From: Minisyncoccia bacterium
Lineage (GTDB): Bacteria; Patescibacteriota; Minisyncoccia; Phycocordibacterales; SBAW01
Direction: 5' to 3'
NCBI GenBank assembly: GCA_049997855.1
Contig: JBEKSG010000003.1
Span: 4,154 to 68,153 of the forward strand
Length of the DNA: 64,000 nucleotides
A model generated the notes under the pieces. It was not told where the DNA came from, made no database searches, and worked only from the letters and a program-made list of their open reading frames with translations. Below are positions 1-64,000 of the stretch, one piece after another. A program made the translations under genes and the position numbers. Within the stretch, counting starts at the first letter, position 1. Each line of letters begins with the position of its first letter.

Positions 1-48
1 TCTCGATGACTAAATCATGTAGGCAGTATAGCACTTACCCGCGTGGCT

Positions 49-1023
49 TTATACGCTGGCTTTGCCGGTAGGTTTGTTGTCGAGGCTTCGGAGACCTGCC
101 ACGGTGAACTCGGCTTTAATCGACGGGTGCGGGTCATAGCCCACGAGCGTCACATGCTCGGGACGAAAGGTGGCGAGACTCGTCACTTCGTCGCTGATGA
201 CAATTTTTGGAAACGGTTTTGGCTCGCGCTCGAGTTGCTGCCGTATTGCTGTTTCATGGTCTTCATAATAGTGAACATCGCCAAAGGTATGCACAAAATC
301 TCCAGCTTCGCGCCCGACGATTTTGGCGATGATCATGCATAGCAGCGCATAGCTCGCGATGTTAAACGGCACACCAAGAAAGATGTCGGCGCTTCGCTGG
401 TAGAGCTGGAGCGACACTTTGCCGTGCTTGATGTTGAGCTGGTACATGTTGTGGCAAATAGGAAAATGGCTGACCTCCTTCGGCTTCGCCATCGAGTAGA
501 GATACTCCGGATTCCACGAGGTTACGATGGCGTTGTGGCACGAAGGGTCGCTTGTGAGCTCGTCGACGACCCACTGGAGTTGGTCGATCTGACGGCCGTC
601 TTTGGCGGGCCAGCGGCGCCACATCTCGCCGTAGATGCGCGGTAACTCGCCATACTCGCGCGCAAACTCGGCGTCGGTTTTTATTTTTTCGATAAACTCC
701 TCCTTGCTCATCTCGCTTACCTCGCCCGCTTTTGCAAGCTCGGCATACAGGCGGTATGGATAGTCGTCCCAAATGTGCACCTCGTTTTGCACCAGGTAGC
801 GGATGTTTGATTGCCCGGAGAGAAACCAAAACAGCTCGTGTAAGACGCCTTTCCAGTACACTTTTTTGGTGGTAAGCAAGGGGAAGCCTGCAGACAAATC
901 GAAACGCATCTGCCGTCCAAACACGCCGATGGTGGCTTTGCCGTGTCCGGCATCCACTTGCCTGTCTCCCTTGTCGAGAAGCTCCTGCATCAAATCGAGA
1001 TATTGTTTTTCGGGATGCGCCAT
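49..1023 (-). CDS. thyA: thymidylate synthase
   Basis: The 324 aa ORF shows the ThyA signature around the catalytic Cys (FPICHNMYQ) and the conserved C-terminal region; a CDS with 4 nt spacing to dcd. Confidence 0.88.
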   Translation of the reverse strand: MAHPEKQYLDLMQELLDKGDRQVDAGHGKATIGVFGRQMRFDLSAGFPLLTTKKVYWKGVLHELFWFLSGQSNIRYLVQNEVHIWDDYPYRLYAELAKAGEVSEMSKEEFIEKIKTDAEFAREYGELPRIYGEMWRRWPAKDGRQIDQLQWVVDELTSDPSCHNAIVTSWNPEYLYSMAKPKEVSHFPICHNMYQLNIKHGKVSLQLYQRSADIFLGVPFNIASYALLCMIIAKIVGREAGDFVHTFGDVHYYEDHETAIRQQLEREPKPFPKIVISDEVTSLATFRPEHVTLVGYDPHPSIKAEFTVAGLRSLDNKPTGKASV

Positions 1024-1024
1024 A

Positions 1025-1588
1025 TTATTTTTTTATTTTTTTAACCTTGGATTTAGCAGTAAAATTGTTTTTCCAATTGTCACCGACAAAACGCCCGGTC
1101 TCTTTGTAACTTTTGCGGGTAGGAGACGACAACCTCGAGAACGTAAGTTGGGCGATCTCCATGCCGGGGCGGAGAATAATGGGCACGTTGTTGAGATTGC
1201 ACAGCTCAAAGGTAATATGCAAAAAATGTCCGGGATTAATGAGCCCCGCCGTGTTGTGTATCATAAGCCCGATGCGCGCCAACGACGACTTCCCGCCTAC
1301 CTGAATGAGGAACTTGTCGGAGCCGAAATATTCTTTGGAGACGCCCAGCACCGACACGCCGGGGTGTAATACAAACACGCCGCCATCTTCGACGATAATC
1401 TCGTGGCTTTTGGCGTACACTTTTTTTACCGGGTCGATAAAAAGCGTATTGTTTTCGTCATTGACGACAAATTTATTGCCGAGCAAAATATCGTAGCTCG
1501 CGGGCTGGAGCCGCTCTTCGACAAACGGCTCGAGCGTGATCGAGCCTTTTTTAATTTCGGTAAGAATGTCTACATCGGATAAAAACAT
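1025..1588 (-). CDS. dcd: dCTP deaminase
   Basis: The 187 aa ORF carries Dcd/dUTPase-fold motifs (ASYDILLG, GLINPGHFLHIT) and lies next to thyA in a nucleotide-metabolism cluster. Confidence 0.82.
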   Translation of the reverse strand: MFLSDVDILTEIKKGSITLEPFVEERLQPASYDILLGNKFVVNDENNTLFIDPVKKVYAKSHEIIVEDGGVFVLHPGVSVLGVSKEYFGSDKFLIQVGGKSSLARIGLMIHNTAGLINPGHFLHITFELCNLNNVPIILRPGMEIAQLTFSRLSSPTRKSYKETGRFVGDNWKNNFTAKSKVKKIKK

Positions 1589-1642
1589 ATGATTTAGTCG
1601 AAATCATGTCGCGCAACGTCCATTGAAGCGCAACGCTTATAA

Positions 1643-2317
1643 TCAGCGAACAGTAAATACTTTGTCGGTACCGTAATACTCGCCCCAGTGCGCGTTGTAA
1701 AACGCAAACATTCTTTCCAATCGATCCTGCTGGAGCTCTTGCACGCCGCACTGCTCCATCAGCGCGCGCACTTCTTTGCGTGCGAGATCGAGTTCCCTCT
1801 CGTCTTTTACCACTCTTTCAAACTCGGCGAGCCAGCCATAGCCCGCGTTTTTGTCGAGCGTCACCGCAACACCTCGGCAAAGATACTCCTCGCGCTCGCG
1901 CGACCATTTGGCTTGATACACACATCCCGCATCGAGCAGCAGCTGGTCAAGCTCATCGAGCGAGAGCGATACCTCCTCCTCAAACTCCATCCGCGTGATG
2001 CCGTTCTGGCTCGTGGTGTTGTCGACCGATGCTTTGACGACCAAAAAAACTTTGCCGTCTTTGTCTCTGGTCCTAATCGAAAATTCTTTTCCTTTTTGTA
2101 AGATATCTTCGAGCTTTTTATATGTTTCGCCGGAAAAATACGGCTTCACCTGTTTGGCAATCAAAGAAGGAATACTGTTCATAAAATAGTGATTAAGCTG
2201 TTTGTTGCGAGCCGTGAGCACAGTGGCAGAGTCGACATGCTTCATCCGCTCGCGCAAAGTTTGAGCTGCCTCCTCGTTTCCCAAAAGCGACTTAACTTCT
2301 ACCTCAAAGGTTTGCAT
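1643..2317 (-). CDS. CYTH-domain (triphosphate tunnel metalloenzyme-like) protein
   Basis: N-terminal EVEVKSL, an internal IRTRD...GKVFLVVK stretch and later acidic motifs fit the CYTH/CyaB-ThTPase pattern; otherwise uncharacterised. Confidence 0.4.
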   Translation of the reverse strand: MQTFEVEVKSLLGNEEAAQTLRERMKHVDSATVLTARNKQLNHYFMNSIPSLIAKQVKPYFSGETYKKLEDILQKGKEFSIRTRDKDGKVFLVVKASVDNTTSQNGITRMEFEEEVSLSLDELDQLLLDAGCVYQAKWSREREEYLCRGVAVTLDKNAGYGWLAEFERVVKDERELDLARKEVRALMEQCGVQELQQDRLERMFAFYNAHWGEYYGTDKVFTVR

Positions 2318-2382
2318 AGTGCTATTTTAGCTCGGGACACCGCTCGCTTCCAGCTTTTGACGCAAGGGGTTAATATTACGCA

Positions 2383-2883
2383 ATGGTAAGCATCATTGCC
2401 GCAATAGGCCACAACCGCGCACTGGGTAAAAATAACGAGCTTTTGTGGCGCATCCCCGACGATCTTAAACGCTTCAAAGCATTGACGCTTGGCCACCCGG
2501 TTATCATGGGGCGCAAAACATTTGAGTCGTTGGGCAAGTCCTTGCCCGGGCGCACCAATATTGTGATTATGTATGCCGATGAATATCACGCGGACAATCT
2601 GCTTTATAATGTTGAAAACGTAATTGTCGCCTACTCGCTTGAGGAAGCAATCGAAAAAGCAAAGACATTGGATAACAAGGAGATTTTTATCGGCGGAGGC
2701 GCTCAAATTTATACACAGGCTTTGCCGCTGGCAGACCGTTTGTACCTAACATTGATTGATGACAAAAAAGAAGCTGATGTCTACTTCCCCGAATATGAGC
2801 GCTTGTTTACTAAAAAATTATCTGAAGAGCGCCGCGAATATAACGGGCTGAAGTATAAATGGATTGATCTGGAACGGGAGTAA
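2383..2883 (+). CDS. folA: dihydrofolate reductase
   Basis: The 166 aa ORF has the classic DHFR N-terminus (IIAAIGHNRALGKNNELLWRIPDDLKRFK) and a GGGAQIY motif. Confidence 0.9.
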   Translation: MVSIIAAIGHNRALGKNNELLWRIPDDLKRFKALTLGHPVIMGRKTFESLGKSLPGRTNIVIMYADEYHADNLLYNVENVIVAYSLEEAIEKAKTLDNKEIFIGGGAQIYTQALPLADRLYLTLIDDKKEADVYFPEYERLFTKKLSEERREYNGLKYKWIDLERE

Positions 2884-3624
2884 TCATTGTTTTCCTCCCT
2901 TCTTCCACTTCGTTTTTGTAAGAAATTGGGCGAATAAATCTTCTTTCAAGGGCACCACAAATTTATTCCATTTTCCCTTACTCTTCCGTTTGTGCCATAT
3001 CTTTTCTGCAACCCCGCGGATGACAACCAACGGCGTTTGTTCGCCACCCTCGCCCATTATTACTACTGCCGCAGCTGCCAAAGCATCCGCTACGTTTGCT
3101 TGCTCATATTGCAAAGGCCGTCCGAATACATCTTTGATTCCTCTATAATCCGAGAGAGGCTCAAACCCAGTCCACGCCAGCGCAAATCCAATTGCTCCAC
3201 GCCGCAGTGGCGTGCTTATCGAGTCGGTAATAATGACTCCTAAGCGAGACAGTTTATACTCTTGCATCAATTTTTTGCGCAACAAAGCTGCTGAACGTTG
3301 GGGGTTATGAGGCCAGAGAATATAGTGGCCGTTCCCGTTGCTTTCATCTATGCCTGCGGCACGGATAAGCACACCCTTGGTGATAGTAAAAGAAGATCCC
3401 CATTTTGGTTTTTCATTTAAATACAAAGAAGATTCCCGACGAGCGAGCGCTTCCTTTTTTATAGAACCTACACGCACACATCGGCCTTCATTGATACTTA
3501 CTACTTTAGAAGTAACAGCAATAATATCGCCATCTTTGGGCTTAAGAGACGAAGCAATAATTTTATGAACCAAATCGTCCTTTGGAGGCACTAAGACACC
3601 TATCTTTATTGGTTTGATATTCAC
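2884..3624 (-). CDS. CofE/FbiB-like gamma-glutamyl ligase family protein
   Basis: The 246 aa ORF matches the N-terminal pattern of F420-0:gamma-glutamyl ligase homologues (KDGDIIAVTSKVVSINEGR); it is embedded between folA and folB. Confidence 0.5.
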   Translation of the reverse strand: MNIKPIKIGVLVPPKDDLVHKIIASSLKPKDGDIIAVTSKVVSINEGRCVRVGSIKKEALARRESSLYLNEKPKWGSSFTITKGVLIRAAGIDESNGNGHYILWPHNPQRSAALLRKKLMQEYKLSRLGVIITDSISTPLRRGAIGFALAWTGFEPLSDYRGIKDVFGRPLQYEQANVADALAAAAVVIMGEGGEQTPLVVIRGVAEKIWHKRKSKGKWNKFVVPLKEDLFAQFLTKTKWKKGGKQ

Positions 3625-3637
3625 GAATGTATCTTAT

Positions 3638-4000
3638 CTAATTTTCTCTACTTCGAACAATAGTTACTCCCGGCACGCCGTTTTGCCACACTTCGGGTTT
3701 TTGGATTGTCACTTCAACTGTTTGTATGCGTTTGTCCTCCAGCACTTTGTGAGCAATTTCTTCGGCCAACGTTTCTATCAAAAACCTGCTGCTGCCTTTT
3801 ATCACCGCTCGGATTTTATCTTTTACTTCACTGTAATTTACTGTGTCAGCAAGATTGTCGCTTTGTGCCGCGTTGCTGGTGTCAACGCCAAGTTTGACCG
3901 ACAAGGCGAATTCCTGCTCAATGCGGCGCTCTTTTGCAAAACAGCCGTGCTTGCCGCGAAACACCAGGTTGTCGATGTGGATGTAATCCATGAGCCCCAT
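3638..4000 (-). CDS. folB: dihydroneopterin aldolase
   Basis: The 120 aa ORF has the FolB signature IHIDNLVFRGKHGCFAKERRIEQEF. Confidence 0.85.
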   Translation of the reverse strand: MGLMDYIHIDNLVFRGKHGCFAKERRIEQEFALSVKLGVDTSNAAQSDNLADTVNYSEVKDKIRAVIKGSSRFLIETLAEEIAHKVLEDKRIQTVEVTIQKPEVWQNGVPGVTIVRSREN

Positions 4001-4057
4001 ACTATACCAATAAAAAAGCCCGGGAATTACTCTAGAGGCCTTTTCTGCAATCCAAAT

Positions 4058-4480
4058 TTATGTAACGTCCACGCCCATGGAGCGGGCGCTGCCGGCTATT
4101 GTTTTCATCGCTTGCTCGAGGTCGTTGGCGTTGAGGTCAGGCATCTTGCGCTCGGCAATCTCCTTAACCTGCGCCTTAGTGAGGGTGCCAATCTTAGCCG
4201 TGTTAGGCTTGTCGCTCCCTTTTTCTTTACCCAAGGCCTTTAAAATGAGGCTCGATACCGGCGGAGTCTTGAGGACAAAGGTATAGGTACGGTCCTCGTA
4301 GACGCTGATTTCGGCAGGCACCATGTCGCCACGCATATTCTTAGAGGCATCGTTAAACTTTTTTACAAACTCGCCGATGTTGATGCCAGCGGGGCCAAGC
4401 ACTTGGCCCATGGCCGGCGTGAGCGTTGCCGCACCGCCTTGCGCGATGATCTTTATTTTTTTGACTATTTTCTTTGCCAT
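4058..4480 (-). CDS. rplK: 50S ribosomal protein L11
   Basis: The L11 motif is present and the start is placed at MAKKIVKK (internal Met of the table ORF). Confidence 0.9.
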   Translation of the reverse strand: MAKKIVKKIKIIAQGGAATLTPAMGQVLGPAGINIGEFVKKFNDASKNMRGDMVPAEISVYEDRTYTFVLKTPPVSSLILKALGKEKGSDKPNTAKIGTLTKAQVKEIAERKMPDLNANDLEQAMKTIAGSARSMGVDVT

Positions 4481-4605
4481 GTGATGCTTCATCACCCTGT
4501 CGAGGGTAGGTTTGGATATTACATTAATTTTATATTTTATGCCAGTTTTTTCTTTCTACCCCTCGCAAGGCCTCGGGGTCAAAGAATTTATAGTCGCTTT
4601 GCTCC

Positions 4606-5157
4606 TTAAATTCTTTTGACCTGCAAAAAGTCGAGCTCCACCGGCGTTTCGCGGCCAAACATCGCCACCAGCACCTTAACCTTGCCGCGGCTCTCGTCTA
4701 CCTCGCCCACTTTGCCGTCGAGATCCTTAAACGGGCCGTCGACAATGACTACCTGGTCGCCAACCGCCATATCAATGGCGTGTTTGACACTGCCCTCGGC
4801 CGCGTGCATGCGGCTCAAGAGCTCATCTACTTCCGATTGTTTAAGCGGCACCGGATTGACGCCGGAACCGACAAAGCCGGTGACGCGCGGCGTGTTGCGC
4901 ACGACAAACCACGACTGATCGTCAACGATCATGTCTACCAACACGTAGCCGGGGAATACCTTCTCTTCCTCCTCGACGCGGCGGCCGCCTTTGATTTTGA
5001 CCGTATGCTCGGTGGGCACGATAACGTTAAAGATTTTTTCTTGGAGGCCGAGGCTGTCGATGCGTTGTTTAAGATTGCGGGCAACGGCGTTTTCGTATCC
5101 GGCATAAGTGTGTATCGCATACCACGCGCGCCCGACCGATGTGTCTTGTTTGCTCAT
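4606..5157 (-). CDS. nusG: transcription termination/antitermination factor NusG
   Basis: NGN and KOW domains are present (WYAIHTYAGYEN; GDQVVIVDGPFKDLDGKV), in the conserved secE-nusG-rplK order. Confidence 0.9.
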   Translation of the reverse strand: MSKQDTSVGRAWYAIHTYAGYENAVARNLKQRIDSLGLQEKIFNVIVPTEHTVKIKGGRRVEEEEKVFPGYVLVDMIVDDQSWFVVRNTPRVTGFVGSGVNPVPLKQSEVDELLSRMHAAEGSVKHAIDMAVGDQVVIVDGPFKDLDGKVGEVDESRGKVKVLVAMFGRETPVELDFLQVKRI

Positions 5158-5258
5158 ATATACGAATGTTACGAATTATTACGAATACTACGAATTAAAC
5201 CAAATAAGTCCTAAATGAATGCTGCAAATTTATTCGATCTTACTTGTAGGATTCGTAG

Positions 5259-5429
5259 TTAAATAATGTATTTTACAACTGCGTCAAACACATAATCGAG
5301 GAGGCCGAGGTACACGGCGGTTGCGAGAGACACGGCAATTACCACGATGGTGTATACGATCGCCTGATTGCGCGTCGGCCAGGTAACGTGTCTCATCTCC
5401 GCGCGAACTTCCTTAAAATAGTTTGGCAT
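5259..5429 (-). CDS. secE: preprotein translocase subunit SecE
   Basis: Hand-translated 56 aa ORF (MPNYFKEVRAEMRHVTWPTRNQAIVYTIVVIAVSLATAVYLGLLDYVFDAVVKYII) matches SecE; it sits immediately upstream of nusG and is below the 60 aa cutoff of the ORF track. Confidence 0.7.
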   Translation of the reverse strand: MPNYFKEVRAEMRHVTWPTRNQAIVYTIVVIAVSLATAVYLGLLDYVFDAVVKYII

Positions 5430-5558
5430 AAAAATTTTGGCAATTTTAAAACCCCTCCCGGGGCCTGTTATAAACCAATCCTAGCGCCTTTTTTGTCTAG
5501 TGTCAATGCATCAAAAACGGGAACTATATATAATCACCCAATGTCGGACACGATGTGT

Positions 5559-5593
5559 AAAACGCCCTGCGCAAATCATTGCAAGGCGTTTTT
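5559..5593 (-). terminator. hairpin terminator after hypothetical gene 5592..5972
   Basis: A 12 bp near-perfect stem (aaaacgccctgc / gcaaggcgtttt) is followed by a U-run. Confidence 0.4.
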
Positions 5594-5972
5594 ATGCATT
5601 TTCCTTACGGACGTTATGGAAGTATGTTTGAAACTTCCTCCCATTTCTTTCAAAGAATAGTTCGACGCCGCAGATGACCGTTGAAGGGGTAGTAGCTGGA
5701 TCCCTATATATGGGTTGAAAGCCTACATTTTCCTTCGTGTCCATGATCATTGCCTGATATCGAGGTTTGCCAGCAAAGTTCTCATTGGTTATCACGACTC
5801 GCCACTTTTGCCACGAGCCTCCTTTGACCAAAGGCGGCATTGGACGCTCAAGAGTATAGACCTTACCCACGACAAGGTTTGGCAGGACCATGTCCCAGGA
5901 TTCTAGGAATGGTATCTTCATACAGTCTCCTTTCACCCGACTTAGCAGAGAGACAATAACAGCCTCCTCCAT
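5592..5972 (-). CDS. hypothetical protein
   Basis: The 126 aa ORF shows ordinary codon usage and is followed by a terminator hairpin; no recognisable family. Confidence 0.3.
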   Translation of the reverse strand: MEEAVIVSLLSRVKGDCMKIPFLESWDMVLPNLVVGKVYTLERPMPPLVKGGSWQKWRVVITNENFAGKPRYQAMIMDTKENVGFQPIYRDPATTPSTVICGVELFFERNGRKFQTYFHNVRKENA

Positions 5973-6016
5973 AACCTTAGAACATTGGCAGGAAAAAGCT
6001 ATTCCTGTTGTTTCAA

Positions 6017-6901
6017 CTATTTAATCTCGTAGGTGATGGTGACGTCGTCGGTCGTGGTGTTTTGGCCGGGCGAAATGACCGGAGCTGTTGCGGCATTGCC
6101 GCCGCTACCGGCCGCCATGGAGTACGCCACCGGCTGCGGGTAGCTGCCGCCCGCGTTTTCACTAAAGGAAACGACGCGCACCAATGTCACACCAAGCTGC
6201 TGAGCAAGCGCTTCGGCTTTGCTCTTGGCATCGGCAATTGCTTTGTTGCGCGCCTCGGTTTGCACGGCTGTTGGATCGTCAAAGGTAAAGGTGAGACCGG
6301 AAACTTCGGTAGCGCCTTTGGAGCCGACACCCGCAAGCAGGTCACCCGCTTTGCTGGTGTCGCGTACTTTAACTGTCGTGCTCTGGCTCACTTCGTAGCC
6401 GGTGAGCGTCTGCTTGCCGGGCGGACAATATACTATCGCGCCCGAGGAAGTGCCGGAGCCGGACGAGCCGCCGGAGTTTACAACCACATCGGGGGTCGGC
6501 GCGGTCGGCACTTGTCCACTCATTGGGCACGCCGCGTTTTGGTAGGTGTATTGTGGCTCTATGGAGTAGCCGCTCGTTTGTATGTCTTTGGTATCTACGC
6601 CTGCACCGGTGAGATAGGCGGTAATGGCGTTGGCCACGGCGGTGGCGTCGGCTTGCGCACCGGCAACGGTTGCTTCGTCGGAGACGACGCTAAAGCTAAA
6701 GGTGGCGATGTCGGGCACAGCCAGATCCTCGCCGTGGCCGGAGACGCTGATGGTGTTGGCGGCGGCAACGCCGGTGCCGATGTAGCGAAGCCCCACGAGT
6801 GCGCTCATGGTCTGTACCAGCAAAAACGCGGCGAGCAACACAACCGCCGAGATAATCCCCCAACGCAACCACACTCCTTCCCTTCCTTCAAATATATTCA
6901 T
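6017..6901 (-). CDS. SIMPL-domain (BP26/OMP28-like) membrane-anchored protein
   Basis: An N-terminal TM helix precedes a SIMPL/DUF541-like domain of repeated beta units ending ...DVTITYEIK. Confidence 0.65.
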   Translation of the reverse strand: MNIFEGREGVWLRWGIISAVVLLAAFLLVQTMSALVGLRYIGTGVAAANTISVSGHGEDLAVPDIATFSFSVVSDEATVAGAQADATAVANAITAYLTGAGVDTKDIQTSGYSIEPQYTYQNAACPMSGQVPTAPTPDVVVNSGGSSGSGTSSGAIVYCPPGKQTLTGYEVSQSTTVKVRDTSKAGDLLAGVGSKGATEVSGLTFTFDDPTAVQTEARNKAIADAKSKAEALAQQLGVTLVRVVSFSENAGGSYPQPVAYSMAAGSGGNAATAPVISPGQNTTTDDVTITYEIK

Positions 6902-6924
6902 AGTAACGAGTGTTAGTTAATAAT

Positions 6925-7644
6925 TTACTGACCTGCTTGTGCTTGAGCGATGACCGCCTGTATCTGCGCGAGCGGCAATGCGCCCGAAATCGGGTACTGC
7001 TTGCCGGTTTTGGTGTTGATGACAACCGTAAAAGGCGTGCCATTGCCGCCATTGCTCTCCGCATCGGCAGTCTCGGTTTGGATTTTGCCCAAGTAGGTGG
7101 AACTTGCGATGCATGAGTTGTACAAAGTCATGTTGGCGCCAAATTGCTTGGCAAGCGACGCCGAGTAACTTGCGCTCAAGCTCGACTGATTGTTAAACAC
7201 CGCATCGGCATACTCCCAAAAGCCGGTGTTGCCGAGCTGTGCCGCAATGCACTCGGCGGCGTTGGCGGCCGGCATGGCTTGCGGATGTATCTGGTACAGC
7301 GGAAACTCACGCATGACCCATGCTACTTGTCCGTTTGATTGGCTCACGATTTGCTTGAGTGAAGGATAGATCATCTGTCAGTACGGACATTGAAAGTCGG
7401 AGTACTCCACGAGCACGATAGGCGCGGAGGGCAAGCCTATGATGTGGTCGCTCACCGAGGGTGCGGGCACGTTGGCGCTTGTGGTAACACCTTGCGCGAC
7501 TGCCGCGGTAGCTCCCGTAGAAGGCGCCGGATGTTGGTTGGCAAAAATAATGGCTCCGGCAATGATGACACCCGCAATAATGATAGAGACCGACGGAGTG
7601 AGTTCAATCGAGGGGAGCGTGTGATGTTTTTGTTCTTCAGGCAT
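6925..7644 (-). pseudogene. DsbA/BdbD-like thiol:disulfide oxidoreductase interrupted by an in-frame TGA at the second Cys of the CPYC motif
   Basis: ORFs 7378..7644 and 6925..7374 are in the same frame. The reading is EYSDFQCPY-TGA-Q-MIYPSLKQ...; an N-terminal TM helix is followed by a thioredoxin fold. Confidence 0.7.
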
Positions 7645-7656
7645 ATAGGCAGTGTA

Positions 7657-8037
7657 TCACTTTTTGAGCAAATCGCGGATTTCGATCAGCAATTTTTCCT
7701 CCGGGCTTTGTTTGGGCGCCTCGGGCGGACCTTTAAAACGCGCCGTGAGTTTATTGACCGGTAATACGACAAAAAAATAAATAGTGACGGCTACGATAAA
7801 AAATGAAACGAGCGCGTTGATAAAATCGCCATAGAGAAACTGGCTGCCGTTAAGGGTAAAAACAAGCTTCGAAAAGTCGGGCTGCTTTACAAGCGCGGCG
7901 ATAAAGGGGGTCATAATATCTTTAACCAAGGAGGTAACCACCGCGGTAAAAGCGGCGCCGATCATAACGCCCACGGCTAAGTCGACAACGTTGCCGCGCA
8001 ATATAAAATCTCTAAATCCTTTTGTCACTTTTGTCAT
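7657..8037 (-). CDS. mscL: large-conductance mechanosensitive channel
   Basis: MscL signature (GNVVDLAVGVMIGAAF, two TM helices); the start is placed at MTKVTKGF. Confidence 0.85.
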   Translation of the reverse strand: MTKVTKGFRDFILRGNVVDLAVGVMIGAAFTAVVTSLVKDIMTPFIAALVKQPDFSKLVFTLNGSQFLYGDFINALVSFFIVAVTIYFFVVLPVNKLTARFKGPPEAPKQSPEEKLLIEIRDLLKK

Positions 8038-8106
8038 GTGCCGCCATTGTAACACTTTAAAGTGAGCGGTATAGTGCGGGCGGATAAAGTTCATGGGAGG
8101 CGCGCT

Positions 8107-8691
8107 ATGCGCGACGGTATGCGTTACGGCTTAGTGATTGGTATCACTTTTGTAACTGCCGTCGCCGAAATCATTGGCTCCGGCACAACAGACAGCAATA
8201 GTCTCCTTTCGGATGCGCTACATCTGTTGGGAGATGGCATCCCGTTTGTGTTGGGGTTTGCGCTCGGGATCGGCTTAATGCAGGATGAACAGACAAAAAG
8301 ATTCGTCGAGTGGATGATTACTTTGCTCAACACCATCTTTCTTGTCGGAGCCGCGCTTTACATAGGCTATCGCGGTATCTCTAGGCTTTATCATCCAGTT
8401 GGAATAGAGCCGGTCATGCTATGGTTTGCGCTCGCAGGGCTCGCGGGCAATACGGCACAACTGTGGTTCGCGCGGGGGCTCAAGCACGCACATAAACATG
8501 CCGGCACGTATCGTGGGTTGATGCTTCATCTTGCTGCCGACTTGATGGCAAGCATCTTCGTCGTATTAGCTGCGAGTGTGATTATGACAACCGGTTATGT
8601 GAGAGCCGACAGTATTGCTTCGCTGATCGTGGCGGCCATCACCGCTGGTGCGGCATGGCAATGCTACAAAGAACTCCGGTATGGTGAATGA
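8107..8691 (+). CDS. cation diffusion facilitator family transporter (short form)
   Basis: A CDF HxxxD motif (SDALHLLGD) and a second HLAAD motif in TM helices; the cytoplasmic C-terminal domain appears absent. Confidence 0.65.
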   Translation: MRDGMRYGLVIGITFVTAVAEIIGSGTTDSNSLLSDALHLLGDGIPFVLGFALGIGLMQDEQTKRFVEWMITLLNTIFLVGAALYIGYRGISRLYHPVGIEPVMLWFALAGLAGNTAQLWFARGLKHAHKHAGTYRGLMLHLAADLMASIFVVLAASVIMTTGYVRADSIASLIVAAITAGAAWQCYKELRYGE

Positions 8692-8699
8692 AATGCCAA

Positions 8700-8728
8700 G
8701 CGCGGCCCTCAAAGGGCCGCGCTTTTTT
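8700..8728 (+). terminator. rho-independent terminator
   Basis: gcgcggccc-tcaaa-gggccgcgc followed by TTTTTT. Confidence 0.7.
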
Positions 8729-8745
8729 CTTTATCTATTTTTTCT

Positions 8746-9087
8746 CTACGCGCTCATGTCGGCGTTGATGCTGTTGACCGACGATTGGATGGCTTCTGTA
8801 GTCCATACATAGGCAAGCCATATCGTGATAAGTGTTGAGGCTGTCAAAATAATAATAGCGATGGTGCCGATAGACTTTGCCTTTGGGTCGCTCGATTTGT
8901 AGTACGTTATACCCGGCCACTTGGATACCATGATAAAAAGAATCATGGGGAGGATGGCGCTAAAAGCGTATATCCACGCTTGCGTTTCGAAAGAGGTGGA
9001 GAGCGGCGCCGACGTGAGCTTGGTACCGCAGTTGGGGCAAAAATAATAGCTCGGCAATACCGGCTGATGACAATACGGACATATCAT
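8746..9087 (-). CDS. zinc-ribbon membrane protein
   Basis: N-terminal CPYC...CPNC zinc ribbon followed by TM helices. Confidence 0.4.
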   Translation of the reverse strand: MICPYCHQPVLPSYYFCPNCGTKLTSAPLSTSFETQAWIYAFSAILPMILFIMVSKWPGITYYKSSDPKAKSIGTIAIIILTASTLITIWLAYVWTTEAIQSSVNSINADMSA

Positions 9088-9090
9088 ATT

Positions 9091-9471
9091 CTAGACAAAT
9101 CCGAAGTACAGTAAAACCACACCAACAATAAAAGCAACGATGCCGCCAAATAGGAGCACACCGTCTTTATTGCACTTCCGGTACAGCGCGATTGCAGGGC
9201 CGGGAAAAAGGAGAAGAAAAGCTCCTTTTATGAGAGTCAGCCAACCGAGGATCGTAATGAGCAACGCAAGGCCGGACGTCCAAGAATTGTTCATCACAAC
9301 GATCACGGCACCCATGGACAAAATAAGAAAGCCCCACAACCACAGAAACCCACGATCCTGACCTATCTTGTCGAGAGCAACTGACACATTCTTTCTATCG
9401 AAAATTACCGATAAACCCATTATTGCGAGAACTAACCCCAATACTTGAGCGATAGCGATTGAAGCATTCAT
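9091..9471 (-). CDS. hypothetical membrane protein
   Basis: Four predicted TM helices; the start is placed at MNASIAIAQ. Confidence 0.35.
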   Translation of the reverse strand: MNASIAIAQVLGLVLAIMGLSVIFDRKNVSVALDKIGQDRGFLWLWGFLILSMGAVIVVMNNSWTSGLALLITILGWLTLIKGAFLLLFPGPAIALYRKCNKDGVLLFGGIVAFIVGVVLLYFGFV

Positions 9472-9783
9472 GCTGTTAACATTATTAATGATAATCAAAC
9501 AGATTCGACCTCTCGCTATTATTATAACCCCGCGATTGAGTTTCATCACAACACTCACTTCAGCGGTGATATAATGCAGCGCATGATTAAGCGTCTTCCG
9601 CTCTCCGTGTATGCCGTCGGTGTCCTCGTCGCGTGGGCGATTGTTCTGTTTGTCGTGTCGCAATTTAGCCCAACAAACTTCGAGACAGCCATCGTTCTCT
9701 GCACCGGTTTCTTTCTGGGTGTGCTGTATATGTATCTCCGTATACGCGTATCACACCTCGATAAGTGAGGAGCCGAAAAAACG

Positions 9784-9857
9784 GGGTGCCTACTGGGAAT
9801 CGAACCCAGATTGCGAGTTCCACAAACTCGAGTGTTGACCTTTACACCATAGGCACC
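9784..9857 (-). tRNA. tRNA-His (anticodon GTG)
   Basis: Hand-folded cloverleaf with anticodon loop TTGTGGA, T-loop GGTTCGATTCC and no encoded CCA. Confidence 0.8.
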
Positions 9858-9932
9858 ATGTGCGCGCCAAAAAAATCTAGCGCTAGGCTCTATATATATC
9901 TTTTTTAAGGTTAAAAGTCGAGACCGGTTTAT

Positions 9933-10979
9933 TTACGGGTGGAAGAAAAACGCGACTGCAATGATGGCGTACGCGGCGAGGAGTTGCACGCCCTCAAACC
10001 AGTTGCTCTCACCGTCTTCGGCAACGGCGTTGACGATAAACACCGAGAGGATGATAGCCGCAAGCTCGAACGTGTTAAACACGAGCGCCATGTGCTCGGT
10101 AAACAAGAGGCTCGCGAGCACCAAGACGGGCGCGGCAAACATAGCTATCTGGATGGCCGACCCTATAGACACTTGGAGTGCGAGATCCATGCGGTTTTTG
10201 AGCGCAACCGTTATTGCCGATACGTGCTCGGCAGCGTTGCCGATGATAGCGATAAAAATAACACCGATAAACAACTCGCTCCATCCCCACGCTGCCACTA
10301 ACGGCTCGATGGCGCCAACCAATAACTCACTCATGTATGCAACGGTGATCGTTGATACAAAAAGTATCACAATGCTTTCGGTAACGCTCCATCGTGGCTC
10401 ATATTTGGTAACCTCCTCTTCGTACAAATGTTTATGTGTGTGGAGCGTAAACCAAAGGTTGGCAACATACGCCGCTATCATAATAATGGCAACAATGATC
10501 GAAAGTTGCTCGACAATAGCCGGCGAAACGGCGTTGGACGATTGCAAAAAGATGGCCGGCATCACGAGCGCGATAATTGCAAGGAGGAGTGTCGAGCCGG
10601 CTGCCTTGGCGGCTGTTGCGTTAAACGTTTGCTTGTTCTTTCTCCACCCGCCAAAAAGGATTGCCGTGCCGAGCACCAAGAGTAAGTTGCCCACAATGGA
10701 GCCGGTGATAGACGCTTTAACCACCTCGATGAGTCCCGCGCGCAAAGCAAAGATGCCGATAATGAGCTCGGTCGCGTTGCCAAATGTTGCGTTTAAGAGT
10801 CCGCCGAGTGCGGGATTGGTGCGGCCAGCAAGTTCTTCGGTTGCCTCGCCGATATATTTGGCGAGCGGCACGATGGCAAGCGCCGAGAGAAAAAACACCG
10901 CTTGTGGCGCAACTCCCGCATAGTAGGCCAGCACGGTTACTGGCACAAACACGAGTAGACCCAAAAAAAGTTTGTCCAT
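9933..10979 (-). CDS. Ca2+/H+ antiporter (CaCA family)
   Basis: 348 aa with about 10 TM helices and two alpha-repeat signatures (GNATELIIGIFALRAG; GNAAEHVSAITVALKN). Confidence 0.85.
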   Translation of the reverse strand: MDKLFLGLLVFVPVTVLAYYAGVAPQAVFFLSALAIVPLAKYIGEATEELAGRTNPALGGLLNATFGNATELIIGIFALRAGLIEVVKASITGSIVGNLLLVLGTAILFGGWRKNKQTFNATAAKAAGSTLLLAIIALVMPAIFLQSSNAVSPAIVEQLSIIVAIIMIAAYVANLWFTLHTHKHLYEEEVTKYEPRWSVTESIVILFVSTITVAYMSELLVGAIEPLVAAWGWSELFIGVIFIAIIGNAAEHVSAITVALKNRMDLALQVSIGSAIQIAMFAAPVLVLASLLFTEHMALVFNTFELAAIILSVFIVNAVAEDGESNWFEGVQLLAAYAIIAVAFFFHP

Positions 10980-11003
10980 ATATATGCCTAGCTTATCAAG
11001 CTA

Positions 11004-11312
11004 TTGTACAATACAAAGGTCATGCAATACTTCCATCAAGCAACTTATGGTAATGCGGGCAGCGTGCACACGCGACAGCCGCAGATGGTCATGCAAGGCA
11101 ACGCCGTATACAACACGCGCTATAACCCCGCCGGCGCCTCGGCGCATCCGGTGTATATGGTGCACGGCGGTCAGATGTATCGCACCGCGTTTCATCCGGA
11201 GGGAAAAAGTGAGCATCCGCTCTATGAAATCCGCGGCGACAAAGTGCACACCACGGTGTTCCACCCCGAACACAATCCAAGCCAGCATGTGTTTGAGCTG
11301 CGTTCAAAATAA
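11004..11312 (+). CDS. small His/Pro-rich repeat protein
   Basis: 102 aa with about three 22-aa repeats of the pattern S-x-HP-x-Y...FHPE; unknown family. Confidence 0.35.
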   Translation: MYNTKVMQYFHQATYGNAGSVHTRQPQMVMQGNAVYNTRYNPAGASAHPVYMVHGGQMYRTAFHPEGKSEHPLYEIRGDKVHTTVFHPEHNPSQHVFELRSK

Positions 11313-11457
11313 AAAATTGTATTTGGTCACAAATAACTTTTTGCCGTCGCAAAAAGTTTTTGCGACCCCGACTCGCGGTTCCGCTTGCTAGCGGAACATC
11401 GCTCCGTCCCACAAAAAGCAGAAAAACCCGCTCAAGCGGGATGTTTCTGTCTTTTTG

Positions 11458-11539
11458 TGCCCGGGAGAGGACTTGAACCTCCATGCCTTGCGGCACATCC
11501 ACCTCAAGGATGCTTGTATACCAATTTCAACACCCGGGC
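11458..11539 (-). tRNA. tRNA-Leu (anticodon GAG)
   Basis: Hand-folded cloverleaf with a long variable arm and anticodon loop TTGAGGT. Confidence 0.8.
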
Positions 11540-11548
11540 AGGTATTTA

Positions 11549-12037
11549 TTATGCCTCAGACTTTTCGGTTTGAGGAGCGTCTGAAACTTCTGCTTCAACA
11601 ATCGGAGCTACCTCATCGTCAATAACGGCAACACGCGGAGCGACGGCTTGCTGGCGGCGCATTGCGCGCTTAACCTCGCTCGTGGCTTTTTCGCGGATAA
11701 AATAAAGCTTGGCGCGGCGCGTGCGGCTGCGGCGCAAAACTTCTATGGAGTCTATCATCGGCGAATAGAGCGGGAAAATTTTTTCGACTCCTACGCCCGA
11801 AGAAACTTTGCGGACGGTAAACATCGCGCCCGGCTCGGTGCCGTGCTTGACCGCCAATACCAAGCCCTCAAAAGCTTGTTTGCGGATGTTTTTGGTCGTG
11901 ACCATTTTTTTGTTGGCGCCCTTGCCCGTTTTTAGCTCCTCAATTTTTTGCCAGACGCGCACGGTATCGCCCGAGCGGAGACGCAGGCTTGCGCGTTCCT
12001 TTATATCAACAGGAGTGTGTTTTACGCCGGATTTCAT
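11549..12037 (-). CDS. rplS: 50S ribosomal protein L19
   Basis: L19 core (RSGDTVRV...FTVRK...GVEKIFPLYSP) with an acidic C-terminal extension. Confidence 0.85.
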   Translation of the reverse strand: MKSGVKHTPVDIKERASLRLRSGDTVRVWQKIEELKTGKGANKKMVTTKNIRKQAFEGLVLAVKHGTEPGAMFTVRKVSSGVGVEKIFPLYSPMIDSIEVLRRSRTRRAKLYFIREKATSEVKRAMRRQQAVAPRVAVIDDEVAPIVEAEVSDAPQTEKSEA

Positions 12038-12049
12038 TGCTCAAAGACT

Positions 12050-12805
12050 TTAACATATAAGGACAAACAGTGCAAAACTCTCTTTTTTTCTTAATGCAAT
12101 GTTAGCCGAAAGTAGTTTCTCAGCCCGTATAAAATCCTCCGGCAAGGGCGCCTCAAACTTCATCTTCTTGCCGTTAGGATGGGTAAAAACGATAGAGAAT
12201 GCGTGCAGTGCCAGCCGCTCGAAACCTAAAATTTTAGGGCGGCTCAGCGCGTAGAGTTGGTCGGCAACAATAGGATGCTGCACCGCGCTCAAGTGCACGC
12301 GTATCTGGTGCGTGCGCCCGGTTTTTGGGAACACCTCTATCTCAGTAGCAAGAGTAGCTCTTGCTACGACGCGATAGGCCGTGGTAGCCTCGCGCACGGT
12401 GCCATGCGGCAGCTTTGCCGAGCGCGGCCCGCGGCCACCACGGCTGCTGCCTATCGGTTTGTCGATGACTCCCCTGTCTTTGGTAATCGAGCCGTATACA
12501 AACGCGCGATAGGTTTTTTGTATCTCGTGCTCGGCAAATTGCTTTTTTAAAAACTCATATGCGGCCTCGGTCCGCGCCACCACCAATACGCCTGATGTTT
12601 CTCGGTCGATGCGATGCACAAAATGAAAGCCTGCCTGCGCAGGCAGGTTGCCTACACCATATTTTTTTTCAAGCCAATAACTCAAAGCCGGGTACTCATG
12701 CTTGCCGTCGGGATATACAATCATCCCAGCCGGTTTGTTGATGATCAGTATCTCGGCATCTTCATACATAATTTTAGGCTCCTGCATATTTATATATTCT
12801 CCCAT
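12050..12805 (-). CDS. RluA-family pseudouridine synthase
   Basis: Catalytic motif HRIDRETSGVLVVA; no S4 domain. Confidence 0.8.
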   Translation of the reverse strand: MGEYINMQEPKIMYEDAEILIINKPAGMIVYPDGKHEYPALSYWLEKKYGVGNLPAQAGFHFVHRIDRETSGVLVVARTEAAYEFLKKQFAEHEIQKTYRAFVYGSITKDRGVIDKPIGSSRGGRGPRSAKLPHGTVREATTAYRVVARATLATEIEVFPKTGRTHQIRVHLSAVQHPIVADQLYALSRPKILGFERLALHAFSIVFTHPNGKKMKFEAPLPEDFIRAEKLLSANIALRKKESFALFVLIC

Positions 12806-13002
12806 TCGTTACTTGAAATACCGGCTTGACGTAAAATCTCTGACAGTAAAGAGGATGAGATATCATTGTGATGTGGATTGGGAATATGGATTTTAAGAGT
12901 ATCGCGAACCATAAAAAGATGCCGACCTCCCGAGTAGGGGCCGTCAAAACCGAGCCGTCTAAACTTTTGAACTAGTTTTCGCCAAGAGATGCTCCTAGCC
13001 AT
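12790..13002 (-). CDS. hicA: HicA toxin (mRNA interferase)
   Basis: 70 aa with a HicA/YcfA pattern (WRKLVQKFRRLGF...IPNPHHNDI...LLSEILRQAGIS). Confidence 0.75.
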   Translation of the reverse strand: MARSISWRKLVQKFRRLGFDGPYSGGRHLFMVRDTLKIHIPNPHHNDISSSLLSEILRQAGISSNEWENI

Positions 13003-13240
13003 TCTTAACCAACGAGCGACGATCGGTCTTTATTTGAAAGCCGGGGACCACTTCTCTGCTCTGCACTTTGAGAAGGAGCCAATCCTCAAGCACTTCACGG
13101 AGTTCAACCCGACAAGCAACCAAAGTGCGCGCATTGGCCCACACGCCGCGCACGCCGGAAATCTCACCAAAATAGCTACCGTCTTTGAGGCGCTTATAGC
13201 GAGCTTGTTTGAGTTTTTTGGAGAGAAATTCGGTCAACAT
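12995..13240 (-). CDS. hicB: HicB-like antitoxin
   Basis: 81 aa ORF overlapping the hicA start by 8 nt, with a HicB-like EVLEDWL motif. Confidence 0.6.
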   Translation of the reverse strand: MLTEFLSKKLKQARYKRLKDGSYFGEISGVRGVWANARTLVACRVELREVLEDWLLLKVQSREVVPGFQIKTDRRSLVKNG

Positions 13241-13288
13241 GATGTAGCCATCATAACAAAAAAGGTCCGCGCAGGCAACGACACAGAC

Positions 13289-13702
13289 CTAGTCAAGCTG
13301 TTTTATCAAGTCAACAACTTTTTCTTTTATTAAATCACGTATATTTGCATGAAAGAGCGCGCCAGTGCCGCCAGCGTCCGAAACATCCCAAAGTTCAAGT
13401 TTTGGTGAGCGAAGTAAATAATCGGGGAGCTCCTCCTTGGCGTTTAAAGCAATCACCTTATCTGCTTTTGCGACCAGTGCGGGCGTGAGTTTATTTCTCA
13501 ATTTTTTTCTTACATCAATCCCCACATCGTCCATTGCCGCAATTACTTTTTCTGTAACGTTTGATATGGGTTGATTTTCCTCCTCTAGCTCAACATGCGT
13601 GCCTGCGCTAAAGGCTTCGTGCTATGGCGCAAGATCAGCCAAAAACGCCTCCGCCATTTGGCTACGTCCGACATTTGCTTTACAGATAAATAAAACTTTC
13701 AT
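13289..13702 (-). pseudogene. low-molecular-weight protein-tyrosine-phosphatase / ArsC-family protein interrupted by an in-frame TAG
   Basis: Hand translation gives MKVLFICKANVGRSQMAEAFLADLAP-TAG-HEAFSAGTH..., which runs in frame into ORF 13289..13534. The CX5R(S) P-loop is intact. Confidence 0.6.
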
Positions 13703-13703
13703 G

Positions 13704-13776
13704 TGCACGCTGCAGGACTCGAACCTGCGACCATCCCGGTGTAAACGGGGCGCTCTACCAACTGAGCTAAGCGTGC
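13704..13776 (-). tRNA. tRNA-Val (anticodon TAC)
   Basis: Hand-folded cloverleaf with anticodon loop TTTACAC and T-loop GGTTCGAGTCC. Confidence 0.8.
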
Positions 13777-13857
13777 AACGCGCACTTTAATGCACGCCTT
13801 TATTTATACCCGTTTTTGAATGATTGTCACTGCATGCGAGCCAGAGGCGAAACCTCC

Positions 13858-15996
13858 TTACCACCCCCAATACCACCCCCAAGAGGAAGAAGCCTTAACC
13901 ACGACCCTTACCCACTGTGAAGATGGCAACCATCTGGCTGTGGGATATTGATTTGTTCTAGTAACCGGGAGGAAGTAGTACGTCCCGGCAGTTGTAGGTG
14001 TAAAGGTAAAGTTGAGCGGATTCTGCACGGCGGTGCCTACATCCGAGCCGGTTTCCAAACCGATGATTTCAGCGGCAGGAGAAGGAGGAATTTCGTTGAT
14101 GGAGTCCATGAGGAGCTGGTCGCCCGTGCCGGGAGTAAATGTTGCGTGGATGGTAGTCGATTGGCCGGTGTACAGGGTAGTTGCACCTGCCGAGATGGTC
14201 ATCGTGGGCGGAGCTGCCGGAGTAGTCGGGGTCGGAAACACCTTGGGCGAGCCAACGAGAAGCGTCATAACTGTCGGATCGCTTAGGTCTATGCCATAGG
14301 CATAGAGCGTGTGCGAAGCGGTCAGATACGATGCCGGCAATTGATACACGAATCCGTGATTGCCCGTGACATGCATGACACTATCCACATCAGGCCGTGA
14401 GGTGTTGGCAGGGATTGTGGCAACCAGTGTCCCGACACCCTTCGGGCCATCCGCATAGATGGCGACATTGACGGACGTGGAGGATGCATTGGGATCAAGC
14501 GACCATCCCGAGAGGACTCCTGCACTGCTTACAGAGTCAAAAAAACCGATAGGGGGGATGTTGTTCGGTGCAACGACGCTTACTGTAACTTGAGCGGTAT
14601 TGGAACCTTGTGCATTGGATGCAGTGAGGGTGTAAGTCGTCGTCTGCGACGGAGTAACTTGCACCGAAGTGCCGGTTACCGCGCCGATGCCGGATATGGA
14701 GAGCGACGTCGCTCCCGAAACAGACCATGAGAGCGTGATGCTTTGACCTTGGGTGACCGATGCGGGCGTTGAAACGAATGATGAGACGGTGGGAAGTGGA
14801 GGTGCGAGATTGGCAGAGCAATTAATACTTGGCAGGGTAACTCCCTTCCATGCCGCAACCGCTTGTTGCACGGCAGCCATCGGACCGCAGCCGAGCGCGA
14901 CAGACGGCTCGAGATCGTTGGAGAAGTTTGTCGTGTCTTGGTCGGAATGGATCCACTCGTTAAACTGGGTCAGGATGATGATTTCCGGATTATAGCTTAT
15001 GGCGGTGCTCCATTGCTTGTTGAAGGTAACCGCATAGTTGGAGGCCGTGCTCGAAGCATTTGTCGTGCCGTCGCGGCCTGCCAGCGTTGGGACACCGTCA
15101 TAGGTAGCAGGACAGCCAGCAGTAGTCCATCCGCAACCCGGATACGCTTGAGTCACGGTTATCGCCTCGACGCTGCCACTGCTATTGGAAGGCCGCGGAT
15201 TGCGGTCTTCCCAGCTCCAAATATCGCTGTTGCCCAAACCTTTTAGATACGGCTGTTCAAAAACCGACACGAACCTCACGGTAAAGCGCGAATCGTTCCA
15301 TGCCGGATTGATGACGCTTCCTTTAGCAGTAGGAATCCCGGTATACACAAGGAGCAGCGGTTTGCCGTTGAGTGAATAATAGATGTTGGGATATTGCGTG
15401 TACATCTGGTATGCGTAATCCGCTTCATTTTGGAGAATTGACTCACCGTTTAATTGGGGGAATTTCGTATTGATGACTTGGCTTTGGGTTATGCTGCCTT
15501 CGTCTTGCGCTGCCAGTGTTATCGCGATTCTCGGATACGGCTTGCCCTCATTTAAGAGGTTTTGATACTCGGTGAACAGAACGCTGGTATTTGTGCGCGA
15601 AATAGTTTCGGGCGATGTATTGCCCGCAACATAATTTGCAGCGCTATTGGTCCAGTCAAGGATGACGAAGTTTACGCCAAGATCGTTCAGCCATTCCGCA
15701 TGCTTGTCGATAATAGCCGTATTGGTCGAGGTGTAATCGCCGAGAAGCGGCGTGCTCCATGTGCCCCAATTAGGGTCAGTCCATAGGTTACCATTGCCTA
15801 GTGACGGGAACCATATTTCGTACTCCATCGCGATGCACTTTGATGTGCAGTTTGGCGTTACCGCGGAGAGTGCCACTGCCGCGCTCTGAGAAGCATTATT
15901 ACGTACATAAAATACACCGAACGCGGCGACTGCCAAGACAATCACAACAACTATTAAAAGCAACCATGTGTTGCGTCCCCATGTAAATTTCTTCAT
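13858..15996 (-). CDS. secreted multidomain protein with glycoside-hydrolase-like TIM-barrel region and Ig-like domains
   Basis: 712 aa with a signal anchor, an N-terminal region suggestive of a glycosyl hydrolase (DLGVNFVILDWTNS..., EW...QFNEW) and C-terminal beta-sandwich repeats. Confidence 0.4.
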   Translation of the reverse strand: MKKFTWGRNTWLLLIVVVIVLAVAAFGVFYVRNNASQSAAVALSAVTPNCTSKCIAMEYEIWFPSLGNGNLWTDPNWGTWSTPLLGDYTSTNTAIIDKHAEWLNDLGVNFVILDWTNSAANYVAGNTSPETISRTNTSVLFTEYQNLLNEGKPYPRIAITLAAQDEGSITQSQVINTKFPQLNGESILQNEADYAYQMYTQYPNIYYSLNGKPLLLVYTGIPTAKGSVINPAWNDSRFTVRFVSVFEQPYLKGLGNSDIWSWEDRNPRPSNSSGSVEAITVTQAYPGCGWTTAGCPATYDGVPTLAGRDGTTNASSTASNYAVTFNKQWSTAISYNPEIIILTQFNEWIHSDQDTTNFSNDLEPSVALGCGPMAAVQQAVAAWKGVTLPSINCSANLAPPLPTVSSFVSTPASVTQGQSITLSWSVSGATSLSISGIGAVTGTSVQVTPSQTTTYTLTASNAQGSNTAQVTVSVVAPNNIPPIGFFDSVSSAGVLSGWSLDPNASSTSVNVAIYADGPKGVGTLVATIPANTSRPDVDSVMHVTGNHGFVYQLPASYLTASHTLYAYGIDLSDPTVMTLLVGSPKVFPTPTTPAAPPTMTISAGATTLYTGQSTTIHATFTPGTGDQLLMDSINEIPPSPAAEIIGLETGSDVGTAVQNPLNFTFTPTTAGTYYFLPVTRTNQYPTARWLPSSQWVRVVVKASSSWGWYWGW

Positions 15997-16060
15997 GTCT
16001 TTAGTATAACATGCCTAAAAAGCATAGGGGGAGTATACGCCTCCTCAAGCGGCTCATTGG

Positions 16061-16132
16061 TGCCCCCGCGAGGAATCGAACCTCGAATAGCGGCTTAGAA
16101 GTCCGCAGTTATATCCATTTAACTACAGGGGC
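16061..16132 (-). tRNA. tRNA-Arg (anticodon TCT)
   Basis: Hand-folded with anticodon loop CTTCTAA. Confidence 0.75.
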
Positions 16133-16194
16133 GTAGGTGCTATGGGTGCCAAACACTGGCACAATACCATAGTACCGCTATTATTACGTGACAT

Positions 16195-16689
16195 ATGTTT
16201 TTGCGCGAATCGTATTGGCACGAACTTTTTGAAACGGGCGTTTTGCTCAAGGCTTTTAACAGCGCGTGGGAAATTACGGGCGGTTTTCTCCTCCTGGCCA
16301 ACGTGCGCGGCTGGTTCCCCCACTTGTTTGTGTTGCTCACGCGCGCAGTGTTTTTGGGCGGCCACGGCGGCTTGGTGCTCAATATTGTTAATGCTCATGT
16401 GCACAACCTCGCACCCGGCACGCAGCTTTTTGTCGCCGCTTACTTGCTCTTCCACGGCATGATGAATCTCTTTCTTTCTTACAACTTATACAAAAACCAT
16501 CTATGGGCATATTCTTTTACCGCGGTGTTTACGAGCACGTTCCTTATATATCAGGTGTATCGTCTCGCACATACCCACTCGCTGGTGCTCTTTATCGTAA
16601 GCATCCTCGACTTTATCTTTATCATCCTCACCTGGCACGAGTACAAACATCAACTCGCTAAAGCAACACGCCATGCATCTCACGCTTGA
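16195..16689 (+). CDS. DUF2127-like membrane protein
   Basis: 164 aa polytopic membrane protein with several predicted TM helices. Confidence 0.35.
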   Translation: MFLRESYWHELFETGVLLKAFNSAWEITGGFLLLANVRGWFPHLFVLLTRAVFLGGHGGLVLNIVNAHVHNLAPGTQLFVAAYLLFHGMMNLFLSYNLYKNHLWAYSFTAVFTSTFLIYQVYRLAHTHSLVLFIVSILDFIFIILTWHEYKHQLAKATRHASHA

Positions 16690-17272
16690 CCCGCTCGCGA
16701 TTATCACGACGCTCGGCTATGTTGGGCTTTTGGCAATTATATTTGCAGAGTCGGGGCTTTTTTTTGGATTCTTTTTCCCCGGCGACAGCCTCCTTTTTAC
16801 TGCGGGGCTCCTTGCAGCCACGCATGTGCTCAACCTTCCTGTGCTTTTGGTGCTGGTGCCGCTCGCTGCAATCCTCGGCGACTCGGCGGGTTACGCGTTT
16901 GGCGCATGGATCGGTCCTAAGATTTTTACCAAAGAGGATTCGTTTTTCTTTAACAAGCGGCACATCGAACGCTCCGAGGAGTTTTACGAAAAATACGGCG
17001 CGCGAGCGCTTGTGTTGGCACGTTTTGTCCCGGTGGTGCGCACCTTTGTGCCGATAGTCGCCGGCGTGGGCAGGATGGCTTACGCCACTTTTATCATCTT
17101 CAACGGCATCGGCGGCCTTTTGTGGGGCTTGAGCATCACGCTGCTCGGTTACTTTTTAGGCAATGCCTTCCCTGCCACAGAGAATTATTTTACGCCGATT
17201 ATTGTGCTTATCGTTTTTATATCAATCCTGCCCATCGTGCGCGAGCTCTGGCTCGCGCACAAAAAAACATAA
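16673..17272 (+). CDS. DedA-family (SNARE-associated) membrane protein
   Basis: DedA signature (FFFPGDSLLF...ARFVPVVRTFVPIVAGVGRM). Confidence 0.8.
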   Translation: MHLTLDPLAIITTLGYVGLLAIIFAESGLFFGFFFPGDSLLFTAGLLAATHVLNLPVLLVLVPLAAILGDSAGYAFGAWIGPKIFTKEDSFFFNKRHIERSEEFYEKYGARALVLARFVPVVRTFVPIVAGVGRMAYATFIIFNGIGGLLWGLSITLLGYFLGNAFPATENYFTPIIVLIVFISILPIVRELWLAHKKT

Positions 17273-17300
17273 ACAAAACAATGAGCGTTAAGTACCATGG

Positions 17301-17756
17301 TTAATCAATTTCATAATTTTTATGATTTTTTATCCGATCAAGATAACTTTGTAATATCACCGCCGCCGCCGAGGCATCGAGCTTTGACTCCGACGCTTTG
17401 GTCGGAGCCCCGACCCTTTCAGGGCGTCGGGGTTGGCTATAGTCATGGTACTGCCGCGCGGCGGCAGCGCTGCTTAAAAATTCTGCCTCGTACACCACCG
17501 GCACACCTGCAACCTCCTCTAAGTCTTTTTTAAACCGCTCGATGTCCTCCATCACTTTGTTGGCCTCGCCCTTAAAATTGCGTGACTCTCCCAAAATTAT
17601 TTTTTGCGCGCTTTCTTTTTGAGCTATCGCGGCTATCTCGCCCACCGTATGCGGCCCGGCGACAATAGTAACGAGCGGGAAAGCGATTGAGCCGCTCTCA
17701 TCGGAGCGGGCAAGCCCAATGCGTTTGGTGCCGTAGTCGATGCCAATATATTTCAT
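17301..17756 (-). CDS. ruvX: Holliday junction resolvase-like protein YqgF/RuvX
   Basis: MKYIGIDYGTKRIGLARSD N-terminus; the start is placed at the internal Met because the upstream extension overlaps tRNA-Ser. Confidence 0.8.
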   Translation of the reverse strand: MKYIGIDYGTKRIGLARSDESGSIAFPLVTIVAGPHTVGEIAAIAQKESAQKIILGESRNFKGEANKVMEDIERFKKDLEEVAGVPVVYEAEFLSSAAAARQYHDYSQPRRPERVGAPTKASESKLDASAAAVILQSYLDRIKNHKNYEID

Positions 17757-17808
17757 TGCCCCCTTAGCATAGCCAATAAAGCACAAAAAGTGTATTGTTT
17801 CGTTTATT

Positions 17809-17896
17809 GGAGGGGTGCGTGAGTGGTTGAAACGAACAGTTTTGAAAACTGTCATACCGCAAGGTATCGAGAGTCCGAATCTCTCCCCCTCCGCCA
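17809..17896 (+). tRNA. tRNA-Ser (anticodon TGA), CCA encoded
   Basis: GGAGGGG acceptor stem, anticodon loop TTTGAAA, long variable arm, T-loop GAGTCCGAATC and a terminal GCCA. Confidence 0.85.
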
Positions 17897-17965
17897 GAGC
17901 AAAAGGAAGCGAGTGATCCGAGAGCTTCGGCAAAATTCTCCTGACCGCATCAAAAGGACTTGTTG

Positions 17966-18031
17966 GGGGTTGGCCTCAAACCTCTGAATCCTGACTAGCT
18001 CGCAGTCAGACTTTTGTATCGGACCAACCCC
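17966..18031. other. structured intergenic element (long hairpin)
   Basis: An 8 bp closing stem (GGGGTTGG / CCAACCCC) encloses a nested 6 bp hairpin (CTGACT / AGTCAG); function unknown. Confidence 0.25.
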
Positions 18032-18322
18032 GCGGCCTTAGAAGCGAAGGTGCAACCTTGAGGGTTGTTTGGCTTAGATAGAAAAAACCCAGCGTCGACT
18101 GATGACGTTGGGTGTCAGGTGAGCAATCAGCCTTGGAACAGATGGATGAGGCCGCCTATTATTGCGATGAATAAGCTGCTGTACGCCACCACATTCAGAA
18201 TTGGAATCCATCGCTCTGCGAAACGATGTGACTGCTCGCTGCGAGCATATGCATCCGCAATTGCTGTTGCGTATGCGGCTTTATCTTCCTCAGATAGACT
18301 CATTGGTATCTCCTGGGTTGCG

Positions 18323-18685
18323 TTACTTGAAGAGAAGATAACCGTTGTAGCACAGCGCGATAATCCAAAACCCGATAATGATCGCGGCGAGGGGTATGAA
18401 TGAGAACCGCGTTGACCATTTGCTCCGGCGCTTATTGCCAAAATCGGGATCACTGAATATGCGAATACGGACTCTGTTCGTTTCAGAATCGGTATCGAGC
18501 CCCTCAAGCGCCGCCGATTTTCCATCCAAATAATCTGTCCATTCATTGGCACGAATCGCGCCGAGCAAGACAGCGTAATGGACAAGAATGCCCACAAGGC
18601 TCAGCAATGACTTCACTCCCGAAGATTGTGAGCTAGCCAGCACGATAGGTATCGCAATGGCATTAAATGTTAGAAACAATTGCAA
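18323..18685 (-). CDS. hypothetical membrane protein
   Basis: 120 aa with TM helices at both ends; an overlapping alternative-frame ORF (18127..18597) is mostly low-complexity. Confidence 0.3.
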   Translation of the reverse strand: MQLFLTFNAIAIPIVLASSQSSGVKSLLSLVGILVHYAVLLGAIRANEWTDYLDGKSAALEGLDTDSETNRVRIRIFSDPDFGNKRRSKWSTRFSFIPLAAIIIGFWIIALCYNGYLLFK

Positions 18686-19096
18686 CCGGGCCCATTGTCC
18701 TTAAACATAACCGTTACGCAAGGTCGCAAGAGCGGCATATATACTCGGTTCGCCGTTTTGCATCGAACTCTCCTGTGATGACCTATTCCGAGTCCATTAT
18801 ATCATAATTCAGAACTTAAATCAAAAAACTGTACTCGTCCACCACATTTGGCACTCAGACGCTGTTAATGTACTCACAATATACTGCAACGGGAAGCGCA
18901 TTCCAAGGCTCTCATGCGGGCGCTCTCTAATACCCTTTCTTGCAATATTATTAGTTTGGTATAACTTTTTAAAGAAAATAAGGCGAGCTCCTCCGAAGGA
19001 GCCCGCCTTTATTTACACATGGAACAGCTACTACGGTCGCTCACGTGGAGGCTTTTTTATTTATTTACCTGCGGGTTATACTTCGAGCTGGAAGTC

Positions 19097-20473
19097 ATGA
19101 AAAGTATTTTAGAAAAAACTGCCGAGGAGCCCGCCGTACTTTTGGAGGAGAGCGTCGAGGAGGCGACCTGGCTCGAAAAAAAGTTCATCGGCAAGCGCCC
19201 CTTTAAGCGCGCCGAGGAATATTGGGAGACGCTCGGCCCCGGGCTCATCACCGGCGCCTCCGACGACGACCCCTCCGGCATCGCCACCTACTCGCAAACG
19301 GGCGCGCAATACGGATTTCAGCTTTTGTGGCTCGCCGCGTTTACGTTTCCTCTCATGGCAATCGTGCAGGAAATGTGTGCGCGCATCGGCGTTGTTACCG
19401 GCAGAGGTCTTGCCGCAAACATACGGCGCCATTACTCGCGGCCGGTGTTGTACGCAATCACTGTGCTCCTGTTTGCCGCCAACACGTTTAACATCGGCGC
19501 CGACTTGGGCGCCATGGCGCAAGGCACGCGCTTGCTTGACCCAAACCTCAGCGTTCCTCTGCTCATCATATTGTTTGCGTGCGCCAGTTTGCTGCTCCAA
19601 ATTTTTACCACCTACGCGCGCTATGCAAAATATCTCAAGTATCTTGCGCTCGTGCTGTTTGCCTACGTGTTTTCCGCATTGCTCAGCCATCTCGATTGGC
19701 ACGCAGTCGCGTTTCATTCGCTCATACCGTCTTTGAGTTTTACCAAAAGCCAAATATATCTCGTGTGCGGCATACTCGGCACCACCATCTCGCCCTATTT
19801 GTTTTTTTGGCAGACTTCGCAAGAAGTTGAGGAGGAAAATCTCCGCAACGGCAACAACCACGCCGAAAGCCCAGAGCTTCACCAACATCCGGCGAAAAAA
19901 GGTCTGCGACGCTTGAGGATAGATGTGTGGTCGGGCATGTTTTTTTCCAACGCGGCGATGTTTTTTATCATCGCCGCCTGCGCGGGGACGCTCTTTGTGC
20001 ACGGCATAACCAACATCACGACGGCTGCCGATGCGGCGGCCGCTCTGCGGCCACTCGCGGGCGACGGCGCATACTTCCTTTTTGCTATCGGCATCATCGG
20101 GACAGGCTTGCTTGCGATACCGGTCTTGGCGGGTTCAACCTCCTACGCCATTTCCGAAAGCTTTGGCTGGAAGCACGGCCTCTATCGCAAACTTAAAGAG
20201 GCGTACGCGTTTTACGGCGTGATCATCATCTCGATGCTGTGCGGTATTGTCCTCAACTTTATCGGCCTCGATCCTATCAAAGCACTTATCTATTCTGCGG
20301 TTGGGAACGGCCTGGTGGCGCCGGTGGTGCTCGTGCTTATCGTCCGCATTAGTGGCAACAAGCACATCATGGAAAACTACGTTAATAATCCGGTCATCAT
20401 CTGGCTTGGATGGTTGGCAACAGGGATCATGGCATTAGCGGGCGTGGCAACTATCGTATCGCTGTTTTTCTAG
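19097..20473 (+). CDS. mntH: NRAMP-family divalent metal (Mn2+/Fe2+) transporter
   Basis: NRAMP signatures (GPGLITGASDDDPSGIATYSQTGAQYGF) and about 11 TM helices; the start is placed at MKSILEK, downstream of a palindromic hairpin. Confidence 0.85.
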   Translation: MKSILEKTAEEPAVLLEESVEEATWLEKKFIGKRPFKRAEEYWETLGPGLITGASDDDPSGIATYSQTGAQYGFQLLWLAAFTFPLMAIVQEMCARIGVVTGRGLAANIRRHYSRPVLYAITVLLFAANTFNIGADLGAMAQGTRLLDPNLSVPLLIILFACASLLLQIFTTYARYAKYLKYLALVLFAYVFSALLSHLDWHAVAFHSLIPSLSFTKSQIYLVCGILGTTISPYLFFWQTSQEVEEENLRNGNNHAESPELHQHPAKKGLRRLRIDVWSGMFFSNAAMFFIIAACAGTLFVHGITNITTAADAAAALRPLAGDGAYFLFAIGIIGTGLLAIPVLAGSTSYAISESFGWKHGLYRKLKEAYAFYGVIIISMLCGIVLNFIGLDPIKALIYSAVGNGLVAPVVLVLIVRISGNKHIMENYVNNPVIIWLGWLATGIMALAGVATIVSLFF

Positions 20474-20503
20474 ACATCGCACGTAGATATCCGTTGTATA
20501 CTA

Positions 20504-20983
20504 TTGGTAATGCCGCAAACGGAGGGACATAACATCTCCTGGGACGTGGTGACGCACGTACACAAAGAGCGCAGCAACGATTGGTATTGGGCGCTCGGTC
20601 TTGTTGCGTTTGTGGGCGCCGCACTCTCTTTCTGGCTTGGAGACATTCTTTTTTCAATCATCATTATTATTGGTGCCGGCTCACTCGGCGTGCTTGCGGC
20701 CCGCGGGCCGCGTGAGCATGGCGTGCATATAAGCGACAAAGGCGTCGCGATAGACGGCACGTTGTACGACTATCGCTCGATCAAATCGTTTTGGGTCGAC
20801 AAAAATCCCGATCGACCGCGGCTGTATCTCATGACGCACGGCATCGTGGCGCCGCACATTACCCTGCCGCTTGAGAGCGTCTCTCAGGCCGACCAGGTGC
20901 GCTCGTTTTTGCGCAGCAAAGTTGAGGAGGTTGAACAAGAGCCGCATTTTGGCGAGCACTTCTTAGAGCTCATCGGGTTGTAA
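20504..20983 (+). CDS. hypothetical membrane protein
   Basis: 159 aa with two TM helices and a soluble C-terminal domain. Confidence 0.3.
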   Translation: MVMPQTEGHNISWDVVTHVHKERSNDWYWALGLVAFVGAALSFWLGDILFSIIIIIGAGSLGVLAARGPREHGVHISDKGVAIDGTLYDYRSIKSFWVDKNPDRPRLYLMTHGIVAPHITLPLESVSQADQVRSFLRSKVEEVEQEPHFGEHFLELIGL

Positions 20984-21025
20984 CAAGCTTTACTAAAAAC
21001 GTTTTTTAACGTATTTTAGTTGGAC

Positions 21026-21097
21026 GCTCCCGTCGTTCAATGGATAGGACGTATCCTTGCGGAGGATATGATGTAGGTTCGATTCCTACCGGGAGCA
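21026..21097 (+). tRNA. tRNA-Arg (anticodon GCG)
   Basis: Hand-folded 72 nt cloverleaf with anticodon loop TTGCGGA; its 3' end abuts the stop codon of the serine recombinase. Confidence 0.7.
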
Positions 21098-22669
21098 CAC
21101 TATAGGATTTTTGGAGTAGATTTCTTCAAAATCTGTTTGTTTCATTGTGTTTCTTACAGGTTCTAACCGTTCGTGAATACCTTGCACTTCGTGTGCTAGT
21201 GATTTCATAGGCAAGAGCGTTTTTTCCGTGTCCATAAAGAGTTCCTGGAGACTAAGCACGAGGTTCGAGCCGAGTGCGAGTAGGATGGCTTTTTGCTGGT
21301 TTTTCGGGCCTTTCTCAAACCTGTCTTTGGCTTGGGTCACAAACTCAAAGGCGCTTTGCATGTTGTCGGCCCAACTCGTGATACGCCCATCCATGTCGTT
21401 GAGTAGATCGTTGAGTCGCACTTTTTCTTTGAGGGCGGCGTCCTTCTTCTCGCGGTATTCTTCCTCGGTTAACTCTTCCCGGGCCCGCATCTCAAGATAC
21501 CGGTCTAATTTTCTTACGGTGTCATCGTATGCTTTGCGTTGCAAAAAAAGAGTAGCATCGCGTGTACGCGCTTCTTTCGTATTTTCCTGTTCGATCCATT
21601 TCATTGCCCATTGATGAAACTCATCGGGTATTTCCAGCTCATTGAGCCGTTTCAATCCCTGGTTGATGATATCTTTTTCTTTAACAGACTTCTGGCTGCA
21701 TTTCATTTGGCTACGTTTTGAACAATGGTAGTAAGTGTAGCGGTGCACGTTGCCATTTTTTTGCGTCTTGATCTTTTCCTCCGCTGTTATTGCCATGCCA
21801 CACTCTGCACAACTCATGGTGCCTGTAAAAGCAAAAGTGCGAGTTTTGGGCCGGGGCCGGCCTTTTCTACCGAGTAGCACTTGTACCTTGTCATACTCCT
21901 CCATCGTTATCATCGGCTCGTGTGCCCCTTGATACCACTCTCCACCCCACTTAAATGCCCCGTAGTAGAACGGATTGGCAAACATGTGATATACATTGCT
22001 CAGAGAGAGCTTTAACCCGCTTCTAACACGTAAACCCCACTGCTCGGTGGCCATTTCGTGTATTTGATGAGGTCTATATGCCCCGGTGAGCATCATGTCC
22101 CACATTTTGCGCACTAGGTCGTAACGCTCTGGATCTTTGTAGATATCGTTACTGCCTTTGCTTTTTATTTTACTGTTGAGGTAGCCGAGAGGAGGTTGCA
22201 CGGGGTACCAGCCCATCTCCGCTTTCTTTTTCATCCCACGGGTTACATTGACCGACAAGTCGCGCGAATACTGGTTGGCTACGCCAAGCTCCAGACTCAT
22301 CAAGAGCACGTTATCTTGGGGATAATAACTTTTATCAAAAACACGGATGTGTTGGATAACGCCTGTTTGGAGCATTTGGATTATGCCACCACCGTCGATA
22401 AAGTTGCGGGCAAGGCGGTCAAGTTTCCAACACAAGATACCCTGCGCCTCTCCCTTTGAGATACGCTCCAACATTTTGGCGAATATGGGGCGGCCGAGCG
22501 TCTTTGCTGAGCGGGACTCTTGAAGCACATCAATTATGGTCAGCCCTTCCTGGTCGGCAATTCTTTTTAGCTCATCAATTTGGGACTCGATTGAAAGAAC
22601 TTGCCGATCTTCCGACTCGGTAGATTTGCGGGCATACAAGATATATTTTATTTTCGTTTCCTTTTTCAT
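21086..22669 (-). CDS. large serine recombinase (resolvase/invertase domain + recombinase domain + zinc ribbon)
   Basis: N-terminal catalytic motif (YARKSTESEDRQ), a recombinase domain, a CAEC...YYHCSKR zinc ribbon and a C-terminal coiled coil; the start is placed at MKKETKIKY. Confidence 0.85.
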   Translation of the reverse strand: MKKETKIKYILYARKSTESEDRQVLSIESQIDELKRIADQEGLTIIDVLQESRSAKTLGRPIFAKMLERISKGEAQGILCWKLDRLARNFIDGGGIIQMLQTGVIQHIRVFDKSYYPQDNVLLMSLELGVANQYSRDLSVNVTRGMKKKAEMGWYPVQPPLGYLNSKIKSKGSNDIYKDPERYDLVRKMWDMMLTGAYRPHQIHEMATEQWGLRVRSGLKLSLSNVYHMFANPFYYGAFKWGGEWYQGAHEPMITMEEYDKVQVLLGRKGRPRPKTRTFAFTGTMSCAECGMAITAEEKIKTQKNGNVHRYTYYHCSKRSQMKCSQKSVKEKDIINQGLKRLNELEIPDEFHQWAMKWIEQENTKEARTRDATLFLQRKAYDDTVRKLDRYLEMRAREELTEEEYREKKDAALKEKVRLNDLLNDMDGRITSWADNMQSAFEFVTQAKDRFEKGPKNQQKAILLALGSNLVLSLQELFMDTEKTLLPMKSLAHEVQGIHERLEPVRNTMKQTDFEEIYSKNPIVCSR

Positions 22670-23034
22670 AGTAGTTTCGACGTCGAAACGCCGAACGGGC
22701 ACCCTTGTGTTGACCCACGCTTGCTCACGAGGTGAGTAGTTTGCGGCAAGGATGCCCGTACGGCCCACAAAAGGCACAAAAATGCCTCGTGAATACGAAC
22801 GCGGGTCAACATGGTAATTGTACTCCTCAAAGGATGAGTTGCAATTCGAGTTGCAATCCTATACCCCCTCGACTTCGGAGAAGTCGAGAAGTTAGTTTTA
22901 GTCTCCTTAACCATTCGTCTCATTAGTCTGGCCAATATGGCATCTATACTACTGGAGTATTTACCCACGACCTGCTGGAATTTTCTTCCAGTTGTACTGG
23001 AAATTTTAGCATTGTTAGTTTTAGTCATTATCAT
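22666..23034 (-). CDS. hypothetical basic protein (element-encoded)
   Basis: 122 aa ORF sharing ATGA start/stop overlap with the recombinase and overlapping the upstream gene, which suggests an operon. Confidence 0.25.
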   Translation of the reverse strand: MIMTKTNNAKISSTTGRKFQQVVGKYSSSIDAILARLMRRMVKETKTNFSTSPKSRGYRIATRIATHPLRSTITMLTRVRIHEAFLCLLWAVRASLPQTTHLVSKRGSTQGCPFGVSTSKLL

Positions 23035-23446
23035 TTTTGGGTTTTGTAAATGGATTGTTTGGATTTGGCTTTAATAGATCATCGTCGAAACTTCGATGCC
23101 AGAGAGCGTCGTCTTCATCGATATTTACGCGGTAGTAAAGACGGTAGTAGACTCTTTTGTTTTTATTATGGAATTTCTCCAGTGAACCTTTTTCTTGAAG
23201 ACGCCTTGTCATTTTAGATATGTAGTTTACGTCCTTTACGCCGAGCAAAGCGGCTATCCGTTCTCTACCAGGAAAAATTTCACTTGTGGCTTTGTACTGA
23301 AACCCGGCCAAAGTAATCCACAACGACTTTTCTTGCGGCGTTAGTGCATGGTCGACAAGAAATTTTCGTGGCACCATTACAAATTTTGCTCGGTCGGTTT
23401 TCGTGGACGCTAAAAAACTCCTATATGATGCCATTTTTCTCGACAT
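23021..23446 (-). CDS. winged-helix DNA-binding protein (possible replication/regulatory protein of element)
   Basis: 141 aa with a wHTH-like region (FVMVPRKFLVDHALTPQEKSLWITLAGF...GRERIAALLGV). Confidence 0.35.
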   Translation of the reverse strand: MSRKMASYRSFLASTKTDRAKFVMVPRKFLVDHALTPQEKSLWITLAGFQYKATSEIFPGRERIAALLGVKDVNYISKMTRRLQEKGSLEKFHNKNKRVYYRLYYRVNIDEDDALWHRSFDDDLLKPNPNNPFTKPKNDND

Positions 23447-23773
23447 GATTTTCTTTCAAGACCACTCTGTATAGATTCAGAAGATTTGCCGCGCGAAAAG
23501 CAACCTCCTCGTCAGAGAGTTCGACCCCATATATCTCTCGATATATCTCTCGATATTCTTTTAAGGCTTCTTCCGGCAACATAAATTTGCGCGGAGGGCA
23601 AAACAAAAGCCACTGAGAACGCGACGAAGCACCTCAGTGGCTTTTATTTCGTCGCGTATCAGATTTTTGTTGCTCTCCTACAAACTTGTGCTGACATCTC
23701 AGCGAACAAAGAAAAAACTGTTGTTCCCCAACGGGTTAGTGTTTCTTATTATGCTATTTGCAGCAGACATTTT

Positions 23774-24604
23774 TCAGTCTTTATCCCCTAAAGGGGTCTC
23801 GTACTCAAGTTCTTCATTGAAAGACATACCCGAACGTCGCAACTTTTCTTCTCGTAGTTCCGGCTCTGGTCTTAGCTGGAAGCGCGGTTTATATATGCCA
23901 CCTCTTGGGTCGCTCTTGTAAGAGGATATAGGGTCATCATCTAGCCCGAAAATTTCACGCAGGGCGTGGCCTAGATTCTTTTTTATTTGGTGTACTGCCG
24001 TGTTGTTCTTAAGTTTTAGTGCGTTTCGGATCCCTGTTACTGGAAGCCCGTCAGATAGCTGGAGTAAATTTGCAAACAGTCGGAGAAGTTTCCATTGAGC
24101 ATCAGGAGTTTTTGATGCTGTGGTGGCTTTGTAAAAGCCTAGCATGTCAGCATCATATTTGCCTATAAGTTTTTTTCTCACACTTATCTGGATACTCTGC
24201 GGGCCAACAAACGAAATGAGCACATCTCCCCATCTAAAATCTTTTGGGAGGCCCGGCAGGAGGGTGAATCTTTTGCCGGTTATCTTTTTCAGATAGTTTT
24301 CAATGTTAGCCAGTATTTTTTCTTTATCCCCCTTAACCTGTATGGGAGTGCCCCACATATTTTTGTGGAATGTAACACCCTTTATTGCAGGGATGTCTTT
24401 CCGTAAATTATTGATAGTCGTATACAGCCATTTATTGTCCGCATCATGATATAGATACATAGTGCGTTCGGAAATACCTATACTGAGCCACTTTCTACCG
24501 GGTACGGCGTTTGTTGGGCTTTCGTTTTTAAGGCAATACCGCAGTATCTTAACGGCAGCTATTGCTGCATCCTCGTCGCGCTTCATAGACAAAGTGTAAC
24601 GCAA
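23774..24604 (-). CDS. hypothetical protein (element-encoded)
   Basis: 276 aa AT-rich ORF with no recognisable family. Confidence 0.3.
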   Translation of the reverse strand: MRYTLSMKRDEDAAIAAVKILRYCLKNESPTNAVPGRKWLSIGISERTMYLYHDADNKWLYTTINNLRKDIPAIKGVTFHKNMWGTPIQVKGDKEKILANIENYLKKITGKRFTLLPGLPKDFRWGDVLISFVGPQSIQISVRKKLIGKYDADMLGFYKATTASKTPDAQWKLLRLFANLLQLSDGLPVTGIRNALKLKNNTAVHQIKKNLGHALREIFGLDDDPISSYKSDPRGGIYKPRFQLRPEPELREEKLRRSGMSFNEELEYETPLGDKD

Positions 24605-24850
24605 ATAGAAGGTTGCAACGACCTCCTAAGCGTTGTACTGTTTCTTTGTACAACTGAATAGTGCGAAGGACCTAACCCGTCAGTAATGGCGGCAAGGTCG
24701 AAAAGTCTCACACCTGAATACTAACCCCCGTGTTAGCGACTCAGGTGTGAGCCATACCCCGAAAGAGGCATGGGGCCGCAAGGCCTAAAGCTAGCGCGGG
24801 GCTTAGTGCGTTTTAACCCCGCCGCTGGATTATTTGATAACGCCAGTGGT

Positions 24851-25993
24851 ATGAAAAGACTCTCGATACCAATTTTTATTATCCTCAGTTTTCTAATTGT
24901 TTCTCCCGCGTTCGCTACCTCCGGTGCGTGCTCGTATCACAGCGGCGTAAACTGCACTCTCGGCCCTGCCACGAATGGTGACGCGATTTGCAATGATGGC
25001 ACCGATAGTGCGACTAGCTACTATCTAACGCAGGAGTGCCAAGTAAACATCTGCGCACCGCAATTTGCCAGTACCACCTACCAGGCTTATGTAACCTCCA
25101 ACGCGTCTTGGCGCAGCAGTTTGAACACAATAATTAGCAGTCTCATCAGCTCCCTGCAAAGCGTGGTCGCGAGTGATCAAGATAGTGAGAAAGTAGCAGT
25201 CGCGGCACTCACACAGTCTTACAACGAGGCTATACAGCAGATTCAACAAGATGAAGATGCGGCAGAAGCAGAGTCTTGTGTCTCAGGCTGTCTTGGAGGT
25301 AATGCTTCTGCTGCACAGTCCGTTCAAAGTACCTATCAAGGCTACATAGCTGAAGCCACAGCCTCGTACAATGCGGCGGTAGCACAAGCGGAAGCGGGTG
25401 ATAATGCATCAGTTGTTCAAGCTTGCATCAATCTTTGGACAAGCACCCAGACTAAAATGACCACGGCCGAGTCATATTGCACCAACACCTACGGACCAAA
25501 CAGCGCACCGCTTCCTAGCAATTTACTTTCGTGTGCTTGCGGTAGTGGGGACACCCTCCAAAACGGTGAGTGCGTTAGCTATTTAAATGCTTGCCAGGAC
25601 ATTTATGGCCAGAGCGCTTTCGCAAACAACGACGGGTCTTGCGCTTGCCCGATAGGATTTAACCCCGACGCTACAAATCACACCTGTGATTATGTAGGAC
25701 AAACTGCTACGCCATCTACTCCTGCACCGGTAGCAATGCTCACGCCTGCTCCTGCGTCCGTCTCAGTCGCTCCAGTATCTCAACCTATCAGGAACACTAC
25801 AGCCAGCATTGCAGTCAAGCCAGAGCGAACAATAGAGCCTGCGAACAACACAGCGTTTCGGGTCCCAACGACCACTGCGGCTTCAAGCGTTCCTCCAGTA
25901 ATAAGTGACAACGCACAATCCCGGGCTTCTGTTTGGCAAACAATAGGCGGCTGGCTTTTGAAGCTCAATCCGTTTTCGTGGTTCACTCACTAA
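24851..25993 (+). CDS. secreted Cys-rich protein
   Basis: Signal peptide MKRLSIPIFIILSFLIVSPAFA, many Cys-containing segments and a Pro/Thr/Ala-rich C-terminal region. Confidence 0.4.
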   Translation: MKRLSIPIFIILSFLIVSPAFATSGACSYHSGVNCTLGPATNGDAICNDGTDSATSYYLTQECQVNICAPQFASTTYQAYVTSNASWRSSLNTIISSLISSLQSVVASDQDSEKVAVAALTQSYNEAIQQIQQDEDAAEAESCVSGCLGGNASAAQSVQSTYQGYIAEATASYNAAVAQAEAGDNASVVQACINLWTSTQTKMTTAESYCTNTYGPNSAPLPSNLLSCACGSGDTLQNGECVSYLNACQDIYGQSAFANNDGSCACPIGFNPDATNHTCDYVGQTATPSTPAPVAMLTPAPASVSVAPVSQPIRNTTASIAVKPERTIEPANNTAFRVPTTTAASSVPPVISDNAQSRASVWQTIGGWLLKLNPFSWFTH

Positions 25994-26002
25994 ATCAAAA
26001 CT

Positions 26003-26332
26003 ATGGAAACAATACTACTTTCATTTATTGCAGGGGCGCTGTCGGCGGCTGGTTTAGCATTTTTGTCTTCTGACGAAGACTATGCCGCTCTGATTCTTTT
26101 TTTTGGTGTTCCTATTTTAACCGTGGTATTCTTTTTTGCCTCCTTTTTCCTGTGGAGATATGAGTATGTAATGCTAGGTGCACTCAGCGGTTCCACAACG
26201 AGTATTTCGCAAGAAGGAGACGCTCGCATGTTCGGTAAGACGGTATATGTGTTGTATAACGGTCAGTGGATCATCCCTAACGGATATACAGCGACACAAT
26301 TGGAACAAGCAGGAGTACCAAAGAAACCTTAA
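26003..26332 (+). CDS. small membrane protein
   Basis: 109 aa with two TM helices. Confidence 0.3.
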   Translation: METILLSFIAGALSAAGLAFLSSDEDYAALILFFGVPILTVVFFFASFFLWRYEYVMLGALSGSTTSISQEGDARMFGKTVYVLYNGQWIIPNGYTATQLEQAGVPKKP

Positions 26333-26337
26333 TTTCT

Positions 26338-26643
26338 ATGGGTTATATTGCTCTATTAGGCCTGTTGGTTCCCATGATTGGCTATCTTCTGTACGGCCTT
26401 TGGGGCTTTGCTATTGGTTTTTTTGCACAGTGGTTCATTATAGAATTACTATTTGAGCGCGAGGCGTATCTTGAACTTTCTCGCAAGGACAATGCCCCAA
26501 AGGTATCTTTTGCGTGGACACTTTTTGGTCCGCCTTTCTTTCAACTTATTGCTTTGTATGGGGTATATACGTACTACGGAATTTTTGCCGTACTGGCGGT
26601 GGTGGGATTGATGTATCTGACCCATCTATACGTCATGTCCTAA
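26338..26643 (+). CDS. small membrane protein
   Basis: 101 aa with three TM helices. Confidence 0.3.
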   Translation: MGYIALLGLLVPMIGYLLYGLWGFAIGFFAQWFIIELLFEREAYLELSRKDNAPKVSFAWTLFGPPFFQLIALYGVYTYYGIFAVLAVVGLMYLTHLYVMS

Positions 26644-26680
26644 GTGACAGCGAGCATTTAAAACAAGCTACAATCATCCC

Positions 26681-27451
26681 ATGAGCCGCGACTCGCTTTT
26701 AATACTCTGTGCTACAGGAATTGCGCTCATACTGATTTGCGGCAGTTACTTTCTGTGGCACCAACAAAAAGAAATACAAGCCCTTACGCTTGAAGCGGCG
26801 GTGGCGGGCACAGGGGATGCCTCTTTGGTTGCAGAATGGACTCCGATAGTTGTCCAGGTCGATTGCAGTTGGAAAGACTCTTCGCAGGATGGCGGCGGTA
26901 GCGGTATCTTATTAAAGCGTTCAAATGGTAATTTTTATATCCTCACCAACGCTCACGTCGTTACTGATAACACAGGAAAGAGGATAGCTCAGTCGTGCGA
27001 CACCGTGTTCCCGGATGCGGTAAGCACCACCTATACGGTTGATCATAAGAACATAACGACCGACCCAAATGGTGCGGATGCATCACTACTACAACTTCCT
27101 GAGGACTCATATCTCACGGGGCTAGTATCTACCAATCAAAGGAAAATCTGCACTACACCTCCCGCCATCGGGGACGACATGCTTTTGCTTGGCTACCCGG
27201 ATGCAGGCTCAAGCAACGGCATCACGGTTACCGATGGTATCGTTGCCGGTGATGAGGGATACGATTACGTTTCGTCGGCAAAGATAGACGGTGGAGATTC
27301 GGGCGGCGCGGCTATCGACGTGAAAAACGACTGTTATTTTGGGATACCTTCTTACACGATTGATGGCGACTACACAAATCTGGCTAGAGTTCTGAAATGG
27401 GGCACAATGTTTATTGATGACCCCGGCAAGCTATCTGAGGCGAGGTTGTAA
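26681..27451 (+). CDS. secreted trypsin-like (S1 family) serine protease
   Basis: Signal anchor plus a catalytic triad context (TNAHVV ... DASLLQL ... GDSGGA). Confidence 0.65.
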   Translation: MSRDSLLILCATGIALILICGSYFLWHQQKEIQALTLEAAVAGTGDASLVAEWTPIVVQVDCSWKDSSQDGGGSGILLKRSNGNFYILTNAHVVTDNTGKRIAQSCDTVFPDAVSTTYTVDHKNITTDPNGADASLLQLPEDSYLTGLVSTNQRKICTTPPAIGDDMLLLGYPDAGSSNGITVTDGIVAGDEGYDYVSSAKIDGGDSGGAAIDVKNDCYFGIPSYTIDGDYTNLARVLKWGTMFIDDPGKLSEARL

Positions 27452-27742
27452 TATGCCCCACAAGGCTACATGCGCTGTTTAAGGCTTCAAATTCTGCACG
27501 ATAGGGCTCATGTCGCTCTAAGCGCTAAGAAACACCACCACACCCTTCAGAAGAGCCATATCTGCCTTATTCTGTACTGTATCTAAGCGCGTATATGCTA
27601 TTTCTTTATAGCTCTCCCTCTGATGTGGGTGGCCAAAAACGATAGGGACGGCACAAAAAGCCTTACGCCGTTTCGACGTCGAACATAACGATATGATAAA
27701 CGATATATTGTGAACGAAATGTGATAGTATTTTTACGCGTCT

Positions 27743-28219
27743 ATGACACAGTTTTCAATTGAAATAACAGCCAATGCAGTTGCGTGGTATGGGGCAATCG
27801 TGGCCACTATCGGCATTATTATTTCCCTTCTTAATTTCGGTTTAAATTTCTGGAAGGAACGCGTGCGTATAAAAATAAAGGTAACTCAAGGATTTCATAC
27901 GCTAGGAGGTCCAGTCAGCGAGATATGTCTTTTTGTTGAGGCCATGAATGTAGGTTGGAGACCTGCCACCCTTAATACAGCTGGTTTTGAGCTGGACGAC
28001 GGAAGCAATCTTATCCTCACTCGAACGGCTGGGGAACAGCTACCTTACGAGCTGCGAGAGGGTAAGTCCCACATGAGTTATGTTGAGAAAGAGAAAATAG
28101 TCGAAACTCTGAAGGAGTCCGGAAGAAAATTAACGTACGCATGGTATACGACTGCAACTGGGAAGATATATAAAACAAGGAAAAATGTTGCAGCGATTAT
28201 GCTGAAAAGCAAAAATTAG
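27743..28219 (+). CDS. hypothetical membrane-anchored protein
   Basis: 158 aa with an N-terminal TM helix. Confidence 0.3.
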   Translation: MTQFSIEITANAVAWYGAIVATIGIIISLLNFGLNFWKERVRIKIKVTQGFHTLGGPVSEICLFVEAMNVGWRPATLNTAGFELDDGSNLILTRTAGEQLPYELREGKSHMSYVEKEKIVETLKESGRKLTYAWYTTATGKIYKTRKNVAAIMLKSKN

Positions 28220-28926
28220 GAGAGGGGTGGAAATTCAAATTTATATAGATAGGAAAATATTTCGGTCTGATTGCCCTTTTTGTGTAGATCTAGGAGAAGT
28301 GCCCCGGGTATTTGCCCTTTGTTTTCAAGCACCAATGCCTTGAGGGAAAAATCACAGCCTATTTTTGGCGTTCCCATGCTGAAAAGGGCCTGCCAACCAT
28401 CGCCCTTGTTGGCAAGCGTTGCAGTCATCCAAGCCTCCATAATGGGCAACCCTTGTTTCTGAATCTCGGCATACTCCGCGTCCATATCTACGGCGATATC
28501 CTTCTTGGCATGGACCAAAAGAATAAAATGAAATGGGTAAGCCTTCCCCGCGAGTTTGTTTTTGACACGTTCGCTCAGAGTCTCTTTGCTGTGAGCCTCC
28601 CAATCGGTAACTTCGATAAAATATTGCACCGTCTGCTGGCCATCGGGGATATCAGGGTGCGGTTGGAATCGGTAAGCATAGACGTCCGGCACTTCATCGT
28701 AAGAAGGTGCGAGCCAGTACTTTTCGTTGCCCACCACTAGTTTACTTCGGCCCAATAGAAAAATTGCGGTCGCGTGCATTTCCCGCGCCTTCTGAAAACG
28801 TCTATCTGTCAGTACTAAGTCTTTTCCGTAGAACCTCACTGCTCCCTCAAAGCGCTCGATTACAACGTAAGGGGTAAGCAGTGGACTTTCGGGGAAAAGC
28901 AGTTTTTCAAATTTAGTTGCAGCCAT
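28216..28926 (-). CDS. hypothetical protein
   Basis: About 236 aa, start placed at MAATKFEK; unknown family. Confidence 0.3.
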   Translation of the reverse strand: MAATKFEKLLFPESPLLTPYVVIERFEGAVRFYGKDLVLTDRRFQKAREMHATAIFLLGRSKLVVGNEKYWLAPSYDEVPDVYAYRFQPHPDIPDGQQTVQYFIEVTDWEAHSKETLSERVKNKLAGKAYPFHFILLVHAKKDIAVDMDAEYAEIQKQGLPIMEAWMTATLANKGDGWQALFSMGTPKIGCDFSLKALVLENKGQIPGALLLDLHKKGNQTEIFSYLYKFEFPPLS

Positions 28927-28927
28927 A

Positions 28928-29461
28928 TTACCTGGTGCTATGAACACGGAAACCGCACGCACGGCAAATACCGTTGGTGTGCGAATAGTTGACGAAATAT
29001 TCAAATTTCTCTGCCTTACATACCGGACACATAACGCGCCCGCTCTTTTTTCCGGATTCTTCAATAGTTTTAAACACGCTCCGAACATTGAGCACGTACC
29101 CATTTATCTCATCCCTGTTGCCGAGATAACCTTTCACCCACAGATCGGTCGTGATCCGTCCGGCAGAAGTTTCTTTATACAAAATTTTTCCTTCATTCAG
29201 AAGTTTTTCCCAATACTGCCGTGAGTTACCATATGTTGCGGCAATATCTCGAGAGGACATCAGACGCGCATTAAAGGGAATATAGCCCTGGTGCTCCATG
29301 TGTTTGTATATCTCCTTCAGGCCTTCGGCAAGCAACGCCTCCTTTTGCTTTTTAGTGAGACCTCCTTCATAGCTCAGATCCATGCTCAACGTGCCTCCGC
29401 TGCTTGACGTGGCACTCCAATAAAATTTCAGTGGCGGTTCTTTCATGCGCCCAGTATACAC
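28928..29461 (-). CDS. putative HTH regulator with C-terminal zinc ribbon
   Basis: HTH-like segment (SSRDIAATYGNSRQYW) and C-terminal CPVC...CRAC. Confidence 0.35.
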   Translation of the reverse strand: MYTGRMKEPPLKFYWSATSSSGGTLSMDLSYEGGLTKKQKEALLAEGLKEIYKHMEHQGYIPFNARLMSSRDIAATYGNSRQYWEKLLNEGKILYKETSAGRITTDLWVKGYLGNRDEINGYVLNVRSVFKTIEESGKKSGRVMCPVCKAEKFEYFVNYSHTNGICRACGFRVHSTR

Positions 29462-29888
29462 GAAGTGGTTGCTTTTGGCAACCTGTTCATTTAGTTAACT
29501 AAAGACGCCCTGTGGCCCGGATATCGCGACTGGCATCTCACAGTCCGACATTATGTGAACCCCGGAGATGGTGGGGTACTGCACCTGGGCCGCTTATCTC
29601 AAAAACTCCTTATTTTACTTGCCAACTTTTAACAACCGCGACTAAAGACGGGGTCGGTGACAGCATAAAAGCAGTTCTAACGTCGTATAATAGGGAGCAC
29701 TAGGTTGAAAAAGCAAACTGCTTTGCTTTTTCATACACTTGTGCTGGGCGGAACGCTGCCCTGCAATTGCAGGGCCGTGAGCCGGGGTCGCGAGTAAATT
29801 TTGCGACGGCAACATTTAATTTGTGACCACAGACACAAAGCGAGCAAGGTCGACTTATGGCCACAAGATGTGTACAGTTGAGTTGATC

Positions 29889-29960
29889 GCTCTCGTAGTT
29901 TAATGGATAAAATACCTCCCTCCGAAGGAGGCGATGCAGGTTCGATTCCCGCCGGGAGCA
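29889..29960 (+). tRNA. tRNA-Arg (anticodon CCG)
   Basis: Hand-folded 72 nt cloverleaf with anticodon loop CTCCGAA. Confidence 0.8.
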
Positions 29961-29972
29961 CAAACAAAATAG

Positions 29973-30239
29973 TTATACCTTAAGAGCTCGGGCGACTTTT
30001 GCTTTGCGCCTTGCGGCGGTATTCTTTTTTATAAGTCCGCGTTTGGCGGCTTTGTCTATTGCTTTATAGGCGGCGGCAAGCGCCTTAATTTTGTCATTTA
30101 CACTGAGCGAAGTCGAAGCGTCAGAGGCGCTCCGCACGGCTTTAAACCCCTCGCGGAGTGCTTTGCGGCGGGCGTCGTTCATCGCGTGTTTGCGCTTGCT
30201 TTGGCGGATCGCTTTTTTAGCTCCTTCGGTTATTGCCAT
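29973..30239 (-). CDS. rpsT: 30S ribosomal protein S20
   Basis: 88 aa basic alpha-helical protein with an S20 pattern. Confidence 0.85.
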   Translation of the reverse strand: MAITEGAKKAIRQSKRKHAMNDARRKALREGFKAVRSASDASTSLSVNDKIKALAAAYKAIDKAAKRGLIKKNTAARRKAKVARALKV

Positions 30240-30316
30240 AGGTAAAAAGATACTAGCACAATACAGGCAATACGCACAACATTGTTTAGCTGAAGCGACC
30301 GTTCTACTATAGAGCC

Positions 30317-30916
30317 ATGATAGGCAAACTTACCGGCCGGTTTGGAGGCACTACCCCCGAGGGAGCCGTGATAGTGGAGGTGGGCGGCGTGGGGTATGTG
30401 GCGCGTGTGCCGCTTTTTGCCCTGACGACGCTGCAGGAGCAGGCTTTTGGTGAGATATCTCTTTTTATACACACCTCCGTGCGCGAGGATGCGCTCGACC
30501 TCTACGGCTTCCCCACCGAGGACGAGCTCTCATTTTTTAAACAATTGATGAGCGTTTCCGGCATCGGCCCTAAAACCGCGCTTGGTATTTTAAATGTCTC
30601 CGATGTGGCAACACTGCGTCGCAATATCGCCGCTGGCGACGCGGCCGCGCTTACCAAAGTGTTTGGCATCGGCAAAAAAAGCGCCGAGCGCATCGTGGTT
30701 GAGTTGCGCGACAAACTGGCAAAGGAGCAGACGGCGCGCGGCGAACGTATCGAGGGTGACGATGCCGAGGTTATCGAAGCGCTCACGGCGCTCGGCTACT
30801 CGCTTGCGGAGGCACGCGGTGCGCTCAAGCTTGTCGACTCTTCCAAGAAACTCGGGATAAACGAGCGGATATCGGCGGCGCTCAAAGCGCTCGGCACCGC
30901 TCCCGCACTTTCATGA
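30317..30916 (+). CDS. ruvA: Holliday junction DNA helicase RuvA
   Basis: RuvA N-terminus (MIGKLTG...GVGY) and HhH motifs (GIGPKTALGIL; GIGKKSAERIV). Confidence 0.9.
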   Translation: MIGKLTGRFGGTTPEGAVIVEVGGVGYVARVPLFALTTLQEQAFGEISLFIHTSVREDALDLYGFPTEDELSFFKQLMSVSGIGPKTALGILNVSDVATLRRNIAAGDAAALTKVFGIGKKSAERIVVELRDKLAKEQTARGERIEGDDAEVIEALTALGYSLAEARGALKLVDSSKKLGINERISAALKALGTAPALS

Positions 30917-32187
30917 TGTATCGCATTAAATCTTGGCTCAGGTCGCTTATGCCCGCTTCGGTGCTTGATCGCTATCATTACACCATGGCGATGGCGGGTG
31001 CATTGTATTATCGCTTCCCCTCCCGCCAACTGTTTGTTATCGGCATCACCGGCACCAAGGGCAAGTCGACTACCGCCGAGCTTGTGGCGGCCATGTTAGA
31101 GGAGGCCGGTTTTACCGTAGCGCTTGCCTCCACGATACGGTTTGCTGTGGGCTATGAAAGCGAGCCGAATCTTTTTAAGATGACGATGCCGGGCAGGTTT
31201 TTTTTGCAGCGCTTTTTGCGCAAAGCGGTGCGCAAGGGTGCCACGCATGCAGTGGTCGAGATGACCTCCGAAGGCGCCAAGCAGTATCGGCACAAAGGCA
31301 TCGCGTTTGATGCGCTTATTTTTACCAACCTCCAGCCCGAGCATCTCGAGAGCCATGGCGGCATGCAAAAATATGCCGAAGCCAAGCTTTCTCTGGCAAA
31401 ACATTTGGAAAGTTCGCCTAAGCGCCCGCGCTACGTCGTAGCTAATGCCGACGACGCATACGGTAAGGATTTTTTGGCAGCCGAAGTCGAGGTGTGTGCG
31501 CCGTTTAGCCTGCATGATGCCGAGCCGTACAGCACCGACGAAAAAAGCGTGCGCTTTGTGTGGCGCGGCGGCAATTTGTTTACCGTACCGCTGCCCGGCG
31601 TATTTAATATCAAAAATATGCTGGCGGCGCTTACGCTCGGCGACGCGATGGGCATCGACGAGCAGATTATGAAGCGGGCGCTTGAGCATATCAAGCCGAT
31701 AGCCGGTCGCGCCGAGCGCGTTGAAAAGAGCCAACCGTTTACGGTGGTAGTCGACTACGCGCATACGCCTGACTCTTTGCGCGCGCTTTTTGAAACGTAT
31801 CGCGGCTCCATACGCGCGCACCAAAAAATAATCGGCATCATCGGCTCTACCGGTGGCGGCCGCGACACGTGGAATCGTCCCGAGAAAGGCAAGGTCGCCG
31901 ACGAATTTTGCGACATCGTGTTTATCACCAACGAAGATCCGTACGACGAAGACCCGCAAAAAATCGTGGAAGCTATAGCAAAGGGTTTTACAAAAAAGAA
32001 GCCGCTTATCATACTCGACCGCCGCCAAGCCATACGCGAGGCGCTTAAAGAAGCTAAAGAGGGCGATGCGGTGCTTATTACCGGCAAAGGCACCGACCCG
32101 TACATCATGCTCGCATACGGAGCAAAAGAACCATGGGGTGACAAAAAAGTTGCCGAGGAAGAATTGATAAAATTAGGGTATCATTAA
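30913..32187 (+). CDS. Mur ligase family protein (MurE/MurT-like)
   Basis: P-loop GITGTKGKSTT and a Mur-ligase central and C-terminal domain (DYAHTP); 424 aa without a long N-terminal domain. Confidence 0.6.
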   Translation: MMYRIKSWLRSLMPASVLDRYHYTMAMAGALYYRFPSRQLFVIGITGTKGKSTTAELVAAMLEEAGFTVALASTIRFAVGYESEPNLFKMTMPGRFFLQRFLRKAVRKGATHAVVEMTSEGAKQYRHKGIAFDALIFTNLQPEHLESHGGMQKYAEAKLSLAKHLESSPKRPRYVVANADDAYGKDFLAAEVEVCAPFSLHDAEPYSTDEKSVRFVWRGGNLFTVPLPGVFNIKNMLAALTLGDAMGIDEQIMKRALEHIKPIAGRAERVEKSQPFTVVVDYAHTPDSLRALFETYRGSIRAHQKIIGIIGSTGGGRDTWNRPEKGKVADEFCDIVFITNEDPYDEDPQKIVEAIAKGFTKKKPLIILDRRQAIREALKEAKEGDAVLITGKGTDPYIMLAYGAKEPWGDKKVAEEELIKLGYH

Positions 32188-32422
32188 CGCATGGCAGATG
32201 AAAAACCCGAAGGTTCCGGCCCCCTCAGCGATGCTATTTTTATCCTCGGCGTCATTGTGGTGCTCATTGTGCTGTGGTTTGCACAGGGCGCGCACAAAGC
32301 AGCCAACCTCGAAGGCATCTTTCTTCATCCGCCGGCGCCGGTTGGCCAGGGAGGGTCCTATGGCCCAACCATCGGCACCACGAGCGCCACATTGCAACAA
32401 AATTAATCGATAATCCAACCAT

Positions 32423-32803
32423 ATGTTAAACGTATTTCCTTCCTTGCTTGACTACTCGTTTTTTGCGCCGACACTTTTACGCATTACGGTTGCATTGGTT
32501 TTGTTTTCTCTTGCCTACCAACAATGGCAAAGGCGGAGCGAGATTGCTCACCTTCGCTCGGTCGGATTTCCTGCACTTTCCATTATCTTCAATGTCGTCG
32601 TGGGAGCTGCACTGTTTGTCGGCTACTACACGCAACCGGCCGCGTTATGTGCGATTGCAGGATTTTGCATCGGACTTTGGGCAAACCGCCGTTATCCGCA
32701 GGTGGTTATCATACCCGGCTCGACGGTTGTCGTGTTGATAGTCATATTAATTAGCATTCTCTTTACCGGAGCCGGTGCGTTTGCGTTTGATTTGCCACTC
32801 TAG
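32423..32803 (+). CDS. DoxX-family membrane protein
   Basis: 126 aa with four TM helices and a DoxX-like pattern. Confidence 0.55.
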   Translation: MLNVFPSLLDYSFFAPTLLRITVALVLFSLAYQQWQRRSEIAHLRSVGFPALSIIFNVVVGAALFVGYYTQPAALCAIAGFCIGLWANRRYPQVVIIPGSTVVVLIVILISILFTGAGAFAFDLPL

Positions 32804-32916
32804 TAGCGTAAAAACGAAAACAAAAGTTGGTGAGAAAAAGTCTGGAAGCCTACAGCGAGGCTTTGCGAGGTGAGGCGGCCCGAGGACTTTTTTGAGGCAA
32901 TTTTTGTTGGAGAAAC

Positions 32917-33423
32917 ATGCTTACACTCATCCTCCACAACATCCGAAGCGTACACAACGTAGGCTCTATTTTTCGCACGGCCGATGCGGCTGGCGTATCC
33001 AAAATTATTTTGAGCGGCTATACGCCAATGCCGCTTGATAGATTTGGCCGCGAACGCAAAGATTTTGTTAAAGTATCGCTCGGTGCTGAACAGTCGGTAC
33101 CATGGGCACATGTTAAACGACCCGCATCCGCGCTTACTAAATTAAAAAAAGAGGGCTACACGCTGGCGGCGTTGGAGCAAGACAAAAACTCAACGCCGCT
33201 CTTTGCGTATAAATCTATAAACAAAAAGATAGCACTTATCGTGGGCAACGAGGTACGCGGTGTCTCCCCCGCTCTACTTAAAAAAGTTGATGCGATTTTA
33301 GAAATCCCCATGCGCGGCGCAATGGTTCGACAAGCTCACCATCCTCGCAACAATAAGCGAGGAAAAGAAAGTTTAAACGTGAGCGTTGCCGCCGGCATAG
33401 CGCTCTTTGCGCTGCTTAGATAA
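32917..33423 (+). CDS. TrmH/SpoU-family RNA 2'-O-methyltransferase
   Basis: SPOUT motifs (NVGSIFRTADAAGV; ALIVGNEVRGVS; LEIPM). Confidence 0.75.
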   Translation: MLTLILHNIRSVHNVGSIFRTADAAGVSKIILSGYTPMPLDRFGRERKDFVKVSLGAEQSVPWAHVKRPASALTKLKKEGYTLAALEQDKNSTPLFAYKSINKKIALIVGNEVRGVSPALLKKVDAILEIPMRGAMVRQAHHPRNNKRGKESLNVSVAAGIALFALLR

Positions 33424-33430
33424 AGAAAAA

Positions 33431-33456
33431 GAGCGCCGATGAGGCGCTCAGTTTTT
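33431..33456. terminator. bidirectional terminator
   Basis: gagcgcc-gatga-ggcgctc hairpin flanked by an A-run upstream and a T-run downstream. Confidence 0.6.
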
Positions 33457-33469
33457 GGGCTTGAGCCCG

Positions 33470-33619
33470 CTAGTTGTTGACGGACTCGGACGTCTCCGAG
33501 ACGGGGATTTGAGAGTCCTTGTCCGCCTTCGTGCCGATGACCGACAGAGAAGCGATGATGAAAATCGCGATGAGCGCCGCGATCAACGCGTATTCGATGC
33601 TCGAAATTTTCATAACCAT
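33470..33619 (-). CDS. Flp/Fap-family type IVb pilin
   Basis: Signature KISSIEYALIAALIAIFIIA with a short polar tail; an orphan (no tad locus in the window). Confidence 0.55.
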   Translation of the reverse strand: MVMKISSIEYALIAALIAIFIIASLSVIGTKADKDSQIPVSETSESVNN

Positions 33620-33795
33620 GCCCTCTTTTGGCGAGTTTGGGAGACCATCCCCCAAACCAAACTTTCTATAAAATTATACTCTTAAAGACGCCTCCTGTCA
33701 AGTCGACACCACCCCTTTACGCATGGCAGGGTTTTTGCCTTTATTTTATGGCTCATTTTTGATATAGTGCGCTCAATCGCCCGCATGGCGTGTTT

Positions 33796-33868
33796 GCGCC
33801 CATAGCTCAGTCGGTAGAGCGGCTCCCTTTTAAGGAGAAGGTCGTTGGTTCGAATCCAACTGGGCGCA
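33796..33868 (+). tRNA. tRNA-Lys (anticodon TTT)
   Basis: GCGCCCATAGCTCAGTCGGTAGAGC..., anticodon loop CTTTTAA and T-loop GGTTCGAATCC. Confidence 0.85.
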
Positions 33869-33878
33869 CAACGTTGTT

Positions 33879-34508
33879 ATGAACCCCGGCGACTCAATAC
33901 TTGAAAAATCAGATGCGGAGATACTTGCCATCGCGCACCAGCTGCGCGTCGCTTACAAAATGAAGCGCACTTTGCGCTACGGTACCACGCGCGACTTTGC
34001 CGTGCACAGCGAGTCGGTGGCCGAGCACGTGTTCGCGCTTATTTTTTTGGCAACATATTTTTTACCGCTCGAAGAGGTTGGTACCTCGCTCGACAAAGTA
34101 AAAATCTACGAGATACTGCTCTACCACGATTTTGGCGAGATCATCCATGGTGATGTTTTAACCTATCACAAAACGGAAACCGATAGAGAAAGAGAAGCGG
34201 CCGACGCAAAAAAAGTTTTTGCTTCGTTGCCGGCTTCGTTGCAAAAAGTTGGATATGAGCGTTGGTGCGCATATGAGGAGCAGACCTGTCCTGAAGCTCG
34301 TTTTGCCTATGCATTGGATAAAGTTGAACCTGTCTTTGAATTGCTCGATCCGATAAACGAACTCTCAGTTAAGCGTTTTAAAATTACTTACCTCCGGCAC
34401 TTAGGACACAAACTTGAAGCAGCTGAGGCCTATCCCGTAATGAAGCGTTTTGCCAACGTTATCTCCAACGACATGCGTGAGCGTGGCGTCTTTTGGCCAG
34501 AAAAATAA
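33879..34508 (+). CDS. HD-domain phosphohydrolase (YfbR-like)
   Basis: HD motifs ESVAEHVF and HDFGE. Confidence 0.7.
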   Translation: MNPGDSILEKSDAEILAIAHQLRVAYKMKRTLRYGTTRDFAVHSESVAEHVFALIFLATYFLPLEEVGTSLDKVKIYEILLYHDFGEIIHGDVLTYHKTETDREREAADAKKVFASLPASLQKVGYERWCAYEEQTCPEARFAYALDKVEPVFELLDPINELSVKRFKITYLRHLGHKLEAAEAYPVMKRFANVISNDMRERGVFWPEK

Positions 34509-34576
34509 AAACAAAAGTCTGATTTTGCTCCACTTGGCAGCTCGCAGCGCTCGCAAAATCAGACTTTTGTTTTTAC

Positions 34577-35209
34577 TTAGAACGTAAGTGCAAAGCGCTC
34601 GAGCAACAACTCCAAACTGCCCGCGCCGCGGTGCGAGTCGTGATACATAAAGGTAAGCGTGCGCGAGAGTTTGATGTTGCCCATCTGGCGAGCCTTCCAT
34701 GCCAAGAGGCTGGCTATGGCCTCGGCTCTTTCTCCCTCGGCAAGTGCAGCGGTAAGGTTAAGCCACAACTTTTTTTTGTCGTACGCGCCAAGCGCAACGG
34801 TAAGGCCAAATGGATCGAAGCCTCTTTCTTTTACGGCAGCTTTTTTAGTCACCTCGATGTGTGCGCCTGCTTTTTCGAGCGTCACTGTAGGCGCTTTTAA
34901 CAACTTCTCTTCTTCAAAAATAAACGTATGCGGCGACTCGGCAAGCTCTTTGGCGATATCTAAAAATTCTTCCTGCCGCTCGCTATTTAACGCACTGACC
35001 AACAAAAAAGTTTGTGCTCCGCCAAACATGCTCTCCGTTGAAGCAAGCGAGAGCAGTTCGTCAGTGCTTATATCTTGCCACTTTAGTTCCTCAGGCGGAG
35101 CAGAAAACTTTTTATGAAATAGTCTGGGAGCCGCCGAGGACTTTTCAGAAAAAGTTTTCTGTGCAACTTCTACAACAACATGTATCATATCTTTTTCATC
35201 TCGCCCCAA
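34577..35209 (-). CDS. DNA polymerase III delta subunit-like protein
   Basis: Weak HolA-like pattern; overlaps the polA start and so is probably co-transcribed. Confidence 0.35.
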   Translation of the reverse strand: MGRDEKDMIHVVVEVAQKTFSEKSSAAPRLFHKKFSAPPEELKWQDISTDELLSLASTESMFGGAQTFLLVSALNSERQEEFLDIAKELAESPHTFIFEEEKLLKAPTVTLEKAGAHIEVTKKAAVKERGFDPFGLTVALGAYDKKKLWLNLTAALAEGERAEAIASLLAWKARQMGNIKLSRTLTFMYHDSHRGAGSLELLLERFALTF

Positions 35210-37569
35210 TTTTTGCCTACTTTTCCTTCGGTAATAAACGGAATGCCGCGTGTCTCCTTCTCCGGTATTACACCCTCCATGAGCGCTTTTATTTGGGGCG
35301 CGAGCTCATCAACGACGCTCTCCTCTATCTCAAACACCAGCTCGTCGTGCACTTGGAGCAGCTGAAAGGCGTGGCCTTTCGCTTCCCGCTCGAAGAGCTC
35401 GTCTATTTTTATCATCGCGAGCTTAACCACGTCGGCTACAGTACCCTGCATTGGCGCATTGATCGCCATACGCTCGGCCGCGGCGCGTACAAACGGTATC
35501 GGTGAGCGGATGCCATCAAAGTAGCGGCGGCGGCCAAAAAACGTTTCAACATAGCCCTCCCGCGACGCGTCGGCTTTTATCTCATCGAGGTAGGCGGCCA
35601 AGCGCGGAAACGCCGCAAAGTATTGATGATAAAACTCCTGCGCTTCGGCGCGGCTCGTGCCAAGCGCCGCCTGCAAAGCCGTCACCCCCATGCCATAGAG
35701 GATGCCAAAGTTGATGACCTTGGCGCGGCGACGCTGCTCATAGTTGACCTCGTTGTCACGCACATGAAAGACACGCGCGGCAACCTCGGCATGTACGTCG
35801 CGTCCGTTTTTAAAAATATCTGCGAGTGCTTCATCGTGCGAGAGGAGCGCCGCGACGCGTAATTCGATTTGCGAGTAGTCGAACGACACGAGCATAAAGT
35901 TTTTGTCGGCGATAAACGCGCGGCGTATGGCGCGCCCGAGCTCGGTTTTAATCGGGATATTTTGCAGGTTTGGGTCTTTGGAAGAGAGGCGCCCGGTTGC
36001 CGTGCCTGTTTGCACAAACGAGGTGTGTAAGCGGCCGTTGTTGTCGAGAAGCGCGGGGATGACATCAATGTATGTGGAGAGCAGTTTTTGCAGCTCGCGA
36101 TACGCCAAAATGTCGTCAACGATCGGATGGAGCGCCTTCATCTTTACGAGCTCCGACTCGCGCGTTGAGCGCGCTCCGCCTGCCGTCTTTTTTTGTTTTT
36201 CGGGCGTGAGACCAAGCCTGTCAAACAGCACTTCACCCAATTGTTTTGGCGAGTTGATATTAAACTCGCCGCCCGCCGCTTTATAAACACGCTTGGCAAT
36301 CGCGCCGAGCTCTTTGGCGTACTCTTTGGAAAGGTGCGCAAAAAAACTTTTGTCTATCAACACGCCGCGACGCTCCATTTTGCGCAACACCGGCGCGAGC
36401 GGCACCTCGATGTGTTCGTACACAAACCCGAGCCTGCGCTCTTTTATCTCCGCCAGGATATGGTTAAACGCTTCGTCAAATTTTTCGGACTTCCCCATCC
36501 GATGTATGTCGTCGAGCGTGGGCTCGGTAACGTTCGAGTCGAGAAGCCACACGGCTATCGCGGCTTTGTTGAGCTCATCCTCATCAACTGCCTCGCGTGG
36601 CGTATTTTCAAACAAACCGTTGGCTTCAACCTGTTGTGTATCACCCCCTTTCACATCAAGCAGGAGCTTAACGCGCGGCACGAGCGATCGAAACTCAAAC
36701 TCGGCAAGCATGTCGAGCGCTTTTTTTGTTGAGACGTTCTCTTTCCACTCTTTTTTGGGCAGTGCAAAATCTATCGGCGCGTCGCGCCGTATTTCGGCCA
36801 GCATTTTGGAAAACGCTGCGTCCTCCTCGCCCGCTGAGAGCTTTGCAATGACTCCCTCTTTAATGCCCGCTTTTTTAAGAGCGTTGGGATTTTTTTTGAG
36901 TGTTTTATACAAATCTTCTATCGAGCCAAAGGAAGCAATGAGTGCGCTTGCGGTTTTCTCGCCAATGCCTGTCACTCCTTTAATGTTGTCGGAAGCGTCG
37001 CCGCGCAAACCTTTGTAGTCGGGTAAAAGGTTGGAGGCAAAGCCAAACTCTTCTTTGAACGTACTTTCGCCATAGAGCACCATGTCGGTGATGCCCTTGC
37101 GCATCCGAAATACGCGCACATGATTATTGTCGAGCAACTGGAGCATGTCCATGTCACCCGATGCGACCACCGTGTCCACTGTTTTACTTTTGCGCATCTT
37201 TTCCACTATCGTGCCGATGATGTCGTCGGCTTCAAACCCCGGCGCCTCGTAGTGCGGGATGCCAAACGCGTCGAGCACTTCGCGGCTTTTGATAATCTGT
37301 GCCACCAAAACGTCGTCGGTTTTTGCGCGTTGTGATTTGTACTCTTCATAGGCCACGTGGCGATAGGTGGGACCGGGCAAATCGTAGGCCGCCACAATGT
37401 AGTCGGGTCCCAGGTCGGTAATGATGCGCACGAGCATCGAGACAAGCCCAAACAAAGCGCCGGTTGGCTCGCCCTTGCTCGAGCTAAAGTCGGGCAAAGC
37501 GTGATAAGCGCGGTGCAAAATCGCGTGCATATCGAGTATTACCAAACGTTTATGGGTCTTTCCCTCCAC
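35185..37569 (-). CDS. polA: DNA polymerase I (5'-3' exonuclease + polymerase domains)
   Basis: 794 aa with an N-terminal FEN domain (RLVILDMHAILHRAYHAL), polymerase motif A (DYSQIELR) and motif C (VHDE). Confidence 0.9.
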   Translation of the reverse strand: MEGKTHKRLVILDMHAILHRAYHALPDFSSSKGEPTGALFGLVSMLVRIITDLGPDYIVAAYDLPGPTYRHVAYEEYKSQRAKTDDVLVAQIIKSREVLDAFGIPHYEAPGFEADDIIGTIVEKMRKSKTVDTVVASGDMDMLQLLDNNHVRVFRMRKGITDMVLYGESTFKEEFGFASNLLPDYKGLRGDASDNIKGVTGIGEKTASALIASFGSIEDLYKTLKKNPNALKKAGIKEGVIAKLSAGEEDAAFSKMLAEIRRDAPIDFALPKKEWKENVSTKKALDMLAEFEFRSLVPRVKLLLDVKGGDTQQVEANGLFENTPREAVDEDELNKAAIAVWLLDSNVTEPTLDDIHRMGKSEKFDEAFNHILAEIKERRLGFVYEHIEVPLAPVLRKMERRGVLIDKSFFAHLSKEYAKELGAIAKRVYKAAGGEFNINSPKQLGEVLFDRLGLTPEKQKKTAGGARSTRESELVKMKALHPIVDDILAYRELQKLLSTYIDVIPALLDNNGRLHTSFVQTGTATGRLSSKDPNLQNIPIKTELGRAIRRAFIADKNFMLVSFDYSQIELRVAALLSHDEALADIFKNGRDVHAEVAARVFHVRDNEVNYEQRRRAKVINFGILYGMGVTALQAALGTSRAEAQEFYHQYFAAFPRLAAYLDEIKADASREGYVETFFGRRRYFDGIRSPIPFVRAAAERMAINAPMQGTVADVVKLAMIKIDELFEREAKGHAFQLLQVHDELVFEIEESVVDELAPQIKALMEGVIPEKETRGIPFITEGKVGKNWGEMKKI

Positions 37570-37626
37570 AACGGTCAGTATAACACTGGCGGCTTTTTAC
37601 CCTGAGCTGTGTCGAAGGGTGGGTTT

Positions 37627-38007
37627 TTACTTCAATAACCCCAGCTGGAGTTTGAGTATATATTCAACGTCGGTAAGTTCGCTTGCAGAAATACTTCCTA
37701 TCCTCTTATCTAATCGCAACTTTGAAACAGTGGTAATTTGTTCCGCAACAGCTTTGCTTTTTTTGCCGAGCACGCTAACAATCGTTTGACTTGGATACAC
37801 AGGCATAATAGTGCCCGTAAGCGGCACTACTTGTATTTGTTCTGATAATTCGTTGGCATCATCATTACTTACCACGATGGCTGGACGTGTCTTTTGTATC
37901 TCGGTACCCATAGACCTATCAAACGATACCCACCAGATTTCGCCACGCAAAGGGTAGCCGTCTTTTTTGCTCATATATCGAGGTCGCCAATCATTGCCTC
38001 GCTCCAC
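37627..38007 (-). CDS. mazF: MazF/PemK-family toxin endoribonuclease
   Basis: PemK signature (GEIWWVSFDRSMGTEIQKTRPAIVVSND). Confidence 0.75.
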   Translation of the reverse strand: MERGNDWRPRYMSKKDGYPLRGEIWWVSFDRSMGTEIQKTRPAIVVSNDDANELSEQIQVVPLTGTIMPVYPSQTIVSVLGKKSKAVAEQITTVSKLRLDKRIGSISASELTDVEYILKLQLGLLK

Positions 38008-38204
38008 TCATGAGCCTCGCGGCAGTACTCTTTATCAGCTGCCATCGCTTTATATCCTTCACGCAACGCTTCCCGCGACAAAAGATGCGGCCGGGCCACA
38101 TCGCTTAAAAAGCGGCCGATATTCCCCCGCCCCACTTGCTTTTGCAGAGCACGATAAACATCCGCTTCGACAAGAATAGTCAACTTTTTTGTTGTGGTTG
38201 CCAT
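37971..38204 (-). CDS. antitoxin (RHH/MazE-like) of MazF pair
   Basis: Small ORF overlapping the mazF start; begins MATTTKKLTILVEADVYRALQ. Confidence 0.5.
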   Translation of the reverse strand: MATTTKKLTILVEADVYRALQKQVGRGNIGRFLSDVARPHLLSREALREGYKAMAADKEYCREAHEWSEAMIGDLDI

Positions 38205-38339
38205 ATACGTACAATTATACATACAATATATTTTGGTGCAAGCACCTCCGCGGCATAGCAAGGTGAAACCTTGATGTCTTAAATTGTGGATAAGAATGTG
38301 CGGACATAGTAACTATAGTAATATACTAAACCCATACTC

Positions 38340-40965
38340 ATGAAGGGCACAGCTGGCACTGCGGGGGGGGGTACGACGAGCACTGTCTGTAGCTCTCCTC
38401 TTTTGTAGTGCTCTCCTTCTTTTCTCTAACGCGATTCCAGCATCTGCCGCCATCTTTACCCGCCCCCTCTACCTCGGCACCAAAGGGAGTGACGTCTCTG
38501 CTCTCCAGCAGTTTCTTAAATCAAAAGGCTACTTTACCTATCCAACCATCACCGGCTACTTTGGTGCCGTTACGGTAAAAGCAGTAGAAGCCTATCAAAA
38601 AGCAAACAACCTTGAGCCGGTAGGCAACGTAGGACCCAAAACCCGTGCACTGCTCAATACCGCGCTCACCACTACTACCCCTGCATCCTCAACCCCCCCA
38701 ACCTCTACCACCACGCCAACCACCAGCACCACAACCATTCCCTGCATCCCTGGTTGGTGCACGCTGCCAGGTTACGCACCAGGGCAGTTTGTTGGGGGAG
38801 GAGGAGCTAATCGTGATATCACGCCACCGAGTGTCTCCCTTACTACACCCACCAGTGGCACCACCGTCGCAGGCCCGGTCACGCTTACCGCCTCTGCTTC
38901 TGACAATGTGGGGGTCACAAGCGTACAGTTCAATGTCGATGGTACAAGTATCGGGTCTCTCTCTTCTGCTCCGTACACCACTACATGGAACAGTGGGAGT
39001 GTTGCTGACGGTTCACATACCCTCACGGTCACAGCTCAAGATGCGGCAGGTAATACCACCACTAGTGCAGGCGTTGCTATTACCGTACGCAATACACCCC
39101 CTATTATTACCGCCATCGCCTCAAGCTCTATTGCTTCCACGACACAGACTATTACGTGGACTACTGATGAGCTTGCTACCTCGACCGTCTACTATGGCAC
39201 TACTACAAGCTATGGTAGTGCTTCATCTTCAGCCATCCTCACCACGAGCCACTCAATTACACTTACCGGTCTCACTGCCTCAACTACGTACAACTTTGTT
39301 GTTACCTCCGCAGACGCTTCAGGCAACATTGCCTCTTCCACCAACCAATCCTTTACCACTGCGGCCTACACCTATTACGTGGATAGTGTAAATGGTAGTG
39401 ATGCGAATCCTGGCACATCTCCGTCCTTGGCACTCAGAAACATCACAGCACTTCCTACCATCACAGCAGGGCAGGGTGTTGGATTGGCGTATGGGTCGCA
39501 TTGGAGACAGCAGCTTACTATCAATGCAGCGAACGCAACTGTTATTGGCTATCCTACAACATACAACTCAACCAATTTACCGATTCTTGATGCGTCAGAT
39601 GTCATACCCAATGCAAATTTTGTCGCGGCTACCGGAGGTAACACCGGCGCGTACTACACAAATAGTGCCCTTTCCTTTCTAAGCGCTGGTTCAGGAGCAG
39701 GATGGATCAATGTGTTTGAGACTGGCGGTCCGGGCGATTCCACTACAGGACGATTTCTGACGAATGTCGTTAGTGAAGCCTTAGTGGCGTCTACACCTTG
39801 TAGTTACTACGTTCCTGGCATATCTCAAGGATCTGCCGTCCCTGCAAGCGGAGTTATTTACCTTCATTCTTGCGATGATAGTTCGCCAATTACTAATGGA
39901 TATTTATATGAATTTAGCAATCGTGCCACCGCCCTTACTATGAACGGCTATGGAGGTAAGGTAAGCAACCTAGAGGGCCGCAAAAATTCCTCTGAAAGCG
40001 GCGCAATTGTTCTTTCCGGAGATGGTAACTCCTACATTGTAAATAACATAATCGCGCGCGATGGGAATGACCATGTGATGTTTGTGCCATCTGGTACGAC
40101 CATATCAAATTCACAATTCATTAATGCCTATTGGGGGCCAAACATCTTTAACAATTTACTGGTCGTTTATGACGCAAATGGAACCGGATTGCCTTTCAGT
40201 TCATCTAACAATATTTATCAACAAGACCAAAATATGAGCGATTCCGTTTATGGCGTTATTGCTTTGATGCAGCACACTAACGGCGGTACGAGTATTGGTA
40301 ACGTGACCTCTACTGGCGATTGGTTCATCGGAAAGAACGGTGCCATTATGACGGCCTTCGGTGTCAGCAATACTCCATCACTTATAATGAACAACAATTA
40401 CGCGAGCCAAGTTGCACATATGGTCTCGGTAACAACGTCGGTGGTTGACAATGGATCACAATTTGTAGCGAGTGGGGGTGATTTTCTAGAATACGCTGCC
40501 GCAAATCAGACAGTCACTCTTAATAACACTCTTATTTGTACAACTAATAGCCCATACGGCGGGCCGTTGAATATTGAGAACGCTGCAAACAGCACGCTTA
40601 ATATTAATGGCGGCGTAACGTATTTAGACACCGGAAAGGGCTGGAACGTAATCTCCGATAACAACGGCGAAGGCACCGCGAACGTGCATCTGAACATCAA
40701 CAACCATATCTTTGGTGGCCCAGGTCAATACTCAATGAACGCGTATGATTTCACTGGTAGCGGTGGAGTATTTACGGGCGGAACGGCAGGAAACGCAAAT
40801 TCCTATTCGACCGGCTTTGGATTCATGATCTTCAACAACGTGCAATATAACAGTCTTGCGGCATGGAAAGCGGCGGTTACCCCGCAAGACGCAGTGGCTG
40901 TCTCTATTGCACCAACTGTAGGGCAAAGTGCCTGCACACTGCCGACTATACCTACAGTAAATTAG
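38340..40965 (+). pseudogene. large cell-surface protein (signal peptide, peptidoglycan-binding domain, T/P-rich linker, Ig-like and FN3-like domains, right-handed beta-helix) disrupted by frameshift in G9 tract
   Basis: The ATG at 38340 is in frame +0 and is followed by a G9 run at 38363..38371. The long ORF continuing to 40965 is in frame +1 and has no start codon of its own until 38908. Removing one G yields MKGTAGTAGGVRRALSVALLFCSALLLFSNAIPASAAIF... (a signal peptide) fused to a PG_binding_1-like segment (LYLGTKGSDVSALQQFLKSKGYF). Confidence 0.6.
38363..38371 (+). repeat. homopolymeric G9 tract at 5' end of surface protein gene
   Basis: Direct count in the sequence (c-ggggggggg-t); candidate slipped-strand phase-variation site. 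Confidence 0.8.
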
Positions 40966-40968
40966 TTT

Positions 40969-41454
40969 TTATTTTTCCACCTCCACACTGCGCTCGCCTT
41001 CTTGCATCCCTTCGGACGAAAAGTTTATCACGAGGTCGGGTTTGGGGAGCTCGCACTCTACCCTCTCGGGCCATTCTACACACACGAGTATTTTTGGGTC
41101 TTGCAAAAACTGCTCCGGCTTAATTGCGGCAAATTGTTTTGGATTTTCTAATCTGTAGGCGTCGATGTGCACTAATTTATTAAAAGGCGTCGCCTTAACA
41201 CCAGGGCTCTTCAAGGCAACGCCTTGGGGGATGTCGTAGCTCTTCATCAACACATACGTGGGGCTTTGCAGCGTTTCGGTAACACCAAGCGCTTTTGCGA
41301 GCGCTTGTACAAACGTGGTTTTGCCCGAGCCCAAATCGCCTCGCAACGCAACAAGCGTTGCGTGCGGCTTGTTTTGCTCAAGCGACTGCAAAATATCCAA
41401 CACTTTTTGTGCAAAAGCATCCACGTTGGCGAGCGGTACCGTCTCCATACTCAT
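40969..41454 (-). CDS. tsaE: tRNA threonylcarbamoyladenosine biosynthesis ATPase TsaE
   Basis: P-loop GDLGSGKTTFV; about 160 aa. Confidence 0.75.
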   Translation of the reverse strand: MSMETVPLANVDAFAQKVLDILQSLEQNKPHATLVALRGDLGSGKTTFVQALAKALGVTETLQSPTYVLMKSYDIPQGVALKSPGVKATPFNKLVHIDAYRLENPKQFAAIKPEQFLQDPKILVCVEWPERVECELPKPDLVINFSSEGMQEGERSVEVEK

Positions 41455-41486
41455 CAGAGTACCAAAAGGCGTTGTACAATACGAGC

Positions 41487-43172
41487 ATGGCCGGACAATT
41501 TGATGAAGCGGAGTCGGCAAAGCGGCTCGACTTTTTGCGCAAACGCGAAGAGGAGGAACTTGCGCAAATGCTCTCGAGCAGATATGGCGTCGAGTATGTC
41601 GACCTTTCGCTTGTGGCTATCAACAGCGACGCTCTGCGCATTATTAGCGAGGAAGAGAGCCGCGCCGTGGAGGCGGTGGCATTTGGACGTGTTGGTAAAA
41701 GGCTCTCGGTTGCCGTGCGCGCGCCCGGCAAAAACGAAGTTAAGGCGCTGATGCAAAAACTCACCGAGCAAGGCTACGAAGTCACATTATTTATTTGCTC
41801 CGAAGAAAGTTTGAAGCGTGCCTATGCGCGCTATGCCGACCTCTCCTATGCCACCGAGTCAAAAGCGGGCGTCTTTGAACTTTCCAACCAGGAAGTTGAG
41901 GACCTTGCCGAAAAAGTTAAAACGCTCGAGGACATCGGTGCGCTCATCAACGATGCAATAGAGATGAAGCGTGCCTATCGCATCACGCGAATCCTCGAAG
42001 TTATTTTGGCAGGCGGTCTCTCAACAGGCGCCTCGGACATCCACTTTGAGCCCGAGGAGGTGGCCGTGCGTTTGCGGTACCGACTCGACGGCGTGCTTGT
42101 TGATGTGCTCACCTTTGACCACGAAACCTATCGGCTTACGCTCTCACGCCTCAAACTGCTCTCGGGATTAAAGCTCAACGTGACCGACGAGGCGCAAGAC
42201 GGCCGCTTTAGCATAAAAATAAAAGGCGATGAGATAGAGTTGCGCACCTCGATACTCCCTGGCAACTATGCCGAAACGCTGGTGCTCCGTATTTTAAATC
42301 CTAAATCGATCGGCGTGCCGCTCGAAGATCTCGGCATCGAAGAAAAATTGCGTCTGCGGATTGAAAAAGAGATTGCAAAACCCAACGGCATGATACTCAC
42401 CACCGGCCCAACTGGCAGCGGCAAAACCACCACGCTCTACGCGTTTTTGCGCAAGATAAACGACCCGGGCACCAAGATTATTACCATCGAGGACCCGGTG
42501 GAGTATCACCTGCCCGGCATCGTGCAAACGCAGGTTGATAAAAAAACGTACACTTTTGCGGCAGGCTTGCGCTCGGCCCTGCGACAAGACCCCGACATCA
42601 TCATGGTCGGCGAGATCCGCGACGACGAAGTGGCCGCGACCGCCATCAACGCGGCACTTACCGGACACCTCGTGTTCTCAACGCTCCACACCAACGATGC
42701 GGCCGGGGCTTTCCCCCGCCTCATCGACCTCGGTGTGTCCGAAAAAGTGTTGAGCTCGTCCATCAATGTTGCTATCGCTCAGCGCCTTTTGCGCAAACTC
42801 TGCAGTGCGTGCAAAGTACAACGCGCGCCAACGGGAGATGAGCAAGCAATAATCGACCGCACGATTGCAGGCATTGTCGATAGATCGTTCGTGCCCGCTA
42901 CCACCAACGTGCTGTGGGGCGCGTTGCCCAAAGGATGCCCCGAGTGTCACGGTCGCGGATACAAAGGCCGTATCGGCATCTTTGAGGCAATATTTATGGA
43001 CGCAAAAATTGAGGAAGTACTACGCACCAAGCCAAGCGAGCGCGAGGTGGCCGAGGCCGCCAAGCCGCAAGCAATACCCACCATGGAACAAGACGGTGTC
43101 TTAAAGGTCCTCCGCGGCGTGACTTCATTAGAAGAGCTCGGCCGCGTTGTTGATTTAACGGCAAAAATATAG
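41487..43172 (+). CDS. pilB: type IV pilus/type II secretion assembly ATPase (PilB/GspE family)
   Basis: Walker A (TGPTGSGKTTT), Asp box, His box and a tetracysteine zinc motif (CSAC...CPEC); the start is placed at MAGQFDEA. Confidence 0.85.
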   Translation: MAGQFDEAESAKRLDFLRKREEEELAQMLSSRYGVEYVDLSLVAINSDALRIISEEESRAVEAVAFGRVGKRLSVAVRAPGKNEVKALMQKLTEQGYEVTLFICSEESLKRAYARYADLSYATESKAGVFELSNQEVEDLAEKVKTLEDIGALINDAIEMKRAYRITRILEVILAGGLSTGASDIHFEPEEVAVRLRYRLDGVLVDVLTFDHETYRLTLSRLKLLSGLKLNVTDEAQDGRFSIKIKGDEIELRTSILPGNYAETLVLRILNPKSIGVPLEDLGIEEKLRLRIEKEIAKPNGMILTTGPTGSGKTTTLYAFLRKINDPGTKIITIEDPVEYHLPGIVQTQVDKKTYTFAAGLRSALRQDPDIIMVGEIRDDEVAATAINAALTGHLVFSTLHTNDAAGAFPRLIDLGVSEKVLSSSINVAIAQRLLRKLCSACKVQRAPTGDEQAIIDRTIAGIVDRSFVPATTNVLWGALPKGCPECHGRGYKGRIGIFEAIFMDAKIEEVLRTKPSEREVAEAAKPQAIPTMEQDGVLKVLRGVTSLEELGRVVDLTAKI

Positions 43173-43204
43173 CCTGCCGCACGATGCGATTGAGTGTGCC
43201 CTCA

Positions 43205-43460
43205 AAACACAAAACTCCCGCTGGTCAATCTAGCCGATTGGCCAAACGGGAGTATTGTTAAGGGAGTTTGGAGTAGTACACCCTCAAGCAATGCACAGAT
43301 TCGACTAGCGAATAAGCGGAAGCCGCTTCTGAGGATAGCCCCCGCGGCTATGTATAAAACATGGTGCCGGAGCATCCTTGGAGCGGTCCCAAAGCGATTA
43401 AGCCGCACTGCTTGAGGGTGTACTCTTCCCAACAAAAAATCCCCCATGCAAGGGAAGAGC
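43205..43460. other. highly structured non-coding region (candidate ncRNA)
   Basis: Nested hairpins: ACTCCCG/CGGGAGT; a 16 bp perfect inverted repeat 43275..43290 / 43409..43424 enclosing GC-rich sub-hairpins; CTCTTCCC/GGGAAGAG. Confidence 0.3.
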
Positions 43461-43493
43461 AATGCTGGGCGTATCTTAGCATACCATTATTTT

Positions 43494-44516
43494 ATGTCAA
43501 GCCTCTCGAAAGACCCTAGCCAAGAGCTCAAAAACGAGGCGCATCTCGACCAAACGTTGCGCCCGGCCTCTTGGAGCGAGTATATCGGGCAAGAGAGCAT
43601 TAAAAACAACCTCCATATTTTGATTAGCGCCGCCAAAGAGCGTTCGACTCCGCCGGAACATATCCTTTTTTACGGGCCGCCGGGTCTCGGCAAGACAACG
43701 CTCGCGCATCTCATTGCGCACGAGCTTGGTGGAGCGTTGCGCGCAACCTCCGGTCCCGCTATCGAGCGCGTGGGCGACTTGGCTGCACTACTCACCAACC
43801 TCAATCCGGGCGACATTTTGTTTATCGACGAGATACACCGGCTTAGCCATGCCATTGAGGAGGTGCTCTACCCTGCCATGGAGAGCAGCTCGCTCAACAT
43901 CATCATTGGCAAGGGGCCGAGTGCACGCACGCTTGATTTGCCGCTGCCGCCGTTTACCTTAATTGCCGCTACGACACGCGTGGCCGACCTCTCGGCGCCA
44001 CTGCGTTCGCGGTTTTCGGGCGGCGTCTTTCGCCTCGAGTTTTACAGCGAGGATGATATCGCGCACATCGTGAGGCGCTCGGCAAAAATACTTGGCGTTG
44101 ATATCGAAGAAGGCGGCGTTGCCGAGATCGCCAAACGCGCGCGCGCGACACCGCGCACCGCCAACTATCTCTTAAAACGCGCGCGCGACTGGGCGCAGGT
44201 CAAAAAAATCCCGCTCTCGGCAAAAGCGGTGAGCGACGCGTTGGCCATGCTCGAGGTAGATGAGCTGGGCTTGACCCCGCTTGATAGAAAACTGCTTGAG
44301 GTGCTGATAGAGCGCTTCAACGGCGGCCCGGCGGGCGTTTCGGCACTGGCGGCAGCGCTCGCCGAAGAGCCGACCACGATAAGCGAGGTGCACGAACCAT
44401 TCCTCCTCCAACTCGGTTTGATTGAAAGGACTCCAAGAGGTCGCGTAGCCACCGTTAAGGCCTATGAACATACAGGCAAACAAGCTCCCTTCAACTTAAA
44501 CGAAAAGCTTTTATAA
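43494..44516 (+). CDS. ruvB: Holliday junction DNA helicase RuvB
   Basis: AAA+ motifs ([15 protein letters not shown]; DEIHRL). Confidence 0.9.
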
Positions 44517-44544
44517 TTTTAGAAAAGAGAGGTATAAATCTTAT

Positions 44545-45075
44545 ATGTCAGGACACAGCAAATGGGCAAAGCTCAAGCACACCAAAGGTAAGACTGATGC
44601 CGAGAAGGCCAAACTTTTTAGCAAGCTCGTGCGCTTTATCACTATCGAGGCAAAAAAAGCCAAGGGCGACCGCAATGCGCCCGGCGTGCGTGTCGCCATT
44701 GAGAAAGCCAAGGAGGCCAATATGCCTGCCGATAACATCGAACGCGCGCTGAGCCGTGCCTCAAGCGACGACATCGAGATGGAACAGGTTACCTATGAGG
44801 CTTACGGCCCCGGCGGGTGCGCAATTATTGTTGGGGGCTACACCGACTCGCGCAATCGCACCAATCAGGAAATTAAACATCTGCTCGCGCTCCATGGCGC
44901 CACGCTTGCCACGCCGGGCGCAGCCATGTGGGCGTTTACTAAAGGAGCCGACGGCAAGCTCGAGGCAACCGTGCCGGTTGAGCTCAGCGACGAAGACGCA
45001 CGAAAAATGGCGCAGCTTAGCGACGCGCTCGAAGACCACGACGACGTGAGCGAGGTGTACACCAACGCTGCGTAA
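44545..45075 (+). CDS. yebC: YebC/PmpR-family transcriptional regulator (short form)
   Basis: MSGHSKWAKLKH N-terminus; the conserved ruvB-yebC-ruvC context. Confidence 0.8.
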   Translation: MSGHSKWAKLKHTKGKTDAEKAKLFSKLVRFITIEAKKAKGDRNAPGVRVAIEKAKEANMPADNIERALSRASSDDIEMEQVTYEAYGPGGCAIIVGGYTDSRNRTNQEIKHLLALHGATLATPGAAMWAFTKGADGKLEATVPVELSDEDARKMAQLSDALEDHDDVSEVYTNAA

Positions 45076-45116
45076 TCTCTTTTTTCTTATTTTACTGTGA
45101 TTGCTATACTGCATCT

Positions 45117-45599
45117 ATGCGAGTGCTAGCTTTTGACCCGGGGTTTGAGCGGCTCGGCGTTGCCGTGGCTGAAAAAAACAACGGCAAGGAAACTGTCCTA
45201 CACTCCGAGTGCGTGCGTACTGATGCCTCGCTCCCCTTTAGCGAGCGGCTCCTCACGCTCGGCACAGCCGTTGAGGCACTCATAAAAAAGTTTAAGCCCG
45301 ATGTAATAGCGCTTGAAGAGATCTTTTTCGGCAAAAATGCAAAAACCGGCGTACAAATAGCCGAGGTACGCGGCATGCTTACTTATATTGCCACAAAAAA
45401 GGGGCTTACTGTATATGGCTACACACCGCTTGAGGTTAAAATAGCTGTTACTGGCTATGGTAAGAGCGACAAAAGTGCCGTCGCAATGATGGTGCCGCGT
45501 CTGGCGAGCTTGCCAAAGCGTCGGCGTCTTGACGATGAGCTGGACGCTATCGCGATAGGGCTCACCTGCTTGGCCTGCGAAGCTCACGGAGCAAAGTAG
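45117..45599 (+). CDS. ruvC: crossover junction endodeoxyribonuclease RuvC
   Basis: MRVLAFDPGFERLGVAV N-terminus with catalytic acidic residues. Confidence 0.85.
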   Translation: MRVLAFDPGFERLGVAVAEKNNGKETVLHSECVRTDASLPFSERLLTLGTAVEALIKKFKPDVIALEEIFFGKNAKTGVQIAEVRGMLTYIATKKGLTVYGYTPLEVKIAVTGYGKSDKSAVAMMVPRLASLPKRRRLDDELDAIAIGLTCLACEAHGAK

Positions 45600-45736
45600 G
45601 CTCTTGCGGAGCGTGCGTTTGGGTTACTATTATCCACAGTCGATGCGCCCAAAACGGTTTGCAAAACGTATTAGTTTTGTTACAACACAATGCATCGGAG
45701 CCATCACTATAATTACAAGATATAAAGACGCGCTTT

Positions 45737-45889
45737 ATGAACGACGAGTACGAAACAGAAGGTTTTTTGCTTAGCGAAAGTGACCCGGACGATGAGGATA
45801 CGGACGACACTGAGGGTGACGGTGCAGAATTAGAAGAAGAGGAGGAAGAAACCTCCGGTGTCATTGGACTTGATGGGGAGGAGGAATAA
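45737..45889 (+). CDS. small highly acidic protein (50 aa)
   Basis: Hand translation MNDEYETEGFLLSESDPDDEDTDDTEGDGAELEEEEEETSGVIGLDGEEE, followed by a strong terminator. Confidence 0.3.
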   Translation: MNDEYETEGFLLSESDPDDEDTDDTEGDGAELEEEEEETSGVIGLDGEEE

Positions 45890-45914
45890 GTTGTTGCAAG
45901 TTAAGAAATAAAAT

Positions 45915-45975
45915 AAAAAAGGCTTCGTGTAGGAGTTTCTCGTTTATCTCTCAGGAGCGAAGCCTTTTTTATTTT
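45915..45975. terminator. bidirectional rho-independent terminator
   Basis: aaaaaaggcttcg...cgaagcctttttt. Confidence 0.65.
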
Positions 45976-47170
45976 ATTTTACGATTATTTTTAAGAAGCG
46001 GTGTTTGCCTATGCGCAGAGTTATATCTCTTGTAACGGACGCAAGGGCTTCTGTTATAACTTCTCCGTCAACTTCACTTATAGACCCTTGTTGAAATAGT
46101 CTCCGAAAATTTGATTTCGATTCACCGAAAGCACTAGCGAGTACATCAATGTACGGTATACCTGCAGCACTATTAACTTCTTTGATATCTTTTGGTATGC
46201 CGCCTTCACTAAACGTGCCGACCCAATCTTGCTCGGCTTCCTCTGCGTCTTTTTGAGAGTGGTACATCGCCACTATCTCGCGTGCAAGGCGCATCTTGGC
46301 CTCTTTAGGATAGCCTTGCATGACGCCCGCAACTTCATCCATTGGTATGCGTGTGCACAGGATAAAATATCGCCCGACAAGTTCATCTCTAACCGACATG
46401 ATCTTGCCGTACATATCCTGTGCCGCATCGAGAATATTCACTACGTTCCCCCACGACGAGCTCATCTTCCGTCCATCGGTACCCTCGAGAAGCTCAAGCG
46501 TCATGACATCCTGTGGTTCCTGCTTATAGAGCTTTTGAATATCTCTGCCTGCCAAGAGGTTAAATCGTTGGTCGGTGCCGCCAAGTTCAACGTTTGAACA
46601 TACAGCAACCGAATCATAGCCTTGCATGAGCGGGTACAGAAGTTCGTGGAAGGATACACGCTGGCCGGCATCCATCCGTTTTGCGATAAGTTCGCGAGAT
46701 GCAAATTCGTTGAGCCCGAAGAGGCTCGCCATCCTGGTCAATTCAATAAAACCGAGTTTGCTTAACCATTCGGAATTGTGGTGCGTTTCAGTCTTATCTG
46801 GATCGAGTATCTTGAAAGCTTGCTCAAAGTACGTCTGCATATTTTTCTCGACCTGCTCTTGGGAGAGCATAGGTCTTTCCGCTTCCTTGTCGGATGTGTC
46901 TCCAACAACTCCTGTTGCGTCTCCGATTATAAAGACCGCAGTGTGCCCAAGATCTTGAAATGCCCTGAGCTTCCAGAGCGCTATCGCACGGCCAATGTGG
47001 AGGTCGGGCGACGTTGGGTCGATGCCGAGTTTAACGCGCAGGCGCCTGCCGGAGAGCAACTTTTCGCGCAGTTTTTCTTTAACAATAACCTCGGCAACGC
47101 CGCGCGAAAGCAGCTCGTCTATTGCTTTTTGGTCGGTCGAAACGGCCGGTGTTTTGGTAAACAACCCCAT
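45974..47170 (-). CDS. tyrS: tyrosyl-tRNA synthetase
   Basis: Class I HIGH-like (HIGR) and KMSKS-like (KMSSS) motifs with a C-terminal S4-like domain. Confidence 0.8.
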   Translation of the reverse strand: MGLFTKTPAVSTDQKAIDELLSRGVAEVIVKEKLREKLLSGRRLRVKLGIDPTSPDLHIGRAIALWKLRAFQDLGHTAVFIIGDATGVVGDTSDKEAERPMLSQEQVEKNMQTYFEQAFKILDPDKTETHHNSEWLSKLGFIELTRMASLFGLNEFASRELIAKRMDAGQRVSFHELLYPLMQGYDSVAVCSNVELGGTDQRFNLLAGRDIQKLYKQEPQDVMTLELLEGTDGRKMSSSWGNVVNILDAAQDMYGKIMSVRDELVGRYFILCTRIPMDEVAGVMQGYPKEAKMRLAREIVAMYHSQKDAEEAEQDWVGTFSEGGIPKDIKEVNSAAGIPYIDVLASAFGESKSNFRRLFQQGSISEVDGEVITEALASVTRDITLRIGKHRFLKIIVK

Positions 47171-47197
47171 GCATTTACTCTATGCTAAAATGAGCCG

Positions 47198-49393
47198 ATG
47201 CGCCAACGCTTAACTCACCATCCTCACAAGATATGGCGGTGGGTAAAAAAACACAAAGTAAAAACGCTGCTGTACGCACTTGGCGTGTATTTTGTGCTCA
47301 TGGGCATCCTCTTTTTGTGGGCGGCAACGCTCCCCTTGCCCGACTTAAACTCGCTCTCGCAAATACGCGTTGACCAGTCGGTTAAACTCTACGATCGCAC
47401 GGGGCAAGTATTGCTCTACGATATCAGCAATAACAACATACAGCGCACCAGTGTGACGCTCGACCAGGTCTCGCCCAACATTCAAAACGCAGTCATTTCT
47501 ATCGAAGACCCTAACTTTTATACCAATAACGGTGTCGAGTTTAAGGCAATCCTGCGCGCCATTTTTGTCGATATCACACACGTGGGGCTCGACCAGGGCG
47601 GTTCGACCATCACCCAGCAGGTGATTAAAAACACCGTGCTCACCAATGACAAAAGCATTGTGCGCAAGCTTAAAGAGTGGATATTGGCGCTTAAACTCGA
47701 ACAGGTGCTTACCAAGCAGCAGATTTTAACGCTCTATGTTAACCAAGTGCCTTACGGCGGCACGATGTACGGCGTTGAAGAGGCCTCCGAAACTTTTTTT
47801 GGCAAGCATGCAAGCGAGGTCGACCTGGCCGAGGCCGCCTATCTGGCTGCAATCCTCCCTGCGCCGAGCTACTACTCGCCTTATGGACCCAACAAAACCG
47901 ATCTAGACGCGCGCAAAAATCTCGTGCTCGACGAAATGTACACGCACGGTTACATTACCGCCCCCGAGCGCGACGATGCCAAAGCCGAGCAAGTGGTGTT
48001 TATTCCACAACAAAGCAGCTCGATACAAGCGCCGCACTTTGTGTTTTATGTCGAGCAATATTTAGAGCAAAAATACGGCGAGGATGCGATACAAACGAGC
48101 GGTTGGAAGGTCACCACGACGCTCGATGCCAACATGCAAGCCGAAGCCGAGTCGATAGTAAAAGCCGGAGCGCTCAGCAACACCTCCAAATTTAACGCAA
48201 GCAATGCCGGCCTTATCGCACTCGACCCCACAGACGGACAAATCCTCAGCATGGTGGGCTCGCGCAACTATTTCGACACTCAAATAGATGGCGCATACAA
48301 CGTGACGCTCGCCAACCGTCAGCCGGGCTCGGCGTTTAAACCCTTTGCCTACGCCGAGGCGTTTATCAAGGGCTACACGCCCGACACCGTGCTGTGGGAT
48401 GTGCCAACACAATTTTCCACTAGCTGTTCGGGGAGTAACTTTAGCAACGTTGCGCCGTGCTACTCGCCGGTTGATTATGACAACAAATTTAGAGGTCCGA
48501 TGACGTTGCGCGACGCCATCGCGCAGTCTATTAACGTGCCGTCGGTTAAGGTGCTCTATCTCGCCGGCATTGCCGACACGCTCCAACTTGCCAAGTCGAT
48601 GGGCATCTCGACACTCGGCAACGCCGACCAATACGGCCTTACCCTCGTGCTCGGCGGCGGCGAGGTAAACTTGCTCGACATGTCGAGCGCCTACGGAACC
48701 TTTGCCACCGACGGCACACACTACCAACCGACGGCGATACTAAAAATTGAAGATTCAAACGGCAACGTTATCGAAGACGACTCGCAACCAACCGGTACGC
48801 AGGTGTTGCAGCCGCAGATAGCCGAAGAAATAAACGACGTACTCTCCGATCCGGTGGCGCGCGCGCCCTTGGGCGAAAACGAGTATCTCCAATTCCCCGG
48901 TTACGATGTGGCGGTTAAAACCGGTACTACCAACAACTATAAAGACGCGTGGACCATTGGCTATACGCCAAACCTTGTGGTAGGCATTTGGGCCGGCAAC
49001 AACGACAATAGCCCCATGACGCACAACGTGTCGGGCTTTATCGTCGGACCGATGTGGAATCAGTTTATGCAATACGCATTGCCTACGCGCCCCACGCAAT
49101 ACTTTACGCGCACCATAGTAAACGAGAGCGGCCTCAAGCCGATATTGCGCGGCGACTGGCAAATCCCGGGCAGTGACGGCGCACTGCATGAGATACTCTA
49201 CTGGCTCAACAAAAACGACCCCACAGGCCCGACACCGCCCGACCCAACCGACCCGCAATATAGTTTGTGGGAAACAGGGTTAAGCCTGTGGCTCACACAC
49301 AACACGCCCGCCGGTCTCTCAACAACACCAAATTCGGGCCAAGTACAAACATCAGGAGCACCAATGATCCCTGTTGGCCCCGTGACGCAATAA
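47198..49393 (+). CDS. class A penicillin-binding protein (transglycosylase + transpeptidase)
   Basis: GT51 motifs (EDPNFY; GGSTITQQ), TPase motifs (SAFKPF; KTGT) and an N-terminal TM helix. Confidence 0.85.
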   Translation: MRQRLTHHPHKIWRWVKKHKVKTLLYALGVYFVLMGILFLWAATLPLPDLNSLSQIRVDQSVKLYDRTGQVLLYDISNNNIQRTSVTLDQVSPNIQNAVISIEDPNFYTNNGVEFKAILRAIFVDITHVGLDQGGSTITQQVIKNTVLTNDKSIVRKLKEWILALKLEQVLTKQQILTLYVNQVPYGGTMYGVEEASETFFGKHASEVDLAEAAYLAAILPAPSYYSPYGPNKTDLDARKNLVLDEMYTHGYITAPERDDAKAEQVVFIPQQSSSIQAPHFVFYVEQYLEQKYGEDAIQTSGWKVTTTLDANMQAEAESIVKAGALSNTSKFNASNAGLIALDPTDGQILSMVGSRNYFDTQIDGAYNVTLANRQPGSAFKPFAYAEAFIKGYTPDTVLWDVPTQFSTSCSGSNFSNVAPCYSPVDYDNKFRGPMTLRDAIAQSINVPSVKVLYLAGIADTLQLAKSMGISTLGNADQYGLTLVLGGGEVNLLDMSSAYGTFATDGTHYQPTAILKIEDSNGNVIEDDSQPTGTQVLQPQIAEEINDVLSDPVARAPLGENEYLQFPGYDVAVKTGTTNNYKDAWTIGYTPNLVVGIWAGNNDNSPMTHNVSGFIVGPMWNQFMQYALPTRPTQYFTRTIVNESGLKPILRGDWQIPGSDGALHEILYWLNKNDPTGPTPPDPTDPQYSLWETGLSLWLTHNTPAGLSTTPNSGQVQTSGAPMIPVGPVTQ

Positions 49394-49416
49394 AAAAGGC
49401 TACCGTTTTGAATATG

Positions 49417-51516
49417 TCACGACAACTTATTCTCCAATCGAAATTTGGTAGGACGAATTTTAATTGCAAGTTGTAGATTCAATTCTTTCGCCAAAGCAAA
49501 ACAAAAATGACAAAGCCGCTTCGAGTCAAAATTAGTGAGTAGCCATAAGCCGTTTTTCAATTTTTTTCTAAGTTTTGCTTCATCACTAGATTCGAGAACG
49601 TCTTTTATTAATAACTGTCTGTCACCCCCATCGATAAAACTAAGGGTGCTTTCGGTCAAGACAAATGTTTTTGAATACAATTCAACTAGGATAACAAACA
49701 GTTCAGACCACGTCCCCCCTTCTTTGAATTTTTGGCCACCTAACGAATAACTTTCTGGCTTCGTGTATCTAAGATCACCATACTTTGCATAATTACTTGT
49801 GTTTAGTTCAGATTTATATTCTAGCTTTTCACCAAAAGAAGAGTGACGTAATTTATCTAGAGAAGACGGAGATTTAAAGAAATATTGATAATTGTTGAAA
49901 GTTGGATCTTGTCGTTGAGTCGCCATTGCAACACTAAGAAGATTCATGACTCTCTCGCTGTTTTTCTCAAATTCTTTTTTTATCTTTTCTAACGAACCCT
50001 CTTTTGTAGCCATTTCTTCGAGAATAATACCTTCTGGTATTAACACCCACAGCTTAAAGAGTGTCAACAAATGCAAAAGACCGGTACTAAACAAACTTAA
50101 TTCATCTAAGGAATAATTAGGTCGATTTTTCTTCAGTTTCTGCTTGAACCATTCGAGAAGTTTGAAACTTATCAACAAAGAGTGCGCACTAATTTGATTA
50201 TGAAAAATAGTCGTGTAATACGCATTATATATTTCAGCTTTTTTATTCTTTGCCTCAGATGGCCTCTCAAGAAAAAGTGACATGTACGCTTGGGCAGCTT
50301 TTTCAAGATCAATGATTTTTTCTTTTTTTACATTTCCATCGTTAGTGTATAATCCCCTTTTCCTTTGGTAAAAATATCCAAGGGAATTAAATTGGGCCTC
50401 GAGTTGTTTTTGTATATCATCTTCACTAATTAGGTCTCTATTGTTTACCGTCGATTGTGTGTTTGATGCTTTGATAATTGCCTCTTTTAGTTTTGGATCG
50501 GAAGATTCAATTATCCGCACCAACACGTGTCCGGTATTTTCTTCAATTTTCCCAAGTTGATAAACGTCTCTTATTGTACTCGCAGTTTGGCAACCGTTGA
50601 TTAAGGATGGATTTGTTAACTCAACAATTTCATTACCAACCTTGATTTGATAATTATCGCAGAGAATGGTAATTCCATTATTTAAGTAGATAAATGTTTC
50701 TATTGCTTCCTTGTCTAACAAAGTTTTCTTTATTTGATCGTTTATTTTATTTTCACCAAGGTACCCGCGGACATTAGCGTTAAATATGTTTGGTTTGTCC
50801 TCGACTAATTTAGCAATCTCGAATACGTCGACACGTACAACCTTTCCTTTTGAATGATTAATATCCGGTAGATCTAAAAAAGTTTTTGCACCAGCGCCCG
50901 TATCTTTAACAACTTTGATAGATACCTTACCCACAGGTTTCGTTGAGGGAGGTAATATCAATTCTGCTACGTCCTTTTCAGTAAGAATTTCATAGTTGAC
51001 CTGCTTATCGCTTTCATTTGAAAATCTTTCTAATTCCTCGTAGAGCGAAGCTTGCGGTCTTTTGCCATTAGTTAGAAAGAGAAGTTTTATTTTATCGATT
51101 TCCCCTGATTGAAAGGAGTTTCTGGCCGATTCTATACGAGGTTTGAGTTTAGGATTCAAAACATTTGTGGGAGCATCACCTAATACATAATTCCGAACAG
51201 TTTCGACCATTAAAGTTTTAGCTGTTTCGTCTAGCGAATTATTTGGGTTCTGTGCAAAATATTTTGACTGCACAATATAAAGAATATTATTTCCATTCTC
51301 GTCGACCTGGATGAAAATAGCATCAATCCCCTTATCGTTGCCGCCATCGGTTATCGCTTCTTCAACTTCTATCTCATCGAGCCCGTAAATATTTTGAAGA
51401 CAAAAAATTATGAAAGCTGTTGACGGCTGACAACTAAATTCTTTTGCCGTCTCTTGAACTCTTGCAGCTAGAGTGCTTTGAATACGTGGGTTTGACATAT
51501 TTTTAATAATACTCAA
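49417..51516 (-). CDS. AIPR-family abortive infection protein
   Basis: 699 aa with an AIPR-like core (IYLNNGITILCDNY...INGCQT); markedly AT-rich; begins 8 nt after the dnaN stop. Confidence 0.75.
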   Translation of the reverse strand: MSIIKNMSNPRIQSTLAARVQETAKEFSCQPSTAFIIFCLQNIYGLDEIEVEEAITDGGNDKGIDAIFIQVDENGNNILYIVQSKYFAQNPNNSLDETAKTLMVETVRNYVLGDAPTNVLNPKLKPRIESARNSFQSGEIDKIKLLFLTNGKRPQASLYEELERFSNESDKQVNYEILTEKDVAELILPPSTKPVGKVSIKVVKDTGAGAKTFLDLPDINHSKGKVVRVDVFEIAKLVEDKPNIFNANVRGYLGENKINDQIKKTLLDKEAIETFIYLNNGITILCDNYQIKVGNEIVELTNPSLINGCQTASTIRDVYQLGKIEENTGHVLVRIIESSDPKLKEAIIKASNTQSTVNNRDLISEDDIQKQLEAQFNSLGYFYQRKRGLYTNDGNVKKEKIIDLEKAAQAYMSLFLERPSEAKNKKAEIYNAYYTTIFHNQISAHSLLISFKLLEWFKQKLKKNRPNYSLDELSLFSTGLLHLLTLFKLWVLIPEGIILEEMATKEGSLEKIKKEFEKNSERVMNLLSVAMATQRQDPTFNNYQYFFKSPSSLDKLRHSSFGEKLEYKSELNTSNYAKYGDLRYTKPESYSLGGQKFKEGGTWSELFVILVELYSKTFVLTESTLSFIDGGDRQLLIKDVLESSDEAKLRKKLKNGLWLLTNFDSKRLCHFCFALAKELNLQLAIKIRPTKFRLENKLS

Positions 51517-51523
51517 GCTTAAA

Positions 51524-52621
51524 TTACCGGTTCATTGGCATGGCTAGGTAGAGGAAGCTCTCGTCGGCGGCATCTTTGATGAGGAGCGGTTTGCCTGCGC
51601 CGTTGGCGCGTATGCGCACGCTGTCTCCTGTGATTGCCTGCAAGCTGTCGGCGAGGTAGCGGCCGTTAAAGTTCATTGTGCAAGGCTCGCCCGATATGGT
51701 GGCGCGCACGGTTGAGATTTGCTCACCCACGTCCGGGTTGCGTGACGAAAGAAAGATTGCCTTTTTTGCCGGGTCTATCGTAAAAGTAACCTGCGCAAAC
51801 TTGTCGGCAAACACCGAGAGCGATTTGAGCGCCGCCGAGAAATCCTCGCGCAATACCACTGCCTCAGAAATAAATGACTTGGGGATGATTTGACGATAGT
51901 TAGGAAACGCGCCGTCGATAAGGCGGCTCGTGTAATACACGTCTCCCACGTGGGTGGAAATTTGGTTGTCGTTGTAATACAACTCAACCTCGACGTTTGC
52001 CGTCTCTACAATGCGCATGAGCTCGGCCGCGTTGCGCGCCGGCACAAGCAAATGTGCCACACTGCCGCCGGAGCGGAGCGGAATGCTCTTTTCGGCAAGC
52101 CGGAAGGAGTCGGTTGCTGCGGTGGTAACCTTGCCTGCTTCACCAAACAGCAGGACGCTCTGTTGCTCGGGTTTAATCGCCGAAGTCGAGGCACAGTAAG
52201 CCACACTCCTAATGGCGCGCGTGAGATCGCCTGATTTAACCGTAAACGAGCGCTCAGCCGACACGTGCGGTAAAATCGGGAAGTCGTCATGCAGGATGGT
52301 TTTGATCGAGGCCGACGCGCGCTCGGTTTCGATTTTAAACAACTCACCCACCAACGCCGCTGAAATATTTTTACCCCGTGCGTTCGACAAAAACCCAAGC
52401 AACACTCCTCCAGGCACAGCCGCAACGCCATCGTGTAAAACTTTTGCCGCAAAGGTTACCTCAACACCACACTCAAGGTTGGTGGCCCGCAGTACTATCC
52501 GCCCACCATCAGCTGTTATCAAAATACTCCCCAACACCGGCAGATTGGCTTTGCGCTCAACAAAACGGGCGGCAGTTGTCACTGCTTTAAGAAGTTGTTC
52601 GGTTGTGCATTCAAACTTCAT
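51524..52621 (-). CDS. dnaN: DNA polymerase III beta sliding clamp
   Basis: 365 aa with the three-domain clamp pattern, downstream of dnaA. Confidence 0.9.
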   Translation of the reverse strand: MKFECTTEQLLKAVTTAARFVERKANLPVLGSILITADGGRIVLRATNLECGVEVTFAAKVLHDGVAAVPGGVLLGFLSNARGKNISAALVGELFKIETERASASIKTILHDDFPILPHVSAERSFTVKSGDLTRAIRSVAYCASTSAIKPEQQSVLLFGEAGKVTTAATDSFRLAEKSIPLRSGGSVAHLLVPARNAAELMRIVETANVEVELYYNDNQISTHVGDVYYTSRLIDGAFPNYRQIIPKSFISEAVVLREDFSAALKSLSVFADKFAQVTFTIDPAKKAIFLSSRNPDVGEQISTVRATISGEPCTMNFNGRYLADSLQAITGDSVRIRANGAGKPLLIKDAADESFLYLAMPMNR

Positions 52622-52832
52622 ATGTTCTTTATAAAAAATCTATTACTACTATTAAGGGTGTGAATTGGTGGAAAAGTGACGGTAAGGATTGCGTTGTAAG
52701 AGTTTGTTGTTGGAGCGATGTTTGCATACGCGGTGGATAACTAAGCGCTCATATGTTTGGTATGTATTGATTGGTTGATTTTACACACTTGTCCACAACA
52801 CTGTCCCCTTCTATTACTACCACTTATCCACT
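52622..52832. promoter_or_regulatory. dnaA-dnaN intergenic region with DnaA boxes (oriC component)
   Basis: DnaA-box-like 9-mers: tggataac (52734..), ttgtccaca (52789..) and ttatccac (52824..). Confidence 0.5.
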
Positions 52833-54176
52833 TCATTTCAACATGAGACGGATTTGGTGCATTTCTTGATTGAGCGCGCTGTCGGTGTGTAGGTCGGTTT
52901 TTATTTTTTCGCACGAATGAATGACGGTGGTGTGGTCGCGGCCGCCAAGCTTCTCGCCAATGGTTGGAAAGGAGATGTGGAAGTCCTCGCGTAGGAGATA
53001 CATGATGACCTGGCGCGGCCGTACCACCTCTTTGCGGCGGGTTTTTTCATAAATGCTGTTTTCCTCGACACCATAAAAGCCGGAGATTGCTTTGACTACA
53101 TCTTGCACCGACACGGCTTTTTTAGTCGAACTGCTCGCGCTCCGGAGGAGCGCTTTAGCGTCGTTAATAGTGAGAGGTTCACCGCGCATCTCAAACTGTA
53201 TAAGGAGCATGTTGAGCGCGCCCTCAAGCTCGCGGACATTGCCCTCAATAGTGGCTGCTAAGTACTCAAGCACCTCGTCGGGGAGCATTACATTATGGAC
53301 GGCGGCTTTTGCGCGCACGATGGCGAGGCGCGACTGGTGGTCGGGCGGCGTTACTGCGACGACCATCCCCGCCGCAAGGCGCGACTTCAGTCTGTCCTCG
53401 AGGTTTTGGATCACATTTGGGTGTTGGTCGGACGAAAAAACAAGTTGCTTGTTGTTGTCGTGGAGATAGTTAAAGAGATGAAAAAATTCCTCTTTTATTT
53501 TATCGCGACCCGCCAAAAACTGCACGTCGTCCATGATGAGGAGGTCATACTGGCGGTACCGCTCTTTAAAGTTTTGCACTTTGTCCGCTTGGAGGCTCGA
53601 TACGTAATCCATCGAAAACTTTTCCGACGTGACATAAAACACCTTACGCTCAGGCGTTTGTGTCCGAAAATAATTGCCGACAGCTTGTATAAGGTGCGTT
53701 TTGCCGAGGCCGGTTGGCCCGTATACCAAAAGCGGGTTGTACGCGATGCCCGGTTTACGGATAACCGCCTGCGCCGCGGCGTGTGCAAGCTCATTAAACG
53801 GCCCAACCACAAATGATTGCAGGGTAAAGCGCGGGTTTAAGTTTGTTTTGGCGTGCACGGTTTCGAGAGGCAGCTCCGCAGACGCGGGGGGTACGATGTG
53901 CGGCGGTTCCTCGACCGTTTTTTTGACTCCACGCGATATGACATACTCGACCGCGCGCACGCTGTCGGAGAGACCGCGCAAAGAGCGTAAAATGTCTTTG
54001 TGGAATTTTGTTGAAAGCCAGTCGCGGGCAAACTGGCTCGGCACGCCGAGCGCTACGGTGCCGTCCTCGACGCGCACGATATGCGTGTCTTTAAACCACG
54101 TATTAAAATTGGGTTTTGAAATAGTCAGTTCCAGTTCCACCAATGCATTTTCCCAGAGCTCTTTCGTGGTAGTCAT
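52833..54176 (-). CDS. dnaA: chromosomal replication initiator DnaA
   Basis: AAA+ motifs ([10 protein letters not shown]) and a C-terminal DNA-binding domain. Confidence 0.9.
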
Positions 54177-54276
54177 AGTACGTTTCTCCCAGCATACGCG
54201 TGCGCGGCCTCTCCGTCAAAAACGGCATACCAGTGCATAAGTTGTGGAGAAACTGTGGATACAGTATATTTGACGC
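54177..54276. promoter_or_regulatory. rpmH-dnaA divergent intergenic region with DnaA boxes
   Basis: ttgtggaga (54242..) and tgtggatac (54255..). Confidence 0.5.
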
Positions 54277-54414
54277 ATGTCACAAACCTACCAGCCTAAA
54301 AAGCGTAAACGCGCGCGTGCACACGGTTTTCTTACAAGGAGCAGTACGCCCGGTGGGCGCGCAACGCTTAAGCGTCGCCTTCACAAAAGGCGCGCCCGCA
54401 AATCAGTAGTATAA
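54277..54414 (+). CDS. rpmH: 50S ribosomal protein L34
   Basis: Hand translation [45 protein letters not shown]. Confidence 0.85.
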
Positions 54415-54427
54415 GTAAACGTATGTT

Positions 54428-54781
54428 ATGCTCAAAAAGCGCCTGCGTCTGCGTGCAGAAGAGGTAAAAGAGGTGCTGAAAGCCGGCCGCTCGGCGCACT
54501 CGTCTCATATGCAGGCCAAGTGGATTGTTGCCGAGGAGCCCCTGCGTAGCGCGGCGGTAGTTGCAAGGTCGGTGGCGCGCAAAGCCAACGTCCGCAACGC
54601 ATTGCGCCGCTCCATATATCGCGCAATTGCCTCGGTCAGCACTACCGCTCCTCTCCCACGCGCTCGGGCGGTGTTCTTTCTCCGGGTTATACCGAGAGAG
54701 CGCTCGGGTACGATACTAAGAGAAGAGATTTCCTTCTTGCTTTCCCAGATAGGCAGGCCCTGGCCGGGCAGGCAAAAATAA
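54428..54781 (+). CDS. rnpA: ribonuclease P protein component
   Basis: Basic 117 aa protein immediately after rpmH. Confidence 0.8.
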   Translation: MLKKRLRLRAEEVKEVLKAGRSAHSSHMQAKWIVAEEPLRSAAVVARSVARKANVRNALRRSIYRAIASVSTTAPLPRARAVFFLRVIPRERSGTILREEISFLLSQIGRPWPGRQK

Positions 54782-54788
54782 TATATGT

Positions 54789-55511
54789 ATGTTTGAGACC
54801 ATCCTCATTGCGCCGCTCTATAATGCATTTATATTTTTAATCGGCATTATGCCGGGCGGCAGCGTAGGTCTTGCCATTATCGCAATGACCATCGTCGTGC
54901 GCGCGGTGTTTTATCCGGCATTTAGCGCCTCCATACGCACCCAAATGGCCATGGCGGCTATACAGGGCGACCTCGACGCAATAAACAAAAAATACAAGGA
55001 CAACCCGGACGAAAAAGCCAAGCAAACCATGGAGCTCTTCAAAACAAAAGAGGTCCGTCCATTTGCCGGTTTTGTGGCCATCTTGGTCCAAATCCCTATA
55101 TTTATAGCACTTTATTATGCGCTCATACGCGAAGGGTTGCCGCACATCGCCACGCGCCTTTTGTACCCTTTTGTGTCCGTGCCCGCGACGGTTAACACCA
55201 ATTTTTTTGGGCTAATAAATCTGCTCGCGTCACACAATATCGCGTTGGCGCTTGTGGTAGCAGGCCTCCAATATGCCGTGGTTAAACTTTCGCTCGTGCG
55301 CACTAAGCGCGTTACCACCGTGCCGCTTGCACCCGAAAAAGCGCAAGCTCAGGCGATGCAGCAGAATATGATGCTCTACGCCATGCCCGTGCTGTATATT
55401 TTTATTGTTTATTCTTTTCCTGCCGCCGCTGGGCTTTATTTTGCAACCAGCAACATTATTTCGCTCGGACAAGAGTTCCTGATCCGCCGAGAATTGCAAA
55501 GCGCAAAGTAG
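54789..55511 (+). CDS. yidC: membrane protein insertase YidC
   Basis: Short monoderm-type YidC with five TM helices. Confidence 0.85.
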   Translation: MFETILIAPLYNAFIFLIGIMPGGSVGLAIIAMTIVVRAVFYPAFSASIRTQMAMAAIQGDLDAINKKYKDNPDEKAKQTMELFKTKEVRPFAGFVAILVQIPIFIALYYALIREGLPHIATRLLYPFVSVPATVNTNFFGLINLLASHNIALALVVAGLQYAVVKLSLVRTKRVTTVPLAPEKAQAQAMQQNMMLYAMPVLYIFIVYSFPAAAGLYFATSNIISLGQEFLIRRELQSAK

Positions 55512-55528
55512 TGGAGTAGGCTGGGCGT

Positions 55529-56002
55529 ATGGACGCCCAAGAACTCACCGATTTTGTCTCCGAGCTTCTTGCCGCGCTTAGCGCCTCTTTTGAGAGTGTA
55601 ACCGTTACCACAGGCCACCGTACAGTTGTTGCTGTCAAAACGGCCGAGCCCGAGCGCCTGATAGGCCCGCACGGCGAGCATGTGCGCGCGCTTACCCTGC
55701 TTGCGCGGCGCATAGTCGAACAAAAGTATGGCGAGGATGCCTCAAATTTCCTTATCGACATCAACGGCTACCAGGAGGCCCAGCTTGAGGGCGTGCGCCA
55801 ACAGGCGCGTATGCTGGCACAGCGCGCCCGCCTATTTAAACACGAGGTGGAGATGCCGCCCATGAGCTCATACGAGCGTTTGGTGATACACGAGCTTTTT
55901 GCCGATGATCCGGAGATAAACACGGAGTCGGCAGGCGACGGCAAGTTTCGCCATATAGTGCTCAAATATAACAGCGGCTCGCCTTCTATTGAGCAAGCCT
56001 AA
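55529..56002 (+). CDS. Jag/KhpB-family RNA-binding protein (KH + R3H)
   Basis: R3H-like C-terminus; the conserved yidC-jag context. Confidence 0.7.
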   Translation: MDAQELTDFVSELLAALSASFESVTVTTGHRTVVAVKTAEPERLIGPHGEHVRALTLLARRIVEQKYGEDASNFLIDINGYQEAQLEGVRQQARMLAQRARLFKHEVEMPPMSSYERLVIHELFADDPEINTESAGDGKFRHIVLKYNSGSPSIEQA

Positions 56003-57227
56003 CACCCCACAACTCGCGGGTGCCTTTGGTAGTAAAGGAGAGGTAGTGTTCGTCCGGCGAAAGCGCCATTTCTAAAATATCGGAAGCAACACCGCCGTCT
56101 GTACCTCCCGGCGAGGCAACAACGTTTTCAGCGGCAAGATTTGTATATATCCTAAAAATATTATCAGCAGAACTGGCAAGCCCTTGATGCCAAAGGTCAA
56201 GGTAATTTGCCGGGACGGATTGTATAGGTGCCGCGCAGTACATCACGGTATTTGTAATGTTGTCCCAAATACATTGTTCAGGAGACGGATTTATAGGAAG
56301 AAGCGCATTAAGTCCGCTTTTCACATCATGTAAATATGAGGTTTTGGTTGTGCCGTCAGATATCTGATATAGGAGCATAGAGAAAGCAGAATTAGCCGTT
56401 GCCGTCAGCCCCTCTGCATATACCAGTGGCGTTACTGCCCCGCTTTTTGCATCGACTGAAAATACTATACCCGGTACTCCCACTGACAATTTGCTTTGCA
56501 CTAAAAGAGTGCTTGGTGCCGGCCAGGAGACAAGCACTTGTGCAAGCGGAAGGGAAAAAAGTTTTTTAGCGCCGATGCCGTCGGATTTTGCAATGTAGCC
56601 GCTTGAGCCGTCTGATGTTTTGAGCAAGTAGGCAACGTTTTTGCCGTCAGGAGAGGCGGCGAGGTCGATGATATTGTCAGGCAAAAATTGTATGCGCGTT
56701 GCCGCAAGTTGAGTGCTCGTGGTCGCTGCGGGCAATCCGAGATATACGCTTTTAACCGTTGCTCCGTCGGTGTCGATATATTGCAAAATCGCGGCATTGC
56801 CCTGCTCAAGCCACACCACCTGCTCAATGCCCGGGATCGTTACATCAGAGACAACACGCGGCACGGCGCCCGGCACATCAAGAGGCGCATCATACACGTG
56901 GCCATCCTCCTGGTTTACATATCGCGCGAGCGTGGTGGTCGGGTGCAATGTTTGTATAAGCGTCGCTCCCGCAATTGGGCCGCCATTTATTTCAAATATT
57001 TTTTGCGTTGCCGATTGCGAAGCTGGCAGCGTGCCATTGGTTGCGGTGTTGGTGTTGGTGTTTGTGTTAGGCGTAGCCGTTGTAGTGTTGCTTGTCGAAG
57101 TGCCAAATAATGCGGTAGTTGATATAGTTGATGTGGCAGAAGAGCGGAAAAAGAAAAACCAAATAATTAACACCGAGAATGTTACAATCCCCACAAGAAT
57201 TAAACTTAATTTAAGTGTTTGCGTCAT
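55986..57227 (-). CDS. membrane-anchored beta-propeller-like protein (T4SS-cluster associated)
   Basis: N-terminal TM helix, a T/N-rich linker and a repeated beta-strand region. Confidence 0.35.
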   Translation of the reverse strand: MTQTLKLSLILVGIVTFSVLIIWFFFFRSSATSTISTTALFGTSTSNTTTATPNTNTNTNTATNGTLPASQSATQKIFEINGGPIAGATLIQTLHPTTTLARYVNQEDGHVYDAPLDVPGAVPRVVSDVTIPGIEQVVWLEQGNAAILQYIDTDGATVKSVYLGLPAATTSTQLAATRIQFLPDNIIDLAASPDGKNVAYLLKTSDGSSGYIAKSDGIGAKKLFSLPLAQVLVSWPAPSTLLVQSKLSVGVPGIVFSVDAKSGAVTPLVYAEGLTATANSAFSMLLYQISDGTTKTSYLHDVKSGLNALLPINPSPEQCIWDNITNTVMYCAAPIQSVPANYLDLWHQGLASSADNIFRIYTNLAAENVVASPGGTDGGVASDILEMALSPDEHYLSFTTKGTRELWGVRLAQ

Positions 57228-58249
57228 TGTTTATAGCAATATTGTTGCCAAATCCACGGTGCCCATTTATATCCCGCGTTTGCGCCTGTAGCATCTGTAG
57301 CATTTGTGCAGCTTTCTGGTGTTGTATAAGCTGGCAAATAACAATAAGCTCCACTGCCAGAACCAATACTTGAACCCTGAGTCCAGACTGCTCCTTGTCC
57401 TAAATTCGAACATGCTTGCGCAGCTGCTTCGTCAGAGTTTCGCAAACATGTAGTAGTCCATATGCCGGCATTGGTTATGTTACCGCAGTACTGAGCCGTA
57501 CCACAACCTTCCGGAAAATCGCCGCAAGGTGGTGCTGTAGCTTGCGCAGGGTTGTTAGAGTTATTGTTTGAGGTGTTTGAGTTTGCCGTAACTGTACAAA
57601 GTCCTTGTTGTTGCATGTCTTGCGTGCACGGATTTAAATTAAAACTAAGCAATTTAGGATTAATAGTGTTAAGGATAAGCCACGAAGCTGCGATGAGCAC
57701 TATTCCCCACAATGCAGCTTGTGCTCTTTTAAGACCTTCTTGTTTTGTCTTAATTGTGCTGGAAACCATGTACTCGATGCCGCCGACGGTGAGCATGAGT
57801 ACTGCAAGCAATGCGCCGACACTGATGAGGATAGTAAAAATGGCGTTCACAATAGTCGGCAGATTGCCAGGATTGGTAAGATCGGGGTTGGTAGTAAGCC
57901 CTGGTATAGGCTCAAGCGCCTGGTATGGCAGGTTAGTACCAGTATTTGCAGGCGCTGTTGCTGCCGGAGTTGCTGGAGCTGTCGTCTCTCCTCCTGTAGT
58001 TTGAAATTGATTCATAGGATAGCTGGTCACGGTAGGACTCGCTCCGTTAAGATTTGCTCCTCCTGTCGCAGAGTTAACGCCAGCTGTCGGCGCCGTGTAG
58101 GAATTTCCGCTGGTATCAATTGGTTGAGATGTCAAAGTAGGCGCAGCAGTAGTGTTGACCGGCGCTAGTGTGCCGTATTGTGCATTCGCAACGTGCGGAA
58201 TGCCCAGTATTACGCTAAAAAAGATTAGAAAGAGTAGATTTTTTTTCAT
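57224..58249 (-). CDS. pilin-like protein with two-TM hairpin and Cys-rich C-terminal domain (possible VirB2/TrbC analogue)
   Basis: Signal peptide, low-complexity region, two adjacent TM helices and a Cys-rich C-terminus. Confidence 0.3.
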   Translation of the reverse strand: MKKNLLFLIFFSVILGIPHVANAQYGTLAPVNTTAAPTLTSQPIDTSGNSYTAPTAGVNSATGGANLNGASPTVTSYPMNQFQTTGGETTAPATPAATAPANTGTNLPYQALEPIPGLTTNPDLTNPGNLPTIVNAIFTILISVGALLAVLMLTVGGIEYMVSSTIKTKQEGLKRAQAALWGIVLIAASWLILNTINPKLLSFNLNPCTQDMQQQGLCTVTANSNTSNNNSNNPAQATAPPCGDFPEGCGTAQYCGNITNAGIWTTTCLRNSDEAAAQACSNLGQGAVWTQGSSIGSGSGAYCYLPAYTTPESCTNATDATGANAGYKWAPWIWQQYCYKQ

Positions 58250-59280
58250 AGTCCAAAGAGGCCGCTGCTCGACGATTGCGTGCCAAAGATTATTTGGAGC
58301 GCGGCATTAGCTGCTTGTACCAGCTTGTCGGTATCGTTGTTTTGGAGTGACACGCCAAGCGTGGCGCTGCCGCTCCCCGAGCCGGATTGGAGCAAAGTGA
58401 GCTCTCCGTTTTCGGCGTTTGGCCCGGTGGTGTCGTTGCCGTTGAGCGTCCATGCATAAGTGAGCGCACCGTTTACCAAACTGCTGTTAGAAAAAAAGTA
58501 TGGTACGGCCTGCACGGTGAGCTCGTTGCCGTTGAGCGAAATCCCGGCGGGCAGTGCCGAGTCAAAAATGATTCCGCGCAGGGGGTCTTTGTCGTAGAGT
58601 ACGAGCTCCGGGTCGGTGGCAGGTATGACCACCGAGCCTGTGCCCACTTTGTTGGCGCCGTAATACACGTCTACCGACACGTCCTCCTCTTTTTGGAGTT
58701 GGCTGCCGGTAAAGGTGAGAGAGTTTTGACCAAGTCCCGACTGATCTGGCAGAGGGTCGCTGTCGAGCGTCCATTGAAACGAGAGAGCGCTTACAGAAAA
58801 GCTGCTGCCATTAACCGCGATGCTCGGGAACGCGACCACTTTAACATCCGAGCCACCGCTGTAGAGTGCTTTGCCTTTGTAGAGCGGCGGCACGGTAGTA
58901 TCCGCCTCCCATACGAGATTGATTGATGAAGGGATAAACGTCCAACTGTTGGTGAGCGTGCCCTGTGTTGCAGAATTAACCGTTACTTTTATCTGTGTCT
59001 CGGTGCCGATTGACCCCGTAGTAAAAGTAAAGTCGCGCTGGCCAACGCCTTGTGACACTACCGTGCCGTTTTGGCTCCAGGTGATGGTTGAATTGCCGAC
59101 AAAGGTGCCAACGCCTTGCACCTCGATGGTTACTTGCGTATTTGGTCCCGGTGTTTCGGGCGAGACGACATATTGTATAGGCGCAGGCACAACGCCCGAT
59201 GTTTGGGCGTGTGCCGCTCCCCCCGCACAAAGCAATGCGGCGCAGAGCAAAAAAAGACACTTAAGCGGCTTTTTGTACAT
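58246..59280 (-). CDS. secreted beta-rich protein (T4SS-cluster associated)
   Basis: Signal peptide MYKKPLKCLFLLCAALLCAGGAAHA. Confidence 0.35.
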   Translation of the reverse strand: MYKKPLKCLFLLCAALLCAGGAAHAQTSGVVPAPIQYVVSPETPGPNTQVTIEVQGVGTFVGNSTITWSQNGTVVSQGVGQRDFTFTTGSIGTETQIKVTVNSATQGTLTNSWTFIPSSINLVWEADTTVPPLYKGKALYSGGSDVKVVAFPSIAVNGSSFSVSALSFQWTLDSDPLPDQSGLGQNSLTFTGSQLQKEEDVSVDVYYGANKVGTGSVVIPATDPELVLYDKDPLRGIIFDSALPAGISLNGNELTVQAVPYFFSNSSLVNGALTYAWTLNGNDTTGPNAENGELTLLQSGSGSGSATLGVSLQNNDTDKLVQAANAALQIIFGTQSSSSGLFGL

Positions 59281-59815
59281 AGGGTTTAAAATTGTCGTTG
59301 GCGGCCCTCGTAATGCCGTCAAAGTTTTTCGTTTGGAGTGTTGGGCGTGTGTGCTCTTGCGGAGTTTCACTGTCGTTTGCGGGAGCCTGTGCGATGGTTA
59401 CCGGTTTTGTGCTCAGTGTTGTGTTTTTTATGCCTTGCACGGTTCCTGTTACATTACCGCTTGCAGCAGCGGTAGCAGTCTGCACCAGTCCAATGGCTTT
59501 CCCCGCGAGACCTCCTTCTTTGCTCATATCCTGTACAATCCCCGCGATAACAATGCCTAACCAAAATGGTAAAAAGTCGAGACCGGGGATAAGGCTGCCA
59601 ATAAATCCTGCCGGACCCCATGTGGGATGATACATGCCGTTTGTTACTAAAAGCAGCATGAGCCCGCTACCCATAGTGACATTGATACAAAAACTAAATA
59701 CCAAAGCGAGCGCAATACCGACGCCGGGGATTAACACAAGTCCTGCCGAGACACCGCACGTAAGGCCTGTGATGAAAAGAGCGTAGAGAAGAAGAAAAAT
59801 ATACAAAGGCTTCAT
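59261..59815 (-). CDS. polytopic membrane protein (T4SS-cluster associated)
   Basis: Five TM helices; start placed at MKPLYIFLLL. Confidence 0.3.
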   Translation of the reverse strand: MKPLYIFLLLYALFITGLTCGVSAGLVLIPGVGIALALVFSFCINVTMGSGLMLLLVTNGMYHPTWGPAGFIGSLIPGLDFLPFWLGIVIAGIVQDMSKEGGLAGKAIGLVQTATAAASGNVTGTVQGIKNTTLSTKPVTIAQAPANDSETPQEHTRPTLQTKNFDGITRAANDNFKPYVQKAA

Positions 59816-59819
59816 AGCG

Positions 59820-61679
59820 TTATTGTACCGCGTTTGGCGGAGTTCCCGATTGTGCATCGGCGAGGTCTGCGCGCTGTTTGCGCAAGGCCAGTACCTGGCT
59901 CGGGTCGGAGGTAATAATCTGATCTTCGGTGTAAGAGGCTATTACTTTGATGGCCACATGTTTGAGCCCGGCAAAAAATATTCCCTCCCCCACGTCGCTC
60001 TCGAGGAGCAAAAACTTTTCTTCGTCCGAGAGGTTAAAGGTTTTTTGCAGATTGTCGATGGTGGTCGGCGATTGCTTGAGCAAAATTTGTATCGATGAGT
60101 TGGTAATCATCGGCAAACCGTACGGCGACTTTAAAAAGTCATCGACGTCTTGGGTGATGGTTGCAAGGCCGAGATAATATTTACGGCCGCGCTTTGCCAT
60201 GCTGTAAAGAAAGCTCGCCGTGTCGTCGCTTTTCATCATCCACCACGCCTCGTCAATAACCAGAAGGCGCTTTTTAAGATTTTTGCGGACCGTGTTCCAT
60301 ATAAAGTGCGTGATGATGTACATGGCCACAGGCTTCAAGTCATCCTCCATGTCGCGCACCGAGAAGACGACGAACTTTTTGTTGATATCGACGTTGGTTG
60401 GTTGGTTGATAAATCCGCTCCACGTGCCCTTGGTATATTTTGAGAGGCGTTGTACCAAACTCTCACTCCCCTCCATTCCGGCCAACACAAGCTCAAAGTC
60501 GGAGAGGAGCGGCGGCTCTATCTCGGCAAAGTTGCTGTCGACCGTAATATCCTTGAGCGCGTACGTTTCGGTGATAGCGCGGTCGATGATGGCATCTTCC
60601 TCGGGCGTGAGACCACCAAGCATGATGCGAAAGAGGCCCACGAGCGCCACGATGTTGCTGCGCAAGATGTCGGCCGCGCTTTCGTCCTCGCGCGGTGGCG
60701 CCAAGTCAAACGGGTTAATGTGGTGTTCGGAGTTGAGAGAAATGTTAAAGTAGCGCCCGCCGACCGCTTGCGCCAAAAACTCGTACTCGCGCTCCGGATC
60801 GATAACGATAACCTCGGTATCAAACATAAGCGTGCGCAAAATCTCAAGCTTGGTCGCGTAGCTTTTGCCGGAGCCCGACTTGGCAAAAATGACCGAGTTG
60901 TAGTTTTCCAAGCTAAACCGGTCAAACAACACCAGGCTGGCATTGTGGCGGTTAACGCCGTAGAGGATGCCTTTGTCGCTCGTGAGGTCGAACGAAACAA
61001 ACGGGAAGATTGAAGAGAGGGGCGAGGAATTTAATTTTGAGTTGACGTTGAGTTCGTCGAGACCGATGGGCAACACGCTTTTAAAACCCTGCTCCTGCTG
61101 GAAGAGCGCCGGTTTGACATACACAAGCCTGCTCTCGAGCATCGACTTAATCTCGCTCTCGGCCTTGTCCAAATCCTCGGCGGTTTTGTCATAGATGGTG
61201 ATATATACGCCGACATCGAAAAGTTTTTCCTGCGCCTGTTGGAGCTGGTCGCGCAAGTTCTCGAGGTCTTGGTAGGCGGTGTCGAGCACCGGGTCGCGCA
61301 CCATGCCCTTTTCTTCTCGCACCATAATCTGGCTTTGCACCTCGGCCACCTTTTTTTGGAATTTTTTGAGCATGTCTGCCGAATCGAGCGGATGGATAAA
61401 AATGGAAATATCAAGCACGCGGTCGAGATTGATGACAGGCGCAAACCAGCTGTCGGTGAGGATGCGCGGGTATGACATGACAAAAAACGTGCGCGCGATT
61501 TTGTCGCCCAGGTTTATCTCGCGCGGCGTTATCTTAAGCGCGGAGGGCGCGATGACATCTTGAAGCTCGAGCACGCCCTCTTTGTATATTTGCTCGGGCA
61601 AAATGGGCGCCACCGGCACGGCGGCCGGAGTTTGTTTTGTCTTTAAAAAGTCGAGGAGTGCCATAGTGTTATTGGGCAA
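59820..61679 (-). CDS. VirB4/TraC-family type IV secretion ATPase
   Basis: Walker A (FAKSGSGKS), Walker B (LVIDEAW) and a Gram-positive-type VirB4 N-terminal domain. Confidence 0.85.
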   Translation of the reverse strand: MPNNTMALLDFLKTKQTPAAVPVAPILPEQIYKEGVLELQDVIAPSALKITPREINLGDKIARTFFVMSYPRILTDSWFAPVINLDRVLDISIFIHPLDSADMLKKFQKKVAEVQSQIMVREEKGMVRDPVLDTAYQDLENLRDQLQQAQEKLFDVGVYITIYDKTAEDLDKAESEIKSMLESRLVYVKPALFQQEQGFKSVLPIGLDELNVNSKLNSSPLSSIFPFVSFDLTSDKGILYGVNRHNASLVLFDRFSLENYNSVIFAKSGSGKSYATKLEILRTLMFDTEVIVIDPEREYEFLAQAVGGRYFNISLNSEHHINPFDLAPPREDESAADILRSNIVALVGLFRIMLGGLTPEEDAIIDRAITETYALKDITVDSNFAEIEPPLLSDFELVLAGMEGSESLVQRLSKYTKGTWSGFINQPTNVDINKKFVVFSVRDMEDDLKPVAMYIITHFIWNTVRKNLKKRLLVIDEAWWMMKSDDTASFLYSMAKRGRKYYLGLATITQDVDDFLKSPYGLPMITNSSIQILLKQSPTTIDNLQKTFNLSDEEKFLLLESDVGEGIFFAGLKHVAIKVIASYTEDQIITSDPSQVLALRKQRADLADAQSGTPPNAVQ

Positions 61680-62337
61680 TCTGTGTTACCTGCAAAGGCT
61701 TTTCGAGCTCGCCCGGATTAAAGAGCTTGTAAAACAACTCTATCACCTCCTCGGTGCCGAGGTTCACGATGCGCACGCCGGTGCGCACCAGCCCTTGCTC
61801 GACAACCGAGACGCGCTGCTCAAGCTGGGTGCGATATTGCTCAAACTGCTCGTTCGTAAGCGTGGCTGAGCCGCCCGAACCGGAAGGAAACAGTGAGCCA
61901 ATCGCGCCGCCGATGCCGCCTCCGCGCACCATAAGCGCCGGGTCGTACGGCACCACGATAAAAAAGTTTTTGGTCATGATATTTGCGCGCGAGGTAAAGT
62001 CTTTGATAAACGCCATATACTCGCGTATTTGTATCTTCATCAAATCGTCGAGCTCTTGCGCATAGCGGTCTTCGAGGAGTGCGATGTACGGGCGGATGTC
62101 GAGGTCGCGGCTTTCGATAAAAAATTGCACGGTAAACTCGAGCGAGTTTAAAAAGTTTTGAAACTGTCCGATAATCGCCTGCTGTTCGTCGGCGCCCTTG
62201 AGCGCGAGGTTGATGGATGATGCCATGAGTATCGAGCGCAGAGAGCCATCTTTAAGTATGACAATACCGTCGCGTACCTCCTTGATGGGTACAAATTCCT
62301 GTGTGGCCTGCGCTTTTATCGGGATGTTGGTTGGCAT
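61669..62337 (-). CDS. T4SS-associated protein resembling VirB4 N-terminal region
   Basis: Pattern IKEVRDGIVILKDGSLRSILMASSINLALKGADEQQAII; overlaps the virB4 start. Confidence 0.35.
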   Translation of the reverse strand: MPTNIPIKAQATQEFVPIKEVRDGIVILKDGSLRSILMASSINLALKGADEQQAIIGQFQNFLNSLEFTVQFFIESRDLDIRPYIALLEDRYAQELDDLMKIQIREYMAFIKDFTSRANIMTKNFFIVVPYDPALMVRGGGIGGAIGSLFPSGSGGSATLTNEQFEQYRTQLEQRVSVVEQGLVRTGVRIVNLGTEEVIELFYKLFNPGELEKPLQVTQIAQ

Positions 62338-62348
62338 ATCTTTGGCAC

Positions 62349-62795
62349 TTATATTTCAAAACCCGTGGGTGTGGTATCGACCACACCCATCGTGCTCCTG
62401 TCTTTTATATTGAGCGACCAAGCCAAATCTTTGAGCTTGCTGTTGGAAAGTTTAGGCACGCCGAGCGTGGTCATAGCCGCGGCGGGAGCCTGCGCGACCG
62501 CCGAGGGAGTTTTTGCGCTGTGCTGCCTCCACAAATAGAGCTTGTGGCCAAAAAAGTAGCCAAACGCATGTTCGAGTACCACGATAAACGGCCGCCCATT
62601 AACCTTGTAAAATGCAAGCGCGAAACCGAGCGCGATAAAAGGGAGCATACAAAGCACCGCGATGTAGAGCGGCAGCAGGGTAAAAAACAAAAGGCATATG
62701 CCGCCCGCGCCCGCGAGATAAATAAACTGCTTGAAAGTAAGCGGCCCAAATATCTTGTCTTCGATTTCGATAAATTGAGGGACCTGATAGCGCAT
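62349..62795 (-). CDS. PrgI-family (VirB3-like) T4SS membrane protein
   Basis: N-terminus QFIEIEDKIFGPLTFKQFIYLAGAGG followed by two TM helices. Confidence 0.5.
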   Translation of the reverse strand: MRYQVPQFIEIEDKIFGPLTFKQFIYLAGAGGICLLFFTLLPLYIAVLCMLPFIALGFALAFYKVNGRPFIVVLEHAFGYFFGHKLYLWRQHSAKTPSAVAQAPAAAMTTLGVPKLSNSKLKDLAWSLNIKDRSTMGVVDTTPTGFEI

Positions 62796-62836
62796 TAGCT
62801 ATAGTATATCGCAAAAATATCGCCACTCTCCCCTTT

Positions 62837-63505
62837 TTAGTCGATAGGTTCGCGATACGGATCGGCTTTGTATGCGGGAGCCGGATTTATTTTGGGCGCA
62901 ACCGGCGCAGGCATTGCTCCCGTATCAACTTTTTTAACTTCGCCCTCGGGTGATTTAGCGACCGGCGGCAAACTCACCGTCGGCTCGCTCAACATCACAT
63001 CGGCTTCGGGCATTTGAGGTGCAGGAGTAGCTGCTTTTGCCGGAGCCGAAGTTGCAGGCGCATCAATTTGCATATCAGTGGAGAGAGGAGCGGGCGCAGG
63101 GGTTGGTGCAATTGGAGCGCTTGGAGCACCGGCAGGAGCTGCCGCAGAAGCTGCCATAGCCGAAGACACGATGACAGACTTTCCGTTATCGGTTTTTTTC
63201 ATTGCATCGCGGATTTTATCGAGCAGTAATAGATTAATATCTGCGACAATGGCATTGCTTTTTGTCATATCAACCTCCAATGTGTCGCTAATATTTTGCG
63301 GTAACTCTTGCAGCTGGCTAATACCAATCATGGCGGCGGCCACTTCGCTCTCCAACTCGCCAATTTGGTCTATGTGCAACTGATGTTTGGTGCCGATTTG
63401 CTGTATAACAGCATCCATCTGCGGGCTGTAGAGCAATGCTTTAACCTCTGGCGGCAAAGCGTCTATAAGCTTTTGTATTTCGTCTGAATTTGTGGAGTCA
63501 GCCAT
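62837..63505 (-). CDS. hypothetical protein with Pro/Ala-rich C-terminus
   Basis: 222 aa. Confidence 0.3.
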   Translation of the reverse strand: MADSTNSDEIQKLIDALPPEVKALLYSPQMDAVIQQIGTKHQLHIDQIGELESEVAAAMIGISQLQELPQNISDTLEVDMTKSNAIVADINLLLLDKIRDAMKKTDNGKSVIVSSAMAASAAAPAGAPSAPIAPTPAPAPLSTDMQIDAPATSAPAKAATPAPQMPEADVMLSEPTVSLPPVAKSPEGEVKKVDTGAMPAPVAPKINPAPAYKADPYREPID

Positions 63506-63517
63506 ATGATCATTATA

Positions 63518-63988
63518 CTACTTCCCTTCAACTTTAAACTCACCCTCATTGTTGGTGCCGCCGACATCTTTAGGGATGTCTTTAACTTGTTCTTCGAGCT
63601 TGGTAATTTTCTCGAGAGCTTTTTTAAGTTGTTTGGCGGCTAGGCCCGCTCGTGTCCTTTCCGCTCTTTCTGCGGGATCATTCATGTTGAGCGTTTTATC
63701 ATCTCGAATTTTTTCCTGCTCTTCTAGGGAGTCTTCAATTTCTTTCTTCATCTTTTTCGCCGAACCTAAATTGACATTGAAAGTTGTGCCATGAACTGGC
63801 TTAACGGCGGAACCAAGCGTTTTTAGATCGACATGGAGCGTTTGGAGCTGTGTATGGAGCTCTCCTAGTTTTTTAAGTTGCTCCTTTGACTCGCCCAAGG
63901 GCGCTTTTGTGGACGTCTCGTTCCACTTACGTTCGAGTGTCTCCTTTTCCGTTCTGTTGTATTTAAGACTTTCCTTAATTGCCTTCAT
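63518..63988 (-). CDS. coiled-coil protein (may extend beyond window)
   Basis: Charged heptad-like sequence. Confidence 0.3.
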   Translation of the reverse strand: MKAIKESLKYNRTEKETLERKWNETSTKAPLGESKEQLKKLGELHTQLQTLHVDLKTLGSAVKPVHGTTFNVNLGSAKKMKKEIEDSLEEQEKIRDDKTLNMNDPAERAERTRAGLAAKQLKKALEKITKLEEQVKDIPKDVGGTNNEGEFKVEGK

Positions 63989-64000
63989 TTGTTTGTCGGA

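Follow-up and report, generated by a model that had tools for sequence, protein, structure and literature searches.

The minus-strand gene cluster beside the probable oriC region of the 64,000-nucleotide stretch analysed here (the window) is a typical example of an already described T4SS, and not a discovery, because the system was set out in papers of 2023-2025. We consider it likely that the module is the chromosomal, vertically inherited 'Patescibacteria-clade' T4SS of a member of the ultra-small Paceibacteria (Parcubacteria/Minisyncoccia, within the CPR/Patescibacteria), that it is non-conjugative and that it acts in exchange with a host. A sequence-only reading had proposed a monoderm (MPF-FATA/CD1110)-type T4SS-like module adjoining oriC, with several conserved components that have no family, and this is supported. 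The novelty it implied is not, as Patescibacteria T4SSs appear in PMC10633639 (2023) and PMC12102498 (2025) and are reviewed in PMC12857230. Passages of Wang et al. 2023 (PMC10633639) and Quinonero-Coronel et al. 2025 (PMC12102498) report these T4SSs, the absence of relaxases and the proximity to dnaA, and passages of the two papers and the review cover TrsD, PrgI, the VirB2-like pilin, the rarity of relaxases and the unlinked T4CP. Several conserved envelope proteins of the module have no counterpart in model T4SSs: a polytopic membrane protein with a triple-Ig partner, a probable TolB-like propeller, and anchored helical proteins of 666 and 298 aa. The details added by this analysis are the triple Ig-like domains with their fusion in some relatives, and the probable TolB/PD40-type propeller.

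All nine tightly packed ORFs of the sequence-only reading were recovered on the minus strand at the same coordinates, and they are spaced as in an operon, neighbours lying 4-41 nt apart or overlapping by 4-20 nt. The window edge cuts the module, which leaves eight whole genes and the C-terminal end of another inside, and the entire block has about 12 genes. The region past the edge was read on contig L001, which is identical over 12332/12332 bases and runs 8.3 kb further; there, two further conserved genes of the module (encoding 666 and 298 aa) come before ksgA and uvrD. At the other end, the space between the dnaA region and the module is taken up by the plus-strand genes rpmH (54277-54410), rnpA, yidC and jag (to 56002), all on one side of the dnaA-dnaN pair. 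The dnaA gene (52833-54176, minus strand) is flanked by two clusters of DnaA-box-like sites, at 52732, 52789 and 52824 and at 54243 and 54254, which mark a probable oriC region (52732-54262), and the cumulative GC skew reaches its minimum at about 50-56 kb. The adjacency to oriC is thus supported by the DnaA-box-like sites, the skew minimum and the rpmH-rnpA-yidC-jag genes beside dnaA-dnaN. A location of the Paceibacteria T4SS near dnaA/dnaN/rnpA/rpmH/ksgA is already reported in a passage of PMC12102498.

The core of the machine was identified by profile matches. The 148-aa small membrane protein (62349-62795, minus strand) matches PrgI (PF12666) at 42.9 bits against a gathering cut-off of 27, as expected of the PrgI-like, VirB3-type protein proposed earlier, and its gene occurs in 75/80 loci at about 51% identity. 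The 222-aa product of 61669-62337 (minus strand), previously described as VirB4-N-like, is a TrsD-like stand-alone homolog of the VirB4 N-terminal domain. It matches TrsD/TraD (NF041427) at E 3.7e-9, aligns with N-terminal parts of the VirB4 models VirB4_plasma (positions 101-233) and CD1110 (positions 2-116), has a precomputed match to PF26593 (TraC-like), and is encoded in 78 of the 80 loci at about 60% identity. The VirB4 ATPase (59820-61664, minus strand; 614 aa from ATG, or 619 aa from an upstream TTG at 61679) scores 396 bits against the CD1110 equivalog NF045971 (cut-off 325, model positions 185-733), and its Walker A (AKSGSGKS) and Walker B (LLVIDEAWW) motifs are intact, as first read. 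It is 27% identical to residues 228-772 of pCF10 PrgJ. Relative to full-length VirB4 it is missing about 185-225 N-terminal residues, the stretch to which TrsD is similar. By these alignments, VirB4 is split into a TrsD-like N-domain protein and a motor.

The claim that no VirB6 homologue is present proved to be an edge artefact, because what had been taken for a 156-aa coiled-coil protein is the C-terminal end of a polytopic protein of 834 aa. Its reading frame (63518-64000, minus strand) is still open at base 64000 and continues to the equivalent of about 66022, and the full-length gene lies at 6316-8820 of L001. The 834-aa protein has a signal peptide, at least five TM segments and the C-terminal cytoplasmic coiled-coil tail seen in the window. 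Seven of 45 orthologs have a Pfam TrbL/VirB6 match (PF04610; best E 4.8e-5), and hhalign places pCF10 PrgH (E 0.005) and Tn916 Orf15 (E 3e-4) on the same conserved TM motif of the family. The window species' own protein gave no TrbL match at E <= 1, and we therefore call it VirB6-like on the strength of its orthologs and the weak profile alignments. Neither a VirB8-like nor a VirB1-like component was found in the block.

The pilin-like two-TM protein with a Cys-rich C-terminal domain is a VirB2-like T4SS pilin (57224-58249, minus strand, 341 aa; T4SS_pilin PF18895, 34.7 bits, cut-off 26.6), present as one gene copy within the window. It carries a signal peptide, and its N-terminal region is of low complexity. 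The two TM segments form the pilin core at about residues 129-196, and the C-terminal ectodomain is Cys-rich and variable. Conservation is confined to the core (29% coverage), and orthologs differ in length (210-462 aa) and in their number of Cys residues. The secreted beta-rich protein (58246-59280, minus strand, 344 aa) has a signal or anchor helix and is expected to be extracellular. Its AlphaFold2 model (pLDDT 85.9) predicts an N-terminal helix and three tandem Ig/FnIII-like beta-sandwich domains, and the top Foldseek matches of the model are tandem Ig/FnIII proteins. An ortholog scan that pooled this family with those of the 666-aa and 298-aa proteins returned the Ig-fold Pfam matches BiPBP_C (18 members) and Ig_3 (8 members), which we infer to belong to the 344-aa family. 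The gene occurs in 78/80 loci. Among 120 listed homologs, 11 are 451-585 aa long, and the three of these that were read also contain the upstream membrane protein, as a fusion. That partner (59261-59815, minus strand; 184 aa, or 198 aa from an alternative start at 59857) aligns to the N-terminal half of the fused homologs (P0226, for example, E 1e-9). The earlier count of five TM segments is supported more weakly: the protein is polytopic, and a crude hydropathy scan gives two strong segments, with about four to five visible by eye.

For the 413-aa protein (55986-57227, minus strand), the membrane anchor assigned earlier is borne out by an N-terminal TM segment, while the beta-propeller is supported more weakly. 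The ortholog profile matches TolB chains (best E 2e-4) and PD40 repeats occur in 6/46 orthologs, so that it is probably a TolB/PD40-type propeller; its gene is found in 69/80 loci. The 222-aa Pro/Ala-rich protein (62837-63505, minus strand) is cytoplasmic, without a TM segment or signal peptide, and searches of Pfam and the PDB gave no match for it. Its N-terminal helical domain of about 100 aa is conserved, the linker that is rich in Pro and Ala varies, and the C-terminal motif DPYREP is nearly invariant; the gene is syntenic in 50 loci. The hypervariable pilin ectodomain, the triple-Ig protein, the probable propeller and the fast evolution of the extracellular parts (26-33% identity) form the pattern expected of host-contact surfaces. 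The module might then be an effector-export or adhesion organelle, whose VirB2-type pilus and Ig/propeller ectodomains mainly attach the cell to the host or inject envelope-opening proteins while no nucleic acid is moved; protein export is also offered as an alternative role in a passage of Wang et al. (PMC10633639). We regard this as unlikely. No candidate effector or secretion signal was identified, DPYREP occurring once in the window, on the Pro/Ala-rich module protein; effector-translocating T4SSs usually need a T4CP, with Ptl and Brucella VirB as exceptions (passages of PMC12102498 and PMC12857230); and adhesion is already served by type IV pili in these bacteria (PilB gene at 41295-43172).

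Gene order was inspected in the 45 loci with full flanks among 80 species-level genome loci carrying the VirB4. The block of about 12 genes is collinear in 45/45 of these Paceibacteria loci, always between ksgA and jag-yidC-rnpA-dnaA-dnaN. VirB4 identity is 76-93% in the 80 genomes. The 120 VirB4 matches listed are 88-100% identical, and every organism-named one is from Paceibacterota, Minisyncoccia, Nomurabacteria or Patescibacteria; the closest VirB4s outside Patescibacteria are on monoderm plasmids (29-36% identity). VirB4 is more conserved than DnaA in 60/60 genomes (medians 78.9% and 54.6%), a comparison that is biased because the loci were chosen by similarity to VirB4. Judged from synteny and identity, the block is a vertically inherited core system and no mobile element. 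A VirB4 of the CD1110 conjugation family, components homologous to pCF10/pGO1-type conjugation genes and a serine integrase in the window (21086-22777) would suit an ordinary conjugative element (an ICE, integrated plasmid or decaying remnant) that exports DNA, with relaxase and coupling protein outside the window. This is highly improbable and largely refuted by the chromosomal flanks (ksgA and uvrD on one side, jag-yidC-rnpA-dnaA on the other), the constant synteny and the lack of any DNA match to 72,556 plasmids. The conservation of VirB4 relative to DnaA and the unremarkable GC content also speak against it, the integrase is 33 kb from the module, and relaxases occur in 103/3,035 Patescibacteria genomes in the surveys given in a passage of PMC12102498. 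As first read, no relaxase or VirD4/T4CP was found among the window ORFs of at least 250 aa that were scanned, and neither was found in the 8.3 kb beyond the edge on L001, where the sequence-only reading had allowed that they could lie.

A non-conjugative use, as proposed earlier, is therefore probable. From the lack of a linked coupling protein or relaxase we infer a role in host exchange instead of conjugation. VirB3, TrsD and VirB4 would dock on the VirB6-like channel protein in a single membrane, and ATP would drive extraction of the pilin from the membrane and its polymerisation into a tube or pilus of the VirB2 type. Wall-spanning or tip parts, which VirB5 and VirB7-10 supply in diderms, would here be formed by the Ig, propeller and helical proteins. 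Such a machine would run without a linked coupling protein or relaxase and serve contact-dependent exchange with the host cell, on which these reduced-genome bacteria depend. A T4CP may be encoded elsewhere in the genome, and independence from it falls short of proof because VirD4 homologs, unlinked to virB4, occur in most Patescibacteria genomes (in a passage of PMC12102498). S. epibionticum cannot grow epibiotically without its T4SS genes and pilins, and its cluster is without a recognisable coupling protein or relaxase (a passage of PMC10633639), and the unlinked T4CP homolog is not essential (as summarised in part of PMC12102498). A cultivated Minisyncoccota strain has tubular structures that reach its host and may be T4SS pili (bioRxiv 10.64898/2026.06.21.733656).

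Uptake or epibiotic-interaction roles have also been proposed in passages of PMC10633639, PMC12102498 and PMC12857230. The machine could import nucleic acid like H. pylori ComB or archaeal Ced, as a reversed T4SS that takes host DNA or RNA as a nucleotide supply. Relaxase and T4CP are absent nearby, these organisms are without nucleotide synthesis, the 2026 preprint reports host RNA uptake together with the tubular structures, and the T4SS of class ABY1 co-localises with comF, recG and radA (a passage of PMC12102498). VirB4 also weakly matches the DNA-import ATPase models CedB and CedD (34.8 and 19 bits), but the CedB score is far under its cut-off of 700. ComB/VirB7-10 homologs and a nucleic-acid-binding domain were not found in the block, and no competence genes adjoin it. 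Loss of comEC in S. epibionticum abolishes transformation and spares viability whereas the T4SS is essential (PMC12857230), and any import would therefore be ComEC-independent. We give this reading a minor chance and favor host exchange.

Like this module, H. pylori ComB and archaeal Ced are relaxase-free, VirB4-driven machines. ComB also has VirB2, VirB3 and VirB6 homologs; unlike this module it retains the VirB7-10 outer-membrane core, and Ced is set apart by the low CedB score. Extended VirB6 proteins (TcpH of pCW3, taken by description; the 'extended VirB6' class of PMC12857230) combine the same polytopic N-terminal region with a large hydrophilic C-terminal domain, although sequence similarity is marginal and the tail here is a Lys/Glu-rich coiled coil. 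With the MPF-FATA conjugative T4SSs (pCF10 Prg/Pcf, pGO1 Trs, Tn916) the module shares the CD1110-family VirB4, 27% identical to PrgJ, a PrgI-like VirB3 upstream of it and, in pGO1, the TrsD-like protein. The VirB6-VirB3-VirB4 order is that of prgH-prgI-prgJ in pCF10, except that here the Pro/Ala-rich gene separates VirB6 from VirB3 and the TrsD-like gene separates VirB3 from VirB4. In contrast to these systems, the module has no T4CP (PcfC), relaxase, PrgK-type hydrolase, PrgL/VirB8-like protein or LPXTG adhesins, its VirB4 has no N-terminal domain, it is chromosomal and apparently vertically inherited, and it has a VirB2-like pilin, which is absent from monoderm conjugation systems. Compared with the Patescibacteria-clade T4SSs described in passages of PMC12102498 and PMC10633639 (the latter for S. 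epibionticum SEML1_0006-0019), virB4 is not followed by peptidase or lysozyme genes here, and the T4SS components named in those passages do not include the Ig-like, propeller-like, 666-aa, 298-aa and Pro/Ala-rich genes. Saccharimonadia have a six-gene pilin array, whereas here there is a single pilin gene, whose products have large variable ectodomains. In the same passages, the reported Patescibacteria-clade loci share with this module the VirB4 type, whose close homologs are Patescibacteria-only, the TrsD-like gene beside virB4, PrgI/VirB3, VirB6 and the PF18895 VirB2-like pilin, and they are likewise chromosomal, with relaxase and T4CP absent nearby.

The block at 55986-63988 contains nine minus-strand ORFs, and all nine are those read from sequence alone. 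Neighbouring ORFs either overlap (4-20 nt) or leave short gaps (4-41 nt); all module coordinates given here are on the minus strand. The ORF nearest the window edge had been taken as a separate gene for a 156-aa coiled-coil protein. Its reading frame is still open at base 64000. The public contig L001, which is identical to the window over their overlap (12,332/12,332 bases) and runs past its edge, shows that this ORF (63518-64000, with the gene continuing past the window) encodes the C-terminal tail of an 834-aa protein. The complete protein combines a signal peptide with five or more strongly hydrophobic segments (residues 159-449) and a long Lys/Glu-rich tail, and its gene lies two positions upstream of the PrgI gene. 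A polytopic protein with at least five TM segments beside VirB3 and VirB4 is what is expected of the VirB6/TrbL family. The 834-aa protein itself had no Pfam match at E <= 1, and 7 of 45 orthologs matched TrbL/VirB6 (PF04610, best E 4.8e-5). The ortholog profile aligned by hhalign to the pCF10 conjugation protein PrgH (E 0.005, 113 columns) and to the VirB6-like Orf15 of Tn916 (E 3e-4), both times on one conserved membrane segment, R..V.L.FLMI.SP.AF. With moderate confidence, these profile alignments point to an extended VirB6-like protein. The lack of a VirB6 homologue in the sequence-only reading was therefore an edge artefact, because the VirB6-like gene is truncated at the end of the window.

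Upstream of the 834-aa gene on L001 are two further genes on the same strand, encoding proteins of 666 aa and 298 aa, tightly packed and without family assignment, followed by ksgA and then uvrD. Since these two genes and the remainder of the VirB6-like gene lie beyond the window, the full module extends over about 13 kb and comprises about 12 genes. A 347-aa protein with LysM and Peptidase_M23 domains (L001 1-241) is encoded upstream of uvrD, about 3 kb from the first gene of the module, and could be a peptidoglycan-remodelling (VirB1-like) partner. A 2025 survey of Patescibacteria T4SSs (PMC12102498) describes such a partner in association with virB4 in Paceibacteria. No VirB8-like bitopic protein (PrgL/TcpC, NTF2-like) was found in the cluster: the profile of the 298-aa protein aligned to PrgL with E 0.11 over 14 columns, and the protein had no match in Pfam, NCBIfam or the PDB. 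As a candidate VirB5-like or VirB8-like part, the 298-aa protein may yet fill a gap in the machine.

The module is built around a VirB4-family ATPase (59820-61679 from a TTG codon; the gene callers start it at an ATG five codons downstream, giving 59820-61664). The VirB4 with intact Walker motifs that had been read from sequence alone was checked by HMM: the protein scored 396 bits against NF045971 (CD1110 equivalog, cut-off 325), with further matches to TIGR00929 and P-loop_TraG, and it carries the Walker motifs AKSGSGKS (A) and LLVIDEAWW (B). The locus therefore encodes a VirB4-based type IV secretion system. The alignment of this VirB4 spans model positions 185-733 of NF045971, and residues 228-772 of pCF10 PrgJ align to it with 27% identity. 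The 222-aa protein encoded next to it (61669-62337), previously called VirB4-N-like, covers positions 2-116 of the CD1110 model and matches the N-terminal parts of two VirB4 models. It also matches TrsD/TraD (NF041427, E 3.7e-9, but under the model cut-off of 200 bits) and carries a precomputed match to PF26593 (TraC-like). The N-terminus of PrgJ gave no BLASTP match to this TrsD-like protein, so the relationship to the VirB4 N-domain is seen at the HMM level only. A TrsD-like gene adjoins virB4 in 78/80 loci of relatives, and the two genes together behave as a split VirB4. The PrgI-like (VirB3-type) assignment made from sequence was borne out for 62349-62795 (PF12666, 42.9 bits, gathering cut-off 27). 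A CD1110-type VirB4 with an adjacent PrgI/TrsC-type VirB3 places the module, by HMM score, in the monoderm class MPF-FATA, and the best plasmid VirB4 matches were all from monoderms (29-36% identity).

Downstream of virB4 the module encodes extracellular and membrane proteins. The two-TM pilin-like protein with a Cys-rich C-terminal domain (57224-58249) matched the T4SS_pilin family PF18895, to which VirB2-like pilins belong, with 34.7 bits against a cut-off of 26.6. Its conservation is limited to the two-helix core; ortholog length varies between 210 and 462 aa, and the ectodomains are Cys-rich and variable. The product of 58246-59280, correctly predicted to be secreted and beta-rich, was modelled with AlphaFold2 from 57 homologs (pLDDT 85.9) as three beta-sandwiches behind an N-terminal helix, and Foldseek matched this model to tandem Ig/FnIII proteins only. 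Ig-fold Pfam families were also matched in a mixed scan of orthologs of this protein and of the 666-aa and 298-aa proteins, and we attribute these matches to the Ig protein family. Its gene overlaps by 20 nt the gene for a 184-aa polytopic membrane protein (59261-59815). Among the matches listed, 11 of 120 Ig protein homologs are 451-585 aa long, and the three of these long homologs that were read (P0202, P0226 and P0238) are fusions of the upstream membrane protein to the Ig protein; the 184-aa protein aligns to the N-terminal half of a fused homolog with E 1e-9. The fusions indicate that the two proteins act as one functional unit, in which an Ig stalk stands on a membrane base. The last gene of the module (55986-57227) encodes a 413-aa protein with an N-terminal anchor. 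The window protein had no Pfam match, whereas its ortholog profile matched 12 TolB chains (best E 2e-4) and PD40 repeats were found in 6/46 orthologs, and the protein is probably a PD40/TolB-type beta-propeller.

Six conserved genes of the module are without a recognised T4SS counterpart: those for the anchored helical proteins of 666 aa and 298 aa, the polytopic membrane protein with its triple-Ig partner, the TolB-like propeller, and a cytoplasmic Pro/Ala-rich protein of 222 aa (62837-63505). The last of these lacks TM segments and a signal peptide and matched no family and no PDB entry. Across 38 orthologs it combines a conserved N-terminal domain, a variable Pro-rich linker and a nearly invariant C-terminal DPYREP (window 62837-62863). 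We considered that DPYREP might be a secretion tag shared with other proteins; it was absent from all other ORFs of the window, and it could be a docking motif. For the 666-aa protein the AlphaFold2 model had a mean pLDDT of 62.5 and was confident only in a C-terminal helical bundle (497-665); Foldseek of this model against the PDB returned nothing with E <= 0.001. A role as VirB1-like hydrolase was also considered for this protein and was dropped because it lacks invariant acidic residues; its profile matched neither the PDB nor the PrgK hydrolase.

The module is fixed in place. The VirB4 homologs listed (at least 120) were 88-100% identical, and those named among them were all assigned to Paceibacterota, Minisyncoccia, Nomurabacteria or Patescibacteria. 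From 585 relatives scanned, one genome per species, the best 80 loci had VirB4 proteins of 76-93% identity and came from Nomura-, Adler-, Kaiser-, Campbell-, Taylor-, Zambryskibacteria and similar groups. Gene order was identical in 45/45 loci with full flanks: uvrD and ksgA; the module genes for the 298-aa, 666-aa, VirB6-like, Pro/Ala-rich, PrgI, TrsD and VirB4 proteins, (the membrane protein), the Ig protein, pilin and propeller; next, encoded on the other strand, jag, yidC and rnpA; and beyond these dnaA and dnaN. In some loci the pilin and propeller genes are exchanged in position. Median identity to the window protein was highest for VirB4 (78.9%), followed by TrsD (60.5%), DnaA (54.6%), UvrD (51.6%), PrgI (50.7%), KsgA (46.3%), DnaN (39.6%) and YidC (35.8%), with the extracellular and membrane parts of the module at 26-37%. 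VirB4 was more conserved than DnaA (52833-54176) in 60/60 genomes among the relatives' loci (L002-L081), and the size of this gap is still notable even though it is inflated by the choice of loci on VirB4 similarity.

Between dnaA and the module lie rpmH, rnpA, yidC and jag. The rpmH gene (L34, 54277-54410, between dnaA and rnpA) is below the length of the ORF list and was read straight from the sequence. DnaA-box-like 9-mers with one mismatch occur at 52732, 52789 and 52824 in the dnaA-dnaN spacer and at 54243 and 54254 in the dnaA-rpmH spacer; 21 such sites were counted across the window against 10.7 expected, and the cumulative GC skew has its minimum at about 50-56 kb. Together with the gene neighbourhood, these features support an origin close to the module. 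A scan for promoters and terminators did not exceed the counts obtained from shuffled sequence.

We asked whether the module could be a conjugative element, which would bring a relaxase and a coupling protein with its VirB4. Neither a T4CP nor a relaxase was found among 20 window ORFs (all those of at least 250 aa that lie outside the module, apart from the separately identified dnaA and dnaN), in agreement with the sequence-only reading. Nor was either found in the genes called to 8.3 kb beyond the window on L001; the possibility raised earlier, that they lie just past the window, is answered by the housekeeping genes ksgA and uvrD in that place. Over this range there is no sign of the pair that defines a conjugative T4SS or ICE. 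A mobile element is further argued against by the fixed position and gene order, by the unremarkable GC content and by the module having no DNA match by megablast among 72,556 plasmids. The integrase closest to the module lies 33 kb from it. We consider a conjugative element highly improbable.

Several other features of the window were recorded. At 21086-22777 a large serine integrase is encoded (PHROG integrase, E 1.5e-65), and its gene overlaps the end of tRNA-Arg(gcg) (21026-21098). After it come a replication-initiator-like ORF, which is fragmentary, and several ORFs without a Pfam or PHROG family; an integrated element may occupy 21026-29103. A 699-aa AIPR (abortive-infection phage-resistance) protein (49417-51516) is encoded immediately downstream of dnaN, where the GC content of the window is lowest (0.40 vs about 0.50), and its gene resembles a defence gene that was acquired horizontally and inserted next to the origin genes. 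A 712-aa ORF (13858-15996) flanked by tRNA-Val and tRNA-Arg genes has no Pfam family and matches PHROG 'virion structural protein' (E 9e-14). The window also encodes a 685-aa Ig-domain surface protein (38908-40965) and a PilB-like type IV pilus/T2SS ATPase (41295-43172; T2SSE, E 2.6e-111). The genome thus also carries T4P machinery, to which a part in host adhesion is ascribed in Saccharibacteria.

Patescibacteria account for a large part of bacterial diversity, and to our knowledge theirs is the only T4SS shown to be essential for the growth of its owner. For Paceibacteria the locus reveals a module of about 12 genes, in fixed order beside oriC, with a VirB4 more conserved than DnaA. Documented here are the components of the module, its split VirB4, its synteny and pattern of conservation, and the absence of DNA-processing genes linked to it. 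Established T4SS biology and the cited papers suggest how the module may work. VirB3, TrsD and VirB4 would dock on VirB6 in the single membrane; there they would drive the extraction of the VirB2-like pilin and its polymerisation. The wall-spanning and host-contact parts would be built from the fast-evolving extracellular proteins. The whole would serve a host-dependent lifestyle and not conjugation. Half of the module proteins, all syntenic, are without family assignment and offer concrete targets for structural and genetic studies of how the cells tap their hosts. The remaining interest of the module lies in the six conserved orphan components and in the unusually constrained VirB4.

What the module transports can be weighed against known systems. 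Its VirB4 does not belong to the Ced/ComB DNA-import family as judged by HMM scores: the Ced components CedB (NF041017) and CedD scored 34.8 bits (cut-off 700) and 19 bits (cut-off 600) against it, and homologs of Ced/ComB partner proteins were not found. According to a 2025 review, loss of comEC ends competence and not viability (PMC12857230). In a cultivated relative, tubular structures, possibly T4SS pili, and uptake of host RNA have been described (2026 preprint, bioRxiv 10.64898/2026.06.21.733656). Taken as a specific hypothesis, import of nucleic acids by the module is rated as rather unlikely, and export of effectors, or a mainly adhesive role, as about equally so. It is a similarly long shot that the six orphan proteins form a Paceibacteria-specific wall-spanning, host-penetrating apparatus that replaces VirB5, VirB7-10 and VirB8 and, with the exceptionally conserved split VirB4, imports cytoplasmic macromolecules of the host such as RNA; were it true, the module would be a feeding organelle and not a secretion system.

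The closest comparison is with the Patescibacteria T4SSs already published. In a survey of 3,035 Patescibacteria genomes (Quinonero-Coronel et al. 2025, PMC12102498), the VirB4 proteins form a monophyletic clade inside MPF-FATA and TrsD is the most abundant associated component. PrgI/VirB3, PF18895 VirB2-like pilins and some VirB6 homologs are present there, VirB8 is almost absent, relaxases occur in only 103 of the genomes and T4CP homologs are mostly unlinked to virB4. The survey puts the Paceibacteria cluster near dnaA, dnaN, rnpA, rpmH and ksgA. The module shares several marks of the published systems, with a PF18895 pilin near virB4, a TrsD-like gene beside it, and a chromosomal site near dnaA, dnaN, rnpA and ksgA with no relaxase or T4CP found nearby. 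For S. epibionticum, a Tn-seq study (Wang et al. 2023, PMC10633639) showed that the T4SS and pilins are essential for epibiotic growth and described the cluster as without a recognisable coupling protein or relaxase. According to the survey (PMC12102498), this strain has an unlinked T4CP homolog that was not essential. The sequence-only reading was correct in proposing an oriC-adjacent monoderm-type T4SS, probably non-conjugative and with lineage-specific parts, and that much had already been published (Wang 2023, Quinonero-Coronel 2025). The module is real, is truncated by the window and is not a new type of system, but an example of a kind already known.
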